A stretch of DNA of 48,722 bases, taken from contig CADBOE010000053.1 of NCBI GenBank assembly GCA_902796205.1, positions 1 to 48,722 on the forward strand, read 5' to 3'. The notes under the pieces are model-generated. The model saw only the letters and a list, made by a program, of their open reading frames with translations. It was not told where the DNA came from and searched no databases. Both the position numbers and the translations under genes were made by a program. Below are positions 1 through 48,722 of this stretch, in pieces (the first letter of the stretch is position 1; each line of letters opens with the position of its first letter). The DNA is from an uncultured Ruminococcus sp. (GTDB taxonomy: Bacteria > Bacillota > Clostridia > UBA1212 > UBA1255).

Positions 1-462
1 ACTGACGCTCCGGCGACGGACGCTCAGCCGACCGGGGAACCAACGACCGCCGCGCCCGCGACGCCTGAACCGGAGACGCCGGCGCCCGCGACTGACGAGC
101 CTGCTTCGATTGACGAAAAAGGGTCGTATTATTCGAAGGAAGAAGTGGCGCTTTACATTCATACGTACGGAAAGCTGCCTTCCAATTTCATTACGAAAAA
201 CGCGGCGAAGAATCTCGGCTGGTCCGGAAACGGATCCGACAAGCTCGAAAAGTACGCTCCCGGAAAAGCTATCGGGGGAGACAACTTCGGAAATTACGAG
301 GGCTTGCTCCCGAAGAAGAACGGCCGGAAGTATTACGAGTGCGACGTGGATACGAAGGGAAAGGTCAGAGGCGTCAAACGCATCGTTTTTTCAAACGACG
401 GACTGATCTATTATACTGAGGATCACTACGAATCGTTTGAGCTGCTTTACGGTGATCCGTGA
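1..462 (+). CDS. Barnase-family (N1/T1/barnase) secreted guanyl-specific ribonuclease, C-terminal part; the 5' end lies outside the window
   Basis: Frame 1 is open from base 1. It reads a Pro/Thr/Ala/Glu linker (TDAPATDAQPTGEPTTAAPATPEPETPAPATDEPAS), then a domain alignable by eye to barnase: YIHTYGKLPSNFITK, APGKAIGGDNFGNYEGLLP, YYECDV (Glu73 equivalent), RGVKRIVFS (Arg83/Arg87), YYTEDHYESF (His102). The track's GTG at 145 is probably internal. Confidence 0.85.
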   Translation, partial: TDAPATDAQPTGEPTTAAPATPEPETPAPATDEPASIDEKGSYYSKEEVALYIHTYGKLPSNFITKNAAKNLGWSGNGSDKLEKYAPGKAIGGDNFGNYEGLLPKKNGRKYYECDVDTKGKVRGVKRIVFSNDGLIYYTEDHYESFELLYGDP

Positions 463-476
463 CGGGAGGTCGGAAA

Positions 477-761
477 GTGAAAGAAGCCAGAGCGGATATG
501 CGCCGCGCATCAGATAAAAAAGAAGCTATCGCGCTTATTTACAAAGCCATCGGCTTTGAAGGAGAAGCGGGACTGAATCTCGACGCGCTCGCCGACGTGC
601 TTTCGGCGTGGGGAACGCCGGTGAGAGTGCGCCTGCTTTACTGGAACGGCTTTGCTGCCAGAGAGCCGCGGGCCGCTTCGGGGATAATGAACGTTTTGGA
701 TGACGTGATGGCGGGGAACCGCTGTCTCGTTTTCGCCTACTGCCCGGCGGGCAGAAAATAA
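477..761 (+). CDS. Barstar-like ribonuclease inhibitor (immunity protein)
   Basis: It lies immediately downstream of the RNase. GLNLDALADVLSAW matches the barstar inhibitory helix motif (NLDALWDCLTGW). GGGAGG at 464-469 sits 7 nt before the GTG at 477. The alternative in-frame GTG at 459 overlaps the RNase stop. Confidence 0.8.
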   Translation: MKEARADMRRASDKKEAIALIYKAIGFEGEAGLNLDALADVLSAWGTPVRVRLLYWNGFAAREPRAASGIMNVLDDVMAGNRCLVFAYCPAGRK

Positions 762-803
762 TACCGGCGGCGCTGCCGTCAAAGAAAGTTCAGAAGGTTT
801 GAA

Positions 804-1484
804 ATGATCAGGAAAATCGCTGCCGAATTTCTCGGCACCATGCTTCTCGTCCTTTTCGGATGCGGAAGCGCCGTGGCCATCAACGCCAAGGTGGAAACTT
901 TTGACGCCGGCGTTTACGTTTTCATCGCGCTTGCGTTCGGACTTGCGCTCGTGATGCTGGCATACGCGTTCGGAGACGTTTCCGGAACGCACGTGAATCC
1001 GGCCGTTTCTCTCGGTATGCTTGCCGCGGGAAGAATGAGTATCAAGGAGTTCTGCGCGTACGTCATCGCTCAGTTTGCGGGCGGTATCGCCGGCGGAGCG
1101 CTTCTTCTCGCCTTCTTCGGCAAGGAGACAGGTCTCGGATCGAACGGATATGCCGAAAACAGCGCTCTGAACAGCTCTCTGTGGCAGGCTCTGCTGATCG
1201 AATGCATATTGACGTTCGCTTTCGTTCTGCTGATCCTGTTCGTCACGGACAAGGCCGAAAGGTCTTCCGTCGCCGGTCTTGTCATCGGCCTCACTCTCGC
1301 CGTTATCCACATCCTCGGACTGCCTTTCACAGGGACTTCCGTAAATCCCGCGAGATCCTTCGGCCCCGCGCTTTTCGCCGGCGGATCGTTCCTTTCGCAG
1401 GTATGGGTATTCATTCTCGCTCCTCTTGCGGGCGGAGCGCTTGCCGCCGTGGCTTACAGGCTGCTCAAGGCTAAAAAGGAATGA
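804..1484 (+). CDS. aqpZ: Aquaporin Z / MIP-family water channel
   Basis: Six hydrophobic segments and both NPA boxes (HVNPAVSLG and SVNPARSFG); 226 aa. Confidence 0.9.
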   Translation: MIRKIAAEFLGTMLLVLFGCGSAVAINAKVETFDAGVYVFIALAFGLALVMLAYAFGDVSGTHVNPAVSLGMLAAGRMSIKEFCAYVIAQFAGGIAGGALLLAFFGKETGLGSNGYAENSALNSSLWQALLIECILTFAFVLLILFVTDKAERSSVAGLVIGLTLAVIHILGLPFTGTSVNPARSFGPALFAGGSFLSQVWVFILAPLAGGALAAVAYRLLKAKKE

Positions 1485-3082
1485 TGACGATGCCCGGCAG
1501 AAAGGCTTTTCGAAAGCTGTTTGCCGCGGCGTTGACGGCGGTTTGCGCCGTGCTTGTCATTAACGCATATCCGTCACGGCCGTCCGGCGCGGAGATTTCT
1601 CCTTCGTCGCTGACGCGTGACGGATTTGCCGTTCTTGAGATAGAACTTCCGGATTATACCGAAAGCGAGATCGAGCGCGACGTCTGGAAACCTGCCGTAT
1701 ATTCGCTCAGCTGGGACGGGAAGAAGCTTTCCGGAGAAAGCGCGCGGATCAAAGGCAGGGGAAATTACACGTGGGGGCAGTCGAAACGCCCTTACACGAT
1801 CAAGTGCGACAGGAAAACGGACTGGTTCGGGTTCGGCGCGGCGCGCGACTGGGTGCTGCTCGCGAACGTTACCGACCAGACGCACATGAGAAATCTCGTG
1901 GCGCTGACTTTCGCTGCGGAGTTCGGATTTACGTTCACGCCGGAATGCAGACCGGCTCACGTTTTTATCAACGGCAGCTACAACGGCCTGTATCTCATAA
2001 CGGAAAAGGTGGAGATTGACCGCGAAAGGCTCGCGATAGACGAGCTCGGCGGCGATATGCTTTTCGAGCTCGACAATAATTACGGATGGAGCGAACCGGA
2101 CAATTTCGTTTCCGACTTCGGAAATCTTTTCGTCGCGAAGGATCCGTCGAGAGAGAAACTGAACAGCGAGAAGGGAAAAACGGTTTCGTTTTCGAAAGCT
2201 TTCTCCGACGCGCGGAAAAAGATCAACGCGTTCGAGAAGGCGTCTGCGGAGGGCTTCGCTTCATATTCGGAATATATCGACGTCGATTCGCTCGTCGACT
2301 GGTATATATTCAACGAAATAATGAAAAACGACGATACGCTTTTCAATTCGAGCATTTATCTGTACAACGATTACGGCGGACTCCTTCATATGGGACCCGT
2401 CTGGGATTACGATCTCGCCATGGGCGGCATCGACAGAAACGACGGGAAGAACCTCGATCCGGAAGGCTTTATGTTTCTGGAGGATTATTGGGGAAGACCG
2501 AACTGGATGAAGAATATCCTGACTGACGACACGTTCCTCGCTATGGTCAGCGAACGCTGGACAAATCTCCGCGCGAAAGGACTTTTTGAAGAGATCCTCT
2601 CTTTTACGGAACTCATGCGGGGGAGGCTCAAAGAGGCCGCGCAGACCGATCACGATCTATGGGGAGGGAACGGCGTTTTCGTCCGGTCGGAAACGTACGA
2701 TCTCGCCGTCGATCATCTTAAAGACTTTCTGACAAAAAGGATCGGGTGGCTGGATTCCCAATGGAACGGCTCCGGCGTTACCGCGGCTCCGGCGACGGCG
2801 TCTCCCGTTACGGCGGCTCCGACTGCCACGGCTCCGGTTACTGACGGCGGATATGCCTCGCCCTCTCCGCAGCGGACGGGACCTGCCTCGCCGGAGGGTA
2901 CGGACGGGACCGGCGCGGTCATAAGCAGCACGGACGGCGGAAACGATTACACGGTCCTGAACTACGTTCTGCTCTTTACCGGTGTAGCCGCCGGTACGTT
3001 TCTCGTTATAATGATCGTCTTCGCGGCTATGAGGGCGGTAGCCGTGAAAAGGGGACGGGACGCCGGCGGGACGGATAAATGA
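1481..3082 (+). CDS. CotH-family (spore-coat protein H-like kinase) protein with N-terminal signal peptide, PT-rich linker and C-terminal TM anchor
   Basis: CotH-like core (RIKGRGNYTWGQSKRPYTIKCD...WVLLANVTDQTHMRN...FINGSYNGLYLITEKVE). Then APATASPVTAAPTATAPVT and a hydrophobic tail LLFTGVAAGTFLVIMIVFAAM followed by basic residues. The ATG overlaps the aqpZ stop (ATGA). Confidence 0.8.
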   Translation: MMTMPGRKAFRKLFAAALTAVCAVLVINAYPSRPSGAEISPSSLTRDGFAVLEIELPDYTESEIERDVWKPAVYSLSWDGKKLSGESARIKGRGNYTWGQSKRPYTIKCDRKTDWFGFGAARDWVLLANVTDQTHMRNLVALTFAAEFGFTFTPECRPAHVFINGSYNGLYLITEKVEIDRERLAIDELGGDMLFELDNNYGWSEPDNFVSDFGNLFVAKDPSREKLNSEKGKTVSFSKAFSDARKKINAFEKASAEGFASYSEYIDVDSLVDWYIFNEIMKNDDTLFNSSIYLYNDYGGLLHMGPVWDYDLAMGGIDRNDGKNLDPEGFMFLEDYWGRPNWMKNILTDDTFLAMVSERWTNLRAKGLFEEILSFTELMRGRLKEAAQTDHDLWGGNGVFVRSETYDLAVDHLKDFLTKRIGWLDSQWNGSGVTAAPATASPVTAAPTATAPVTDGGYASPSPQRTGPASPEGTDGTGAVISSTDGGNDYTVLNYVLLFTGVAAGTFLVIMIVFAAMRAVAVKRGRDAGGTDK

Positions 3083-3131
3083 TGAAGCGGAGAAATGCGG
3101 TAACAATATAAAAACAAAATTGGTGGTAAAT

Positions 3132-4211
3132 ATGAAATACAAGCCCGGAAATACGAAAAAACGAATTCCGGCCGGGATCATAAGTGTTTTGATGACCGGC
3201 CTGATGTGTATGACGTGCGGATGCGGCGGAGCCGGCTCCGGAACCGCGGCGACGGATGAGGTCCCCGGTACGTCCGCTCCCGAACCGACACCTGAAAGGA
3301 AATATACGATGATGCAGCTATTTGACGATTTCGATTACAGAAACGGTTTTACGGTGATAGGACAGAATACGGTTAAAAGAGGAAACGTATATCTCGATCC
3401 CGAGCGTCCCGAAGGCGGGGAGGAGAAGCCTTCGTGGATGATCGCGCAATGGAACTCCGGCCCGTGCCTCTACAGGGACAGGGTGGAAACGGCACAGAAC
3501 ATCCTGAGCGACGGAAGCGTAAAAACGGTGACTTTCGATCCGGCGGACAGATCCGTCGCGCTAAGGCTGAACACTTTTCCGATATATAACGGGGCGCCCG
3601 GGAAAACGGATAAATGGCCTCATCTGCTTCTCGAACAGTCGCCGCTTGATTTCAATCCGGCGAAATCCGTTGATTCCGAAAAGGCTCCTTACTATTGCTG
3701 CTCCGCGGACAGGATGGAAGTCGAACTCGACATCAGGATGAATTCGTACAGACACGAGGAGATCGAAGGGGTGAACGCCGCGCAGTTCCTGTCATACTAC
3801 TATCTTAAAAGCGTCACGGGCGACGATTTCATCTGGTTCGGGGTACCGCTTTTCGACAACAGAGGAGAGACGCAGATTTACTGGGCCGTTGATACCGCCG
3901 GCTCCGACAGGATGATCTACAGCATTGCCAGCACGGACACCTATAAAAACAGCCCGCATTCGCTTTTAAACGCATCCGGTGAACCGATAGTATCTGACGA
4001 GTGGATACACGTGAAAGTCGATCTGAAGCCCCATCTCGAGGCCGTGCTGAACCGCGCGCTCAGCGACGGAAAGCTCAAATACGCCAAATCGCTTGACGAA
4101 CTGTATATAAGCGGCGTGAATATCGGCTGGGAGACGATCGGAAGCTTCGATGCAGAGATACAGATACGCGATTTCAAACTCTGCTCATACGTCGAAGACG
4201 ACGGACAATAA
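3132..4211 (+). CDS. Secreted lipoprotein of unknown function (beta-sandwich/lectin-like by composition)
   Basis: Lipobox-like LMCMTCGCGG after a basic N-terminus. ATG 3132 is preferred over TTG 3120 (GGTGG lies 5 nt upstream). I recognise no family motif. Confidence 0.6.
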   Translation: MKYKPGNTKKRIPAGIISVLMTGLMCMTCGCGGAGSGTAATDEVPGTSAPEPTPERKYTMMQLFDDFDYRNGFTVIGQNTVKRGNVYLDPERPEGGEEKPSWMIAQWNSGPCLYRDRVETAQNILSDGSVKTVTFDPADRSVALRLNTFPIYNGAPGKTDKWPHLLLEQSPLDFNPAKSVDSEKAPYYCCSADRMEVELDIRMNSYRHEEIEGVNAAQFLSYYYLKSVTGDDFIWFGVPLFDNRGETQIYWAVDTAGSDRMIYSIASTDTYKNSPHSLLNASGEPIVSDEWIHVKVDLKPHLEAVLNRALSDGKLKYAKSLDELYISGVNIGWETIGSFDAEIQIRDFKLCSYVEDDGQ

Positions 4212-4261
4212 GCGATACGGACGTATTCGTGCATCGGTAGTCACATTTTAATAAACAAAGA

Positions 4262-4300
4262 GGGCGGGATCAGCGCGTGATCCCGCCCGTTCTGTTTCTG
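4262..4300. terminator. Bidirectional intrinsic terminator between convergent genes
   Basis: Perfect 11-bp stem GGGCGGGATCA / TGATCCCGCCC (4262-4272 / 4278-4288) with a 5-nt loop. T-rich tracts flank it on both strands. Confidence 0.65.
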
Positions 4301-4313
4301 TCCGGTCCGATCC

Positions 4314-6368
4314 TTATCTGACCACGAACGTGAATCTTCCGCCAGGAGCGGCTTCGCCGTCCGTGTACAGATTCAGCACGTTGCCCTCGTTTTCGCCGAT
4401 AAGATTGTTGTCGCACCATTTGAAGCCGAACACGGGAGGCTTTCCGATCTCCGGCATGCCGAGCATCGTTCTCGGAACGCGGATCTGGATCACGTTTTTG
4501 CGGACGTAATATTCGACCGTGCCGACCGTTTCCCAGGTCCAGCCGCCTGTCGAGCGTTCGAGCGTGCAGTGCGTTTCATCGGAGGGATTCACGCGGTTAA
4601 TCACGTATTCAAAGCCTTCCCACGAATTTCCGGTTCCGCTCAGATCGGTGTCGATGAATAGCCTCATCCAGCCTTCGTCCGTGTACGGAGTCAGCTCGTT
4701 CGCGGCATCGGCGTAGAAATAGATATACCTGTCGTCGTAGGCGACCTTCGCGTTCACGACGTCGTTCCGGCCCGTATCGCTCTTGTAGACCTTGTTGCCG
4801 TATCCGCGGGAGCCGTTCTGTTTGCTTCGTTCCCACGTGCTGTTGACGTACGTGCTGAAGGCGGGGATATCCTTCCATTGAGAGATCTTTCCGCCGATGT
4901 CTATCGTCGCCTTGCGGTTGGCTTCAGGCTCGGGATCGACGCCCTTGTATCTTCTGATATTCTCGCACAGCTGATAGTAATAATAGTCGCTCATTATACC
5001 GTTGCTCGGCTCGATATCGCGGCTGTATTCCGTGTCATACTGATCGACCATCGTATTTTTTATGCTCTTGTCGCCTTCCCACGTCTCTGATCTGATCGCC
5101 ACCCACTCGTTCCAGCCGGTGACGAAAATGAATTCGGGATCCAGGCTGATGGCGTAGTCCCATTGCTGCTGGAAATTCAGACCGTAGAATTTCGAATTTT
5201 CAATGTTTTTGTCAACGGTGACTTTTTCGCCGTTTTTAGTGTACGAATACGAATAATCGCCTTTCGTATAGCTTCTGCCGGTAACGTTGTAGCCGCTCAT
5301 CGCGGTAATGACTCCGCGCTTGTAATCCGAATTCTGGGCGACGCCGACGGTGATCTGCTCGACGGTACCGTCGCTGTTCCTGTAAGCGGCCTGAGGATAA
5401 AGGGAGAGCCAGCCCCAGTGGGAGCTGTCCCCGTCCTCCATGAAATACGAGCCGTCGTTCATCCGCCACGTGAAGAAATCGCGGATCTGTTTGTCGTCCG
5501 CCGAGTTCGAAAGGGAATTCGGATAGCCCATCATAAGCGGCTTTCCCTTCCAGTAGAACCAGAGATCCTGATATTTGTTTTTGCTGTATATGTCTTCCCA
5601 GAGGGCTCTCATCTGCGTTCCCGCCCATTCGACTGCGCCGAAGGGGAGCATGAACACTATCTGAGGCACTTTGACGCCCTCTGCCTTGGCCTGCGTGAAC
5701 GTTTCGAATATCGCGGTGTACGACTCCTTCCAAGTGAAAGTGCCGTTTGTATTGTCGAAAATTATGCAGTCGACGCCGGCGTCGGCAAGCATTTCGGCGT
5801 GCTTTCTCAGAACGTATTTGTCGGCCGTCGAATAATAACCGAACACGGGCTCGTCCCAGAAATGGTAGCCTCCGGTTTTCTTCCAGACCTTGTGGTTGAA
5901 ATCATGCTTCGCGGCCTCGCGCTCCTCCTCGCTGAGCGGCTCCATGATCTTCGTGACGTTTCTGATGCCGTTGGAACGGCCGAGCTCCTCGTGCCAGTCT
6001 GAATAGAATATGCCGACGAACCTGTCGGAACGGAATCCGCCTACCTTGCCTGAATACTGTGACGACGAATATTCGTCGCTGGAGAATGACAGCGTCCTTC
6101 CGAGACCGTCGACGGCGGCGTAGCTCATGGGTCTGACGAGCGATCCGTCCTGCGCCGTGACCGGGAGGTCAAACGGTACGTCATACGCCTCTTCAAGGCT
6201 GAGCGGCTGCGCCGTAGGAGTCTCCGGCTCGATCGTCGGAATCTCCGTAGGCAGCGGTTCGGGAGTATTCGTACCGCCTCCGCCTACTGTACACGACGAG
6301 AGCGCCGTAATGGCCGTGAGCGACAGAAGCAGCGCTTTGATCAATGGTTTCGTTCTTCTTTTTCCCAT
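4314..6368 (-). CDS. Secreted lipoprotein, putative TIM-barrel glycoside hydrolase with C-terminal beta-sandwich domain (family unassigned)
   Basis: Lipobox LSSCTVGGGG and a PT linker. The core HFWDEPVFGYYSTADKYVLRKHAEMLADAGVDCIIFDNTNG is typical of uncharacterised GH-like TIM barrels. The C-terminal RLFIDTDLSGTGNSWEGFEYVINR looks like a sandwich domain. Confidence 0.6.
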   Translation of the reverse strand: MGKRRTKPLIKALLLSLTAITALSSCTVGGGGTNTPEPLPTEIPTIEPETPTAQPLSLEEAYDVPFDLPVTAQDGSLVRPMSYAAVDGLGRTLSFSSDEYSSSQYSGKVGGFRSDRFVGIFYSDWHEELGRSNGIRNVTKIMEPLSEEEREAAKHDFNHKVWKKTGGYHFWDEPVFGYYSTADKYVLRKHAEMLADAGVDCIIFDNTNGTFTWKESYTAIFETFTQAKAEGVKVPQIVFMLPFGAVEWAGTQMRALWEDIYSKNKYQDLWFYWKGKPLMMGYPNSLSNSADDKQIRDFFTWRMNDGSYFMEDGDSSHWGWLSLYPQAAYRNSDGTVEQITVGVAQNSDYKRGVITAMSGYNVTGRSYTKGDYSYSYTKNGEKVTVDKNIENSKFYGLNFQQQWDYAISLDPEFIFVTGWNEWVAIRSETWEGDKSIKNTMVDQYDTEYSRDIEPSNGIMSDYYYYQLCENIRRYKGVDPEPEANRKATIDIGGKISQWKDIPAFSTYVNSTWERSKQNGSRGYGNKVYKSDTGRNDVVNAKVAYDDRYIYFYADAANELTPYTDEGWMRLFIDTDLSGTGNSWEGFEYVINRVNPSDETHCTLERSTGGWTWETVGTVEYYVRKNVIQIRVPRTMLGMPEIGKPPVFGFKWCDNNLIGENEGNVLNLYTDGEAAPGGRFTFVVR

Positions 6369-6433
6369 CTTAGATTTATCCTTTCTTTCAAGACGTGAGT
6401 CGTTAAGTTCAGCAAACAGGCAGAGCCGGGAGA

Positions 6434-7168
6434 TCAGACCGGCGGGCGGTCTCCGGCGTTTCCGACGGCGGCAAAAACGATGTCGCTCACTTCGGCGGAA
6501 ATGCTTTCGACAGATCTCATTTCACCGTCGTCTCCGGTGCAGGCGACGGTCCTCGATCCCGGAAACATCGCGGCGCAGGTGATATAGCCGTGGCGCACCG
6601 TCTCGAGAAGCATCGTGTCTTTTTCGTAAACGTCCGCTTTTTCTCCGCCGACGTATTCGCGGCGCCCTTTCTTTGCGACGTTTTTCCTGGACGTTCCGAC
6701 GGGGACGTCGAATATCAGAAAAATATCGGGCTCCGGAATGCCGAGTATCACGAATTCGAGCTCGAACAGCCATTTTATGTAATCCTCCAGAGCCGCCTGG
6801 GGATCCTCGCCTTTTTTCATAGCGGCGATCTGCACCCTCGATCCCTGGTAAGCCGCGTTAGCCATCGTGGAGCGGTTCAGAAGTATCACGTCGGTCCCGG
6901 ACGCGTCCAGCGCCCCGAAGGCCTTGACTCTGTCCATCGCGTACCACAGCGACATCGACCTGACGTCGAGATCCGCCGCCGTTACGTCTCCGTCGCCGGA
7001 CAGAAGTCTTCCGATCTCCCTGCCGAAAAAAGAATCGTAGCAGGGGAAATCAAGTATTTTCACGCTGAATCCGGCTTTCACGAGATTCGCTTCAAGACGC
7101 AATAGCTGAACGCTCTTTCCGCTTCCGTCTATGCCCTCAAGCGCGATTATCAAAGGTCGTTTTTCCAT
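6434..7168 (-). CDS. Thymidylate kinase-family protein (type I / eukaryote-like TMPK paralog)
   Basis: P-loop LEGIDGSGKS, DFPCYDSFFGREIGRLLSG (compare human TMPK FPERSTEIGKLL), WYAMDRVKAF, LLNRSTMANAAYQG. AGGTGA lies 6 nt before the ATG. Confidence 0.75.
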   Translation of the reverse strand: MEKRPLIIALEGIDGSGKSVQLLRLEANLVKAGFSVKILDFPCYDSFFGREIGRLLSGDGDVTAADLDVRSMSLWYAMDRVKAFGALDASGTDVILLNRSTMANAAYQGSRVQIAAMKKGEDPQAALEDYIKWLFELEFVILGIPEPDIFLIFDVPVGTSRKNVAKKGRREYVGGEKADVYEKDTMLLETVRHGYITCAAMFPGSRTVACTGDDGEMRSVESISAEVSDIVFAAVGNAGDRPPV

Positions 7169-7580
7169 ATTCGCTCACCTGTTCGTCCGGTCCGACGCAA
7201 TAAAGCGGGATCCCCGGAAAATCTCTGACTATCTCGTCTGCAAAACGGCTCCGGCTCCCCGGCGCGGCGGTACCTGCAAACATCGCGTCCGGCTCCGTCT
7301 CGCTTATAAGCTTTTTCGCCGCCGACAGTCTGTCGTCCGAGTAAACGACGGTAAGCGAGGCACGGAAGGCCTTCGCGGCTTCGTCGAGTCTTTCGAGATC
7401 GGCGATCGTGTCGTGCCAGTTGTCCCTCGTCTCCGCCTGCACGCTGACCACCTTCAGTCCGAGTCCGGATCTGTCCGCGAATTCGCGTGCGCAGCCGACG
7501 ATCCTGCCTGCCGCTTCCGGGTTCGTTATCCATACGAGCAGAGTCTGCGCGCCGTTCTTTGATCTATCTGTATGCGACAT
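7137..7580 (-). CDS. USP-like (adenine-nucleotide alpha-hydrolase fold) domain protein
   Basis: The 147-aa product shows a LLVWITNPEAAGRIVGCAREFADRSGLGLKVVSVQ pattern resembling universal-stress / KdpD-USP domains. Its 3' end overlaps the tmk-like start by 32 nt. Confidence 0.5.
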   Translation of the reverse strand: MSHTDRSKNGAQTLLVWITNPEAAGRIVGCAREFADRSGLGLKVVSVQAETRDNWHDTIADLERLDEAAKAFRASLTVVYSDDRLSAAKKLISETEPDAMFAGTAAPGSRSRFADEIVRDFPGIPLYCVGPDEQVSEYGKTTFDNRA

Positions 7581-7636
7581 CGTTACCTGTCCTTAACTGT
7601 ATTCTGAAGTGAAAAAACCGTTTCCACGCCGTTCCC

Positions 7637-7666
7637 ATTCTAACATGAACGGAGATGATTTTGCAA
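7637..7666 (-). promoter_or_regulatory. Sigma-70-type promoter for the USP-like/TMPK-like operon
   Basis: On the minus strand: TTGCAA, 18 nt, TAGAAT preceded by TGt (extended -10), about 55 nt upstream of the ATG at 7580. Confidence 0.45.
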
Positions 7667-7671
7667 CGCCG

Positions 7672-7700
7672 TTTACATTCGGCGCGCTCTACTTTATAAT
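7672..7700 (+). promoter_or_regulatory. Sigma-70-type promoter facing the ECF sigma gene
   Basis: TTTACA (7672-7677), 17 nt, TATAAT (7695-7700). It stands back-to-back with the minus-strand promoter and would give a ~215-nt leader. Confidence 0.45.
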
Positions 7701-7921
7701 TTTCACGATAACGCCCGGCCGGACGTCTGACGGCGACCCGCGACGGACGCTGGCGCGAAATGATTGCGGAAAAGTCATGCCGGACCGTAAACGTGATTTT
7801 TATTTTTCAGGTGACCGAGCGGCGGTTAATTGCGTTTATAAGAGTGAGAGGCCTTTGATAGCCTTTCGCCGAAGACGCGCGTACACAGACGGCTGAACCG
7901 GAACAGCCGGGGCGGAGGAAA

Positions 7922-8479
7922 ATGGAAGACAGCACCATCGTAAAAAAAATAATCGACCGCGACGATACGGCGATAGCGGACGTCATGAGTAAATACGGGA
8001 AATACGTAAGAACTATTGCCCGCGGAATACTGAGTGATGAACGCGATGCCGAGGAATGCGCGAACGACGCGGTGCTGAAGGCGTGGGAGAATATCCCGCA
8101 GACCGCTCCGGACGATCTTAAGTCTTATCTCGGAATGCTTACGCGAAACGCGTGCATTTCGCGCAAAAGACTGAATTCGGCCGGGAAGCGCGGGGGAGAC
8201 GCGGAATTCGTTTCCGACGACGAGATCGGCGAGATAGCCGGAAACGGTACGGTTTCCGAGACCGCGGAGGCCGCCGAGCTCGGACGCCTGATCTCCCGCT
8301 TTCTCAGGGAAAGAGACGCTGCCGAGCGGAACTTGTTCATCCGCCGGTATTGGTACGGAGACAGAATAAGCGATATCGCCGCGGCGTTCGGCATGAGCGA
8401 AAGCGCCGTGAAGATGAAGCTGAAGAGGACCAGGGACAGACTGGCCGCGCTGCTGAAGAAAGAAGGTTACGTAAAATGA
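7922..8479 (+). CDS. RNA polymerase sigma-70 family, ECF-type sigma factor
   Basis: 185 aa with a region 2-like segment (YGKYVRTIARGILSDERDAEECANDAVLKAWE) and a region 4 HTH (ISDIAAAFGMSESAVKMKLKRTRDRL). Confidence 0.85.
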   Translation: MEDSTIVKKIIDRDDTAIADVMSKYGKYVRTIARGILSDERDAEECANDAVLKAWENIPQTAPDDLKSYLGMLTRNACISRKRLNSAGKRGGDAEFVSDDEIGEIAGNGTVSETAEAAELGRLISRFLRERDAAERNLFIRRYWYGDRISDIAAAFGMSESAVKMKLKRTRDRLAALLKKEGYVK

Positions 8480-10473
8480 AAAATGATATTTTAAAAGAGG
8501 CGGTCATGCATATTGACGCCGATCTCGTGGAGGAGGCAGGGGCCTTTTCCGCCGGAGCGCAGAAAGCTGTAAAAAGCAGGACCGGAAAACGCGCAGGCTT
8601 CCCGGGAAGAGCTGTCGCGACCGCCGCCGGAGTAATTCTCCTGGCCGGAGGGATCACGGCAGGACTGATCGTCGGAAGCAGGAAGCCGGGGCTTTCCGGC
8701 GGGCCGCGCGTTCAGTCCGATCCCGGAAGCGCGAACGCGACTTCTTCGGTCGCCGAACCGCAAAGCACCGTATTTCCGTCAGAATGGAGTGAAAACGAGC
8801 CGTACCGGACCATAGTGCTGAGCGCCTATCCGGACGGACGGCTGAGATTCCAGACTATCGCCGGAACTCCGAAAATCGAACTGGCGGCGTCAGACGGGTC
8901 GTTCAGACCTGTATTGGGTACGGGGCGCGCCGACTCCTTGAAGAATCGGAAAGCGCTGTTCAAAGTCTTCGACGGCAAGCAGCTGCAGACCGTCCCCGGC
9001 GCCGGAGAAAACGGTATTTCCGCTGAAAAAACATTCTCGATCCGCCTCTGCAGGGGGGAATGGGACAGCGGCGGCGATTATTCGTACGTGTTCGATATTT
9101 ATGAAGGCGCCGGAACGGCTGTAGTCAGCAACGAATCAGACGGCACCGTGTTCGGGGCCGTGCAGCTGACCACGGAAGAAATTTCGGAGATCGCGAAGGG
9201 AATATTCCCGACGCTTGGTACTTTCCTTGACGCCGCGGCAGAGTCGGCGCTTGCCGGATCCGCCTTCGCGGACGTAAGCGACGGCACGTCTCCTTCGGGA
9301 CAGAGCACAGTCCGGATAACAGACGGCATCAGGATCAGCAAGCTTGTTTTCGCATTGAAAAACTTGCCGGTCGTTGAGGCGGACGGCGACGGCGGGATCA
9401 GCGGCAGCAACGTTCTGTTCGGCTTTTCAGGACCGGAGAACGGCGGCGGTTCCGCACCGGATATTTCTATTATCGGCGGCCCCTACGCATCTGTCCGGCA
9501 GGGCGGCGTCACGAAACTGTTCCGCATACCGAGAGCTCAGATGAGCGAGCTTGAAATGATCGTCCCTGATCTTGTCAGCCCCGCTTTTTCAGGAACTCCG
9601 GGCTCGCGCATCGAAAAAATCATCATCCCGCAGGCCGTTTACGGATTGACTGTCCAGCGTCTGGAGTGGGATTATAACGGGGACGGAACGAAAGATCTTT
9701 TCAGGCTGGAAACGGCGTCCACGTCGGGAATTCTCCGTCAGACGATATACTACGTTGATGCGGAAACCGGCTCCGAGACGCAGCTGTGCGTGTTCAACGA
9801 TATCTTTGTCGGGATCGGATTTATCGAAGGGGACGAAGGCTCGCCCGTCCTGTTCGATTGCGGCGAGGGCCTGACCTCCGGGGAGAACCGGAACGCGACG
9901 CTGAGCGAACCGTACGCCGCGACGTTTCTCGCGGAGCCGTTCGCAAAAATATCAACAAGAGGCGGAAAACCGTACCTTGTTTCCGTGAACGGCGAGGGGG
10001 ACGATTCCGCAAGCGTTACGGCGACTGTTATTTACGGCAACGTTGTGAAGGAATTCCTGAAGCCCGTACCGGTGAGATCAGGATTGCCGGATGAAAGAAT
10101 TCTCTCGTCACTCGACAACTTCCGCGCCGAAGTCTGCTTCAGAAGCGGCACAAACGAAAACGGAACGATCCGCTTCAATGAAAGGGTGAATACGCTTTAC
10201 GGCGACGCGGCAAAGGCTCTGTACCGCGCCTCGCTCTCCGCCGCCGCCAACGCGGATTACGGACAGTCAAGGATCGAGGAGGTGCCTGATTCCGTCGGGA
10301 TCGTGTTTATCTCGGAGAACAACGGAGAGTATTATTTCTGCGGACGGGTTGCTTTTCAGAGTCGTGAGAGCGGGGAATATATGGAATTGTCTTACGGGTC
10401 GCTTCATTCCGAAACGCAGCGCTTCGTTGCGGACGACGGGACATACGAAATGATCGCCGGGCTGGCGGGATGA
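8476..10473 (+). CDS. Single-pass membrane protein with ~590-aa extracytoplasmic domain, putative cognate anti-sigma/sensor partner
   Basis: The ATG at 8476 overlaps the sigma stop (ATGA). It has a short cytoplasmic N-terminus (MKNDILKEAVMHIDADLVEEAGAF), a TM segment AVATAAGVILLAGGITAGLIV and a large ectodomain with no motif I recognise. The track's 8152 start is an out-of-frame run-on into the sigma gene. Confidence 0.6.
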   Translation: MKNDILKEAVMHIDADLVEEAGAFSAGAQKAVKSRTGKRAGFPGRAVATAAGVILLAGGITAGLIVGSRKPGLSGGPRVQSDPGSANATSSVAEPQSTVFPSEWSENEPYRTIVLSAYPDGRLRFQTIAGTPKIELAASDGSFRPVLGTGRADSLKNRKALFKVFDGKQLQTVPGAGENGISAEKTFSIRLCRGEWDSGGDYSYVFDIYEGAGTAVVSNESDGTVFGAVQLTTEEISEIAKGIFPTLGTFLDAAAESALAGSAFADVSDGTSPSGQSTVRITDGIRISKLVFALKNLPVVEADGDGGISGSNVLFGFSGPENGGGSAPDISIIGGPYASVRQGGVTKLFRIPRAQMSELEMIVPDLVSPAFSGTPGSRIEKIIIPQAVYGLTVQRLEWDYNGDGTKDLFRLETASTSGILRQTIYYVDAETGSETQLCVFNDIFVGIGFIEGDEGSPVLFDCGEGLTSGENRNATLSEPYAATFLAEPFAKISTRGGKPYLVSVNGEGDDSASVTATVIYGNVVKEFLKPVPVRSGLPDERILSSLDNFRAEVCFRSGTNENGTIRFNERVNTLYGDAAKALYRASLSAAANADYGQSRIEEVPDSVGIVFISENNGEYYFCGRVAFQSRESGEYMELSYGSLHSETQRFVADDGTYEMIAGLAG

Positions 10474-10554
10474 CGCCCTGGCGCGGCCGGAATCCGCCGG
10501 AAATCCTTCCGGATCCCGGGAATCCCGGGACAGGCTCCGCCCGCGCCGCACTGC

Positions 10555-10583
10555 TTGACAAAACGCCGGAAAAGTGATAGAAT
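10555..10583 (+). promoter_or_regulatory. Sigma-70-type promoter of the ferredoxin gene
   Basis: TTGACA (10555-10560), 17 nt, TAGAAT (10578-10583) preceded by TGa (extended -10). Confidence 0.55.
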
Positions 10584-10620
10584 ACCGGACGTAACTTAAA
10601 CTATTGGAGGTGTTTTTGTT

Positions 10621-10794
10621 ATGGCATACAAAATTTCAGATGACTGCATCTCCTGCGGCGCTTGCGCTGCGGAATGCCCTGTGGAATGCATCACCGAGGG
10701 TGACGGAAAGTACGAGATCGACGCCGAGCAGTGCATTGGTTGCGGAAATTGCGCATCAGTGTGTCCGGTAGAGGCTCCGAAGTCCGAAGAGTGA
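10621..10794 (+). CDS. fdx: Clostridial-type 2x[4Fe-4S] ferredoxin (57 aa), absent from the supplied ORF track
   Basis: My own translation is MAYKISDDCISCGACAAECPVECITEGDGKYEIDAEQCIGCGNCASVCPVEAPKSEE*. It has two CxxCxxCxxxCP motifs, and GGAGGT lies 9 nt upstream of the ATG. Confidence 0.9.
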   Translation: MAYKISDDCISCGACAAECPVECITEGDGKYEIDAEQCIGCGNCASVCPVEAPKSEE

Positions 10795-10824
10795 TCATCA
10801 GAGCGAAAGAGATAGGTTTGACTG

Positions 10825-10860
10825 GAGGCTGTCTCCCCGGGGAGGCAGCCTCATTTGGTT
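10825..10860 (+). terminator. Intrinsic terminator after the ferredoxin gene
   Basis: 12-bp stem GAGGCTGTCTCC / GGAGGCAGCCTC (one G-U pair) with loop CCGG, followed by ATTTGGTT, which is a weak U-tract. Confidence 0.5.
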
Positions 10861-10876
10861 AAAGCGCGGGGACGGC

Positions 10877-11620
10877 ATGATGCTTTCGGAAGGGGAAACT
10901 GTCGACGACCTTCAATATGAAGGATTGCGCATAATACAGAAGAAAGGCACGTTCAGATACGGTACGGACGGTGTCCTTCTGGCGAATTACGCCGTTGCGG
11001 CCGCCAAAGGCGCCGGACTCGCGAAAGCCGGACCGGGCGGCGTTCCCGGATGCTCCGTAAAAGTCCTTGACGTCGGTACCGGTACCGGGATCGTTCCCAT
11101 CCTGATGTGCGGGAAGCTGTCAGGCGCCGGCGCCACGTTCGATTTTACCGCCGTCGATATTCAGCCCGACATGTGCGACATGGCCCGGAGGAGCGTCGCC
11201 CTCAACGGGCAGCAGGATTCCGTCAGAATATTGAACGCGGACATACGCTCGAGCGGGCTCCGGCGGGGCTCGTTCGATATCGTTACGGTAAATCCGCCGT
11301 ACGTGCGAAAGGGCGGCGGGATAACGAGCGACGTTTCCGGCATCGCGTGTTCGAGACACGAAATATGCGGCACGCAGGAGGAAATATTCGCCGAGGCGGC
11401 CCGGCTTCTCAGATACCGCGGCATCCTGGTCTCGGTGAACCGGCCGGACAGGCTGACCGACGCTCTTTGCGCCATGAGAGAAGGCGGCGCGGAACCGTTT
11501 GAGCTCGTTATGGTGCATCCTTTTGCGGGCGCGTCCCCCGCGATGTTTCTCTGCTCCGCCAGAAAAGGCGGGGGAAAAGGACTCAGAGTACTGCCGCCGA
11601 TGATATTGGAGGACAGATAA
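10877..11620 (+). CDS. SAM-dependent N6-adenine methyltransferase, tRNA1(Val) m6A37 (YfiC/YabB-like)
   Basis: SAM motif VLDVGTGTGIV and catalytic VTVNPPYV. It sits directly upstream of rsmI, as yabB does in Bacillus. Confidence 0.7.
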   Translation: MMLSEGETVDDLQYEGLRIIQKKGTFRYGTDGVLLANYAVAAAKGAGLAKAGPGGVPGCSVKVLDVGTGTGIVPILMCGKLSGAGATFDFTAVDIQPDMCDMARRSVALNGQQDSVRILNADIRSSGLRRGSFDIVTVNPPYVRKGGGITSDVSGIACSRHEICGTQEEIFAEAARLLRYRGILVSVNRPDRLTDALCAMREGGAEPFELVMVHPFAGASPAMFLCSARKGGGKGLRVLPPMILEDR

Positions 11621-12511
11621 ATGCTTTACGTTGTGGGAACACCGATCGGAAATCTGGACGATATCTCAGTCAGAGCGCTCAGAACGCTCGAAAATGCCGA
11701 CCTGATCGCCGCCGAGGACACGCGGCACACGCTCGGGCTTCTCACTCATTTCGGAATAAAAAAGCCGCTCGTCAGCTATTTTGAGCATAACAAAATCAGC
11801 CGCGGAAACGAGATAATCGGGAAGCTGAAAGAGGGAGCGGACGTTGCTCTCGTTTCGGACGCCGGAATGCCGGGCATATGCGATCCCGGATACGAGCTCA
11901 TCCGCGACTGCATAGAAAACGGCATCGGAGTGACTGTGATCCCCGGGGCTTGCGCCTGCGTGAGCGCGCTCGTGCTGTCAGGACTTCCCTCGGACGGATT
12001 CGTATTTGCGGGATTTATTCCGAGAGAAAACAAAAAACGAGCCGCCTTTTTTGAGGTTCTCGCTGCAGAAACGCGGACGACGGTATGCTACGAGGCTCCG
12101 CACCGCGTCGTGAAAACGCTCGGCGATATCAGCGGACTGTTTGCCGGCAGAGGAACTCCGGGCAGGCGGCTGGCCGTCTGCCGCGAGCTCACGAAGACGC
12201 ACGAGGAGGTGCTGCGCGGTACGGCGGAGGAGCTGCTCGCTCATTTCGCCGGGGCCGGGCCGAAGGGCGAATTCGTTTTCTGCATCGAAGGCGCTTCTGA
12301 AAGCGCTGACGGTACGCCTGAACGCGGCTCCGGCAGCTGTTCGCCGGACTGCCGGGACGGCTTTTCCGAAGACGCCGTCCGCGCCGCGTACGAACAGCTG
12401 ACAGCGTCGGGAACGTCTCCGAAAGAGGCCATGAAAACTGCGCAGACACGCTTCGGGCTTTCGAGAAACGAGATATACCGCATAGTAAGACTTTCCGGAA
12501 AGGAGATATGA
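11621..12511 (+). CDS. rsmI: 16S rRNA (cytidine1402-2'-O)-methyltransferase
   Basis: MLYVVGTPIGNLDDISVRALRTLENADLIAAEDTRHT and SDAGMPGICDPGYELI are canonical RsmI motifs. Confidence 0.9.
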   Translation: MLYVVGTPIGNLDDISVRALRTLENADLIAAEDTRHTLGLLTHFGIKKPLVSYFEHNKISRGNEIIGKLKEGADVALVSDAGMPGICDPGYELIRDCIENGIGVTVIPGACACVSALVLSGLPSDGFVFAGFIPRENKKRAAFFEVLAAETRTTVCYEAPHRVVKTLGDISGLFAGRGTPGRRLAVCRELTKTHEEVLRGTAEELLAHFAGAGPKGEFVFCIEGASESADGTPERGSGSCSPDCRDGFSEDAVRAAYEQLTASGTSPKEAMKTAQTRFGLSRNEIYRIVRLSGKEI

Positions 12512-12512
12512 C

Positions 12513-13541
12513 ATGCCCGATCTCATCAGCCGTGACGGCATAACAATAGAAAAAGTCATCATTCATTTTCTTGATCTTTCGGGGACCGAGCCGGTCCTGT
12601 CGAATTTTCCGACGGCTCTCGACGACGAGTCGGATGAATATCTCAAGATCCATATAGAAAAAGCGTTCAATTCCGACGACACGAAAAAATGCGCGTTCGA
12701 GCGCGAGGGCTTCGTAAGCTCTTCCGTGCAGGACGTCAGGCACAATTTTATTGATTTCTCGCGCGAACTCGCTGCCAGATTTTTCGGCGTGATGCAGGAC
12801 GCCGGTTCGATCCCCTCAGGCGACCTTATCGTCATGACGGCGACGATATCCGGCGAAGATTATCTGTGCGTGATGAAATTCAATTACAAGACGTCGTTCA
12901 TACACGAATTCAGGGCGGTCGCCGATACAAACTCGATCAATTTCGTCCGTCACAGCGGTATTCTTCCCGGAAAGACGGCGAAGATCGACGAAGCGTTTTT
13001 CGTTAATATCGACACACGCGACGTCTTCGTGCTCGAGAAAAAATACGAGATAGGCGGAGTGCGGGATTATTACATCTCTTCCGTTATCCTCGGCGTGACG
13101 GACAATCTTTCGGTAAAAACGCAGCTCGACACGGTCCGGAAGGTCGCCGAACGCGTATATAAGGAGCATTACGGAGAGACCGTCAATATGAAGCCGAAGG
13201 TCGCGAAGCTTATGTGCCGCGAGCTTTCGAATCAGGATTCGTTCAGAATGGAAAATATTCTCGATAATTTTACCGAGGAATTTCCGGAAGCCGGAGCTGA
13301 TTTCCGCGCCGCCGCCGGAATGCTTCCCATCGAAACGGAGGGGCAGCTGCCCGTTCCGACGTCGCTCGTTAAAAGAATATCGAGGCAGACCATAAAATCG
13401 AAAAACGGAATCGAGATCAGAATACCCGTAAAGATGTACGACAATCCCAAAGCGATGGAATATATCCGCGAAGGAGACGGTACTCTTACGCTGGTCATAC
13501 GTGATATCGACGAGGGCAAAGACCGCGAAACGGAGGAGTGA
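12513..13541 (+). CDS. NdpA/YejK-like nucleoid-associated protein (NA37 family)
   Basis: 342 aa. The N-terminal ITIEKVIIHFLD..., FSRELAARF... and GDLIVMTATISGEDYLCVMKFNY follow the YejK pattern (IALHQL..., FSRAATGRL..., GGIVLFCHYRYLAVEYLLV). The start is 1 nt after the rsmI stop. Confidence 0.6.
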   Translation: MPDLISRDGITIEKVIIHFLDLSGTEPVLSNFPTALDDESDEYLKIHIEKAFNSDDTKKCAFEREGFVSSSVQDVRHNFIDFSRELAARFFGVMQDAGSIPSGDLIVMTATISGEDYLCVMKFNYKTSFIHEFRAVADTNSINFVRHSGILPGKTAKIDEAFFVNIDTRDVFVLEKKYEIGGVRDYYISSVILGVTDNLSVKTQLDTVRKVAERVYKEHYGETVNMKPKVAKLMCRELSNQDSFRMENILDNFTEEFPEAGADFRAAAGMLPIETEGQLPVPTSLVKRISRQTIKSKNGIEIRIPVKMYDNPKAMEYIREGDGTLTLVIRDIDEGKDRETEE

Positions 13542-13547
13542 GCAATA

Positions 13548-14972
13548 ATGACAGTGAAGGAATTTATCGGGAGCAGGAAGACGCAGATCGTAGAGGACCT
13601 CTTTGAACTTATGAGGATCGACAGCTCCTATTCGGACGAGGGCAGGGACGCGCGGCATCCGTTCGGAAAAGGCTCCGCCGAGGCGCTCGCGGCAGGCGGA
13701 AGGCTGCTCGAAAAATACGGCTTCCGCGTAACGAATTACGACAATTACGTCATTGCCGCCGACCTCGGAGAAGGGGAGAGGGAACTCGACATCCTCGCCC
13801 ATCTCGACGTTGTTCCCGCGGGAGAGGGATGGACGGTCACCGATCCCTTCAACCCCGTTCTCACCTCCGACGGCGTGATTTACGGAAGAGGTTCTGCGGA
13901 CGACAAGGGTCCCGCGATCGCCGCCATTTACGCGATGATGGCCGTCCGGGAACTCGGTATCCCGCTTCGCAAAAGCGCGAGACTCATTCTCGGCGGCTGC
14001 GAAGAGCTCGGGCTGGGCGATCTCGAATATTATTTTGAAAGAGAGCCTCACGCGAGATACAGCTTCTCTCCGGACGCCGACTACCCGCTGATAAACGCGG
14101 AACGCGGAATTTCCGGAACGGAGATCGTAAAACGGTTCACGGAAACCGATTCGCAGTCGTCTCCCGTAAAGAGCATAAAAGCCGGCCTCAGGCGCAACAT
14201 GGTTCCTTTCTCCGCCGAGGCGGCAATAGACGCTTCCGCCTGCGGAACCGACGCGGCCGGCATTGCGGGAATCGCCGCGGGAATAGCGGCGTCGCACGGA
14301 GCCGGCATCAATATCAGGACCGAAGGCTGTACGGTCGTTCTCGACGTGCGCGGAGTAGGCGGGCACGCGTCCGAGCCGGACAACAGCATTAACGCACTCA
14401 CCTGCCTCATGGAGATCATAGCCGCGCTTCCGTCCGACGATCCCGTCACGGAATTCGTGAGAAGGCTTTCAAAGCTTTATCCGTTCGGCGTATATCACGG
14501 CGAGGCGGCGGGAATAGATATCTGGGACGGCATCAGCGGGAGGATCACGTCGAGCTTCAACGTCGCTTCGTACGACTGCGCGGACGGCAGGTTTACGGCG
14601 CTGATCGACAGCCGCGTTCCTGCTTGCGCGGGCGAAGACAATTTCATGGGTCCGCTCAGATCCGCGCTGCTTTCCGCGGGCGCCGACAGCGTGGATATTT
14701 CGCTCAATCCGTGCCACTACGTTCCGGAGGACTCGGAATTCGTTCAGAAGCTGCTCGCGAGCTACATAAAAGTTACCGGGGACGAAGGCGCCCGGCCGCT
14801 GGCGATCGGCGGCGGAACGTACGTTCACAACATCGACAACGGAGTTGCGTTCGGCTGCGCAATGCCGGGAGTGGACAACCGGATGCACGGCCCTGACGAG
14901 TTCATGATGCTGGACGTCCTTTTGAAGAGCATAGAGATCTTTGCCGACGCGATCATTTCGATCTGCGCCTGA
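13548..14972 (+). CDS. pepV: M20-family dipeptidase (PepV/Sapep type)
   Basis: HLDVVPAGEGWTVTDPFNP and GRGSADDKGPAIAAIYAM metal-ligand motifs; 474 aa. Confidence 0.85.
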   Translation: MTVKEFIGSRKTQIVEDLFELMRIDSSYSDEGRDARHPFGKGSAEALAAGGRLLEKYGFRVTNYDNYVIAADLGEGERELDILAHLDVVPAGEGWTVTDPFNPVLTSDGVIYGRGSADDKGPAIAAIYAMMAVRELGIPLRKSARLILGGCEELGLGDLEYYFEREPHARYSFSPDADYPLINAERGISGTEIVKRFTETDSQSSPVKSIKAGLRRNMVPFSAEAAIDASACGTDAAGIAGIAAGIAASHGAGINIRTEGCTVVLDVRGVGGHASEPDNSINALTCLMEIIAALPSDDPVTEFVRRLSKLYPFGVYHGEAAGIDIWDGISGRITSSFNVASYDCADGRFTALIDSRVPACAGEDNFMGPLRSALLSAGADSVDISLNPCHYVPEDSEFVQKLLASYIKVTGDEGARPLAIGGGTYVHNIDNGVAFGCAMPGVDNRMHGPDEFMMLDVLLKSIEIFADAIISICA

Positions 14973-15065
14973 ACGCGGCCCCGCGCGGCTGTGGTCCGTA
15001 ACGAACGTAACTGAACCGTGCCGGACCGGACTTGACTGAACTGTGATCCGTGAGGTGTTTGCATA

Positions 15066-15773
15066 ATGAGCGATAAAAAAGATAATCCGGCCGCTTCGGC
15101 CGGAAGCGCCGAGGGCCCCGCGCCGCTTTTTGAAAACAGATTTTTGAACGTTTACGATCTTAGAAACGCTCCCGGCGGCCATTATTTCGCTGCTTCGAGG
15201 AGAAAAGCCGGAGATCTCGCGGCCGTTATGGACGACGCGTCGTTCCGGGAAATGACGCCGGACGCCGTTACCTGCGCCGTTATCGTCTCGGATCCGGAAA
15301 ACGAAGGGGAGGACGGGGCGAAGCTGCTGCTCAGCTACGAATACCGTTATCCGTGCGGACGGTTTCTTTTAAGTCCTCCGGCGGGACTGCTGGATCCCGG
15401 AGATTCAGACGGAAACGGCCGGACCGGCGCGATACTGGCGGCGGCGGAAAGAGAAATCTTTGAAGAGACCGGGCTGACATTGCGGCGGGAGAGGGGAGAC
15501 AGACTGGACGTCGTGAATCCTCTGCTGTTCAGCTCGCCGGGAATGACCGACGAAAGCAATGCCATAGCCTGCGCCGTGCTGCGGATCTCCCCGGACGAGC
15601 TGAAGGTCAGGTACGACAACGTCACGGGCACGGAACGGTTCAGCGGCAGTTTGCTGTTGAGCCGTGACGAGGCGGCAAAGATACTGAAAGACGGCCGCGA
15701 CGAGTCGGGCAATTTCTATTCGGTCTACACGGCGCTCGTTCTGATGTATTTCATTTCCGGAATGTGGCGCTGA
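15066..15773 (+). CDS. Nudix hydrolase (ADP-ribose pyrophosphatase-like)
   Basis: Partial Nudix box AAAEREIFEETGL; 235 aa; GAGGTG RBS 8 nt upstream. Confidence 0.7.
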   Translation: MSDKKDNPAASAGSAEGPAPLFENRFLNVYDLRNAPGGHYFAASRRKAGDLAAVMDDASFREMTPDAVTCAVIVSDPENEGEDGAKLLLSYEYRYPCGRFLLSPPAGLLDPGDSDGNGRTGAILAAAEREIFEETGLTLRRERGDRLDVVNPLLFSSPGMTDESNAIACAVLRISPDELKVRYDNVTGTERFSGSLLLSRDEAAKILKDGRDESGNFYSVYTALVLMYFISGMWR

Positions 15774-15825
15774 CCACTGAAGAGGCGGATAAAGCTCACC
15801 GGGATAGATTCACCCGGACAAAGCA

Positions 15826-15865
15826 GAAAAAAACGTTCCGGGGTCCCCGACGGATCCCGGAACGC
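15826..15865 (-). terminator. Intrinsic terminator of the asd-dapA-dapB operon
   Basis: On the minus strand: stem CGTTCCGGG / CCCGGAACG (9 bp) followed by TTTTTTT. Confidence 0.65.
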
Positions 15866-15884
15866 AGGAGGCTCTGACGGCGTA

Positions 15885-16679
15885 TCAGACCATATCGTCC
15901 ATGCCGTACATGCCCGGTTTCTTCCCGATGATGAACGAAGCGGCCTTCAGGCTCCCGTCGGCGAATACGCTTCGCGACGTGGCGCTGTGCGAAAGCTCGA
16001 TGATCTCGTTTTCCCCGATGAACATAACGCAATGATCTCCGACGATATTGCCGCCGCGAACGGCGCTTATACCGAGCTCGTTCGCGCCGCGCTTCTCCCT
16101 GCGGGACGAACGGTCGAATACGTACTCAAACGGTTCGCCTCTCGCTTCGGAAACGGCGTCAGCGAGAGCGAGCGCTGTCCCGCTCGGCGCGTCGAGCTTC
16201 CTGCCGTGATGCTTTTCAACTATTTCGACGTCGAAATCCCCGCCGAGAAACAGTTCGGATTCGCGGGCAAGCTTTTTGAGCAGAGCGATGCCTACGGACA
16301 TGTTCGCCGAGCGGAATACAGGTATTTCGCAGGAAACAGCCTCGGCAAGCGACAGATCGGCCTTGCTGACGGCGGTGGTGCATAGCACGAGCGGCAGTTT
16401 TCTCGAACGCGCGAATTCCAGAAGCGATCTTGTAAGCGAAAAGTGCGAGAAGTCTATTATAACGTCCGCTTCGATATCTGCAGGAACGGATTTGAAATTA
16501 GCGTAAACGGGGAAGCCGGCTTCGCTTCCGACCTTTCCCGCGAACGAATCGACGCCGCATACTATTTCGCAGCGTTCGCCGTCCTCTGCGCTTTTTCTCG
16601 AATTCAGCGAAGCGGCCTGCTCCGCGACGGCTCTGCCCATATGACCGAGGGCGCCGGACAACAATATTCTTATACTCAT
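15885..16679 (-). CDS. dapB: 4-hydroxy-tetrahydrodipicolinate reductase
   Basis: The true start is MSIRILLSGALGHMGR (GxxGxxG). That ATG overlaps the dapA stop (ATGA at 16676-16679). EKHHGRKLDAPSGTA is the DapB signature. The track's longer 393-aa ORF is a run-on into dapA. Confidence 0.9.
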   Translation of the reverse strand: MSIRILLSGALGHMGRAVAEQAASLNSRKSAEDGERCEIVCGVDSFAGKVGSEAGFPVYANFKSVPADIEADVIIDFSHFSLTRSLLEFARSRKLPLVLCTTAVSKADLSLAEAVSCEIPVFRSANMSVGIALLKKLARESELFLGGDFDVEIVEKHHGRKLDAPSGTALALADAVSEARGEPFEYVFDRSSRREKRGANELGISAVRGGNIVGDHCVMFIGENEIIELSHSATSRSVFADGSLKAASFIIGKKPGMYGMDDMV

Positions 16680-17569
16680 TTCATGGACTCCTCGAATTTT
16701 CCGATAACGGATCTGAGCGTTTCGAGATTTCCTTCCTCCATCTCGCAGAGAGGAAGGCGGCAGCCTCCGACGCCGATCCCTTTTATATTGAGCGCCGCTT
16801 TTACCGGTATGGGATTCACTTCGCAGAACAGTGCTTTTACGAGCGGCATGATCCTTGCCTGAAGCTCCCACGAGCCTTTCACGTCTCCGTTGATATATTT
16901 CATGACCATGTCGTGCATTATTTCCGGATAAACGTTTGACACAACCGAGATGACGCCGCTCCCTCCGGCGCCCATCATAAGCGATACCTGTCCGTCCTCG
17001 CCGGACCATATATTCAGCTCGTCGCCGCATTTGCATCGCACTTCGGACAGCTGGGCGAGATTGCATTCCTTCACGCCGGAGACGTTCGGTATCTTCGACA
17101 GCTCTCTGAGAGTATCCGGAGCAATATTGACGCCGGTCCGCGAGGGAACGTTGTAAAGGATGATCGGCACGTCGACCGCTGCGGCGATCGCCGAATAGTG
17201 CTTTACAAGTCCCTTCTGCGTGGCCTTGTTGTAGTACGGAGTGACCTGCAGAAGCGCGTCGGCGCCGAGCTTCACGGCCTCTTTTGAAAGATTGATCCCG
17301 TGCGAGGTATCGTTTGAACCGGTGCCGGCGATAACGGGTATCCTTCCGGCGACCTTATGCACGGCGTATTCGATTACGGAAAGGTGTTCATCGTCAGGCA
17401 TGGTGGAGGATTCTCCGGTCGTGCCGCATACTATGATCGCGTCCGTATGCCCGGAGATCTGATATTCGATGAGCTCTCCGAACCTGTCGTAATCTACTTT
17501 TTCGTTGTCCCTGCCGGTAAACGGAGTAACTATCGCGCAGCCAGCGCCTGTAAATACCGGTTTTTTCAT
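16676..17569 (-). CDS. dapA: 4-hydroxy-tetrahydrodipicolinate synthase
   Basis: VCGTTGESSTM, YNVPSRTG and the general DapA layout; 297 aa. Confidence 0.95.
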   Translation of the reverse strand: MKKPVFTGAGCAIVTPFTGRDNEKVDYDRFGELIEYQISGHTDAIIVCGTTGESSTMPDDEHLSVIEYAVHKVAGRIPVIAGTGSNDTSHGINLSKEAVKLGADALLQVTPYYNKATQKGLVKHYSAIAAAVDVPIILYNVPSRTGVNIAPDTLRELSKIPNVSGVKECNLAQLSEVRCKCGDELNIWSGEDGQVSLMMGAGGSGVISVVSNVYPEIMHDMVMKYINGDVKGSWELQARIMPLVKALFCEVNPIPVKAALNIKGIGVGGCRLPLCEMEEGNLETLRSVIGKFEESMK

Positions 17570-17684
17570 GAAAATCTGCCTCCCGATCCCGCCGTAAATA
17601 GGCGTTTGAGATTCGTGTGCCCGTCAGCCGACGTGCCGTAAGCACGAACGTCCGCCAGAGCACCTGTCCGTCGATCCGCGCGGA

Positions 17685-18770
17685 TCAGTCCATGTAACCC
17701 ATGCTCGCGAGCAGCTCCGCCATCAGGACTCCGCCGCCGGCGGCTCCGCGGATGGTATTGTGGGAAAGACAGACAAATTTGATATCGTACTGGGTGTCTC
17801 TGCGAAGCCGTCCGATGGAAACGCCCATTCCGTTCTCGCGCATCCTGTCGGGGCCCGTCTGCGGACGGTTGTCTTCTTCAAAATATTTAAGGAACTGCTT
17901 CGGTGCGCTCGGAAGACGTCTCTTCTGCGCTTCGCCCTCGTAGCTGTTCCAGATGCTGATGATCTCGTCGAGCGGGGGCAGTTCGCCGTCGAACGACGCG
18001 AATACGGCGCCCATATGTCCGTCCGAAACCGGAACTCTGATGCACTGGGCGGTGAAAGCGGGGGAGTCTGCCGGAACGATGACGCCGTTTTCAAGCTTTC
18101 CGAACAGCTTAAGCGGCTCTTTCTCCGATTTTTCCTCCTCGCCGCCGATAAACGGAATCACGTTGTCGATCATTTCCGGCCACGAGCTGAAAGTCTTTCC
18201 CGCGCCTGAAATGGCCTGGTACGTGCAGACGAGCACTTTTGAAAGTCCGAAGCGCCTGAGCGGGTGGAGGGCCGGAACGTAGCTCTGGAGCGAGCAGTTC
18301 GATTTGACGGCGATGAATCCGCGCTTCGTGCCGAGGCGCTTCCTCTGGGATTCGATCACGGCCGCGTGTTCGGGATTGATCTCCGGAACGATCATCGGCA
18401 CGTCGGGGGTGAATCTGTTCGCGCTGTTGTTCGATATGACGGGACATTCGAGTTTTGCGTACCGCTCCTCGAGCTCCCTGATCTCGTCCTTCTTCATGTC
18501 GACCGCGCAGAATACGAAATCGACCTGAGACGCGATGGCTTCGGCGTCGGCTGACGCGTCCGCGACGGTGAGCCCGGCGAATTTCTCCGGGATCGGGACG
18601 GTCATGGACCATTTCTTTCCGACGGCTTCGGCGTACGGCTTTCCGGCCGATCTCGCGCTGGCCGCCAGCACCTTCACGTTAAACCAGGGATGATTTTCAA
18701 GAAGCAGCATGAATCGCTGGCCGACCATCCCGGTCGCTCCGATTATTCCTACGTTGTAACGGTCTTTCAT
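17685..18770 (-). CDS. asd: Aspartate-semialdehyde dehydrogenase
   Basis: The start is MKDRYNVGIIGATGMVGQRF with AGGAGGAG upstream. The active-site region is VKSNCSLQS. The track's extra 39 N-terminal codons overlap the riboswitch expression platform. Confidence 0.95.
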   Translation of the reverse strand: MKDRYNVGIIGATGMVGQRFMLLLENHPWFNVKVLAASARSAGKPYAEAVGKKWSMTVPIPEKFAGLTVADASADAEAIASQVDFVFCAVDMKKDEIRELEERYAKLECPVISNNSANRFTPDVPMIVPEINPEHAAVIESQRKRLGTKRGFIAVKSNCSLQSYVPALHPLRRFGLSKVLVCTYQAISGAGKTFSSWPEMIDNVIPFIGGEEEKSEKEPLKLFGKLENGVIVPADSPAFTAQCIRVPVSDGHMGAVFASFDGELPPLDEIISIWNSYEGEAQKRRLPSAPKQFLKYFEEDNRPQTGPDRMRENGMGVSIGRLRRDTQYDIKFVCLSHNTIRGAAGGGVLMAELLASMGYMD

Positions 18771-18803
18771 GTTCGGTTCTCCTCCTGAAGCAGAAATTGC
18801 TTT

Positions 18804-18834
18804 ATAAAAATAGGGCCGCCCTGGAGCCGGCGGC
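18804..18834 (-). terminator. Candidate riboswitch expression-platform terminator
   Basis: On the minus strand: GCCGCC, 8-nt loop, GGCGGC, then CCTATTTTTAT, about 35 nt before the asd RBS. The stem is short (6 GC pairs). Confidence 0.45.
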
Positions 18835-18869
18835 GGTGAACGTACATATGATCCGCGCTGATGGTGGCG

Positions 18870-19062
18870 GTCAACATAGCTCTCCACCGCATCCGCTCTA
18901 CGGCAGATGCGCTGACAGTCCGGCCGGTATTCCCGGAAGGACCAGATCCGGTTCCCGCGGAAGTTCCGGCTCTTCGGCGTCTCACCCTTTCGGCCTGCGA
19001 TCTTCCGGCTCCCGCGGGCCGTACTGCCGCCTAATGATGATCGACGCGCCTCTACGCGATAC
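18870..19062 (-). promoter_or_regulatory. Lysine riboswitch (L-box) in the asd-dapA-dapB leader
   Basis: The minus strand reads TAGAGGCGCGTCGATC...GGCCGAAAGGGTGAGACGCCGAAGAGCC...CTGGTCC...CCGGACTGTCAGCGCATC...GATGCGGTGGAGAGC. These match the conserved L-box blocks (AGAGGNGC, GAAAGGG..CGCCGAAG, CTGG, ACTGTCA, GTGGAGAGC) of the B. subtilis lysC and T. maritima elements. Confidence 0.85.
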
Positions 19063-19063
19063 T

Positions 19064-19091
19064 ATCATACCATTTACGCCGCAAATGTCAA
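19064..19091 (-). promoter_or_regulatory. Sigma-70-type promoter of the L-box/asd operon
   Basis: On the minus strand: TTGACA, 16 nt, TATGAT preceded by TGg (extended -10). The predicted start falls at the 5' edge of the riboswitch. Confidence 0.55.
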
Positions 19092-19106
19092 CAGGTTTTT
19101 CGGGGC

Positions 19107-19183
19107 GCGAACCGACGTGCGAACCGGCGGCGCGAACCGGCGGCGCTTACTGACGGCGCGAACCGGCGGCCGCGCAACGGCGG
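19107..19183. repeat. Five direct copies of a 12-nt GC-rich unit GCGAACCGGCGG
   Basis: Exact copies lie at 19119-19130, 19132-19143 and 19158-19169. Copies matching 10 of 12 lie at 19107-19118 and 19172-19183. The array sits between the divergent asd and ABC promoters. Confidence 0.7.
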
Positions 19184-19273
19184 GATCTGCCGCCGCGCGG
19201 TGCGGGCGGAGCTATGACGGAAGGACGTCTGACGTCGGCAAAAAAAACGTCTCCGGAGCGGGCAAAAGTATTA

Positions 19274-19302
19274 TTGACAACGGTACACAAAAAAAGTATA
19301 AT
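19274..19302 (+). promoter_or_regulatory. Consensus sigma-70 promoter of the carbohydrate locus
   Basis: TTGACA (19274-19279), exactly 17 nt, TATAAT (19297-19302), a 12/12 match. It lies ~95 nt upstream of the ATG at 19397. Confidence 0.65.
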
Positions 19303-19396
19303 GTTTTTGTTTATATTGCATAAGATAACGTGGGTCGGGGTGCTCACGCGATTTATGCTATGCAATTCTACTCAGTTTAACGGGAAGGTTGAGCGT

Positions 19397-22300
19397 ATGA
19401 ACAAGAAAAAGAAAAAGATCATCCGCATATCAATCATCCTGGCGGCGATCGTGGCCGTGGCTGTAGTGGTGCTGATACTGTACGGGAACCGCAAGGTTGG
19501 CGCCACTCAGTTTACTGTCAGGAACGTGGATCAGATGGAATTCAATCCGTTCATGTCCACCGAAAACCGCCTGGATAACAGCCTGCTTGAGTACGGTAAG
19601 GTACTTACCAAATACGGGCAGAAGGGCTATACGGACTATACCGGCGAGGATATAGTCGTTGATATGAAAAAGCTCGAATCCGCAGATTCCGGTCAGATCG
19701 TGAGACTCACGGAATTCGAGGGTTACGAAAACGGCATCAGGTTTTACAATCACAGTACGGAAGCGGAGGAGACCGTTGACTGTTCCGGATTCCCGGACGC
19801 CATCTATTCTTCGGCCGACGGTACCACGGTAACGTTTAACGTTGATGTTCCGACGACCGGTCTGTATTCGCTCAATCTCGATTTCCTGATGATCGCGGCA
19901 AAGGATTCCGATATGTACGTCGGCATCCAGATCGACAATAAGCTGCCTTTCAAAAACGCGAGCAACATGACTCTCAAAAGGATGTACGGGTTCTACAATA
20001 CGGACGTCGTGCAGAATCTCGATATCTCCGGAAACCAGATCAGACCCAAATCCCAGGAGCTCTTCGGCTGGCAGAACGTCACGATGTCGAATCCCGAGGG
20101 CGTCTACCGCGGCGAATACAAAATGTATATGAAGGAAGGAACGCGCAAGATAACGATGCGTTTCTACAATCAGCCCGGCGCCATCGGCGGCATCCGCTTC
20201 ACGGCCCCGACCGTCCTGCCCACGTACAGCGAGTATCTGAGCAAGAACGGCGGCGAGGGAGCTTCGTACGGCGGGAATGTGATCCGCTTCGAGATGGAGC
20301 AGCCTGATTATACGTCGAGCGTCAGCATCAGGATGGAATACGACAACGACTTCCGTTCGTCGCCCGCCTCGTACAAGGTCACGAGATATAATGTTTTCGG
20401 CGGCGAGCGCTGGAGCAACGGCGGAGATTCCGTCCAGTGGTCGTTCGGCGTCGAGGAGGACGGATGGTACCAGATCGGCTTCAGGTACAAATCCATAACG
20501 ACAAACGTTGCCTCATATAAAGATATCAGGATCGACGGTGAGATCCCGTTCGCGGAATTCAATGAATACTGCTTCCCGTACGCGGACGGATGGATCGGAG
20601 ACGCTCTCAAGAACGAGAAGAACGAGCCGTACATGATCTATCTTACCAAAGGCGATCACACGATTTCGTTTACGAACAAGATCGGTCCTCTGAGACATAC
20701 GTATTATTCAATAGAAGAATCCATGGATTCGATCACGTCTCTCATCAATCAGGTCGCGAAGATCACTTCCTCCACGAGAAGCTCCTCCGGCGGATACGTG
20801 GTCGACCGCAACAGAGACTGGGATCTTGAGAAAAACATTCCCGAGCTTCAGGACGATCTCGATAAATACGTCGAGGTCTTCTCGAAATGCTACGAGGATA
20901 TTTCGGCCTTCAACGGCGGAAAGCTTCCCTCGTACGGCTCTGCCGTAAAGGTGGCTTACGAGCTGTTCAGGAAAATGGCCGACGACATGGAGAAGGTTCC
21001 CACCTCCCTCAACGATATCAACAGCGCTCTTACCGGTCTCAGCAACACGATGGTCGCCATCCGCGAGCAGGCTGTGACGATCGACTATATGGAGCTTTCC
21101 GGCAAAGGCTACAATTACAGCAACGCGCGGAGCAACTTCTGGCAGGGACTGTACGTCGGCTTCATACGTTTCAAGGATACGTTCATAAAGGATTACTCAT
21201 CGGTCGGTCAGCGCGAGCGTGCCGATAAGGACATGGTCTCTCTCGAGGTTTACGTTTCCCGCGGACGCGAATACGTGGACATTCTGCGCAATCTCGTTTC
21301 CGAACAGTTCACGCCGGACTACGGAGTAAAAGTCAACGTCAACATGGTCAACGGTTCGGAAGGTCTTATAATGACGCGATACGTTGCCGGCACCGCTCCG
21401 GATCTGGCCATTGCCATCGGAGCAGGCATACCGTTCGAATTCTCCGTGAGAGGCGCGCTCCTTCCGCTCGACAAATTCGACAAGTCCTACAAGCTTGACA
21501 ACGGCACCGAGGTGCTGAGCTTCCAGGATCTTGTGGACAGATCGTACTATGAGGAGGAGCTCGTACCGTATCTCTATCAGGGCCATTATTACGGATTCCC
21601 CGAGACTCAGAACTGGGCGGCGCTCTTCTACAGAACGGACATTCTGGCCGAGCTCGACGTGAGACCGCCGGACACGTGGGATGACGTCTACAACCTCGTT
21701 CCGATCCTTACGAAAGACGGATACAGCTTCTATTTCCCGTACGGAGTAGGAAACTATACTCCTTTCCTGTTCCAGCACGGAGGAAGCTTCTATGACGAGG
21801 ACGGACTTCAGTCGAGGCTGAATACCGAGGCGGCATACAGCGCGTTCGTCGAATATGCCGATCTGTATCTGCAGTACAACTTCGTCTACGCCGCGGACTT
21901 CTATATGAGATTCAAAAACGGCGAGATGCCCGTGGGCATAGGAGACATGGGCTTCTACTGCAAGCTTAAATATTCGGCTCCCGAGCTGAACGGCAAATGG
22001 GAGATCCTGCCCGTGCCCGGACATACCGTGCGCAACGATCAGGGCGAGATCGTGGTCGACCGTTCAAACGGCGGAGCCGGAACCTGCAATATCATCATCA
22101 GCAGCACGAAGCACCCCGAAGAGGCGTGGCAGTTCGTGCAGTGGTGGTCTTCCGACGCCGTACAGGCAGAATACGGAAGGGAAGTCGAAGCAACGTTCGG
22201 CGTTGCCTCCAGGTGGAATCCCGCGAACAAGAACGCGGTCGCCACTCTCCCGTACACGCAGGAAGAGCTCGACGTCATATACAAACAGTGGGATTGGCTG

Positions 22301-22504
22301 AAAGAATCTCCGAGCACTCTCGGCGGTTACTACACGAGCCGTTATCTCGTCACGGCGCTGAACCAGACGGTGCTGCAGGGCAAGAACGCCCGCGTGGCTC
22401 TCGAGGACGCCATCAAGGAGATAAACAAGGAAATGAAGCGTAAACAGGAGGAGTACAGGATCGGCGAAGGCGGATCGGTTCTCCGTGAAACTGCAACGCC
22501 GTGA
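19397..22504 (+). CDS. TM-anchored fusion: two CBM-like beta-sandwich modules plus a C-terminal family-1 extracellular solute-binding domain (1035 aa)
   Basis: The start is MNKKKKKIIRISIILAAIVAVAVVVLILY, a single TM with no lipobox. Two internally similar modules follow (TVTFNVDVPTTGLYSLNLDF...IQIDNKLPF and SVQWSFGVEEDGWYQIGFRY...IRIDGEIPF). The C-terminal ~430 aa look like a sugar SBP (APDLAIAIG, WDDVYNLVPILTKDGYSFYFPYG). The track's 19214 start would include the promoter. Confidence 0.8.
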   Translation: MNKKKKKIIRISIILAAIVAVAVVVLILYGNRKVGATQFTVRNVDQMEFNPFMSTENRLDNSLLEYGKVLTKYGQKGYTDYTGEDIVVDMKKLESADSGQIVRLTEFEGYENGIRFYNHSTEAEETVDCSGFPDAIYSSADGTTVTFNVDVPTTGLYSLNLDFLMIAAKDSDMYVGIQIDNKLPFKNASNMTLKRMYGFYNTDVVQNLDISGNQIRPKSQELFGWQNVTMSNPEGVYRGEYKMYMKEGTRKITMRFYNQPGAIGGIRFTAPTVLPTYSEYLSKNGGEGASYGGNVIRFEMEQPDYTSSVSIRMEYDNDFRSSPASYKVTRYNVFGGERWSNGGDSVQWSFGVEEDGWYQIGFRYKSITTNVASYKDIRIDGEIPFAEFNEYCFPYADGWIGDALKNEKNEPYMIYLTKGDHTISFTNKIGPLRHTYYSIEESMDSITSLINQVAKITSSTRSSSGGYVVDRNRDWDLEKNIPELQDDLDKYVEVFSKCYEDISAFNGGKLPSYGSAVKVAYELFRKMADDMEKVPTSLNDINSALTGLSNTMVAIREQAVTIDYMELSGKGYNYSNARSNFWQGLYVGFIRFKDTFIKDYSSVGQRERADKDMVSLEVYVSRGREYVDILRNLVSEQFTPDYGVKVNVNMVNGSEGLIMTRYVAGTAPDLAIAIGAGIPFEFSVRGALLPLDKFDKSYKLDNGTEVLSFQDLVDRSYYEEELVPYLYQGHYYGFPETQNWAALFYRTDILAELDVRPPDTWDDVYNLVPILTKDGYSFYFPYGVGNYTPFLFQHGGSFYDEDGLQSRLNTEAAYSAFVEYADLYLQYNFVYAADFYMRFKNGEMPVGIGDMGFYCKLKYSAPELNGKWEILPVPGHTVRNDQGEIVVDRSNGGAGTCNIIISSTKHPEEAWQFVQWWSSDAVQAEYGREVEATFGVASRWNPANKNAVATLPYTQEELDVIYKQWDWLKESPSTLGGYYTSRYLVTALNQTVLQGKNARVALEDAIKEINKEMKRKQEEYRIGEGGSVLRETATP

Positions 22505-22524
22505 GAGGGGAGAGAGAAGAAATA

Positions 22525-23496
22525 ATGAGCAAGAAAGATTCTTCAAAAGAAGCTGTACCGGCTTCCTCGTCTCAGCCCAAAAAGAGACTGTTTAACGTTG
22601 AAAAGCGCTTCGGATATACGATGCACGAGATCTGGACGCACAAGATGTCGTACGGGCTCGTAGCGCCGTTCTTCATCCTTTTCATCACGTTCTCGCTTTT
22701 GCCGCTGATCGCGTCGCTGTATCTCAGCTTCTGCTACTGGAACATTCTGGAAAGCCCCGTGTTTACGGGATGGCAGAACTACAAATACCTTTTCGTGGAC
22801 GATTCGCTGTTCCTCAAGGCGTTCAGCAATACCCTGTATTACGCGATCATAGTCGGTCCCGTCGCTTACATCGGTTCGTATTTCTTCGCGTGGTTCATCA
22901 ACCAGGTGCCCACGAAGATCAGACCGCTGTACACGCTGGCCTTCTACGCTCCCTCTCTTACGAGCGCCATCGCCATGTCGGTAGTATGGGCGGTAATGTT
23001 CTCGAACGACAGCACGGGATATCTCAACTCCCTTCTGCTGAATCTGAATATCATCTCCGATCCCATCCAGTGGACGCAGGACGTCAACTGGATCATGCCG
23101 GTCGGTATCATCGTCGCGTTGTGGTCGAGCCTCGGCACCGGATTCCTTTCGTTCGTCGCCGGTTTCACCAACGTCGATAAAGAGCTTTACGACGCCGCCG
23201 CGGTCGACGGAGTCACCTCGAGATTCCAGCGTCTGCTTTACGTCGATATTCCGCAGACGATGCCCCAGCTGCTCTTCGCCGCCGTTCTTCAGATCACCGG
23301 ATCTCTTTCTGTCGGCGGAACGCTTGCCGGACATCCCACTCCCGAGGACGCCGGCCTTACGGTCATGCTCCACCTGAGCGACTATTCAGGTACGAGATTC
23401 GAGGTCGGGTACGCCTCCGCCATAGCGGTGGTGCTCTCGCTGCTCATCTTCGGACTGGGCCGTGCCGCATTCAAGATTCTTTCTGACAAGGGGTGA
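22525..23496 (+). CDS. Carbohydrate ABC transporter permease (MalF/CUT1-like)
   Basis: Six hydrophobic segments and the EAA loop ELYDAAAVDGVTSRFQRLLYVDIPQ. The ATG at 22525 follows a purine-rich RBS. Confidence 0.85.
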   Translation: MSKKDSSKEAVPASSSQPKKRLFNVEKRFGYTMHEIWTHKMSYGLVAPFFILFITFSLLPLIASLYLSFCYWNILESPVFTGWQNYKYLFVDDSLFLKAFSNTLYYAIIVGPVAYIGSYFFAWFINQVPTKIRPLYTLAFYAPSLTSAIAMSVVWAVMFSNDSTGYLNSLLLNLNIISDPIQWTQDVNWIMPVGIIVALWSSLGTGFLSFVAGFTNVDKELYDAAAVDGVTSRFQRLLYVDIPQTMPQLLFAAVLQITGSLSVGGTLAGHPTPEDAGLTVMLHLSDYSGTRFEVGYASAIAVVLSLLIFGLGRAAFKILSDKG

Positions 23497-23502
23497 TAGC
23501 AT

Positions 23503-24381
23503 ATGCTCAGAGTAGATCAGGTCGATGTTGATTATTTAAAGAGAGCGAAAAAACGCAAGGACTACGGCGGACGCGTCATTATGGTGTTCCTGACTCTTGC
23601 GGGTCTCGTTTCGATGCTTCCTCTTGTATATCTGGTATGTACGGCGTTCAAGCCGCCCGAGGAGCTTTTCCTTTATCCTCCGACGTTCTTCGTGAAGAAC
23701 CCTACGCTGGGTAATTTCAAGATGCTCTCGCAGGTCACCGCGAACAGCCTCGTACCGTTTACGAGATATCTTTTCAATACGGTGCTCATCACGGTCGCGT
23801 ATCTGTTCTTCCTCGTATGGGTGAACACGATGGCTTGTTATCCGCTTTCCAAGCACAATTTCCCCGGAAAGAAATTCCTGTTCAATATGGTCACGTACTC
23901 GCTGATGTTCATTGCCTCGGCAGCCGGCATCCCGCTTTACCTGATCATTACGGGGCTGCATCTGGACAACACCTATCTCGTATTCGTCATACCGGGTCTC
24001 GCCAACTCAACGGCGCTGTTCCTCATGAAGCAGTTCATGGATCAGGTGCCGAACGAGATATTCGAGGCCGGCAAGATCGACGGAGCGTCCGAATGGCAGC
24101 TTTATCAGAGAATAGCTCTTCCGCTTCTCAAGAACGCCCAGGCCACGATCATAATCCTCTGCTTCGGAGGAATATGGAACGAGTCCGGCACCTCCACCAC
24201 GTACATTTACAAGGAGCAGCTCCGTTCGCTCGGATTCTTCATGTCAACGATCGGCGGAGGCATAGCGCGACAGGGCGTCGCGGGCGTTACGGCTCTTATC
24301 ATGACATTCCCGAGCATCATCATTTTCGTGATCCAGCAGAGCAGGGTCATGGATACGATGGCGCACTCCGGTATTAAATAA
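23503..24381 (+). CDS. Carbohydrate ABC transporter permease (MalG/CUT1-like)
   Basis: EAA loop EIFEAGKIDGASEWQLYQRIALPLL; 292 aa; 6-nt gap from the upstream permease. Confidence 0.9.
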   Translation: MLRVDQVDVDYLKRAKKRKDYGGRVIMVFLTLAGLVSMLPLVYLVCTAFKPPEELFLYPPTFFVKNPTLGNFKMLSQVTANSLVPFTRYLFNTVLITVAYLFFLVWVNTMACYPLSKHNFPGKKFLFNMVTYSLMFIASAAGIPLYLIITGLHLDNTYLVFVIPGLANSTALFLMKQFMDQVPNEIFEAGKIDGASEWQLYQRIALPLLKNAQATIIILCFGGIWNESGTSTTYIYKEQLRSLGFFMSTIGGGIARQGVAGVTALIMTFPSIIIFVIQQSRVMDTMAHSGIK

Positions 24382-24394
24382 GGAGGCAGTATCG

Positions 24395-26506
24395 ATGAAA
24401 AAGAAAACCTTCAAGCTGCTCATCCTCATGCTTATCGTGGCTCTGTTCGTTACGGGCGTCGCGGTCGTTAACGCCCGCGAACCGTACGCCAGCTATTATC
24501 TGGGGGACAACGGCGCTTATCCGATCCCGGCCCCGTACGAGGTGCTGACCGTGATCGACTTCAAGACAACCGAGGAGGGCAGGCTCGCGAATCCGGAGGA
24601 TATATTCATTGACGACAACGACGTCATTTACGTCGCCGACACGGCCAACGACCGTATCGTCATAATCAATCCGATGGACGAGACCGGCACCTACACTCTC
24701 AGGAACATCATAAAAGGCGAGGGCTCGTTTTCATCCGGCGATATGTCGGCGATGAAGACTCCCAAGGGCATCTACGTCGATTCGGACGGATCGATACTGG
24801 TCGCCGACACCGGAAACAACCGCCTCGTCGAATTCACAAAATACGGCTTCTTCAAATACTCGTACGCTTCGCCTACGAGCACGATTCTTTCGTCGGAGTT
24901 CAATTACATGCCGCTTAAGGTGACGAAAGATACGAGAGGTTACATCTACGTCGCGAACTCATCCGACTCGAACGGTATTCTGATGCTCGACAACGACGGT
25001 GCGTTCCGCCAGTATTTCGGTGCAAACAAAGTGGCGCTCTCTTTCTGGGAATCCATCGCCCGCCTTCTGTGGGACCGCGAGGACCGTCTCGGAACGGTCG
25101 TCACGCTTCCGTATTCTTTCAATAACATCTACGCGAGCGACGACGGCTACATCTACGCAACCACGACGACCGTCACGCCGCCGCAGGTCAGAAAGATCAA
25201 CGCGGGCGGTTCCGACGTCGTCTATGCCGGTTACGATTTCCGCGACACGTACATCACACGTTCCCAGGGCGGAACGGCCGCTCAGAACTTCTGCGACGTT
25301 TCCGTCGACAAGCTCAACAACATGCTGATCGTCGACCAGCAGTACGGCCGTATCTACGAATATGACGAAAACGGAATAAACCTTTTCGCCTTCTCGACAA
25401 ACGGCAACGGCTACGGCCAGCTCAGCCTGCCGAGCGGAATAGAAGTCGACAGTCAGGGCCGCGTTTACGTGTTGAACAAGGGCAGCGGAACGATAACCGT
25501 TTTCCAGACCACGGAATTTGCAGCGCAGATTCACGACGCGAACGCCATGTACGCGCAGGGCAAGTATCAGGACGCGTTCCCGCTCTGGCAGAAGGTTCTC
25601 GACAGAGACAGCTACTATAACCTCGCGCTCAAAAACATGGGCGTCATCCATATGCGCGAAGAGGAATATAACGACGCTATAAAATATTTCTATCAGGCCG
25701 AGGACGCCACTCTCGCGTCGCAGGCCTTCAAGGAGATCAGGTCGGAATTCCTGCGCCAGCATTTTCCGCTGATCGCTTCGATACTCGTAGGCGTGGTTGT
25801 CCTGTGGCTCGTGCTGATCAGCATAAAGCAGGCGAGAAGACGCAAATACGGTCCGCCGCCGGAAAAAGTGAATTTCTTTACTCCCGTGAAGAACTTTTTC
25901 GGCAGGATAAAGAACGTTCTGCGCCATCCCATCGACACGTTCGAGGCTATCAGATATGAGAACCAGGGCTCGTACGCGGATATGTTCATCATCATGATCG
26001 TCTGGACCGTGGTGAACGTCGTTTCTGCATACTGCGTCGGTTTCATATACAGAGGCGGCACGCCGCTTGAATTCATAAGGCCGATGACGCTTATTCTTTC
26101 GGCGGTCCTTCCGTGGCTCGTTGTCTGCACCGTGAACTACGGTGTGACGACGATAATGTACGGCGAAGGAAGGCTCAGGGACGTATTCATCGGCGGAGCG
26201 TACTGCCACGTACCGCTTATGCTGTTCACGCTTCCTCTGTCTCTGCTCACAAATCTGCTGACTCTTGACGAGGCTTCGCTTTACAATCTTATTAACAGAC
26301 TCGTATACGTCTGGGTAGGTCTTCTGGTTTACCTGTGCATAAAGTCGATCCACGGATTCCATCCGGTGAAGGCGGTCGTCGTCACGTTCGTCACGCTGAT
26401 CGGCGTTGCGCTCGTGGTACTGCTCTTCATGATCGTTTACGGCATGGCGAACCAGCTGTTCGACTTCGTTACCCAGTTTGCAAAGGAGTTGAGTTATCTT
26501 GTCTGA
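24395..26506 (+). CDS. Fusion of signal peptide, six-bladed NHL-repeat beta-propeller, TPR-like segment and polytopic Yip1-like membrane domain
   Basis: Six NHL-like blades are visible, for example VIYVADTANDRIVIINP, SILVADTGNNRLVEF and RVYVLNKGSGTITVF. A TPR-like stretch follows (YAQGKYQDAFPLWQKVLDRDSYYNLALKNMGVIHMREEEYNDAIKYFYQA). The last 250 aa contain about 6 hydrophobic helices. Confidence 0.75.
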   Translation: MKKKTFKLLILMLIVALFVTGVAVVNAREPYASYYLGDNGAYPIPAPYEVLTVIDFKTTEEGRLANPEDIFIDDNDVIYVADTANDRIVIINPMDETGTYTLRNIIKGEGSFSSGDMSAMKTPKGIYVDSDGSILVADTGNNRLVEFTKYGFFKYSYASPTSTILSSEFNYMPLKVTKDTRGYIYVANSSDSNGILMLDNDGAFRQYFGANKVALSFWESIARLLWDREDRLGTVVTLPYSFNNIYASDDGYIYATTTTVTPPQVRKINAGGSDVVYAGYDFRDTYITRSQGGTAAQNFCDVSVDKLNNMLIVDQQYGRIYEYDENGINLFAFSTNGNGYGQLSLPSGIEVDSQGRVYVLNKGSGTITVFQTTEFAAQIHDANAMYAQGKYQDAFPLWQKVLDRDSYYNLALKNMGVIHMREEEYNDAIKYFYQAEDATLASQAFKEIRSEFLRQHFPLIASILVGVVVLWLVLISIKQARRRKYGPPPEKVNFFTPVKNFFGRIKNVLRHPIDTFEAIRYENQGSYADMFIIMIVWTVVNVVSAYCVGFIYRGGTPLEFIRPMTLILSAVLPWLVVCTVNYGVTTIMYGEGRLRDVFIGGAYCHVPLMLFTLPLSLLTNLLTLDEASLYNLINRLVYVWVGLLVYLCIKSIHGFHPVKAVVVTFVTLIGVALVVLLFMIVYGMANQLFDFVTQFAKELSYLV

Positions 26507-28997
26507 TAAGCAAATAAAGAACAAATCAAAGGCTGCGCCTCTTACCGCGGAAGAAAAAGCCGCGAAGAAGCTCCAGAAAAAATTTGACAGAGTCGACAAG
26601 AAATTCTCCTGGCTCACCGTGGTCAAGATCGTCGTTCCGCTCGTCGTGATCGCGATCATCGTCTTCGTTCTCATCAAGGCGGCCTTCGGAAACAGCAAGA
26701 ATATCAAATTCGACACTTCGTCCTTCTCGAAATCCGACGCGTCGCCGGTGGATACTTCGAAGGGGATCAACGGTCAGCTGCTTTCCGATTCCGGTATGAC
26801 GATATTCGCCGACAACGGAAAGCTGCGCCTCGGCTACTCTCCCAGAGACGACCTGTTCATCATACAGGACCTTTCGTCCGGAAGAGTTTTCAGGAGCTAT
26901 CCCGAGCCGCTGCATTCCGATCCCGGCGCTGAAGACAACGCCGAAGCCGAAGCCGATCTCGCTCTCTATTCCAGAAGCACCGAGACAGGGCAGATCATCA
27001 CTTCCCCCGTGTTTATCGAATACACGAAATCCGGTATGGAAGGCGGATTCACCAAAGGCATAAATCAGATGACGCAGCTGACGAAGACCGTTTATTTCAT
27101 CAAGGACGGCGTCCAGCTCGTATATGACGTCGGCGATCTCGATCTGAGCTTTGCGGTCGAGATCACTATCGAGGACAATTCTCTCGTATATAAGATCCCG
27201 TTCAACGAGATCAAGGAAAGGGAGACTCTTTACGGCGAGGAAAGCGACAGGAGACCCTTCCTGTGCGCCCTTTCGGTCCTGCCTTATCTCGGAGCCCACA
27301 GGAACGGCGATTCCGGTTTCTTCGTGACTCCCGACGGCTCCGGATCGCTGACTTACTTCGACGTTGCCCGCGTTTCGAACTATACCGAGTATTCGAAGAA
27401 GATCTACGGCACGGACGTCACTTTCGACTCGCTCGACGCTCCCGATTACAGTAACGAACTGCTGACGATGGGCGCGTACGGCATCGTTGACGACGAATAC
27501 ATGCTCACCTCGTTCATCGATACGGCTGAGGCGAACGCGGAGCTCAAGATCGGTAATCCCGGCGTCAGAAGCCTTCCGTTCTACAACATCTACTTCGAGT
27601 TTACGTACAGGTATTTCTACCGTATGCAGATGTCCAAGGACGGCACCCAGTATCAGATGGTCATAAAGGATCAGCAGATAGGCGACGCCGTTCAGCACGT
27701 GTACTTCGATTCGAAGCCCGGATTCACTCCTGAAGAGGGGAAGGAGACCGCGCATACATACGTCGATGTCGCTCTCAAAACGCGCGAACTGCTGCTCGCA
27801 AAATGGAAGAATCAGTGGGGCGTGGAAGGGAAGAGCGTAACGGATGCCGAGCCTCCGCTGAATCTCAGGTTCTTCATGGGAGCACAGACGAGCTCCGGCG
27901 GCATACTCAACCAGCTCAAGGTGACCACGACGTTCAACGACGTCAGAAATATCACGGATGAGCTCGGAACGGAAGGCTTGAACGACATGAGGCTCACGCT
28001 TCTCGGCTGGACGAAGGGCGGCTATTTCTGGAATGCGACAAAGAAGAACAAAGTCGATTCGAAATTCGGAGGCAAGAGCGGCCTCAGATCGCTGAACGCC
28101 TGGGCGGCGGACAAAAATCTGTCTCTCGCTCTCGACAACAACCTCCTTTACATCTACGGCAATCCGTCCTCCGGAGCGACGCTCAGAAATTCGGTCGTAA
28201 AGAAGCCCAACACGTTCTATCTTGACTTCTATACGAATACGACGTTCGGACGCCTTTACCGGAGCGGTTATTACATGAGCCCCGTTTACTACAACAACAA
28301 GCTCATCGGAAAGCAGATCTCGAACCTCAGGAGCTACGGCACGGAAAACGTCGCTCTCCAGCAGCTCGGCGACGTTCTTTACACGGACTACAACGAAAAG
28401 AACGCGCTTACGAGAGCTCAGTCCCAGGCGATGTACGTCGAATGGATAAAGAAATACCGCGAGAATTTCGATCACGTATCGGTGTACAGCGGCAACGACT
28501 ACGCCGTTGCCTTCGCGGATACGGTCGACAATATCCCGATGAACAAGTCTTCGAGGATCATCCTTGACGAGCAGATTCCGTTCATCCAGATCGTATATCA
28601 CGGGCTTGTCGAATATTACGCCAGTCCTCTCAATATGCAGGACAGACCCGACGTGGCTCTTCTCAGGGCTCTCGAATACGGAGCAAACGTTTCGTACGAG
28701 ATCACGAACGAGGAGATCAACCTGCTGATGTATACCAACTACGTGTTCCTTTACAAGGGACAGTACACGCTGCTCAAGGACGAGATCATCAATTCGTACA
28801 AGGCCGTCAGCGAGGCTGTGAAGCCTTTCACGACTCAGTCGATCAAAGACCACAGAAGGATAGAGCCTTACGTGGACGTGTTCTGCACGGAATATTCGGG
28901 CGGAGCCAGGGTTTACGTGAACTATACCGGTTCCGATTACACGCTGCCTGACGGTAACGTTGTGAAGTCCATGAATTATCTCGTGGTCAATGCTTAA
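26499..28997 (+). CDS. N-terminally anchored extracytoplasmic protein, DUF5696-like, possible glycoside-hydrolase-like fold (832 aa)
   Basis: The TTG start has AAGGAG 10 nt upstream and overlaps the previous stop by 8 nt. The product has a Lys-rich cytoplasmic tail, the TM VVKIVVPLVVIAIIVFVLI and a ~770-aa ectodomain. The family name is from memory of similarly arranged loci and was not searched. Confidence 0.6.
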   Translation: MSDKQIKNKSKAAPLTAEEKAAKKLQKKFDRVDKKFSWLTVVKIVVPLVVIAIIVFVLIKAAFGNSKNIKFDTSSFSKSDASPVDTSKGINGQLLSDSGMTIFADNGKLRLGYSPRDDLFIIQDLSSGRVFRSYPEPLHSDPGAEDNAEAEADLALYSRSTETGQIITSPVFIEYTKSGMEGGFTKGINQMTQLTKTVYFIKDGVQLVYDVGDLDLSFAVEITIEDNSLVYKIPFNEIKERETLYGEESDRRPFLCALSVLPYLGAHRNGDSGFFVTPDGSGSLTYFDVARVSNYTEYSKKIYGTDVTFDSLDAPDYSNELLTMGAYGIVDDEYMLTSFIDTAEANAELKIGNPGVRSLPFYNIYFEFTYRYFYRMQMSKDGTQYQMVIKDQQIGDAVQHVYFDSKPGFTPEEGKETAHTYVDVALKTRELLLAKWKNQWGVEGKSVTDAEPPLNLRFFMGAQTSSGGILNQLKVTTTFNDVRNITDELGTEGLNDMRLTLLGWTKGGYFWNATKKNKVDSKFGGKSGLRSLNAWAADKNLSLALDNNLLYIYGNPSSGATLRNSVVKKPNTFYLDFYTNTTFGRLYRSGYYMSPVYYNNKLIGKQISNLRSYGTENVALQQLGDVLYTDYNEKNALTRAQSQAMYVEWIKKYRENFDHVSVYSGNDYAVAFADTVDNIPMNKSSRIILDEQIPFIQIVYHGLVEYYASPLNMQDRPDVALLRALEYGANVSYEITNEEINLLMYTNYVFLYKGQYTLLKDEIINSYKAVSEAVKPFTTQSIKDHRRIEPYVDVFCTEYSGGARVYVNYTGSDYTLPDGNVVKSMNYLVVNA

Positions 28998-29011
28998 GGG
29001 AGGGATTCAAA

Positions 29012-29905
29012 TTGGCAAAGAAACCCGTTAAATATAAGAAAAAGCTTGCTCATAAGGCTACGATCAAATTCGGGTCTTTCGAGCGGCGCCGCGGGCTTGA
29101 AGGATGGGCCTTCTCGCTTCCGTGGATAGTCGGATTCATATTGCTTATGATTCTGCCGCTTTTCCTTTCCATCAGGACGAGCTTCTTCGAGACGAAGCTC
29201 ACCGACCCGTTCGGCTTCGACGGAAACAGTATGTTCGTCGGATTCGACAACTACGTCGAGGTGGTAAAGGATCCCGCGTACGGCGAAGTCGTGTTCAACT
29301 CGTTCCTCACCTCGCTCTACAAGGTTCCGGTCGTGGTTGCCTTCGCTCTGTTCGTGGCGGTGCTCCTTAAGCAGAATTTCCCGGGAAGAACGATCTTCCG
29401 CGTGATATTCTTCATACCCGTCATTCTTGCCGGCGTTATCATGTCGTACCTGTTCAGCGACAGCGTGGGTTCGATAAGCGTATTCTCCACGCTGACCTCA
29501 TCGCAGACGTTCGGCTTCGTTTACAAGATATTCGGAAACGAGATCATCTCGCAGATCGGTACGATCATGTGGGCGAGCAGCGTCGAGATACTTATCTTCC
29601 TTGCGGCTCTGCAGAGCGTTCCGGCGATCCTCTACGAAGTCGTCGAGCTCGACGGAGCCACCGCATGGGAATCGTTCTGGCACGTTACGCTTCCTTACGT
29701 TTCTCCGTTCGTCATACTGAACTGCATCTACGCTCTGGTCGATACGTTCGTTGACGCGAGAAATCCGGTTATGAACCTGCTGAGCACCCTTAACGCAGCC
29801 GGCAACAAATATGGCGTTGCGGCCGCGCTCAGCTGGATGTACATGCTGGCGACGCTCCTGGTTATTCTCATCTTCATTCTGCTGACAAAGAGGTGGTTGC
29901 GATGA
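29012..29905 (+). CDS. Carbohydrate ABC transporter permease (second system, MalF-like)
   Basis: TTG start with AAGGGAGGG upstream. EAA loop ILYEVVELDGATAWESFWHVTLPYV. Confidence 0.85.
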   Translation: MAKKPVKYKKKLAHKATIKFGSFERRRGLEGWAFSLPWIVGFILLMILPLFLSIRTSFFETKLTDPFGFDGNSMFVGFDNYVEVVKDPAYGEVVFNSFLTSLYKVPVVVAFALFVAVLLKQNFPGRTIFRVIFFIPVILAGVIMSYLFSDSVGSISVFSTLTSSQTFGFVYKIFGNEIISQIGTIMWASSVEILIFLAALQSVPAILYEVVELDGATAWESFWHVTLPYVSPFVILNCIYALVDTFVDARNPVMNLLSTLNAAGNKYGVAAALSWMYMLATLLVILIFILLTKRWLR

Positions 29906-30912
29906 AGGCATTTTTCGGAAAAATCGTAGGGAAGATCAAGGGCCTTATCGATAAATACAAAAGTCTCGGCTACCGGGCCAAGAAAAAGATCAGATTTATC
30001 ATAGGCAGAGTCTTCCTGTATTTCGTGCTTATCGAACTGGCGTATCTGTTCATACTGCCGTTCATATACATCTTCACCACTTCGATGATGAGCTATCAGG
30101 ACTATCTGGATCCCACCGTCAAGTGGATCCCCACAAGTATTCACTGGAAGAACTACTCCGACGCCTTCAAGGGTCTTTCGTACTTCGGAATGTTCAAGGG
30201 TGATTCCGGCGACAAGGTATTCATGTCGTCCTTCCTCAACACGTGCATTACGTCGTTCGGAAGCGCGATATTCCAGAGTATTTCGTGCGCCATTATCGGA
30301 TACGCTCTCGGAAGATTCAAGTTCAAGGGCAGGAATATCGTATTCCTTACGGTTATCCTCGCCCTGCTGATCCCGCCCCAGACGATGATCATCGCCACGT
30401 ACGGAATCTGGTCGAAGCTCGGCATGATCAACACGTTTATGCCCATATTGCTGCCCACGCTCTTCGGACTCGGTATCCGCGGCGGACTGTTCGCGCTCAT
30501 CTACATGTATTTCTTCCAGAGGATACCGGACGCGATGGACGATGCCGCGAGAATTGACGGCGCCGGACCGTTCCGCGTATTCCTCCAGATAATGCTTCCT
30601 CTTGTGAGATCGGCTATCGCGATAGTATTCATTTTCTCTTTCGTGTGGCACTGGAACGACAACTATGAAGCTCCGATGTATATGTACAGAGACAGGATGC
30701 TCACGCTTCAGCCCAAGCTCCAGCATATCAAACAGTATTTCGCCGATCTGATGGGCGATACCGGTTCGGATTCCGACCCGATCAGGAAGGCCATGTCCGA
30801 ACCGACCCTTTTCGCAGGCTGCCTTCTGGTCCTGCTTCCCGTGCTGATCGTATTCATCGTGGGGCAGAAGAAGCTCGCGGCCGGTATCGAACGTATCGGC
30901 GTTATCGAGTAA
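29902..30912 (+). CDS. Carbohydrate ABC transporter permease (second system, MalG-like)
   Basis: The ATG at 29902 overlaps the upstream stop (ATGA). EAA loop MDDAARIDGAGPFRVFLQIMLPLV. Confidence 0.85.
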   Translation: MKAFFGKIVGKIKGLIDKYKSLGYRAKKKIRFIIGRVFLYFVLIELAYLFILPFIYIFTTSMMSYQDYLDPTVKWIPTSIHWKNYSDAFKGLSYFGMFKGDSGDKVFMSSFLNTCITSFGSAIFQSISCAIIGYALGRFKFKGRNIVFLTVILALLIPPQTMIIATYGIWSKLGMINTFMPILLPTLFGLGIRGGLFALIYMYFFQRIPDAMDDAARIDGAGPFRVFLQIMLPLVRSAIAIVFIFSFVWHWNDNYEAPMYMYRDRMLTLQPKLQHIKQYFADLMGDTGSDSDPIRKAMSEPTLFAGCLLVLLPVLIVFIVGQKKLAAGIERIGVIE

Positions 30913-30928
30913 GAAAGGATAAAGTTTT

Positions 30929-32368
30929 ATGAAAAAGAATTTTATTCGTACAATCTGCCTGTTTACCGCGATCCTGCTTGCGGTCGTCGCTTTCGCCGGC
31001 TGCAGCGGAGGAAAGGGCGGCGAGGAGGCCACCACGTCCGTCTATTCGACGCCTAAGCCGTCTCCGAAGGAGCTCGGCGGAATGGTGACTCTTTCAACTT
31101 ACCGCACGGCGGCAAACGACACGTCGGCGTTCATGTTCATCCAGGAATACGTTCTTCAGTATCCCGGCGTCGAGATAACGAACGACAATGAGTTTTCCTA
31201 TCAGCAGTATTTCGATACTCTCGACGAGAGAGTCGAGAACGGCACCATAGGGGACGTTTTCCTCGTCGATTCCGACAGACTCGCGAAATACGTCGAGAAG
31301 GGATACGTCATGGACCTTTCTCCGTACTGCACGGGTCTCGTCGAATACACGAGCGGCAACTTCAGAAAGCTCTATCCGGATTCCGACTTTTTCAAGGCCG
31401 CGTACCAGGATTCGCTTTACGAAAACAGGCTTTATATGATACCGACGGAATACGAAAACAAAGCCGTGCTGATCAATCTCGAGCTTTTTGAAAAGGCCGG
31501 TCTTTCCGTGCCTTCGGACAAATGGACGTGGGACGACGTGCTTGAATACGCGAGGATCCTGAAGGACAACGGCGTCGAGAAACCGATCTCCATGGATTAC
31601 ACAGACTTCTCCGTCTGGGGAGCGTTCGCTCTCGGCGGCGGAGGCGATCTGTTCAAGGTTTACGATGAAAAAACGGGAGCGACAAAGCTGAATCTCACCG
31701 ATCCCCGGGTTTCCTCCGGTCTCAAGACGCTCGCTTCCGATTTCATCGCGGGCGGCTTCATCGCCGACAAGATTCCTTCCGAGCTTACGTCCGACGAGCT
31801 CAGAAAAACAGCCATCACGGTCGTTTCCCATTCCGATCTTCAGAACTGGAACGACCTTCTGACCGACGAGACTTTTTCGTGGGAATTTGCCCATTTTCCG
31901 AGATTCGCCGGTGAGGACAACGGCGAAGAAACCGAGTATTACCGCAATATCGGCGTCAAAACGCTCGGTCTGGCCGTGCGCAACCGCGAATACGATCCCG
32001 AGGACTACTCCGAGGAAGAGATCCTGATGGAAAACGAGATCCGGGTTCAGCTCGCTCTTTACGCGCTCGTGCCCGAGGCGGCCGTGGCTCTGGCCGGAAC
32101 GACGGGCCACCGCGTGCCTGCTCTCATCTCCGCAAATTCGATGCGTTTCTGGAGAGAATATCCGCTGTCCGGCAAAAACACTTCCGTGTTCTCGCTCTAC
32201 AGCGATTCCGATTACGCGGCCTCTCTTTCCGCGCATATGATCATCGACGCGGCGGACGAGCTCGGCGATTCTGTCGGCGAGGCGATACTGAGCTATTCCA
32301 GGGACGGCTCGGTCCCGATCGACTCGCTGCTCCAGAAGATACAGGACAACGTTAATTCCAATTGGTGA
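30929..32368 (+). CDS. ABC transporter extracellular solute-binding lipoprotein (family 1)
   Basis: Lipobox VAFAGCSGG. The 479-aa length and composition are typical of sugar SBPs (DVFLVDSDRLAKYVEKGYVMDL, WTWDDVLEYA). Confidence 0.8.
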   Translation: MKKNFIRTICLFTAILLAVVAFAGCSGGKGGEEATTSVYSTPKPSPKELGGMVTLSTYRTAANDTSAFMFIQEYVLQYPGVEITNDNEFSYQQYFDTLDERVENGTIGDVFLVDSDRLAKYVEKGYVMDLSPYCTGLVEYTSGNFRKLYPDSDFFKAAYQDSLYENRLYMIPTEYENKAVLINLELFEKAGLSVPSDKWTWDDVLEYARILKDNGVEKPISMDYTDFSVWGAFALGGGGDLFKVYDEKTGATKLNLTDPRVSSGLKTLASDFIAGGFIADKIPSELTSDELRKTAITVVSHSDLQNWNDLLTDETFSWEFAHFPRFAGEDNGEETEYYRNIGVKTLGLAVRNREYDPEDYSEEEILMENEIRVQLALYALVPEAAVALAGTTGHRVPALISANSMRFWREYPLSGKNTSVFSLYSDSDYAASLSAHMIIDAADELGDSVGEAILSYSRDGSVPIDSLLQKIQDNVNSNW

Positions 32369-32379
32369 TTTTCCGGGTA

Positions 32380-32412
32380 TTGACAAATAGCAAAAAAATA
32401 GTATAGTATAAT
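32380..32412 (+). promoter_or_regulatory. Internal near-consensus promoter ahead of the last SBP gene
   Basis: TTGACA (32380-32385), 16 nt, TATAGT (32402-32407), overlapping a TATAAT at 32407-32412. It lies in the only long (72-nt) intercistronic gap of the operon. Confidence 0.55.
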
Positions 32413-32440
32413 CTGCAACTAACAAATGGAGGTATGTTTG

Positions 32441-33775
32441 ATGAAGAAGACTACGATAAAACTGGTTTCGCTTGTATTGGCGGTACTGTTTGCAGTAGGA
32501 TTAGCGGCCTGTACGAAGGCCCCCATCAGGGACGGCGTTGTTACGCTTCCGCCCGAAGGCCAGGAGTGTGAAGTAAAGGGAAGTATTAAATTCTCCTACA
32601 GTCCCGGAGCATCCAGTGAGGACTCCAGAAACGCTGCGAATGCGTTCATCGAGTCGTTTAACAGGAAATATCCCGACGTGAGCGTTTCACGCGATTTTTC
32701 CGCTTCTGATGCGAGTACGCGTATCTCGAGCGGCGACATCGGTGACGTTTTCTATTTTGCCGAAGTCAGCGCTTACAACTATGCAGTGACTCAGAACGCT
32801 CTTATGCCTCTCGAGTACTACATGCAGGTCCTCGAGATCGACCGCGGCGACGTATTCAGCGGTATATTCGATGCCGGACTTATCAATAACCATCTTTACT
32901 ACGTTGCCCGTGACTTCAACCAGATCCTTTTCATCTATAACGCGAGCCAGGTGAACTCCAAGGCTCTCACGAATCAGATCGTTCCCGAGTGGACCTGGGC
33001 TCAGTTCCTTGATCTCTGCGCGCAGCTTACCGACGACGACTATTACGGAGCCAGCCTGAATCTTCCTTACGCACCCGTATTCATTCCGTTCCTTGAAGCT
33101 TACAGCGGACGCGGAAGGTGGTTCGATCTTCGCGACAAGAAAGTGGATCTGACCAGCGGCGACACGCTCAAAGCTCTGAACGAGGCTATCGACGCCTGCA
33201 AGAAGGGCCATCTGAACCTCGGCCTCAGCTCCGGCGATCTCTTCAACAACAAGGAAGCCGTGTTCAACTATCTCGTTTACCCGACCATCAACTCCACGGC
33301 TCAGACCTACGATTCGAAGGCTGTCGAATGGGATCTTATCAATCTTCCTCTCTTCCCGACTCCTTCCTTCGGAGCAGGTTCCTCCGGTGTAGGCGTGTTC
33401 AACCGTACTTCGAATCCTGACGCAGCGGCCGCGTTCGCCCTTCATTTCTACACTCAGGACGGACAGCGCGCGTTCAACGGTCAGACCGGCGGTTCCGTTC
33501 CGCTGCTTGCTTCTCTTAAGGATGACGATTTCTGGAAGCATCCGAACGACGAGTGGAGCGGCAAGAACTGGGATGCCTGCGTTTACAAGGCCGAGGATTA
33601 CGCTACCGTAGGACAGTTCGCGTGCATCCTTCCTCCCGAGATTTCTTCTCTCTTTGATTCGTCCGCGCTTCTTCAGATTCTCAACAGAGCCCTTTCCGGC
33701 CAGCAGAGCCTTGAAGACGGAATGGCGGCGCTGGAGACCAAGGTGAACGGCAAGTGGACCTCGATCAGCGGCTGA
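32441..33775 (+). CDS. ABC transporter extracellular solute-binding lipoprotein (family 1), second copy
   Basis: The start is MKKTTIKLVSLVLAVLFAVGLAACTK (lipobox LAAC) with GGAGG 8 nt upstream. SBP-like motifs include DVFYFAEVSAYNYAV and WTWAQFLDLCAQL. Confidence 0.85.
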   Translation: MKKTTIKLVSLVLAVLFAVGLAACTKAPIRDGVVTLPPEGQECEVKGSIKFSYSPGASSEDSRNAANAFIESFNRKYPDVSVSRDFSASDASTRISSGDIGDVFYFAEVSAYNYAVTQNALMPLEYYMQVLEIDRGDVFSGIFDAGLINNHLYYVARDFNQILFIYNASQVNSKALTNQIVPEWTWAQFLDLCAQLTDDDYYGASLNLPYAPVFIPFLEAYSGRGRWFDLRDKKVDLTSGDTLKALNEAIDACKKGHLNLGLSSGDLFNNKEAVFNYLVYPTINSTAQTYDSKAVEWDLINLPLFPTPSFGAGSSGVGVFNRTSNPDAAAAFALHFYTQDGQRAFNGQTGGSVPLLASLKDDDFWKHPNDEWSGKNWDACVYKAEDYATVGQFACILPPEISSLFDSSALLQILNRALSGQQSLEDGMAALETKVNGKWTSISG

Positions 33776-33781
33776 TAAGAC

Positions 33782-33810
33782 TTGATAAGCCTTAACCGGT
33801 AGTTTATAAT
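33782..33810 (+). promoter_or_regulatory. Near-consensus promoter abutting the operon terminator
   Basis: TTGATA (33782-33787), 17 nt, TATAAT (33805-33810). The -10 ends 1 nt before the terminator stem. Confidence 0.5.
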
Positions 33811-33838
33811 AGGACCTGCTCAATGCAGGTCCTTTTTA
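33811..33838 (+). terminator. Intrinsic terminator of the transporter operon
   Basis: Perfect 9-bp stem AGGACCTGC / GCAGGTCCT with a 5-nt loop, running into TTTTT. Confidence 0.75.
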
Positions 33839-33857
33839 ATGAGAGGAGATCGTGATT

Positions 33858-35942
33858 ATGGATAAGATCAGGCCGAGTTACAGAAAAGCCAGCTGGTCGG
33901 GCGAATGTTTTATTCAGGAGAACGGGCAAATAAAGCTCGTTTGGTATAAAAGACTGAGCGGATGGGGCTTCTGCGAGATCTATAACGGCGACGGAAAGCT
34001 GCTTGCCGTGCTCGACCATCTCGGAGAAGCGATGGTGAGAGATCAGGAGATCCCGATGAGGCTCGAATCCGAAACTTATTCAATGAGCCGCGAGGAGGGA
34101 AGAAGCGTCGTGAGCTTCGACGTAAAATCGATGGTCGTCCAGAAGCTGCTCGACGGCACTTCGTTCGCTCCGTGGATGCACTATCCTTTTACCGCTCCCG
34201 TTTTCGAGGGTACCGTCACCGTAACGCTTGAGGACGGTTCACCTGAAGTCCTGTTCAGCATGCGGCTGAAGGCAAGGGAGAACGTGTATCTACGTTATCT
34301 GCGCGCCCCCTGGATTAAAGTGGGATGCGATTCGTTCGGCGCGGATAAGACGGACGCCATTTTCCCCGGGATCGACTGGGCTACCGGACGCGAGTGGTCC
34401 AGCGGCAACGACTGGTTCCGTTATCCGTGGTCTGAGAAATACGCTCCGTACATAAATAAAGTTTCCATCCCGTGCATGGTCGTTTCACACGACGGAGACG
34501 CAATCGGCCTTTCGTGGGATCCCGACCGCTGGGCGGCCCGCTGGTTCAATTACAAAGAACACGTGCCGCAGCCCGTATTCGCCGCTCCGAATTTTATTGA
34601 CCGCGACGACAATTCTCTGATCGGCCTGATGCTTCCGTCGGCGGAAGGCGCGAAGGATGAAAATCAGATCTACGCCGAGCCGCCCATGGAAGTTCACCTT
34701 GACGAGCAGTTCAGGATCGACGCAAATATAATTATCTGCAAAGGCAATTCCGCGGATCTGATCGCTTCATACGTGAAAAGAAAAGGATTGCCGGCCGTAG
34801 CCGGCATGGAAAGCGCGGGAACGTATGAAGAGATATTGAAAAAGATCGCTTTTCATTTCAACTCAAATCTGTGGGACGACGAAAAAGGCTTCGGCTATCC
34901 GCAAAAGAACGCGTATTCGTTCGGCGTGCCGCACTGTCTGAGACGGTTTGTGAAGGAGTTCCCGGATGACCCGAGCGCCGCCGGCCTCAGATCGAAGATA
35001 GCCGTATGTGACGGGAAATCGCGATCCGGCGGAGGCGCGGGGAAAGCGCGCGATATTGAAGCGGAGATAGCATCGCTGACCGCCAGAACGCGCGACGTAA
35101 TAAAGGATCAGAAGGAAGACGGAACCTTCAGATTCGAGCCCGACGGCAGGCATTACGCGAAAGACGATTTTACCGTGGCGAGAATATTCGCCGAGCCGAT
35201 GGGCGCCGACGGAGATACGGCTCTGGATATGAACACGCTGCCGGCTATTTCTCTTCTGGGCGTCGCGGCGAGGCTGAGAGAACTCGGCGCGCCGGAGGAG
35301 GCTGTTTCGGAAGCCGCGGACGCTGCTCTGCGGGCACTGGACGCGTGCATGGATCTGATCCGCCCCGAGGGAGGGGATTTCTGGGAAACGCCGCTGCATG
35401 CCGCAAATCTTTTCGCCGCCGGTCACGCCGCGATAGCCTTCGAGCTCGCTCACAGGTTCACGGGCGAACGAAAATACAGGGAGAAGGCGGTCTACTGGAT
35501 CAGAACGCTGCTTCCTTTTACGCACCTGTGGGAGCCCCGGGATAAAAAGATGATCTACAACACGAAACCCTGCTTCTGCTCGAGCGATTGGTATTTTGCG
35601 AACTGGGTGCGCGATCACGTTCAGTGGGAGGTACTGGCCGTATTCAACCAGTCCGCAGGAGCGGGCATCGACTGGTCCCGTGTCGATACGGAGATCGACT
35701 GGCTCAGATATCAGCAAGGAATCACGCTTGCGGCCGCGCGCTGGATGATCGATCATAAGAAGGAAAACTGGATGCCGCACAATATTCCGGACACGTACGC
35801 GGATTACTCGGAAGGCGCTTTCGACGGCTGCTTCCCGGATACGCACAACAGCGTGACCGGAAACTACGGAGGAATGTTCATATCGCCGTCCGCCATAGCC
35901 GACAACCTGTTCACCATTCTTGATTTAATGAAGAACAAATGA
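33858..35942 (+). CDS. Cytoplasmic protein of unknown function, N-terminal beta-sandwich plus helical (alpha/alpha)6-like C-terminal half; putative glycoside hydrolase
   Basis: No signal peptide. The ATG at 33858 lies 9 nt after AGGAG. The C-terminal half is helix-rich (AANLFAAGHAAIAFELAHRFTGERKYREKAVYWIRTL). The call rests on context next to the sugar transporter, with no family motif recognised. Confidence 0.5.
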   Translation: MDKIRPSYRKASWSGECFIQENGQIKLVWYKRLSGWGFCEIYNGDGKLLAVLDHLGEAMVRDQEIPMRLESETYSMSREEGRSVVSFDVKSMVVQKLLDGTSFAPWMHYPFTAPVFEGTVTVTLEDGSPEVLFSMRLKARENVYLRYLRAPWIKVGCDSFGADKTDAIFPGIDWATGREWSSGNDWFRYPWSEKYAPYINKVSIPCMVVSHDGDAIGLSWDPDRWAARWFNYKEHVPQPVFAAPNFIDRDDNSLIGLMLPSAEGAKDENQIYAEPPMEVHLDEQFRIDANIIICKGNSADLIASYVKRKGLPAVAGMESAGTYEEILKKIAFHFNSNLWDDEKGFGYPQKNAYSFGVPHCLRRFVKEFPDDPSAAGLRSKIAVCDGKSRSGGGAGKARDIEAEIASLTARTRDVIKDQKEDGTFRFEPDGRHYAKDDFTVARIFAEPMGADGDTALDMNTLPAISLLGVAARLRELGAPEEAVSEAADAALRALDACMDLIRPEGGDFWETPLHAANLFAAGHAAIAFELAHRFTGERKYREKAVYWIRTLLPFTHLWEPRDKKMIYNTKPCFCSSDWYFANWVRDHVQWEVLAVFNQSAGAGIDWSRVDTEIDWLRYQQGITLAAARWMIDHKKENWMPHNIPDTYADYSEGAFDGCFPDTHNSVTGNYGGMFISPSAIADNLFTILDLMKNK

Positions 35943-35948
35943 TAGAAT
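35920..35948 (+). promoter_or_regulatory. Candidate metA promoter overlapping the upstream stop codon
   Basis: TTGATT (35920-35925), 17 nt, TAGAAT (35943-35948) preceded by TGa. This is the same extended -10 string TGATAGAAT seen at the ferredoxin promoter. Confidence 0.45.
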
Positions 35949-36009
35949 GAAACCGTCCGGCGCGGTTGTCCGCGACGTACGGACAGGTCTATGAAACGGA
36001 GAAACCAGA

Positions 36010-36957
36010 ATGCCGATCAAGATACCGGATAACCTTCCGGCAAAAGAAACGTTAAGGAACGAACACGTTTTCGTGATGGACGAGGCGATGGCGTTCAGGC
36101 AGGACATACGTCCTCTGAGGATCGCCATAATGAACCTCATGCCCACGAAGATTGTCACGGAAACCCAGCTTTTAAGGCTGCTGAGCAACACGCCGCTGCA
36201 GCTTGAAATAATACTTCTTCATCCCGGAACGTACGAGTCGAAAAACACCCCCGCGAGCCATATGGAGGCGTTTTACAAGACATTTGACGACGTGCGGGAC
36301 GAGAATTTCGACGGATTGATCATAACCGGGGCGCCGGTCGAGAATCTTGAGTTCGAGGAGGTCAAATACTGGCCGGAGCTTTGCCGTCTGATGAAATGGT
36401 CGAAGGAGCACGTCACGTCCACCCTGCACATATGCTGGGGCGCGCAGGCCGGAATGTATTATCATTACGGAGTTCCGAAAAAGGATCTCGGCGAAAAGCT
36501 GTTCGGCGTGTTTCCTCATTACGTCCTGAACAGGCGCACGAGGCTGATGAGAGGCTTTGACGACGTTTTCTACGTGCCGCATTCGAGATATACCGGTACC
36601 GATCCGGCGGACGTCATCCGCGTCCCGGAGCTCGACGTTCTCGCCATGTCCGACAGAGCCGGTATCTGTATATGCGCTTCCGCCGACAGACGGCAGATCT
36701 TCGTGACGGGCCATCTCGAATATGACAGGGAGACGCTTAAACTCGAATACGAGCGGGACGTTGAAAAGGGGATCGATATCAGAATCCCGGAGAATTATTT
36801 TCCGCAGAACGATCCTTCAAAGCGCCCCTATCACCAGTGGAGAAGCCACGCGTATCTTCTTTACGCGAACTGGCTGAATTATTACGTGTACCAGGCGACT
36901 CCGTACAATCTTTCGGAGCTGAGCCTCGATTTCAAACCCGACCGGAAGGGCGAATGA
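36010..36957 (+). CDS. metA: Homoserine O-acyltransferase (MetA family)
   Basis: [23 protein letters not shown]...[26 protein letters not shown] and [11 protein letters not shown] (active-site Cys) are canonical MetA motifs. Confidence 0.9.
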
Positions 36958-36996
36958 CGCGGTCCTGACGACGCGCGCAGACGAAGGGAGCGGCCA

Positions 36997-38589
36997 ATGA
37001 ACGAACCGGCTGTCGAAAGGGAAGGCGATATTTCCCGCGAAAAAAGAAAAGTATTTGTCCGCCGCGACGTCAAAGGCTATCTGGTATTTTTCGGGGCGAT
37101 GCTCGCCGTTGCGCTTGTCGTAGTATGCATACTGACGCTGATTCCCGGCAGGAATCCCGGCTTGCGCACGGACGGGGAAAACGGGCTCGGACGCAGCTTT
37201 GCCTTTCCGTTCACGTTCTACGACGCCGGCGGCAATCTTTTCGTGCTCGAAAACGCCGAATCCGATCCGGTACCCGTCGACGACTCCGTAAATTCCGCGC
37301 TGCATCACGCGTCAAAGGCGAAAATATATTATCTGCGCGAAAATACGCTTTACGAATACGATATCGCCTCGAAAAAGCGCGCGCCGGTCGCTTCGGACGC
37401 GGCCTCTTATTCGATATCGCCGGACGCATCGTTTATCGTCTATTCCCGCCCGGACGGCGCCGTCTGCTACGCGAGCGGAAATAAATCGGTCGTGCTTTCC
37501 GGCTCGTCGGAAACCGATCCCGGAAACAGCTACGTCATCGGAAAGAACGTCGTGCTGTTCGTCAGGGAATGCGACGTTGCCTCCGGAACGGCCGAGCTCT
37601 GCACGTACACGAGCGGCGGCGGGACGAAGCTGATCGCCGAAGGGATATCGTATATGGAAGGATTCGGTATTGCCTCCGGAGACAGGAATATATTTTACAG
37701 GCGCGGCGGCGTGCTTTACGTTACCGACGCGGCGGGCAACATTATCGCCGAAGCCGGCGGCGCTCTTCCGGTGCCGGCAACGAAGCAGGCGATGCTGTAC
37801 GAGCCTACGACCCGCGTGCGAAACCTCGACGGCAATACGTCCGTCAGATTCCTTTTCAACGAAACCGGAAGGAACGCAGACGAAACGGCTCCGGCGACGA
37901 ATTCGGCCGTGTCCGCCGGCTCGCTCTCGTATTTTGACGGAAAAAACGTTCTTCCCCTGGCCGGGGAACTTAAACGGGTAATATATTGCGCTCCCGATCA
38001 CAGCTTCCTGCTGTACAGCATTCCCGAAGGCGGCGGCGAACGCGTGTTCCGCGCCGGAAAGAACGGGAAGAAGGAGCAGCTGCTGCTTCTCGAAGACGTT
38101 TCAAAAATGCTTTTCGACAGCAATTCCGACAATCTCTACTTCCAGAAAAGCAGCGGAGCTTTGTACCGGTTCAACGTTTACAGCGTGAAGAACGAACCGC
38201 AGCTCGTTTCGGAATCCTCCGCCATGCTTTACAAATATCCCGAAAAGCCCTTCATTATGTTCACTGTACCCGAATCCGGACTGATCGGGCTCGTGCACAG
38301 CAGCAATTCGGTGCAGCAGTTCGACTCCGGCTCTGAACTCAGACTGTACGGGATAAACGAGGACAAATATCTGCTGCTCCGCAGCTACGGCTACGGCAGG
38401 ATATCCCTCGATATGGCGGAATCCGAATATCTCACGAGGATATCACAGGATATCGGAGCGGACGTATTTTTCGACGGAAAACTTGAAACGGTAATATACA
38501 ATTCGGGAAGCGACCTGTTCATCACGTCCGGAGGAAAAACAAGGTGCCTCGGACAGTACGAAAAAATCAGGGCCGCAGACGTGGCGTGA
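36997..38589 (+). CDS. Type II membrane protein with repetitive beta-rich ectodomain (beta-propeller-like), unknown function
   Basis: Charged N-terminus, TM YLVFFGAMLAVALVVVCILTLI, then a ~470-aa ectodomain with recurring hydrophobic-Tyr/Phe strand patterns (IYYLRENTLYEYD, IVYSRPDGAVCYA, IFYRRGGVLYVTD, LYFQKSSGALYRF). Confidence 0.55.
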   Translation: MNEPAVEREGDISREKRKVFVRRDVKGYLVFFGAMLAVALVVVCILTLIPGRNPGLRTDGENGLGRSFAFPFTFYDAGGNLFVLENAESDPVPVDDSVNSALHHASKAKIYYLRENTLYEYDIASKKRAPVASDAASYSISPDASFIVYSRPDGAVCYASGNKSVVLSGSSETDPGNSYVIGKNVVLFVRECDVASGTAELCTYTSGGGTKLIAEGISYMEGFGIASGDRNIFYRRGGVLYVTDAAGNIIAEAGGALPVPATKQAMLYEPTTRVRNLDGNTSVRFLFNETGRNADETAPATNSAVSAGSLSYFDGKNVLPLAGELKRVIYCAPDHSFLLYSIPEGGGERVFRAGKNGKKEQLLLLEDVSKMLFDSNSDNLYFQKSSGALYRFNVYSVKNEPQLVSESSAMLYKYPEKPFIMFTVPESGLIGLVHSSNSVQQFDSGSELRLYGINEDKYLLLRSYGYGRISLDMAESEYLTRISQDIGADVFFDGKLETVIYNSGSDLFITSGGKTRCLGQYEKIRAADVA

Positions 38590-38593
38590 GGCT

Positions 38594-39889
38594 ATGAAGC
38601 ATTTTTACGGAAAACGAAAACGACATACGGGAAGACGTCCGGGGGCGGTTTGCCTCGCGGCCGTGCTTGCGATCCAGTGCGCCGCTGCCGGATGCGCCGT
38701 GACCGCCGATCCCTCGTTTCCTCCCGTGACCGTAAGCGCGCTCCCGACTCCCTCAGCCACGGCCGATTCGCACGTGATCGTCACCGACCAGCCCCAGGTG
38801 ACGTCGCAGTCCGAAGCTCCGATTTCATTCACGGATATCAATTTTGAAAACGCCGTGAGGGAGACTCTCGGAAGAAGCATCGGCGGCATATACCCGTCGG
38901 ATCTCGAAAACATAACCGTGTTCAGCGCGAGGGTGAGCGGCATCATCAACATTAAGGAGATATCGTATTTCAAATCTCTCGAGGAGCTCGACCTCATGGG
39001 CAACAGGATCAACGATCTTTCGCCGGTCAGCTCGCTTAAAAATCTGAAAAAGCTGAACGTCTCAAAGAATTTCACCGTAATGACCGGAGACAGGGAAAAG
39101 GGCCTCGACATATCGCCGCTCGGCGCGCTGCCGAGACTCGAATGGCTCGACGCGTCGAACGATCTGATCACCGATATTTCGGCTCTCGGCTCGCTCTCTT
39201 CGCTGAAATGGCTCGATATTCAGAACAACAGGCTCTCCGACGTGACCGGCCTATCCGGGTGCGTTTCTCTTGAATATCTCAATATTTCCGACAGCTACAG
39301 GATCGACCCGGACAAAAGCGAAGGCGGCATACGGGATCTCGCCGGTCTCGAAAATCTCGTGAAGCTAAAGACGCTCCACATGCGCAACGGCCTCGTGCAG
39401 TCGCTCGAACCGCTGTCCGGTCTCAGCGAACTCGAATACGTCGACGCTTCGTACAATCTGATGCGCGCCGTGCCTGATCTTTCGGGAATGTCGTCGCTCG
39501 GGACGCTGATTTTGAAATTCAACAGCATCATATCGCTTGAAGGGCTCGCCGGACAGTCTACCGTAACTATTCTCGACGTAAGAAACAATTTTATCCGCAC
39601 CTGCGACGAAATACTTGAAATGCCAGCGCTCGAAACGGTATATCTCGACGGCAATCCTATCATAGATACCCGGCCGATAGACGTTTTCGAGGCGATAAAA
39701 AACGGAACGTACGTTCCCACACCCGCTCCTGAAAACACTGACTTTCCGGACGGCACGGGAGGCACTGAAGGCGCTGAAGCTGCGGAAAACGGCGGGAGCG
39801 CGCCGGCGACGCCGGAGGCCCCGGCCGGAGCGCCATCCGGAGCGCCCGCGGACAAAATGCCCGGCGGCGAATCACCCGTGAACAAATAA
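38594..39889 (+). CDS. Leucine-rich-repeat (internalin-like) lipoprotein
   Basis: Lipobox AAAGCAV. About 10 LRR units of ~22 aa (LEELDLMGNRINDLSPVSSLKNLKKLNVS, LEWLDASNDLITDISALGSLSSLKWLDIQNNRLSDV...). Pro/Ala/Gly-rich tail. Confidence 0.8.
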   Translation: MKHFYGKRKRHTGRRPGAVCLAAVLAIQCAAAGCAVTADPSFPPVTVSALPTPSATADSHVIVTDQPQVTSQSEAPISFTDINFENAVRETLGRSIGGIYPSDLENITVFSARVSGIINIKEISYFKSLEELDLMGNRINDLSPVSSLKNLKKLNVSKNFTVMTGDREKGLDISPLGALPRLEWLDASNDLITDISALGSLSSLKWLDIQNNRLSDVTGLSGCVSLEYLNISDSYRIDPDKSEGGIRDLAGLENLVKLKTLHMRNGLVQSLEPLSGLSELEYVDASYNLMRAVPDLSGMSSLGTLILKFNSIISLEGLAGQSTVTILDVRNNFIRTCDEILEMPALETVYLDGNPIIDTRPIDVFEAIKNGTYVPTPAPENTDFPDGTGGTEGAEAAENGGSAPATPEAPAGAPSGAPADKMPGGESPVNK

Positions 39890-39901
39890 GGATCCCCAAA
39901 A

Positions 39902-40897
39902 ATGAAAACGAGCAAAGCCGACCGCGGCAGATTCAAAAAAAAACCCTCTGAGAAGGCTCAGGAGGCGCCGAAGCCCGAAACGGGATACTCCGGTCACATA
40001 CAGTGGTTCCCCGGCCATATGGCCAAAGCGAGGCGCATTCTCGCTGAGGCTATCTCGAAGGTGGACGCCGTGATCGAGCTCCGTGACGCCAGAACGCCTC
40101 TTTCGTCCGAAAATCCGGAGATCGGAAGGCTGCTCGGCACGAAGCCGCGACTCGTTGCCGCAAATAAATCCGACCTCGCGGATCCCGCTGTTACGGAAGC
40201 TTTTGTTCGGAAATATGCCGCAGCCGGCCTGCGCCTCATCCCCGTCAATTCCCGTGATCAGTCCGGCGTCAGGGACGTAAGGCTGGCTCTTATGGAGCTC
40301 ATGGCCGAAAAAATCGGCAGGAAGCAGGACAGGGGCATAAAAACGTACACCGTAAAAACGATGGTCGTAGGCATACCGAACGTGGGCAAATCCACTTTCA
40401 TAAACCGAATGTGCGGACGCGCCGCGGCAGTCACCGGAGACAGGCCCGGAGTTACGCGCGGCGGCCAGTGGCTGCGTGTTGACGACGGGATAATGCTTCT
40501 CGACACTCCCGGCCTTTTATGGCCTAAATTCGACGATCAGCTGATCGGCTTCCGGCTCGCTTCCACGGGAGCGATAAAGGATGACGTGCTCGACCGGGCG
40601 GAAATAGCGTCGTTTCTGCTGCTCTATCTGCTGGATAACTATCCTGGCACGCTCGGAGCGAAATACGGGATCGACGAGGCCGCTCTGCTCGCCGGCGGGG
40701 CGTCGTCGGATGATTCGGTCGTTCTTTCGCGGCTCGGCACCGTGGGCTATCCCGCGCTTGAAGCGACCGCGCTCAAAAGAGGCTGCCTGCTGAAGGGCGG
40801 CAGACCGGACGTCGAACGCGCCTGCGCGCTGGTGCTCGACGATTTCAGGGGCGGAAGGCTCGGAAGAATATCACTTGAGAGGCCGTCGGATGACTGA
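39902..40897 (+). CDS. rbgA: Ribosome biogenesis GTPase A (YlqF/RbgA), with a ~30-aa Lys-rich N-terminal extension
   Basis: IQWFPGHMAKARR, and circularly permuted G motifs (NKSDL before GIPNVGKSTFIN, then DTPG). Confidence 0.9.
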   Translation: MKTSKADRGRFKKKPSEKAQEAPKPETGYSGHIQWFPGHMAKARRILAEAISKVDAVIELRDARTPLSSENPEIGRLLGTKPRLVAANKSDLADPAVTEAFVRKYAAAGLRLIPVNSRDQSGVRDVRLALMELMAEKIGRKQDRGIKTYTVKTMVVGIPNVGKSTFINRMCGRAAAVTGDRPGVTRGGQWLRVDDGIMLLDTPGLLWPKFDDQLIGFRLASTGAIKDDVLDRAEIASFLLLYLLDNYPGTLGAKYGIDEAALLAGGASSDDSVVLSRLGTVGYPALEATALKRGCLLKGGRPDVERACALVLDDFRGGRLGRISLERPSDD

Positions 40898-41534
40898 GGA
40901 ACGGTTTTACGAACTGACCGCATACGAGCGGAAGCTAAACGCGGACGGCATAAAGATCATCGCCGGACTTGACGAGGCCGGCAGGGGACCACTTGCCGGG
41001 CCCGTCGCCGCCGGATGCGTTATATTTCCCTCATCGGGACCTTTTCCGCACGCGGACGACTCGAAAAAGCTTTCGCCGCGCCGCAGGGATCAGCTTTATG
41101 ATGAAATTACGGCGTGCGCTCTCGGCTGGGGAGTCGGGCTCGCCGGCAGCGAGGAGATCGACGGCGTGAATATATTGCAGGCAACCTATCTTGCGATGCG
41201 CAGAGCTGTCGAGGCGGCCGTGGCGGACGCTGCGGAGAAGGCTCCGTCGGCCGGCGCTCCGGAAATAATTCTTGTGGATCACGTCCGAGTGCCGGACCTT
41301 ATTATCGAGCAGCTTCCGGTCACTCACGGCGACGCCCTCTCGGTAACGATCGGCGCGGCTTCGATCGTCGCCAAGGTCACGCGTGACAGGATCATGGAAG
41401 AATACGACGCGATATATCCCGGATACGGGTTCGCCGCGCACAAGGGCTACGGCACCGCCGCGCATTACGCCGCGATCAGGGAGCTCGGGATTTCTCCGAT
41501 CCACAGAAAAACGTTTCTGAAAACGCTCCATTGA
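40890..41534 (+). CDS. rnhB: Ribonuclease HII
   Basis: GLDEAGRGPLAGPV, DSKKLS and LAMRRAV motifs. The ATG at 40890 overlaps the rbgA end by 8 nt. The rbgA-rnhB synteny matches Bacillus. Confidence 0.9.
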   Translation: MTEERFYELTAYERKLNADGIKIIAGLDEAGRGPLAGPVAAGCVIFPSSGPFPHADDSKKLSPRRRDQLYDEITACALGWGVGLAGSEEIDGVNILQATYLAMRRAVEAAVADAAEKAPSAGAPEIILVDHVRVPDLIIEQLPVTHGDALSVTIGAASIVAKVTRDRIMEEYDAIYPGYGFAAHKGYGTAAHYAAIRELGISPIHRKTFLKTLH

Positions 41535-41580
41535 TATTATTGATATTATTGATGCTGCCGGTATTGCTGCCGGTACGGAA
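41532..41580. repeat. Two adjacent short tandem repeats in the rnhB-engB spacer
   Basis: TGATATTAT TGATATTAT TGAT (period 9, 2.4 copies) is followed immediately by GCTGCCGGTATT GCTGCCGGTA (period 12, 1.8 copies). Confidence 0.6.
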
Positions 41581-41590
41581 GGCGGCCACT

Positions 41591-42181
41591 ATGACAGTCA
41601 GAAATCCGAAATTCATTATTTCAGCGGTGAGACCGGAACAGTATCCCGAAACGGATATGCTCGAGATAGCGTTCGCCGGAAGATCGAACGCGGGAAAATC
41701 CTCCCTGATAAATGCGCTCACCGGCCGGAAGAGGCTCGCTTACAGCGGCAGCACGCAGGGAATGACGCGGCAGATAAATTTTTATGATATCGACGGCGAG
41801 ATGACGTTCGTCGATCTTCCCGGATACGGCTACGCGGCGGTATCGAAGGATCAGAAGGAGCTGTGGGGCAGGGTCGTTGAAAACTATCTGAACGTGAGAC
41901 CGCAGCTGTATATGGTCATTCTTCTTCTTGACGTCCGGAGGGATCCCGGAAGCGACGACGTAATGATGTACGAATGGATAAGACGCTCCGGGCTGGCGCA
42001 CGCGCTGGTGCTTACGAAATGCGACAAGCTTTCGAGAATGAAAGTCGCCGAGAGGCGGGCGGCCATCATACGTCAGCTTTCTCCCGAGGCGGAGCCGAGG
42101 ATCTTTCCGGTCTCGTCCGCGGAAAGAACGGGAATAGATGAATTGTGGGCGGAGATCGACCGCGTGTTTTCGGACGACTGA
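41591..42181 (+). CDS. engB: Ribosome biogenesis GTP-binding protein YihA/YsxC (EngB)
   Basis: G1 GRSNAGKSSLINAL, G3 DLPGYG, G4 TKCDK. The ATG at 41591 is preferred because the track's TTG 41531 start would add a hydrophobic, repeat-encoded extension. Confidence 0.9.
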   Translation: MTVRNPKFIISAVRPEQYPETDMLEIAFAGRSNAGKSSLINALTGRKRLAYSGSTQGMTRQINFYDIDGEMTFVDLPGYGYAAVSKDQKELWGRVVENYLNVRPQLYMVILLLDVRRDPGSDDVMMYEWIRRSGLAHALVLTKCDKLSRMKVAERRAAIIRQLSPEAEPRIFPVSSAERTGIDELWAEIDRVFSDD

Positions 42182-42229
42182 CGCGCCCGCACGGCGCTTT
42201 CCGCGGCACTCTTCGCAGCTCCCGCAGCC

Positions 42230-42259
42230 TTGACGCCTCTGCCGCGCGTGTAGTAAAAT
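42230..42259 (+). promoter_or_regulatory. Candidate lysA promoter
   Basis: TTGACG (42230-42235), 18 nt, TAAAAT (42254-42259). Confidence 0.4.
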
Positions 42260-42328
42260 ACGGCCGGATGCCGGCGGACGCAACGACCGCGCCGGCGTCC
42301 GCCGCAATACGGAAGCGAGGTTTTCAGG

Positions 42329-43609
42329 GTGAAAAAAAGTTTTATCGACGCGCAAACGGCCCGCAGGCTCTCCTGCAAGTATCCGACGCCGTTTTACGTC
42401 TATGACGGGCAGGGGATCAGAAACGGCATCAGAGCGCTGAACGAGGCGTTTTCATGGTGCGGTGATTTCAAAGAGTATTTTGCCGTAAAGGCGTGTCCGA
42501 ATCCGTTCCTTATGAAGATCATCGCGGAAGAGGGATGCGGCATGGATTGCTCGTCATATTGCGAACTGATCCTTTCCGACAGCATAGGCGTCCGCGGAGA
42601 CCGGATAATGTTTTCTTCGAACGACACTCCCGCCGAGGATTTCGAGTACGCGAGAAAACTCGGAGCGATCATCAATCTTGACGACGAAACGCACGTCGCC
42701 TTTCTCGCCGAACACGGCGGCATACCGGAGGAGATCTGTCTCAGATACAATCCCGGCGGCGATTTTTCCATAAGCGGTTCCATTATGGGCAACCCGGGCG
42801 ACGCGAAATACGGCATGACCGAGGAGCAGCTGACGAGATCCGTGTCCGCGCTGATGAAAATGGGCGCGAAGCGCTTCGGCATCCATTCATTCCTTGCGTC
42901 CAACATGACGGAACCCGAATATTATCCCACGCTTGCCGGAATTCTTTTCGAGCTCGCCGTGAGGGTGAATGAAAAAACGGGAGCCGAGATTTCGTTCGTC
43001 AATCTCTCCGGCGGCATCGGAATACCGTACAGACCGGAGGAAACGGCTCCGGATCTCTCTTATATCGGCCGCCGCGTAAAAGAAAAATACGACGCCGTCA
43101 TTGTTCCTTCGCGCATAAAAAAGCTTTCGATAAAAACGGAGCTCGGCCGCTATATAACAGGACCTCACGGGATCCTTGTTACAAAAGCGATACACGTAAA
43201 ACATATATACAAAGAATACATAGGAGTGGACGCCTGCGCGGCGAATCTCATGCGCCCCGCCATGTACGGCGCGTATCACCATATAACCGTTCTCGGCAAG
43301 GAAAACGAGGCGTGCGACCGCAAATACGACGTCACCGGCGGGCTTTGCGAGAACAACGACAAATTCGCCGTCGACAGGATGCTTCCGGAAATAGTTCCGG
43401 GCGATCTTCTTGCCATTCACGACGCGGGTGCGCACGGCTATTCGATGGGGTATAATTACAACGGAAAGCTCCGCTGCGCCGAGATCCTGCTGAAGCCGGA
43501 CGGCTCGGACGAGCTTATCAGAAGAGCGGAGACGCCGGCGGATTATTTTGCCACGTTCGATTTCTGCGATATAATAAAGCCGGAGTTTTCAGAACGGGAA
43601 CGTTTATGA
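42329..43609 (+). CDS. lysA: Diaminopimelate decarboxylase (group IV PLP-dependent decarboxylase)
   Basis: PTPFYVYD, PLP-lysine motif FAVKACPNP, GGIGIPY, GGLCENND. GTG start. Assignment to lysA rather than another Orn/DAP/Arg-family member is from overall resemblance only. Confidence 0.75.
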   Translation: MKKSFIDAQTARRLSCKYPTPFYVYDGQGIRNGIRALNEAFSWCGDFKEYFAVKACPNPFLMKIIAEEGCGMDCSSYCELILSDSIGVRGDRIMFSSNDTPAEDFEYARKLGAIINLDDETHVAFLAEHGGIPEEICLRYNPGGDFSISGSIMGNPGDAKYGMTEEQLTRSVSALMKMGAKRFGIHSFLASNMTEPEYYPTLAGILFELAVRVNEKTGAEISFVNLSGGIGIPYRPEETAPDLSYIGRRVKEKYDAVIVPSRIKKLSIKTELGRYITGPHGILVTKAIHVKHIYKEYIGVDACAANLMRPAMYGAYHHITVLGKENEACDRKYDVTGGLCENNDKFAVDRMLPEIVPGDLLAIHDAGAHGYSMGYNYNGKLRCAEILLKPDGSDELIRRAETPADYFATFDFCDIIKPEFSERERL

Positions 43610-43639
43610 CCGGCGAAAAGGCGGACAGGAGGGATCGCA

Positions 43640-44260
43640 TTGATTGATGAGAATATTAACGCGGACGGAGGCGCAAACGGCGGAAAGCACGCAGCGGCGA
43701 ACGGCGGAAGCCTGAACAGGGACATTGCCGACCGCATAAGGGAGCTTCGCGAGGTATGCGATATGGAGCGCGCCGAGCTTGCCGGCCTGCTCAAGCTCTC
43801 GCCGGAAGAGTATGCTCTTTACGAGGACGGCGAAAAAGATTTCCCGGTGAGCTTCCTGTATGAGATCGCGGCCGTTTTTCACGTTGATCTGACCGAGCTG
43901 CTCACGGGAACAGCGCCTAAGCTGGCGAACTGCTCCATCGTCCGCAGGGGCGAGGGAATAGCCGTCGACCGCTATGAGGGCTACGATTTCGAGAGCATCG
44001 CGTATAAATTTATCGGACGCCGCGCCGAGCCGATGATAGTCACGGTCGGACCGGAGACGGAAAACGATCCGCCGGAGCTCGTTTCGCACTCGGGGCAGGA
44101 ATTCAATTTCGTGCTCGAAGGGCAGATCACGGTTTTGTTCGGCGAGCGGAGGTTCCTTCTCGGCGAGGGCGACTGCTTCTATTTCGATCCGGAGATACCT
44201 CACGCACAGTGCGCCGCCGGAGGGAAGGGCGCGCGCTTCCTGACCGTTATCATGCCGTGA
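43640..44260 (+). CDS. XRE-family HTH transcriptional regulator with C-terminal cupin domain
   Basis: HTH region RIRELREVCDMERAELAGLLKLSPEEYALYEDGEKD and cupin GQEFNFVLEGQITVLFGERRFLLGEGDCFYFDPEIPH. TTG start 6 nt after AGGAGGG. Confidence 0.8.
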   Translation: MIDENINADGGANGGKHAAANGGSLNRDIADRIRELREVCDMERAELAGLLKLSPEEYALYEDGEKDFPVSFLYEIAAVFHVDLTELLTGTAPKLANCSIVRRGEGIAVDRYEGYDFESIAYKFIGRRAEPMIVTVGPETENDPPELVSHSGQEFNFVLEGQITVLFGERRFLLGEGDCFYFDPEIPHAQCAAGGKGARFLTVIMP

Positions 44261-44293
44261 CGGCGCCGGTGCCCGACTTGAACAGAGGACTTT

Positions 44294-45988
44294 ATGAAAG
44301 ACGCATTGTTAAAGAGATTCGTGCCGAAGCTCGAATTCGGCTCGTATGAAGAATTCAAAAATAATTTCACGATAAACGTGCCTGACGGTTTCAATTTCGG
44401 CTTCGACGTCGTCGACGCGTGGACGGAGATCGAACCCGGAAAGAAAGCTCTCGTCTGGGTCAACGACGAAGGCGAGGAACGTATTTTCACGTTCGAGGAC
44501 GTCAGAGCGTATTCGAACCGCATCGCCAATTACTTCCGCTCCCTCGGACTCGCGAAGGGCGACCGCGTGATGCTGATCATGAAAAGGCGCTGGGAATACT
44601 GGATGACCGCCACCGCGCTCCACAAATCGGGGATAGTGATGATCCCCGCGTCGTTCCAGCTGACCGAAAAGGATCTCATATACCGGATAAACGCCGCGAA
44701 CGTGAAAATGATAATCACGGCGGAGGACGACAATATCATCGGCCACGTCGAAAATTCTCTCGGCAGGTGTCCCACGCTGAGATACAGGGCGCTCGTTACC
44801 GTAAAGGACGTATGCGCGCGCGACGGCTGGATGGATTTCCGCGCCGGCTTCATGAACGAAAGCGACGTTTTTGAGCGGCCCGTCGGCGCTGACGCTGTAA
44901 AAGCCGGCGACCCGATGCTTATCTATTTCACGTCCGGCACCACGGGAATGCCCAAGATGGTACTGCATCTTCAGAAATATCCGCTCGGGCACATCCTGAC
45001 TTCGAGATACTGGCAGCAGGTCGAGGACAACGGACTCCATCTGACCGTATCAGATTCCGGCTGGGCCAAATTCTCCTGGGGAAAGATATACGGAGCGTGG
45101 CTTTCCGGAAGCGCCGTTCTCGGATATGATATGGATAAGTTCGTGCCGGAAAAATTGCTCCGCGTCATCGAAAAATACCGCATCACGACGTTCTGCGCTC
45201 CCGCGACGATGTACAGGTTCATGATCAAGGAGGACATTTCGAGATTCGATCTTTCCTCCATCCATCATTGCTGCATGGCGGGAGAGCCGCTTAATCCGGC
45301 CGTTTTCGACCAGTGGGAGGCTCTTACCGGGCACAAGCTGTACGAGGGCTTCGGCCAGACCGAAACGCCCGTACTGATGGCGAATTTCGAATGGGTTACT
45401 CCGAAGCCGGGATCGACCGGCAAGCCCTCCGCGCTGTATGATATCGCTCTCGTGAACGAGGACGGCAAGGAATGCGAGATCGGCGAGGAGGGCGAGATCG
45501 TGATCCGCGGAGCGAAAAAGAATCCTCCCGTCGGACTGACGGCTGGATATCTCGGCGACGACGAGGCCAACGAAAAGCTCTGGCGCGGCGGCGATTTTCA
45601 TACAGGCGACAACGCCTGGATGGACGAGGACGGCTATATATGGTTTATCGGAAGGGTGGACGACGTGATCAAATGCTCCGGTTACAGGATAGGCCCGTTC
45701 GAGGTCGAATCCGCGCTGATGACGCATCCAGCCGTGCTTGAATGCGCAATTACCGCGGCGCCCGACCCGGTAAGGGGCCAGGTCGTGAAGGCGACCGTCG
45801 TTCTCGTGAAAAACAGAGGATACGAGCCGACGGACGAGCTCCGCAAGGAGCTTCAGAATCACGTGAAAAAAGTCACCGCTCCTTACAAATATCCGCGCAT
45901 ACTCGAATTCGTGGACGAGCTTCCGAAGACGGTAAGCGGAAAAATACGAAGAGCCGCCATAAGGCATAACGATGCGGAAAACAAATAA
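44294..45988 (+). CDS. AMP-forming acyl-CoA synthetase (medium-chain/ACSM-like adenylate-forming enzyme)
   Basis: AMP-binding motif IYFTSGTTGMPKMV, YEGFGQTE, GDFHTGDNAWMDEDGYIWFIGRVDDVIKCSGYRIGPFEVE, PKTVSGKIRR. Confidence 0.85.
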   Translation: MKDALLKRFVPKLEFGSYEEFKNNFTINVPDGFNFGFDVVDAWTEIEPGKKALVWVNDEGEERIFTFEDVRAYSNRIANYFRSLGLAKGDRVMLIMKRRWEYWMTATALHKSGIVMIPASFQLTEKDLIYRINAANVKMIITAEDDNIIGHVENSLGRCPTLRYRALVTVKDVCARDGWMDFRAGFMNESDVFERPVGADAVKAGDPMLIYFTSGTTGMPKMVLHLQKYPLGHILTSRYWQQVEDNGLHLTVSDSGWAKFSWGKIYGAWLSGSAVLGYDMDKFVPEKLLRVIEKYRITTFCAPATMYRFMIKEDISRFDLSSIHHCCMAGEPLNPAVFDQWEALTGHKLYEGFGQTETPVLMANFEWVTPKPGSTGKPSALYDIALVNEDGKECEIGEEGEIVIRGAKKNPPVGLTAGYLGDDEANEKLWRGGDFHTGDNAWMDEDGYIWFIGRVDDVIKCSGYRIGPFEVESALMTHPAVLECAITAAPDPVRGQVVKATVVLVKNRGYEPTDELRKELQNHVKKVTAPYKYPRILEFVDELPKTVSGKIRRAAIRHNDAENK

Positions 45989-46022
45989 CCGACCGATCGA
46001 CTGAAGAAGGGAAGATGAGATT

Positions 46023-46778
46023 ATGAAAAAAATTATTGTCGCAATCCTGATGCTGCTGCTCACGTCGGCGCTCCTGCTGACCGCCTGCGCTCCCAAGGAT
46101 AACGCGCCCGCGGCCGGAACGGACGCACCCGAAGGGACTTCCGCGCTGAATACGGCGGAAGCGACCGGCGAACCGGAGATCACCTCCGCTCCGACCGCCG
46201 GACCCACGGAAGAACCGACCGAAAAGCCCACCGACGCGCCTACCGAACCGCCTACGCCTTCACCGCTGCCGACTGCCGCGGATATTGAAAAAGGCAAGAA
46301 CGTGGCTTTGGACGCAGACGTTGAGGTATCGTCCAGCACCGGCGACGTGCACGTTCAATGGGGATGGTCGCGGGAATATATCAACGACGGCATCTACTGG
46401 AGCGCGGAGGATAACAGCTACGGCTGGACCACGGCCGTCGGCGTGAATACCGAGGATCCGGATCAGGATGAATGGGTACTTTTCACTCTTGCAAAATATA
46501 CGAACGTCGACAAGGTGATAGTATATCCCACAGTTGCCGCGTCGTGCTTCCCTGTGGAATTCATTATCGAAGTGTCGACGGACGGAAAGGAATTCACCAC
46601 CGTGGCGCGCAACGAGAATACGAAGGCGGCCGAAAGCGACGCTTCTCCCGTTGAGCTTACGTTTGACGCCGTTACCGCGAAATACGTGCGCTTTACCGCG
46701 ACGAAGCTGAATCCGGTGCTCTCGGGCAACGACGGCTATCTCTGCCAGCTCGGCGAGATCGAGATCTTCGCGGCATGA
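46023..46778 (+). CDS. Lipoprotein with PT linker and discoidin/F5-8 type C (galactose-binding-like, CBM32-like) domain
   Basis: Lipobox LLLTACAPK, a linker EPTEKPTDAPTEPPTPSP, then NVALDADVEVSS...YINDG...VDKVIVYP...FPVEFIIEVSTDGKEFTTV...AKYVRFTATKL...LCQLGEIEIF, typical of F5/8-C domains. Confidence 0.7.
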   Translation: MKKIIVAILMLLLTSALLLTACAPKDNAPAAGTDAPEGTSALNTAEATGEPEITSAPTAGPTEEPTEKPTDAPTEPPTPSPLPTAADIEKGKNVALDADVEVSSSTGDVHVQWGWSREYINDGIYWSAEDNSYGWTTAVGVNTEDPDQDEWVLFTLAKYTNVDKVIVYPTVAASCFPVEFIIEVSTDGKEFTTVARNENTKAAESDASPVELTFDAVTAKYVRFTATKLNPVLSGNDGYLCQLGEIEIFAA

Positions 46779-46819
46779 TTTTCAAGGCCGCGAGGTCCTG
46801 CGGATAACAACTGAAACTG

Positions 46820-46866
46820 AAAGACCGCCCCGCGTCCGTCCGGCGCGAGGCGGTCCTTTCTTTTAC
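46820..46866. terminator. Bidirectional terminator between convergent genes
   Basis: Stem GACCGCCCCGCG / CGCGAGGCGGTC (12 bp, one mismatch) with a 9-nt loop. CTTTCTTTT follows on the plus strand and a T-rich run on the minus strand. Confidence 0.6.
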
Positions 46867-46879
46867 GTGATAGCGCGCG

Positions 46880-48709
46880 TTACGGCTTTTTCGCGATCCC
46901 GAATTTTCCGCTGTCAAGGTCGGCCGTTATCACGGTTCCGTCGGAGAAGAACGTCCGCTGAATGCGGTAATTGCCGTCGACGAACTCGTGCCTGACCATT
47001 TCCTCGTAAGCCAGCCTGCCGGAGCTTTCGCAGGCTTTTTTTACGTCCCCGATCTCGGCCGCGGTCGCTCCTATCGGACAGTAAACCGGCTCGCCGTACA
47101 GTATCGCGTACGTGTATGCGGAATCTGCCGCCGGAATGCACCAGCCGCCGCGTTCGCCCGGCAGACCGATCCACGGGATGATCAGGCAGTCGTGGTAAAC
47201 GAGGCTCAGAAGCGGAATGGGAATTCCCACCGCCTCCGATTCGCATCCTCCGAGCTCCGCGACGTAGAACGGCGCGTGGTGGCAGAGCACGAGCGAGGGT
47301 ATTATGCAGTCGAGAGCTTCTTCGGAAGAAGGAATGATGCCCCGGTCCGTCAGCATATCGAGGCAGTGGCGCCTGTTTTTCGCGCATTGGGCCCGCGTGG
47401 CGGGGTGGTCCGGATTATAACATTCATCCATTTCGACGACGGAGAAAACGTCGAGGTACGACGCCTCGATCTTTATTCCGAGCTCCTCGAAACGGTTGTA
47501 GTTCCGTCTTACGTAATCGGGCGCCAGCCCGGAGCAGAGATACGTCTGGGAACCGCCGCACCAATACGAATGATACGGATGATTCCCGGCGGCGTCCTCC
47601 ACCGCCTCGTCGATATCGAAGTCGGGATTGTCATAATAATAATCCCTGTATTGATCGTGTATTCCGAAAACGTAACCGATCTCGCGGCACGTGTCGGACA
47701 ATTTCGCCATTCCCGCGGCGCCGCCGGCGCCTTCGTGAGGAGGGAAGGGGGACGGATGAAGATTGTCATAACCGTGAAAGCCCCACCCGTCGAAATGCGT
47801 ATATGCCCGTTCGAGACCGGATTCTTTCAGCTTGCGCAGCTCTTGCGCGCGTTCTTCGAACGTGACGAAGCTGTCGTTCGCTTCCGGATTATCTGGATCG
47901 TAAAAATGAGATTCAGGCGTGTTGTGGTAGGCGATCCCGGCGTGGATAACGGGCACGCCGATCACTCTTTCGACGTTTGGATTTCTTACGGCTTTTTCCT
48001 TCAGGGTGACGAGCATGCCGCGCTCTTTAAGATAGGAGCGGTAGCATTTCGCTATCGTGTTGTAGTCGCAATTTTCGCGGAAGCAATACCGCATCCTTCT
48101 CGCGTAGTTCATCCTGCCGAGCGAATTGCGGAAGAGCGGAAGCACCTGATCCTCGGTAACCGTATATTTCGCGTCGAACGGCGTCTCGTATATGGCGGCA
48201 TAGCCTGAGTCGCCGCGGACCTGCCCGAAGAGCGGCATATAGCCGTCGCGCTCATAGATCTGACCGTCTGCGATCACCAGCGGAACGCCGGCGGGGAACA
48301 GGCTGCCGTGCATTCTCGGAAGAACGGTATATCCCTCTCCCGGCGACGCGCCGAAGTCAACGGGACCGGGGAACGATACGTGATCGATCTCGTTCATTCC
48401 GTCTCCCGTCAGGAACAACTGGAATACGGCGTCGGACGTGTCCCGGTCGAGCCTGACCTGCACGTTCGCTCTGATCCCCGAACCTTCGAATCCGCCGTAA
48501 ACGATCTTCAGGCCGTCGGCCGTGCCGGAGCGGTAGAAGCTTACCGATTCCGGCTTCGGGAACGGTATCGTCCGGCCGTCGCCGAACCTGACGTAAGGTC
48601 TGTGGGTCATCGTCCAGCTGCTTCCGCCCGGAAGCGTGAACGTGTAGCGGAAAACGTCCGGTATCGCGGAAAGCGTCAATCCGCCGCTTTTGAGTTCGAA
48701 AATATCCAT
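46880..48709 (-). CDS. Cytoplasmic protein of unknown function, putative GH-like TIM-barrel enzyme (609 aa)
   Basis: No signal peptide, with GGAG 9 nt upstream of the ATG. The segment THFDGWGFHGYDNLHPSPFPPHEGAGGAAGMAKL...FGIHDQYRDYY resembles catalytic-core patterns of GH31/GH101/GH129-like enzymes and loosely parallels the 26499-28997 protein. Confidence 0.5.
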   Translation of the reverse strand: MDIFELKSGGLTLSAIPDVFRYTFTLPGGSSWTMTHRPYVRFGDGRTIPFPKPESVSFYRSGTADGLKIVYGGFEGSGIRANVQVRLDRDTSDAVFQLFLTGDGMNEIDHVSFPGPVDFGASPGEGYTVLPRMHGSLFPAGVPLVIADGQIYERDGYMPLFGQVRGDSGYAAIYETPFDAKYTVTEDQVLPLFRNSLGRMNYARRMRYCFRENCDYNTIAKCYRSYLKERGMLVTLKEKAVRNPNVERVIGVPVIHAGIAYHNTPESHFYDPDNPEANDSFVTFEERAQELRKLKESGLERAYTHFDGWGFHGYDNLHPSPFPPHEGAGGAAGMAKLSDTCREIGYVFGIHDQYRDYYYDNPDFDIDEAVEDAAGNHPYHSYWCGGSQTYLCSGLAPDYVRRNYNRFEELGIKIEASYLDVFSVVEMDECYNPDHPATRAQCAKNRRHCLDMLTDRGIIPSSEEALDCIIPSLVLCHHAPFYVAELGGCESEAVGIPIPLLSLVYHDCLIIPWIGLPGERGGWCIPAADSAYTYAILYGEPVYCPIGATAAEIGDVKKACESSGRLAYEEMVRHEFVDGNYRIQRTFFSDGTVITADLDSGKFGIAKKP

Positions 48710-48722
48710 TGATGTCAGCTCC

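Follow-up and report, generated by a model that had tools for sequence, protein, structure and literature searches.

The genes described here appear, with a probability that we put at roughly 0.6, to form a module for the capture of an extracellular glycan at the membrane, its cleavage, and the import of the products by two ABC transporters. Three large ectodomain proteins (g1, g4 and g5), all tethered to the cytoplasmic membrane according to predicted topology, are encoded between or beside two distinct permease pairs of the CUT1 type, and sugar import is indicated by the solute-binding protein (SBP) domain of g1, which resembles oligosaccharide SBPs.

Organization of the Transcription Unit

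Open reading frames and junctions of g1 to g5 were re-derived from the window, i.e., the whole 48,722-nt stretch of DNA that was analyzed, and matched the earlier coordinates exactly. The junctions g1/g2, g2/g3 and g3/g4 comprise 20, 6 and 13 nt, and g4 and g5 overlap by 8 nt, in complete agreement with the earlier note, which had described these five genes as a tightly coupled unit. Beyond position 28997 the coupling runs on: g6, g7 and g8 follow with spacings of 14, -13 and 16 nt, and g9 after a further 57 nt. All features described between 19274 and 35942 lie on the forward strand. The claimed 12/12 consensus match of the promoter likewise held true: the sigma-70-type sequence TTGACA-17 nt-TATAAT is located at 19274–19302 and is the sole 12/12 site within 18800–36200. 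Both hexamers are kept in five related loci, and conservation among relatives extends from the promoter to about 25 nt past it but not into the upstream sequence. Comparison with related loci places the beginning of a conserved leader block directly 3' of the -10 hexamer. The 5' leader (19303–19396), which matched no family in Rfam, contains an inverted repeat (19315–19328/19353–19366; 14 nt, 86% complementary) as well as the conserved stretch TTTTTGTTnATATTGCATAA, which resembles an operator. This stretch may act as an operator-like element, a role that we infer and that suggests regulation.

A strong intrinsic-terminator-like hairpin at 33811–33833 (9-bp stem with six GC pairs, T tail) is the best terminator-like site of the region and likely marks the end of the transcription unit. 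The best explanation for this arrangement is a unit of nine genes (19274–33833), the front part of which is formed by g1 to g5. An 11/12 promoter-like site is present upstream of g9 (32380–32407). The adjacent g10 (33852–35942) encodes a 696-aa cytoplasmic protein of unassigned family, possibly a lineage-specific accessory, that had no match in Pfam, NCBIfam, PADLOC or PDB, even with a four-sequence profile, and that among the fetched loci is present solely in the closest ones (L001, L003 and L004). Housekeeping genes surround the operon, namely asd/dapB, which comes with a lysine riboswitch, and metA; no regulator gene adjoins it in the window.

Binding Proteins and Permeases

HMM scans reproduced every domain that the earlier note had assigned to g1–g5. 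The first gene (g1, 19397–22504) encodes a giant binding protein of 1035 aa that is anchored in the membrane by an N-terminal TM helix. Pfam, AF2 and Foldseek together assign to it, besides this helix, two beta-sandwiches of the CBM6/35-like kind, a helical bundle and, at the C-terminus, an oligosaccharide SBP of family 1. Pfam places SBP_bac_1 at residues 629–924 (E 6e-24), while the CBM_35 match of 23.9 bits is sub-threshold (cut-off 28 bits); CBM_35/CBM_6 matches were found in relatives of g1. The AF2 model (pLDDT 87) contains one TM helix, the two sandwiches, which resemble each other weakly, the helical bundle and the SBP, and its best Foldseek matches are oligosaccharide SBPs. A single N-terminal membrane anchor is predicted for g1 and also for g5.

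Permease pair A is formed by g2 (22525–23496; MalF/UgpA-like, BPD_transp_1, UgpA/GlcT-like in NCBIfam) and g3 (23503–24381; MalG/UgpE-like, BPD_transp_1, UgpE-like), pair B by g6 (29012–29905; UgpA/PhnU2-like, with a BPD_transp_1 match of 24.4 bits, slightly below the cut-off) and g7 (29893–30912; BPD_transp_1, UgpE/MalG-like), the first 13 nt of which overlap g6. The translations of all four ABC importer permeases show EAA-type loops for an ATPase, and an ATPase gene was found neither in the module nor among the scanned ORFs of the window. Two lipoprotein SBPs follow, g8 (30929–32368; lipobox AFAGC, SBP_bac_1 E 6e-19) and g9 (32426–33775; lipobox LAAC, SBP_bac_1 and SBP_bac_8). SBPs of the g8 type occur in the clade of the window and in some others but are missing from other modules, and many lineages encode no SBP dedicated to pair B at the locus.

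Family-1 SBPs and paired BPD_transp_1 permeases with EAA loops are shared with the CUT1 importers (TC 3.A.1.1) of Gram-positive bacteria, e.g., MalEFG, MsmEFG and UgpABE, and as in those served by a shared MsmX/MsmK ATPase, an ATPase gene is lacking at the locus. Unlike these importers, the module locks two permease pairs together, features as its main SBP a TM-anchored protein of 1035 aa in which two CBM-like sandwiches and a helical bundle are fused to the SBP domain, and has three extra conserved membrane/ectodomain components between the permease pairs.

Conservation of the Module

A relative of g5 is encoded in 493 of the scanned species genomes, and the DUF5696 family comprises 3512 clusters at 50% identity (E <= 1e-30). 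From other genomes 77 loci were fetched; the fetched set represents the 80 best matches and is for this reason skewed toward DUF5696 proteins of the module type. The complete collinear module is present in 65 of the 77 loci. Contig ends truncate the remaining 12, which are nonetheless collinear, and no locus conflicts with the order. The constant order is the CBM-SBP giant, two permeases, NHL-TPR, Yip1 (fused or separate), DUF5696 and two permeases. Six informative metagenomic contexts (plus a partial one), reached from distant, independently picked homologues of g1 and g5 and carrying precomputed Pfam labels for Yip1 and DUF5696, have the same order, which is thus identical in all 83 informative contexts. 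Carriers belong to the Clostridia, Ruminococcus, Paenibacillus and Bacillus and include one Chloroflexi genome; cultivable ones are Paenibacillus eucommiae, P. polysaccharolyticus and Ruminococcus flavefaciens Y1.

Spacing is conserved as well. The median gap between the NHL-Yip1 and DUF5696 genes is -8 nt (<=30 nt in 40/40), that between DUF5696 and the g6 orthologue, always directly downstream, is 2 nt (<=30 nt in 73/73), and that between permease and permease is 6 nt. Orthologues of pair A lie upstream and those of pair B downstream of DUF5696 in 67 of 75 loci for g2/g6 and in 67 of 77 for g3/g7. Measured against the window copies, sequence identity drops in parallel for all seven proteins (r = 0.74–0.99). 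A self-contained, vertically coherent core module of seven to eight genes best explains these observations. The recurrence of similar clusters in Firmicutes, mentioned in the earlier note, is thereby borne out, as is the co-conservation of the NHL-Yip1 and DUF5696 genes with the transporter genes; the proposed five-gene unit is indeed conserved but was drawn too small, the second permease pair always following DUF5696.

The flanks of the module vary and often contain cytoplasmic exo-glycosidases or AraC-type two-component regulators. In other lineages GH95 with GH130, two GH35, GH38, GH30, GH29-like proteins, GH20 with PIG-L, and AraC-type two-component systems were found; no flanking family recurs across lineages. 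In Paenibacillus the module is followed by a histidine kinase of the Cache type and a response regulator of the AraC type, in the Chloroflexi locus an AnmK-beta-lactamase fusion adjoins it, and in Ruminococcus flavefaciens the genes after it encode a membrane GDPD and an acyltransferase_3. One locus (L080) features GH20, PIG-L, a beta-lactamase-like protein and an M19 peptidase, and another (L020) a Mur-ligase gene upstream, at a position where several related Clostridia loci have ORFs that are similar in size, the only property compared.

The DUF5696 Protein and Its Relationship to GH129

The type-II membrane-anchored protein g5 (26499–28997), the ectodomain of which spans about residues 65–832, matches DUF5696 (PF18952, E 3e-128). 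In its AF2 model (pLDDT 82, pTM 0.85) a (beta/alpha)8 barrel is framed by two beta-sandwiches, and Foldseek retrieved GH129 with E 1e-32 and GH101, GH36 and GH31 at 1e-16 to 1e-11. A profile of the g5 family matched GH129 sequences (E 5e-6), and HHalign of DUF5696 against NagBb plus the window paralogue gave a probability of 99.7% and E 3e-25 at about 16% identity. Judged from profiles and modeled fold, DUF5696 is a membrane-anchored, divergent homologue of GH129/GH101 glycosidases, which places its fold with GH129 and removes it from the orphan folds. The processing role envisaged for this component in the earlier note fits such a fold and homology; its orphan status does not stand. A true GH129 is encoded in the same window (46880–48709, E 4e-121 to NagBb) and bridges DUF5696 and GH129 by sequence.

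The three-domain architecture and detectable homology link g5 to the alpha-N-acetylgalactosaminidase NagBb (PDB 5wzn) and the 3,6-anhydro-D-galactosidase ZGAL_3152 (PDB 5opq). These enzymes differ from g5, which is membrane-anchored, matches DUF5696 and not Glyco_hydro_129 in Pfam, and does not retain both catalytic residues of NagBb. The NagBb nucleophile D435 aligns at or near D625 of g5, where Asp occurs in the clade of the window only, although the alignment of the beta4 loop is unstable (D435 at column 619 with HMMER, between 623 and 624 with HHalign); the acid/base E478 aligns with Tyr663. Invariant polar residues of the family are D279, D306, R371, D630, Y668, D690, H701 and N712, and all of these except Y668 are kept down to 24% identity. 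Catalysis by g5 is plausible rather than proven, since the canonical GH129 pair is not kept across the family. ZGAL_3152, the domain architecture of which is that of the g5 model, has an acid/base different from that of NagBb and an essential Asp in its N-domain and is nevertheless active (PMC5698469).

The NHL-TPR-Yip1 Protein

With regard to g4 (24395–26506), Pfam reports NHL (64 bits), TPR_1 and Yip1 (46.7 bits, cut-off 28.6). A signal peptide is followed by an extracellular NHL beta-propeller, TPR, one TM helix, a short cytoplasmic linker and a Yip1 domain with five more TM helices. Blade motifs indicate four clear and two degenerate blades, and the PDB matches are six-bladed NHL proteins; the propeller might bind a ligand, act as an enzyme or serve as a sensor. 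NHL-TPR-TM and Yip1 are two separate genes in 34–35 of the related loci and are fused elsewhere.

The Yip1 family (PF04893) comprises the eukaryotic Golgi proteins Yip1p/Yif1p as well as bacterial and archaeal homologues without known role. While g4 shares the 5-TM domain, neither Rab GTPases nor vesicles are involved here, and unlike its Golgi counterparts it is either fused to an extracellular NHL-TPR part or encoded next to one, within an ABC importer operon, an arrangement for which the literature found describes no bacterial precedent. Yip1p acts through binding of other membrane proteins (PMC5898192). The earlier statement that components 4 and 5 have no experimentally defined bacterial role agrees with our literature search, which found none for g4- or g5-type proteins in such a context.

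Proposed Function and Alternative Readings

In the proposed mechanism, the two CBM-like sandwiches of g1 would hold a polymer or large oligosaccharide close to the membrane and the DUF5696 barrel of g5 would cleave it, probably as an alpha-retaining glycosidase using Asp630 and Asp690 together with Asp279 and Asp306 of the N-domain instead of the canonical pair of GH129. Pair A would receive its substrate from the SBP domain of g1, while pair B would import a second product, via g8/g9 where present, both transporters being driven by a shared MsmX/MsmK-type ATPase encoded elsewhere. NHL-TPR-Yip1 may serve as a membrane-embedded organizer or as a ligand-binding partner of g5; NHL-TPR undergoes fusion and fission with Yip1, and the 8-nt overlap with DUF5696 is conserved. 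Substrate specificity probably differs among lineages, as suggested by the varying cytoplasmic glycosidases beside the module.

In Sus-like systems or utilisomes of Bacteroidota and in gpPULs, glycan binder and enzyme of the surface are encoded together with an importer of their own. The module follows the same logic of binder, enzyme and importer with variable glycosidases downstream. It differs in lacking SusC/SusD, in the anchoring of its components in the cytoplasmic membrane, and in an invariant core, with substrate-specific enzymes outside and no regulator inside.

Turnover of an envelope glycopolymer in place of dietary foraging, with fragments of own or neighboring peptidoglycan, teichoic acid or exopolysaccharide re-imported beneath the wall, is an unlikely alternative. 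It would agree with ectodomain proteins that are all anchored in the membrane and not in the wall, with the setting of the window operon, which lies amid housekeeping genes, has no regulator and follows a promoter of perfect consensus, and with some flanks (AnmK-beta-lactamase, GDPD, acyltransferase_3, GH20/PIG-L/M19, Mur-ligase). However, no flanking family is common across lineages, the foraging enzymes GH95, GH130, GH38, GH30 and GH35 and AraC-type two-component systems occur elsewhere, g1 carries CBM6/35-like modules, which are typical of polysaccharide foraging, and the conserved operator-like element 3' of the promoter suggests regulation. It also appears improbable that DUF5696 is a non-catalytic pseudo-glycosidase that, together with the NHL propeller, acts only as a glycan-binding receptor concentrating ready-made oligosaccharides for the two importers. 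The variable nucleophile column and the Tyr at the acid/base position of g5 would be expected of such a protein, but the charged and polar set invariant down to 24% identity resembles an active site, and the related ZGAL_3152 is active despite its altered acid/base (PMC5698469).

A sensing device, in which NHL-TPR-Yip1 and the giant SBP perceive a glycan outside the cell and relay a signal through the membrane, with transport being secondary, is very improbable: g4 has no cytoplasmic output domain, its linker comprising only about 50 residues, regulators are missing from the core and most flanks, and the presence of EAA loops in four permeases speaks for transport, even though PknD, the extracellular sensor domain of which is an NHL domain, is among the g4 matches (PDB 1rwi) and a histidine kinase and response regulator follow the module in Paenibacillus. 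SBPs, permeases and glycosidase-like proteins are each common in Gram-positive sugar loci, and two ordinary, independent sugar importers could have come to lie next to an unrelated secreted enzyme by chance or loose adjacency, with NHL-Yip1 as a passenger. This explanation is strongly disfavoured by the same order in 83/83 informative contexts, conserved overlaps and spacers, components diverging in step, the fusion and fission of NHL-TPR and Yip1, and the intact transfer of the module between unrelated genomic contexts.

No paper that mentions the DUF5696 module family was found. The gene set is strictly conserved yet unstudied and includes a new relative of GH129 and a Yip1-type protein without known role in bacteria; its Gram-positive carriers most likely use it for the uptake of sugar polymers.

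Organization of the Operon and of Its Upstream Region

The operon comprises nine consecutive genes on the forward strand (g1 to g9). For the first five, the ORF calls exactly reproduce the positions and spacings described in the earlier note: g1 (19397-22504), encoding a giant protein that joins CBM-like domains to a solute-binding (SBP) domain, g2 (22525-23496, 20 nt after g1) and g3 (23503-24381, 6 nt after g2) for permease pair A, g4 (24395-26506, 13 nt after g3) for an NHL-TPR-Yip1 protein and g5 (26499-28997, overlapping g4 by 8 nt) for a DUF5696 protein. The domains proposed for these proteins were all recovered by Pfam scan, the CBM_35 match of g1 lying below threshold. While the coupling of the five genes thereby stands, their delimitation as a five-gene unit does not, as the coupling runs past 28997 into g6-g9. 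Here, g6 (29012-29905, 14 nt after g5) and g7 (29893-30912, overlapping g6 by 13 nt) encode a second permease pair, termed pair B, and are followed by g8 (30929-32368, gap of 16 nt) and g9 (32426-33775, gap of 57 nt), both encoding SBPs with lipoprotein signal sequences. The best terminator-like hairpin of the region (33811-33833, +) is located directly 3' of g9 and precedes g10 (33852-35942, +), the gene for a 696-aa cytoplasmic protein. Promoter-like sites matching the consensus at 11/12 positions were found on the same strand before g9 (32380-32407) and before g10 (33782-33810), such that these two genes may be separately expressed.

The 12/12 consensus promoter previously assigned to the operon was confirmed (TTGACA-17 nt-TATAAT, 19274-19302) and is the sole 12/12 match in the region 18800-36200. 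Related loci share this promoter together with some 25 nt following the -10 hexamer, but not the sequence further upstream. The block immediately 3' of the -10 hexamer (TTTTTGTTnATATTGCATAA, within 19303-19366, +) is kept in five related loci, and the leader carries a 14-nt inverted repeat (19315-19328/19353-19366, +); block or repeat may constitute an operator or a leader hairpin. Leader and operon did not match any riboswitch or known RNA family in Rfam. The sole Rfam match is a lysine riboswitch (RF00168, 18869-19062, -, 73 bits) that precedes the divergent asd/dapB genes. Together with an 11/12 promoter-like site with TG extension (19091-19064, -), it occupies the left portion of the intergenic region 5' of g1. 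The stretch separating the g1 promoter from that of the riboswitch contains a GC-rich 13-nt unit (GCGCGAACCGGCG-like) repeated four to five times in tandem (19110-19170, +).

The neighbors of the operon are housekeeping genes, i.e., asd and dapB on the opposite strand behind the lysine riboswitch and metA downstream. A Pfam scan of the operon and its flanking ORFs did not reveal a transcriptional regulator in the operon. Four further ORFs of the window, 36997-38589 (530 aa), 8152-10473 (773 aa), 4314-6368 (-, 684 aa) and 3120-4211 (363 aa), have no Pfam match at E ≤ 1, while 1481-3082 encodes a CotH-kinase-family protein and 38594-39889 a leucine-rich-repeat protein.

Conservation of the Gene Set

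The genes for three membrane-tethered ectodomain proteins and for two distinct CUT1 permease pairs are inherited together, as a single unit. When one genome per species was scanned with an alignment of DUF5696 sequences, relatives were present in 493 genomes. The 77 best loci were retrieved and their ORFs labeled with profiles derived from the window proteins, the loci studied being the 80 best matches plus a few samples. The complete order of g1-like giant SBP, permease, permease, NHL-TPR, Yip1, DUF5696, permease and permease was found in 65 of these 77 loci, the remaining 12 end at contig edges yet are collinear, and none contradicts the order. The suggestion that the genes form a conserved unit is hence clearly borne out by their co-conservation. 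The same order, read from precomputed Pfam labels, recurs in six further contexts, reached from the most distant g1 and g5 homologs and from two members of an exhaustive representative search. Carriers include metagenome-assembled genomes of Clostridia from rumen and gut, isolates of Ruminococcus flavefaciens, members of Paenibacillus, Bacillus and Pseudalkalibacillus and one Chloroflexi genome. The DUF5696 family itself amounts to about 3500 clusters at 50% identity (E ≤ 1e-30). Full-text literature searches retrieved no paper on this gene combination and none on DUF5696.

Median spacers are tight (-8 nt between NHL-Yip1 and DUF5696, 2 nt between DUF5696 and the following permease, 6 nt between the permeases). 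Identities to the window copies drop jointly in all seven proteins, from about 80-95% to about 25-40% (r 0.74-0.99), and the orthologs of pairs A and B stay on their own side of the DUF5696 gene (67 of 75 loci for g2/g6, 67 of 77 for g3/g7). NHL-TPR and Yip1 are encoded by a single gene in 40 loci and by two adjacent genes in 34-35, the NHL-TPR protein retaining a C-terminal TM helix in the split form.

DUF5696 Proteins and Their Relation to GH129

The g5 protein matches DUF5696 (PF18952) with 429 bits against a cut-off of 25.6 (E 3e-128) over profile positions 6-612 of 612, and hydropathy indicates one N-terminal membrane anchor. In its AF2 model (pLDDT 82, pTM 0.85), this TM anchor precedes a (beta/alpha)8 barrel that is flanked by one N-terminal and one C-terminal beta-sandwich. 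Foldseek placed GH129 enzymes at the top (ZGAL_3152/5opq, E 1e-32; NagBb/5wzn, E 6e-27), followed by GH101, GH36 and GH31, and a three-domain architecture like that of the g5 model has been described for ZGAL_3152 (PMC5698469). Furthermore, the g5 family profile matches GH129 sequences collinearly (E 5e-6), and comparison of the g5 family (74 sequences) with NagBb and a GH129 paralog from the window by HHalign gave a probability of 99.7% (E 3e-25, 556 columns). Profile, fold and HHalign comparisons were the only successful routes, direct sequence searches of g5 against PDB chains yielding no match.

The paralog just mentioned (46880-48709, -) is located about 18 kb from the operon and encodes a 609-aa cytoplasmic protein without signal peptide or TM helix. 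It matches NagBb (5wzn) over its full length (phmmer, E 4e-121), retains D435 ("SYLDVF") and E478 ("PSSEE") of that enzyme and is, judging from its sequence, a genuine GH129 alpha-N-acetylgalactosaminidase homolog. DUF5696 is linked to GH129 by sequence because this protein also matches Pfam DUF5696 (E 8e-15). The product of the adjoining gene (46023-46778) is small and combines an F5/8 type C (discoidin) domain with a PT-rich linker. Taken together, AF2 fold, Foldseek, profile and HHalign results place DUF5696 in the GH129/GH101 superfamily, as a divergent branch whose members are membrane-anchored. On the other hand, the predicted enzyme shares fold and homology with GH129 but fails the sequence-model test for that family, g5 giving no match to Glyco_hydro_129 (PF11308) at E ≤ 0.01.

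Assignment of catalytic residues by alignment to NagBb or ZGAL_3152 was tried and rejected, as the registers conflict. NagBb D435 falls at g5 column 619 (HMMER) or beside D625 (HHalign), neither being conserved family-wide, and the alignment of the beta4 loop is unstable; E478 aligns with Tyr663 in g5, but with Asp/Glu in distant clades. Invariant residues of the family are D279, D306 and R371 in the N-domain and D630, Y668, D690, H701 and N712 in the barrel. The spacing of D630 and D690 (60 residues) is similar to that between the catalytic-barrel Asp residues on beta4 and beta6 in GH31 and GH36. ZGAL_3152 retains only the nucleophile of the NagBb pair and depends on an N-domain Asp contributed by the partner monomer (PMC5698469), a precedent for catalytic rearrangement within the GH129/GH101 superfamily.

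In the g5 alignment (loci L001-L076), the clade of the window protein has Asp at 625, Tyr at 663 and, in most loci, Asp at 619, a column occupied by A/V/T in the window protein and its nearest relatives. The Ruminococcus, Oscillospiraceae and Paenibacillus clades feature Ser/Thr/Ala at 619 and 625 and Asp/Glu at 663, those of Ruminococcus and Oscillospiraceae additionally having Asp at 687. This reciprocal distribution of acidic residues suggests that either the catalytic layout differs among clades or the alignment is locally incorrect.

The Giant SBP and NHL-TPR-Yip1 Proteins

Hydropathy of g1 indicates one N-terminal anchor. In its AF2 model (pLDDT 87), a TM helix is followed by two beta-sandwiches, a helical bundle (430-600) and the SBP domain (610-1020), for which Pfam reports SBP_bac_1 at residues 629-924 (E 6e-24). 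By sequence and fold comparison the latter resembles malto-, cello-, sophoro- and cycloisomalto-oligosaccharide binding proteins. The beta-sandwiches (about 110-270 and 295-428) are modeled with high confidence and have weak mutual similarity; the CBM_35 score of g1 is 23.9 bits against a cut-off of 28, and some relatives match CBM_35 or CBM_6.

In g4, a signal peptide is followed by the NHL domain, TPR and a TM helix (459-477), which a cytoplasmic linker of about 50 residues connects to a Yip1 domain with five TM helices, as deduced from hydropathy and Pfam. The NHL part (64 bits) carries four canonical blade motifs, at about 78, 134, 310 and 357, between which lie two degenerate blades, and its matches include six-bladed Pizza6, TRIM71 and PknD. 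Yip1 (PF04893, residues 507-678, five predicted TM helices) scores 46.7 bits against a cut-off of 28.6, and Yip1 labels are precomputed on g4 orthologs in the six further contexts. A homolog search restricted to the Yip1 part returned 11 fragments and no new gene context.

Transporter Components and Flanking Genes

All four permeases match UgpA/UgpE/MalG-type models and contain EAA-type loops in their translations; BPD_transp_1 is above cut-off for g2, g3 and g7, g6 scoring 24.4 bits vs. 26.4. SBP_bac_1 or SBP_bac_8 is also present in g8 and g9, and such separate lipoprotein SBPs occur in some lineages only, up- or downstream of the conserved gene set. An ABC_tran ATPase was found neither within the conserved gene set of any locus examined nor among the window ORFs scanned. 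For CUT1 importers of Bacillota, the ATPase is usually supplied in trans.

For the g10 protein, searches of Pfam, NCBIfam, PADLOC and PDB yielded no match, also when a four-sequence profile was used. It is kept at the same position (70-72% identity) in the closest loci only (L001, L003, L004); it may be a cytoplasmic enzyme for the imported product. A role in anti-phage defense was considered and rejected, g1, g4, g5 and g10 having no PADLOC match.

A Pfam survey of 89 flanking ORFs, together with 20 scanned singly, revealed no shared family that would represent a universal extra partner. Flanking genes encode a Cache-type histidine kinase and an AraC-type response regulator in Paenibacillus, regulators adjoining the gene set in some lineages only, two GH35/GlmA-like enzymes with a GFO/IDH/MocA oxidoreductase in Bacillus and Pseudalkalibacillus, and GH95 with GH130 in Oscillospiraceae. 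Further types feature GH38 with beta-helix proteins, GH30, a GH29-like enzyme or GH20 with PIG-L, and some flanks, including that of the window, are plain housekeeping genes. The core behaves as a portable platform. In R. flavefaciens-type loci, a gene for a protein of 603-630 aa is always located 3' of the set (L050 14200-16068, L073 14168-15976, L076 13915-15804, L082 12124-13938); in L050 and L082, the two scanned singly, it encodes a membrane GDPD (GPDPase_memb + GDPD), followed in L050 by an acyltransferase_3 gene. For that clade, this flank suggests a possible connection with teichoic acid or phosphoglycan. In the Chloroflexi locus (L042), a gene directly downstream (14836-17226) encodes AnmK (anhydro-MurNAc kinase) fused to a beta-lactamase-fold domain.

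Discussion

One ectodomain protein of the conserved unit, g5, is a homolog of retaining alpha-glycosidases, and another, g1, joins CBM-like sandwiches to an oligosaccharide-type SBP. We propose, at a probability of about 0.6, that the unit captures a glycan at the surface, cleaves it and imports the products via two ABC permease pairs. Polymer would be captured by g1 and cleaved by g5, the SBP domain of g1 would hand the product to pair A, and pair B would take up a second product, via g8/g9 where present. A shared ATPase would energize both transporters in trans, and the NHL-TPR-Yip1 protein would serve as organizer or co-receptor. A fixed membrane supercomplex, in which NHL-TPR-Yip1 physically couples a g5-type anchored enzyme, representing a new family of GH129-related glycoside hydrolases, and the CBM-bearing tethered SBP to the two translocators, is a tentative extension that we consider rather doubtful. 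Cleavage and uptake would then be channeled in a Gram-positive counterpart of the Bacteroidota utilisome, and bacterial Yip1 proteins would acquire their first defined role.

Recycling of envelope glycopolymers is rather unlikely; in the form of peptidoglycan recycling it is raised by some flanking genes and constitutes a minority reading. With regard to g5, we lean slightly towards a catalytically active protein in view of its predicted fold and invariant residues, and a non-catalytic receptor appears improbable. A sensing device is very unlikely, and loose adjacency of unrelated genes is essentially excluded by the conservation data.

Under the preferred reading of surface capture, cleavage and import, the logic is like that of Gram-positive PUL and Sus-type systems, and the transporters are ordinary CUT1 members with SBP and paired permeases. 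The unit differs from these systems by the invariant pairing of two translocators, by the giant tethered SBP with its CBM-like domains, by a predicted DUF5696 enzyme that falls outside the GH129 sequence model and does not clearly share the NagBb catalytic residues, and by an NHL-TPR-Yip1 component without described bacterial role. In addition, Gram-positive PUL contain a regulator in the locus, whereas the window operon is devoid of one.

Glycan foraging by Gram-positive bacteria of gut, rumen and soil is understood far less than the Sus systems of Bacteroidota. The unit described here is widespread (at least 493 species genomes), invariant in order and contains three conserved components without assigned function. 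Its elucidation could establish a new glycoside hydrolase family, assign a role to bacterial Yip1 and NHL-TPR proteins and reveal how cleavage at the surface is linked to ABC import. Rumen and gut metagenomes contain thousands of proteins labeled "hypothetical" or "extracellular solute-binding" whose annotation would improve as well.
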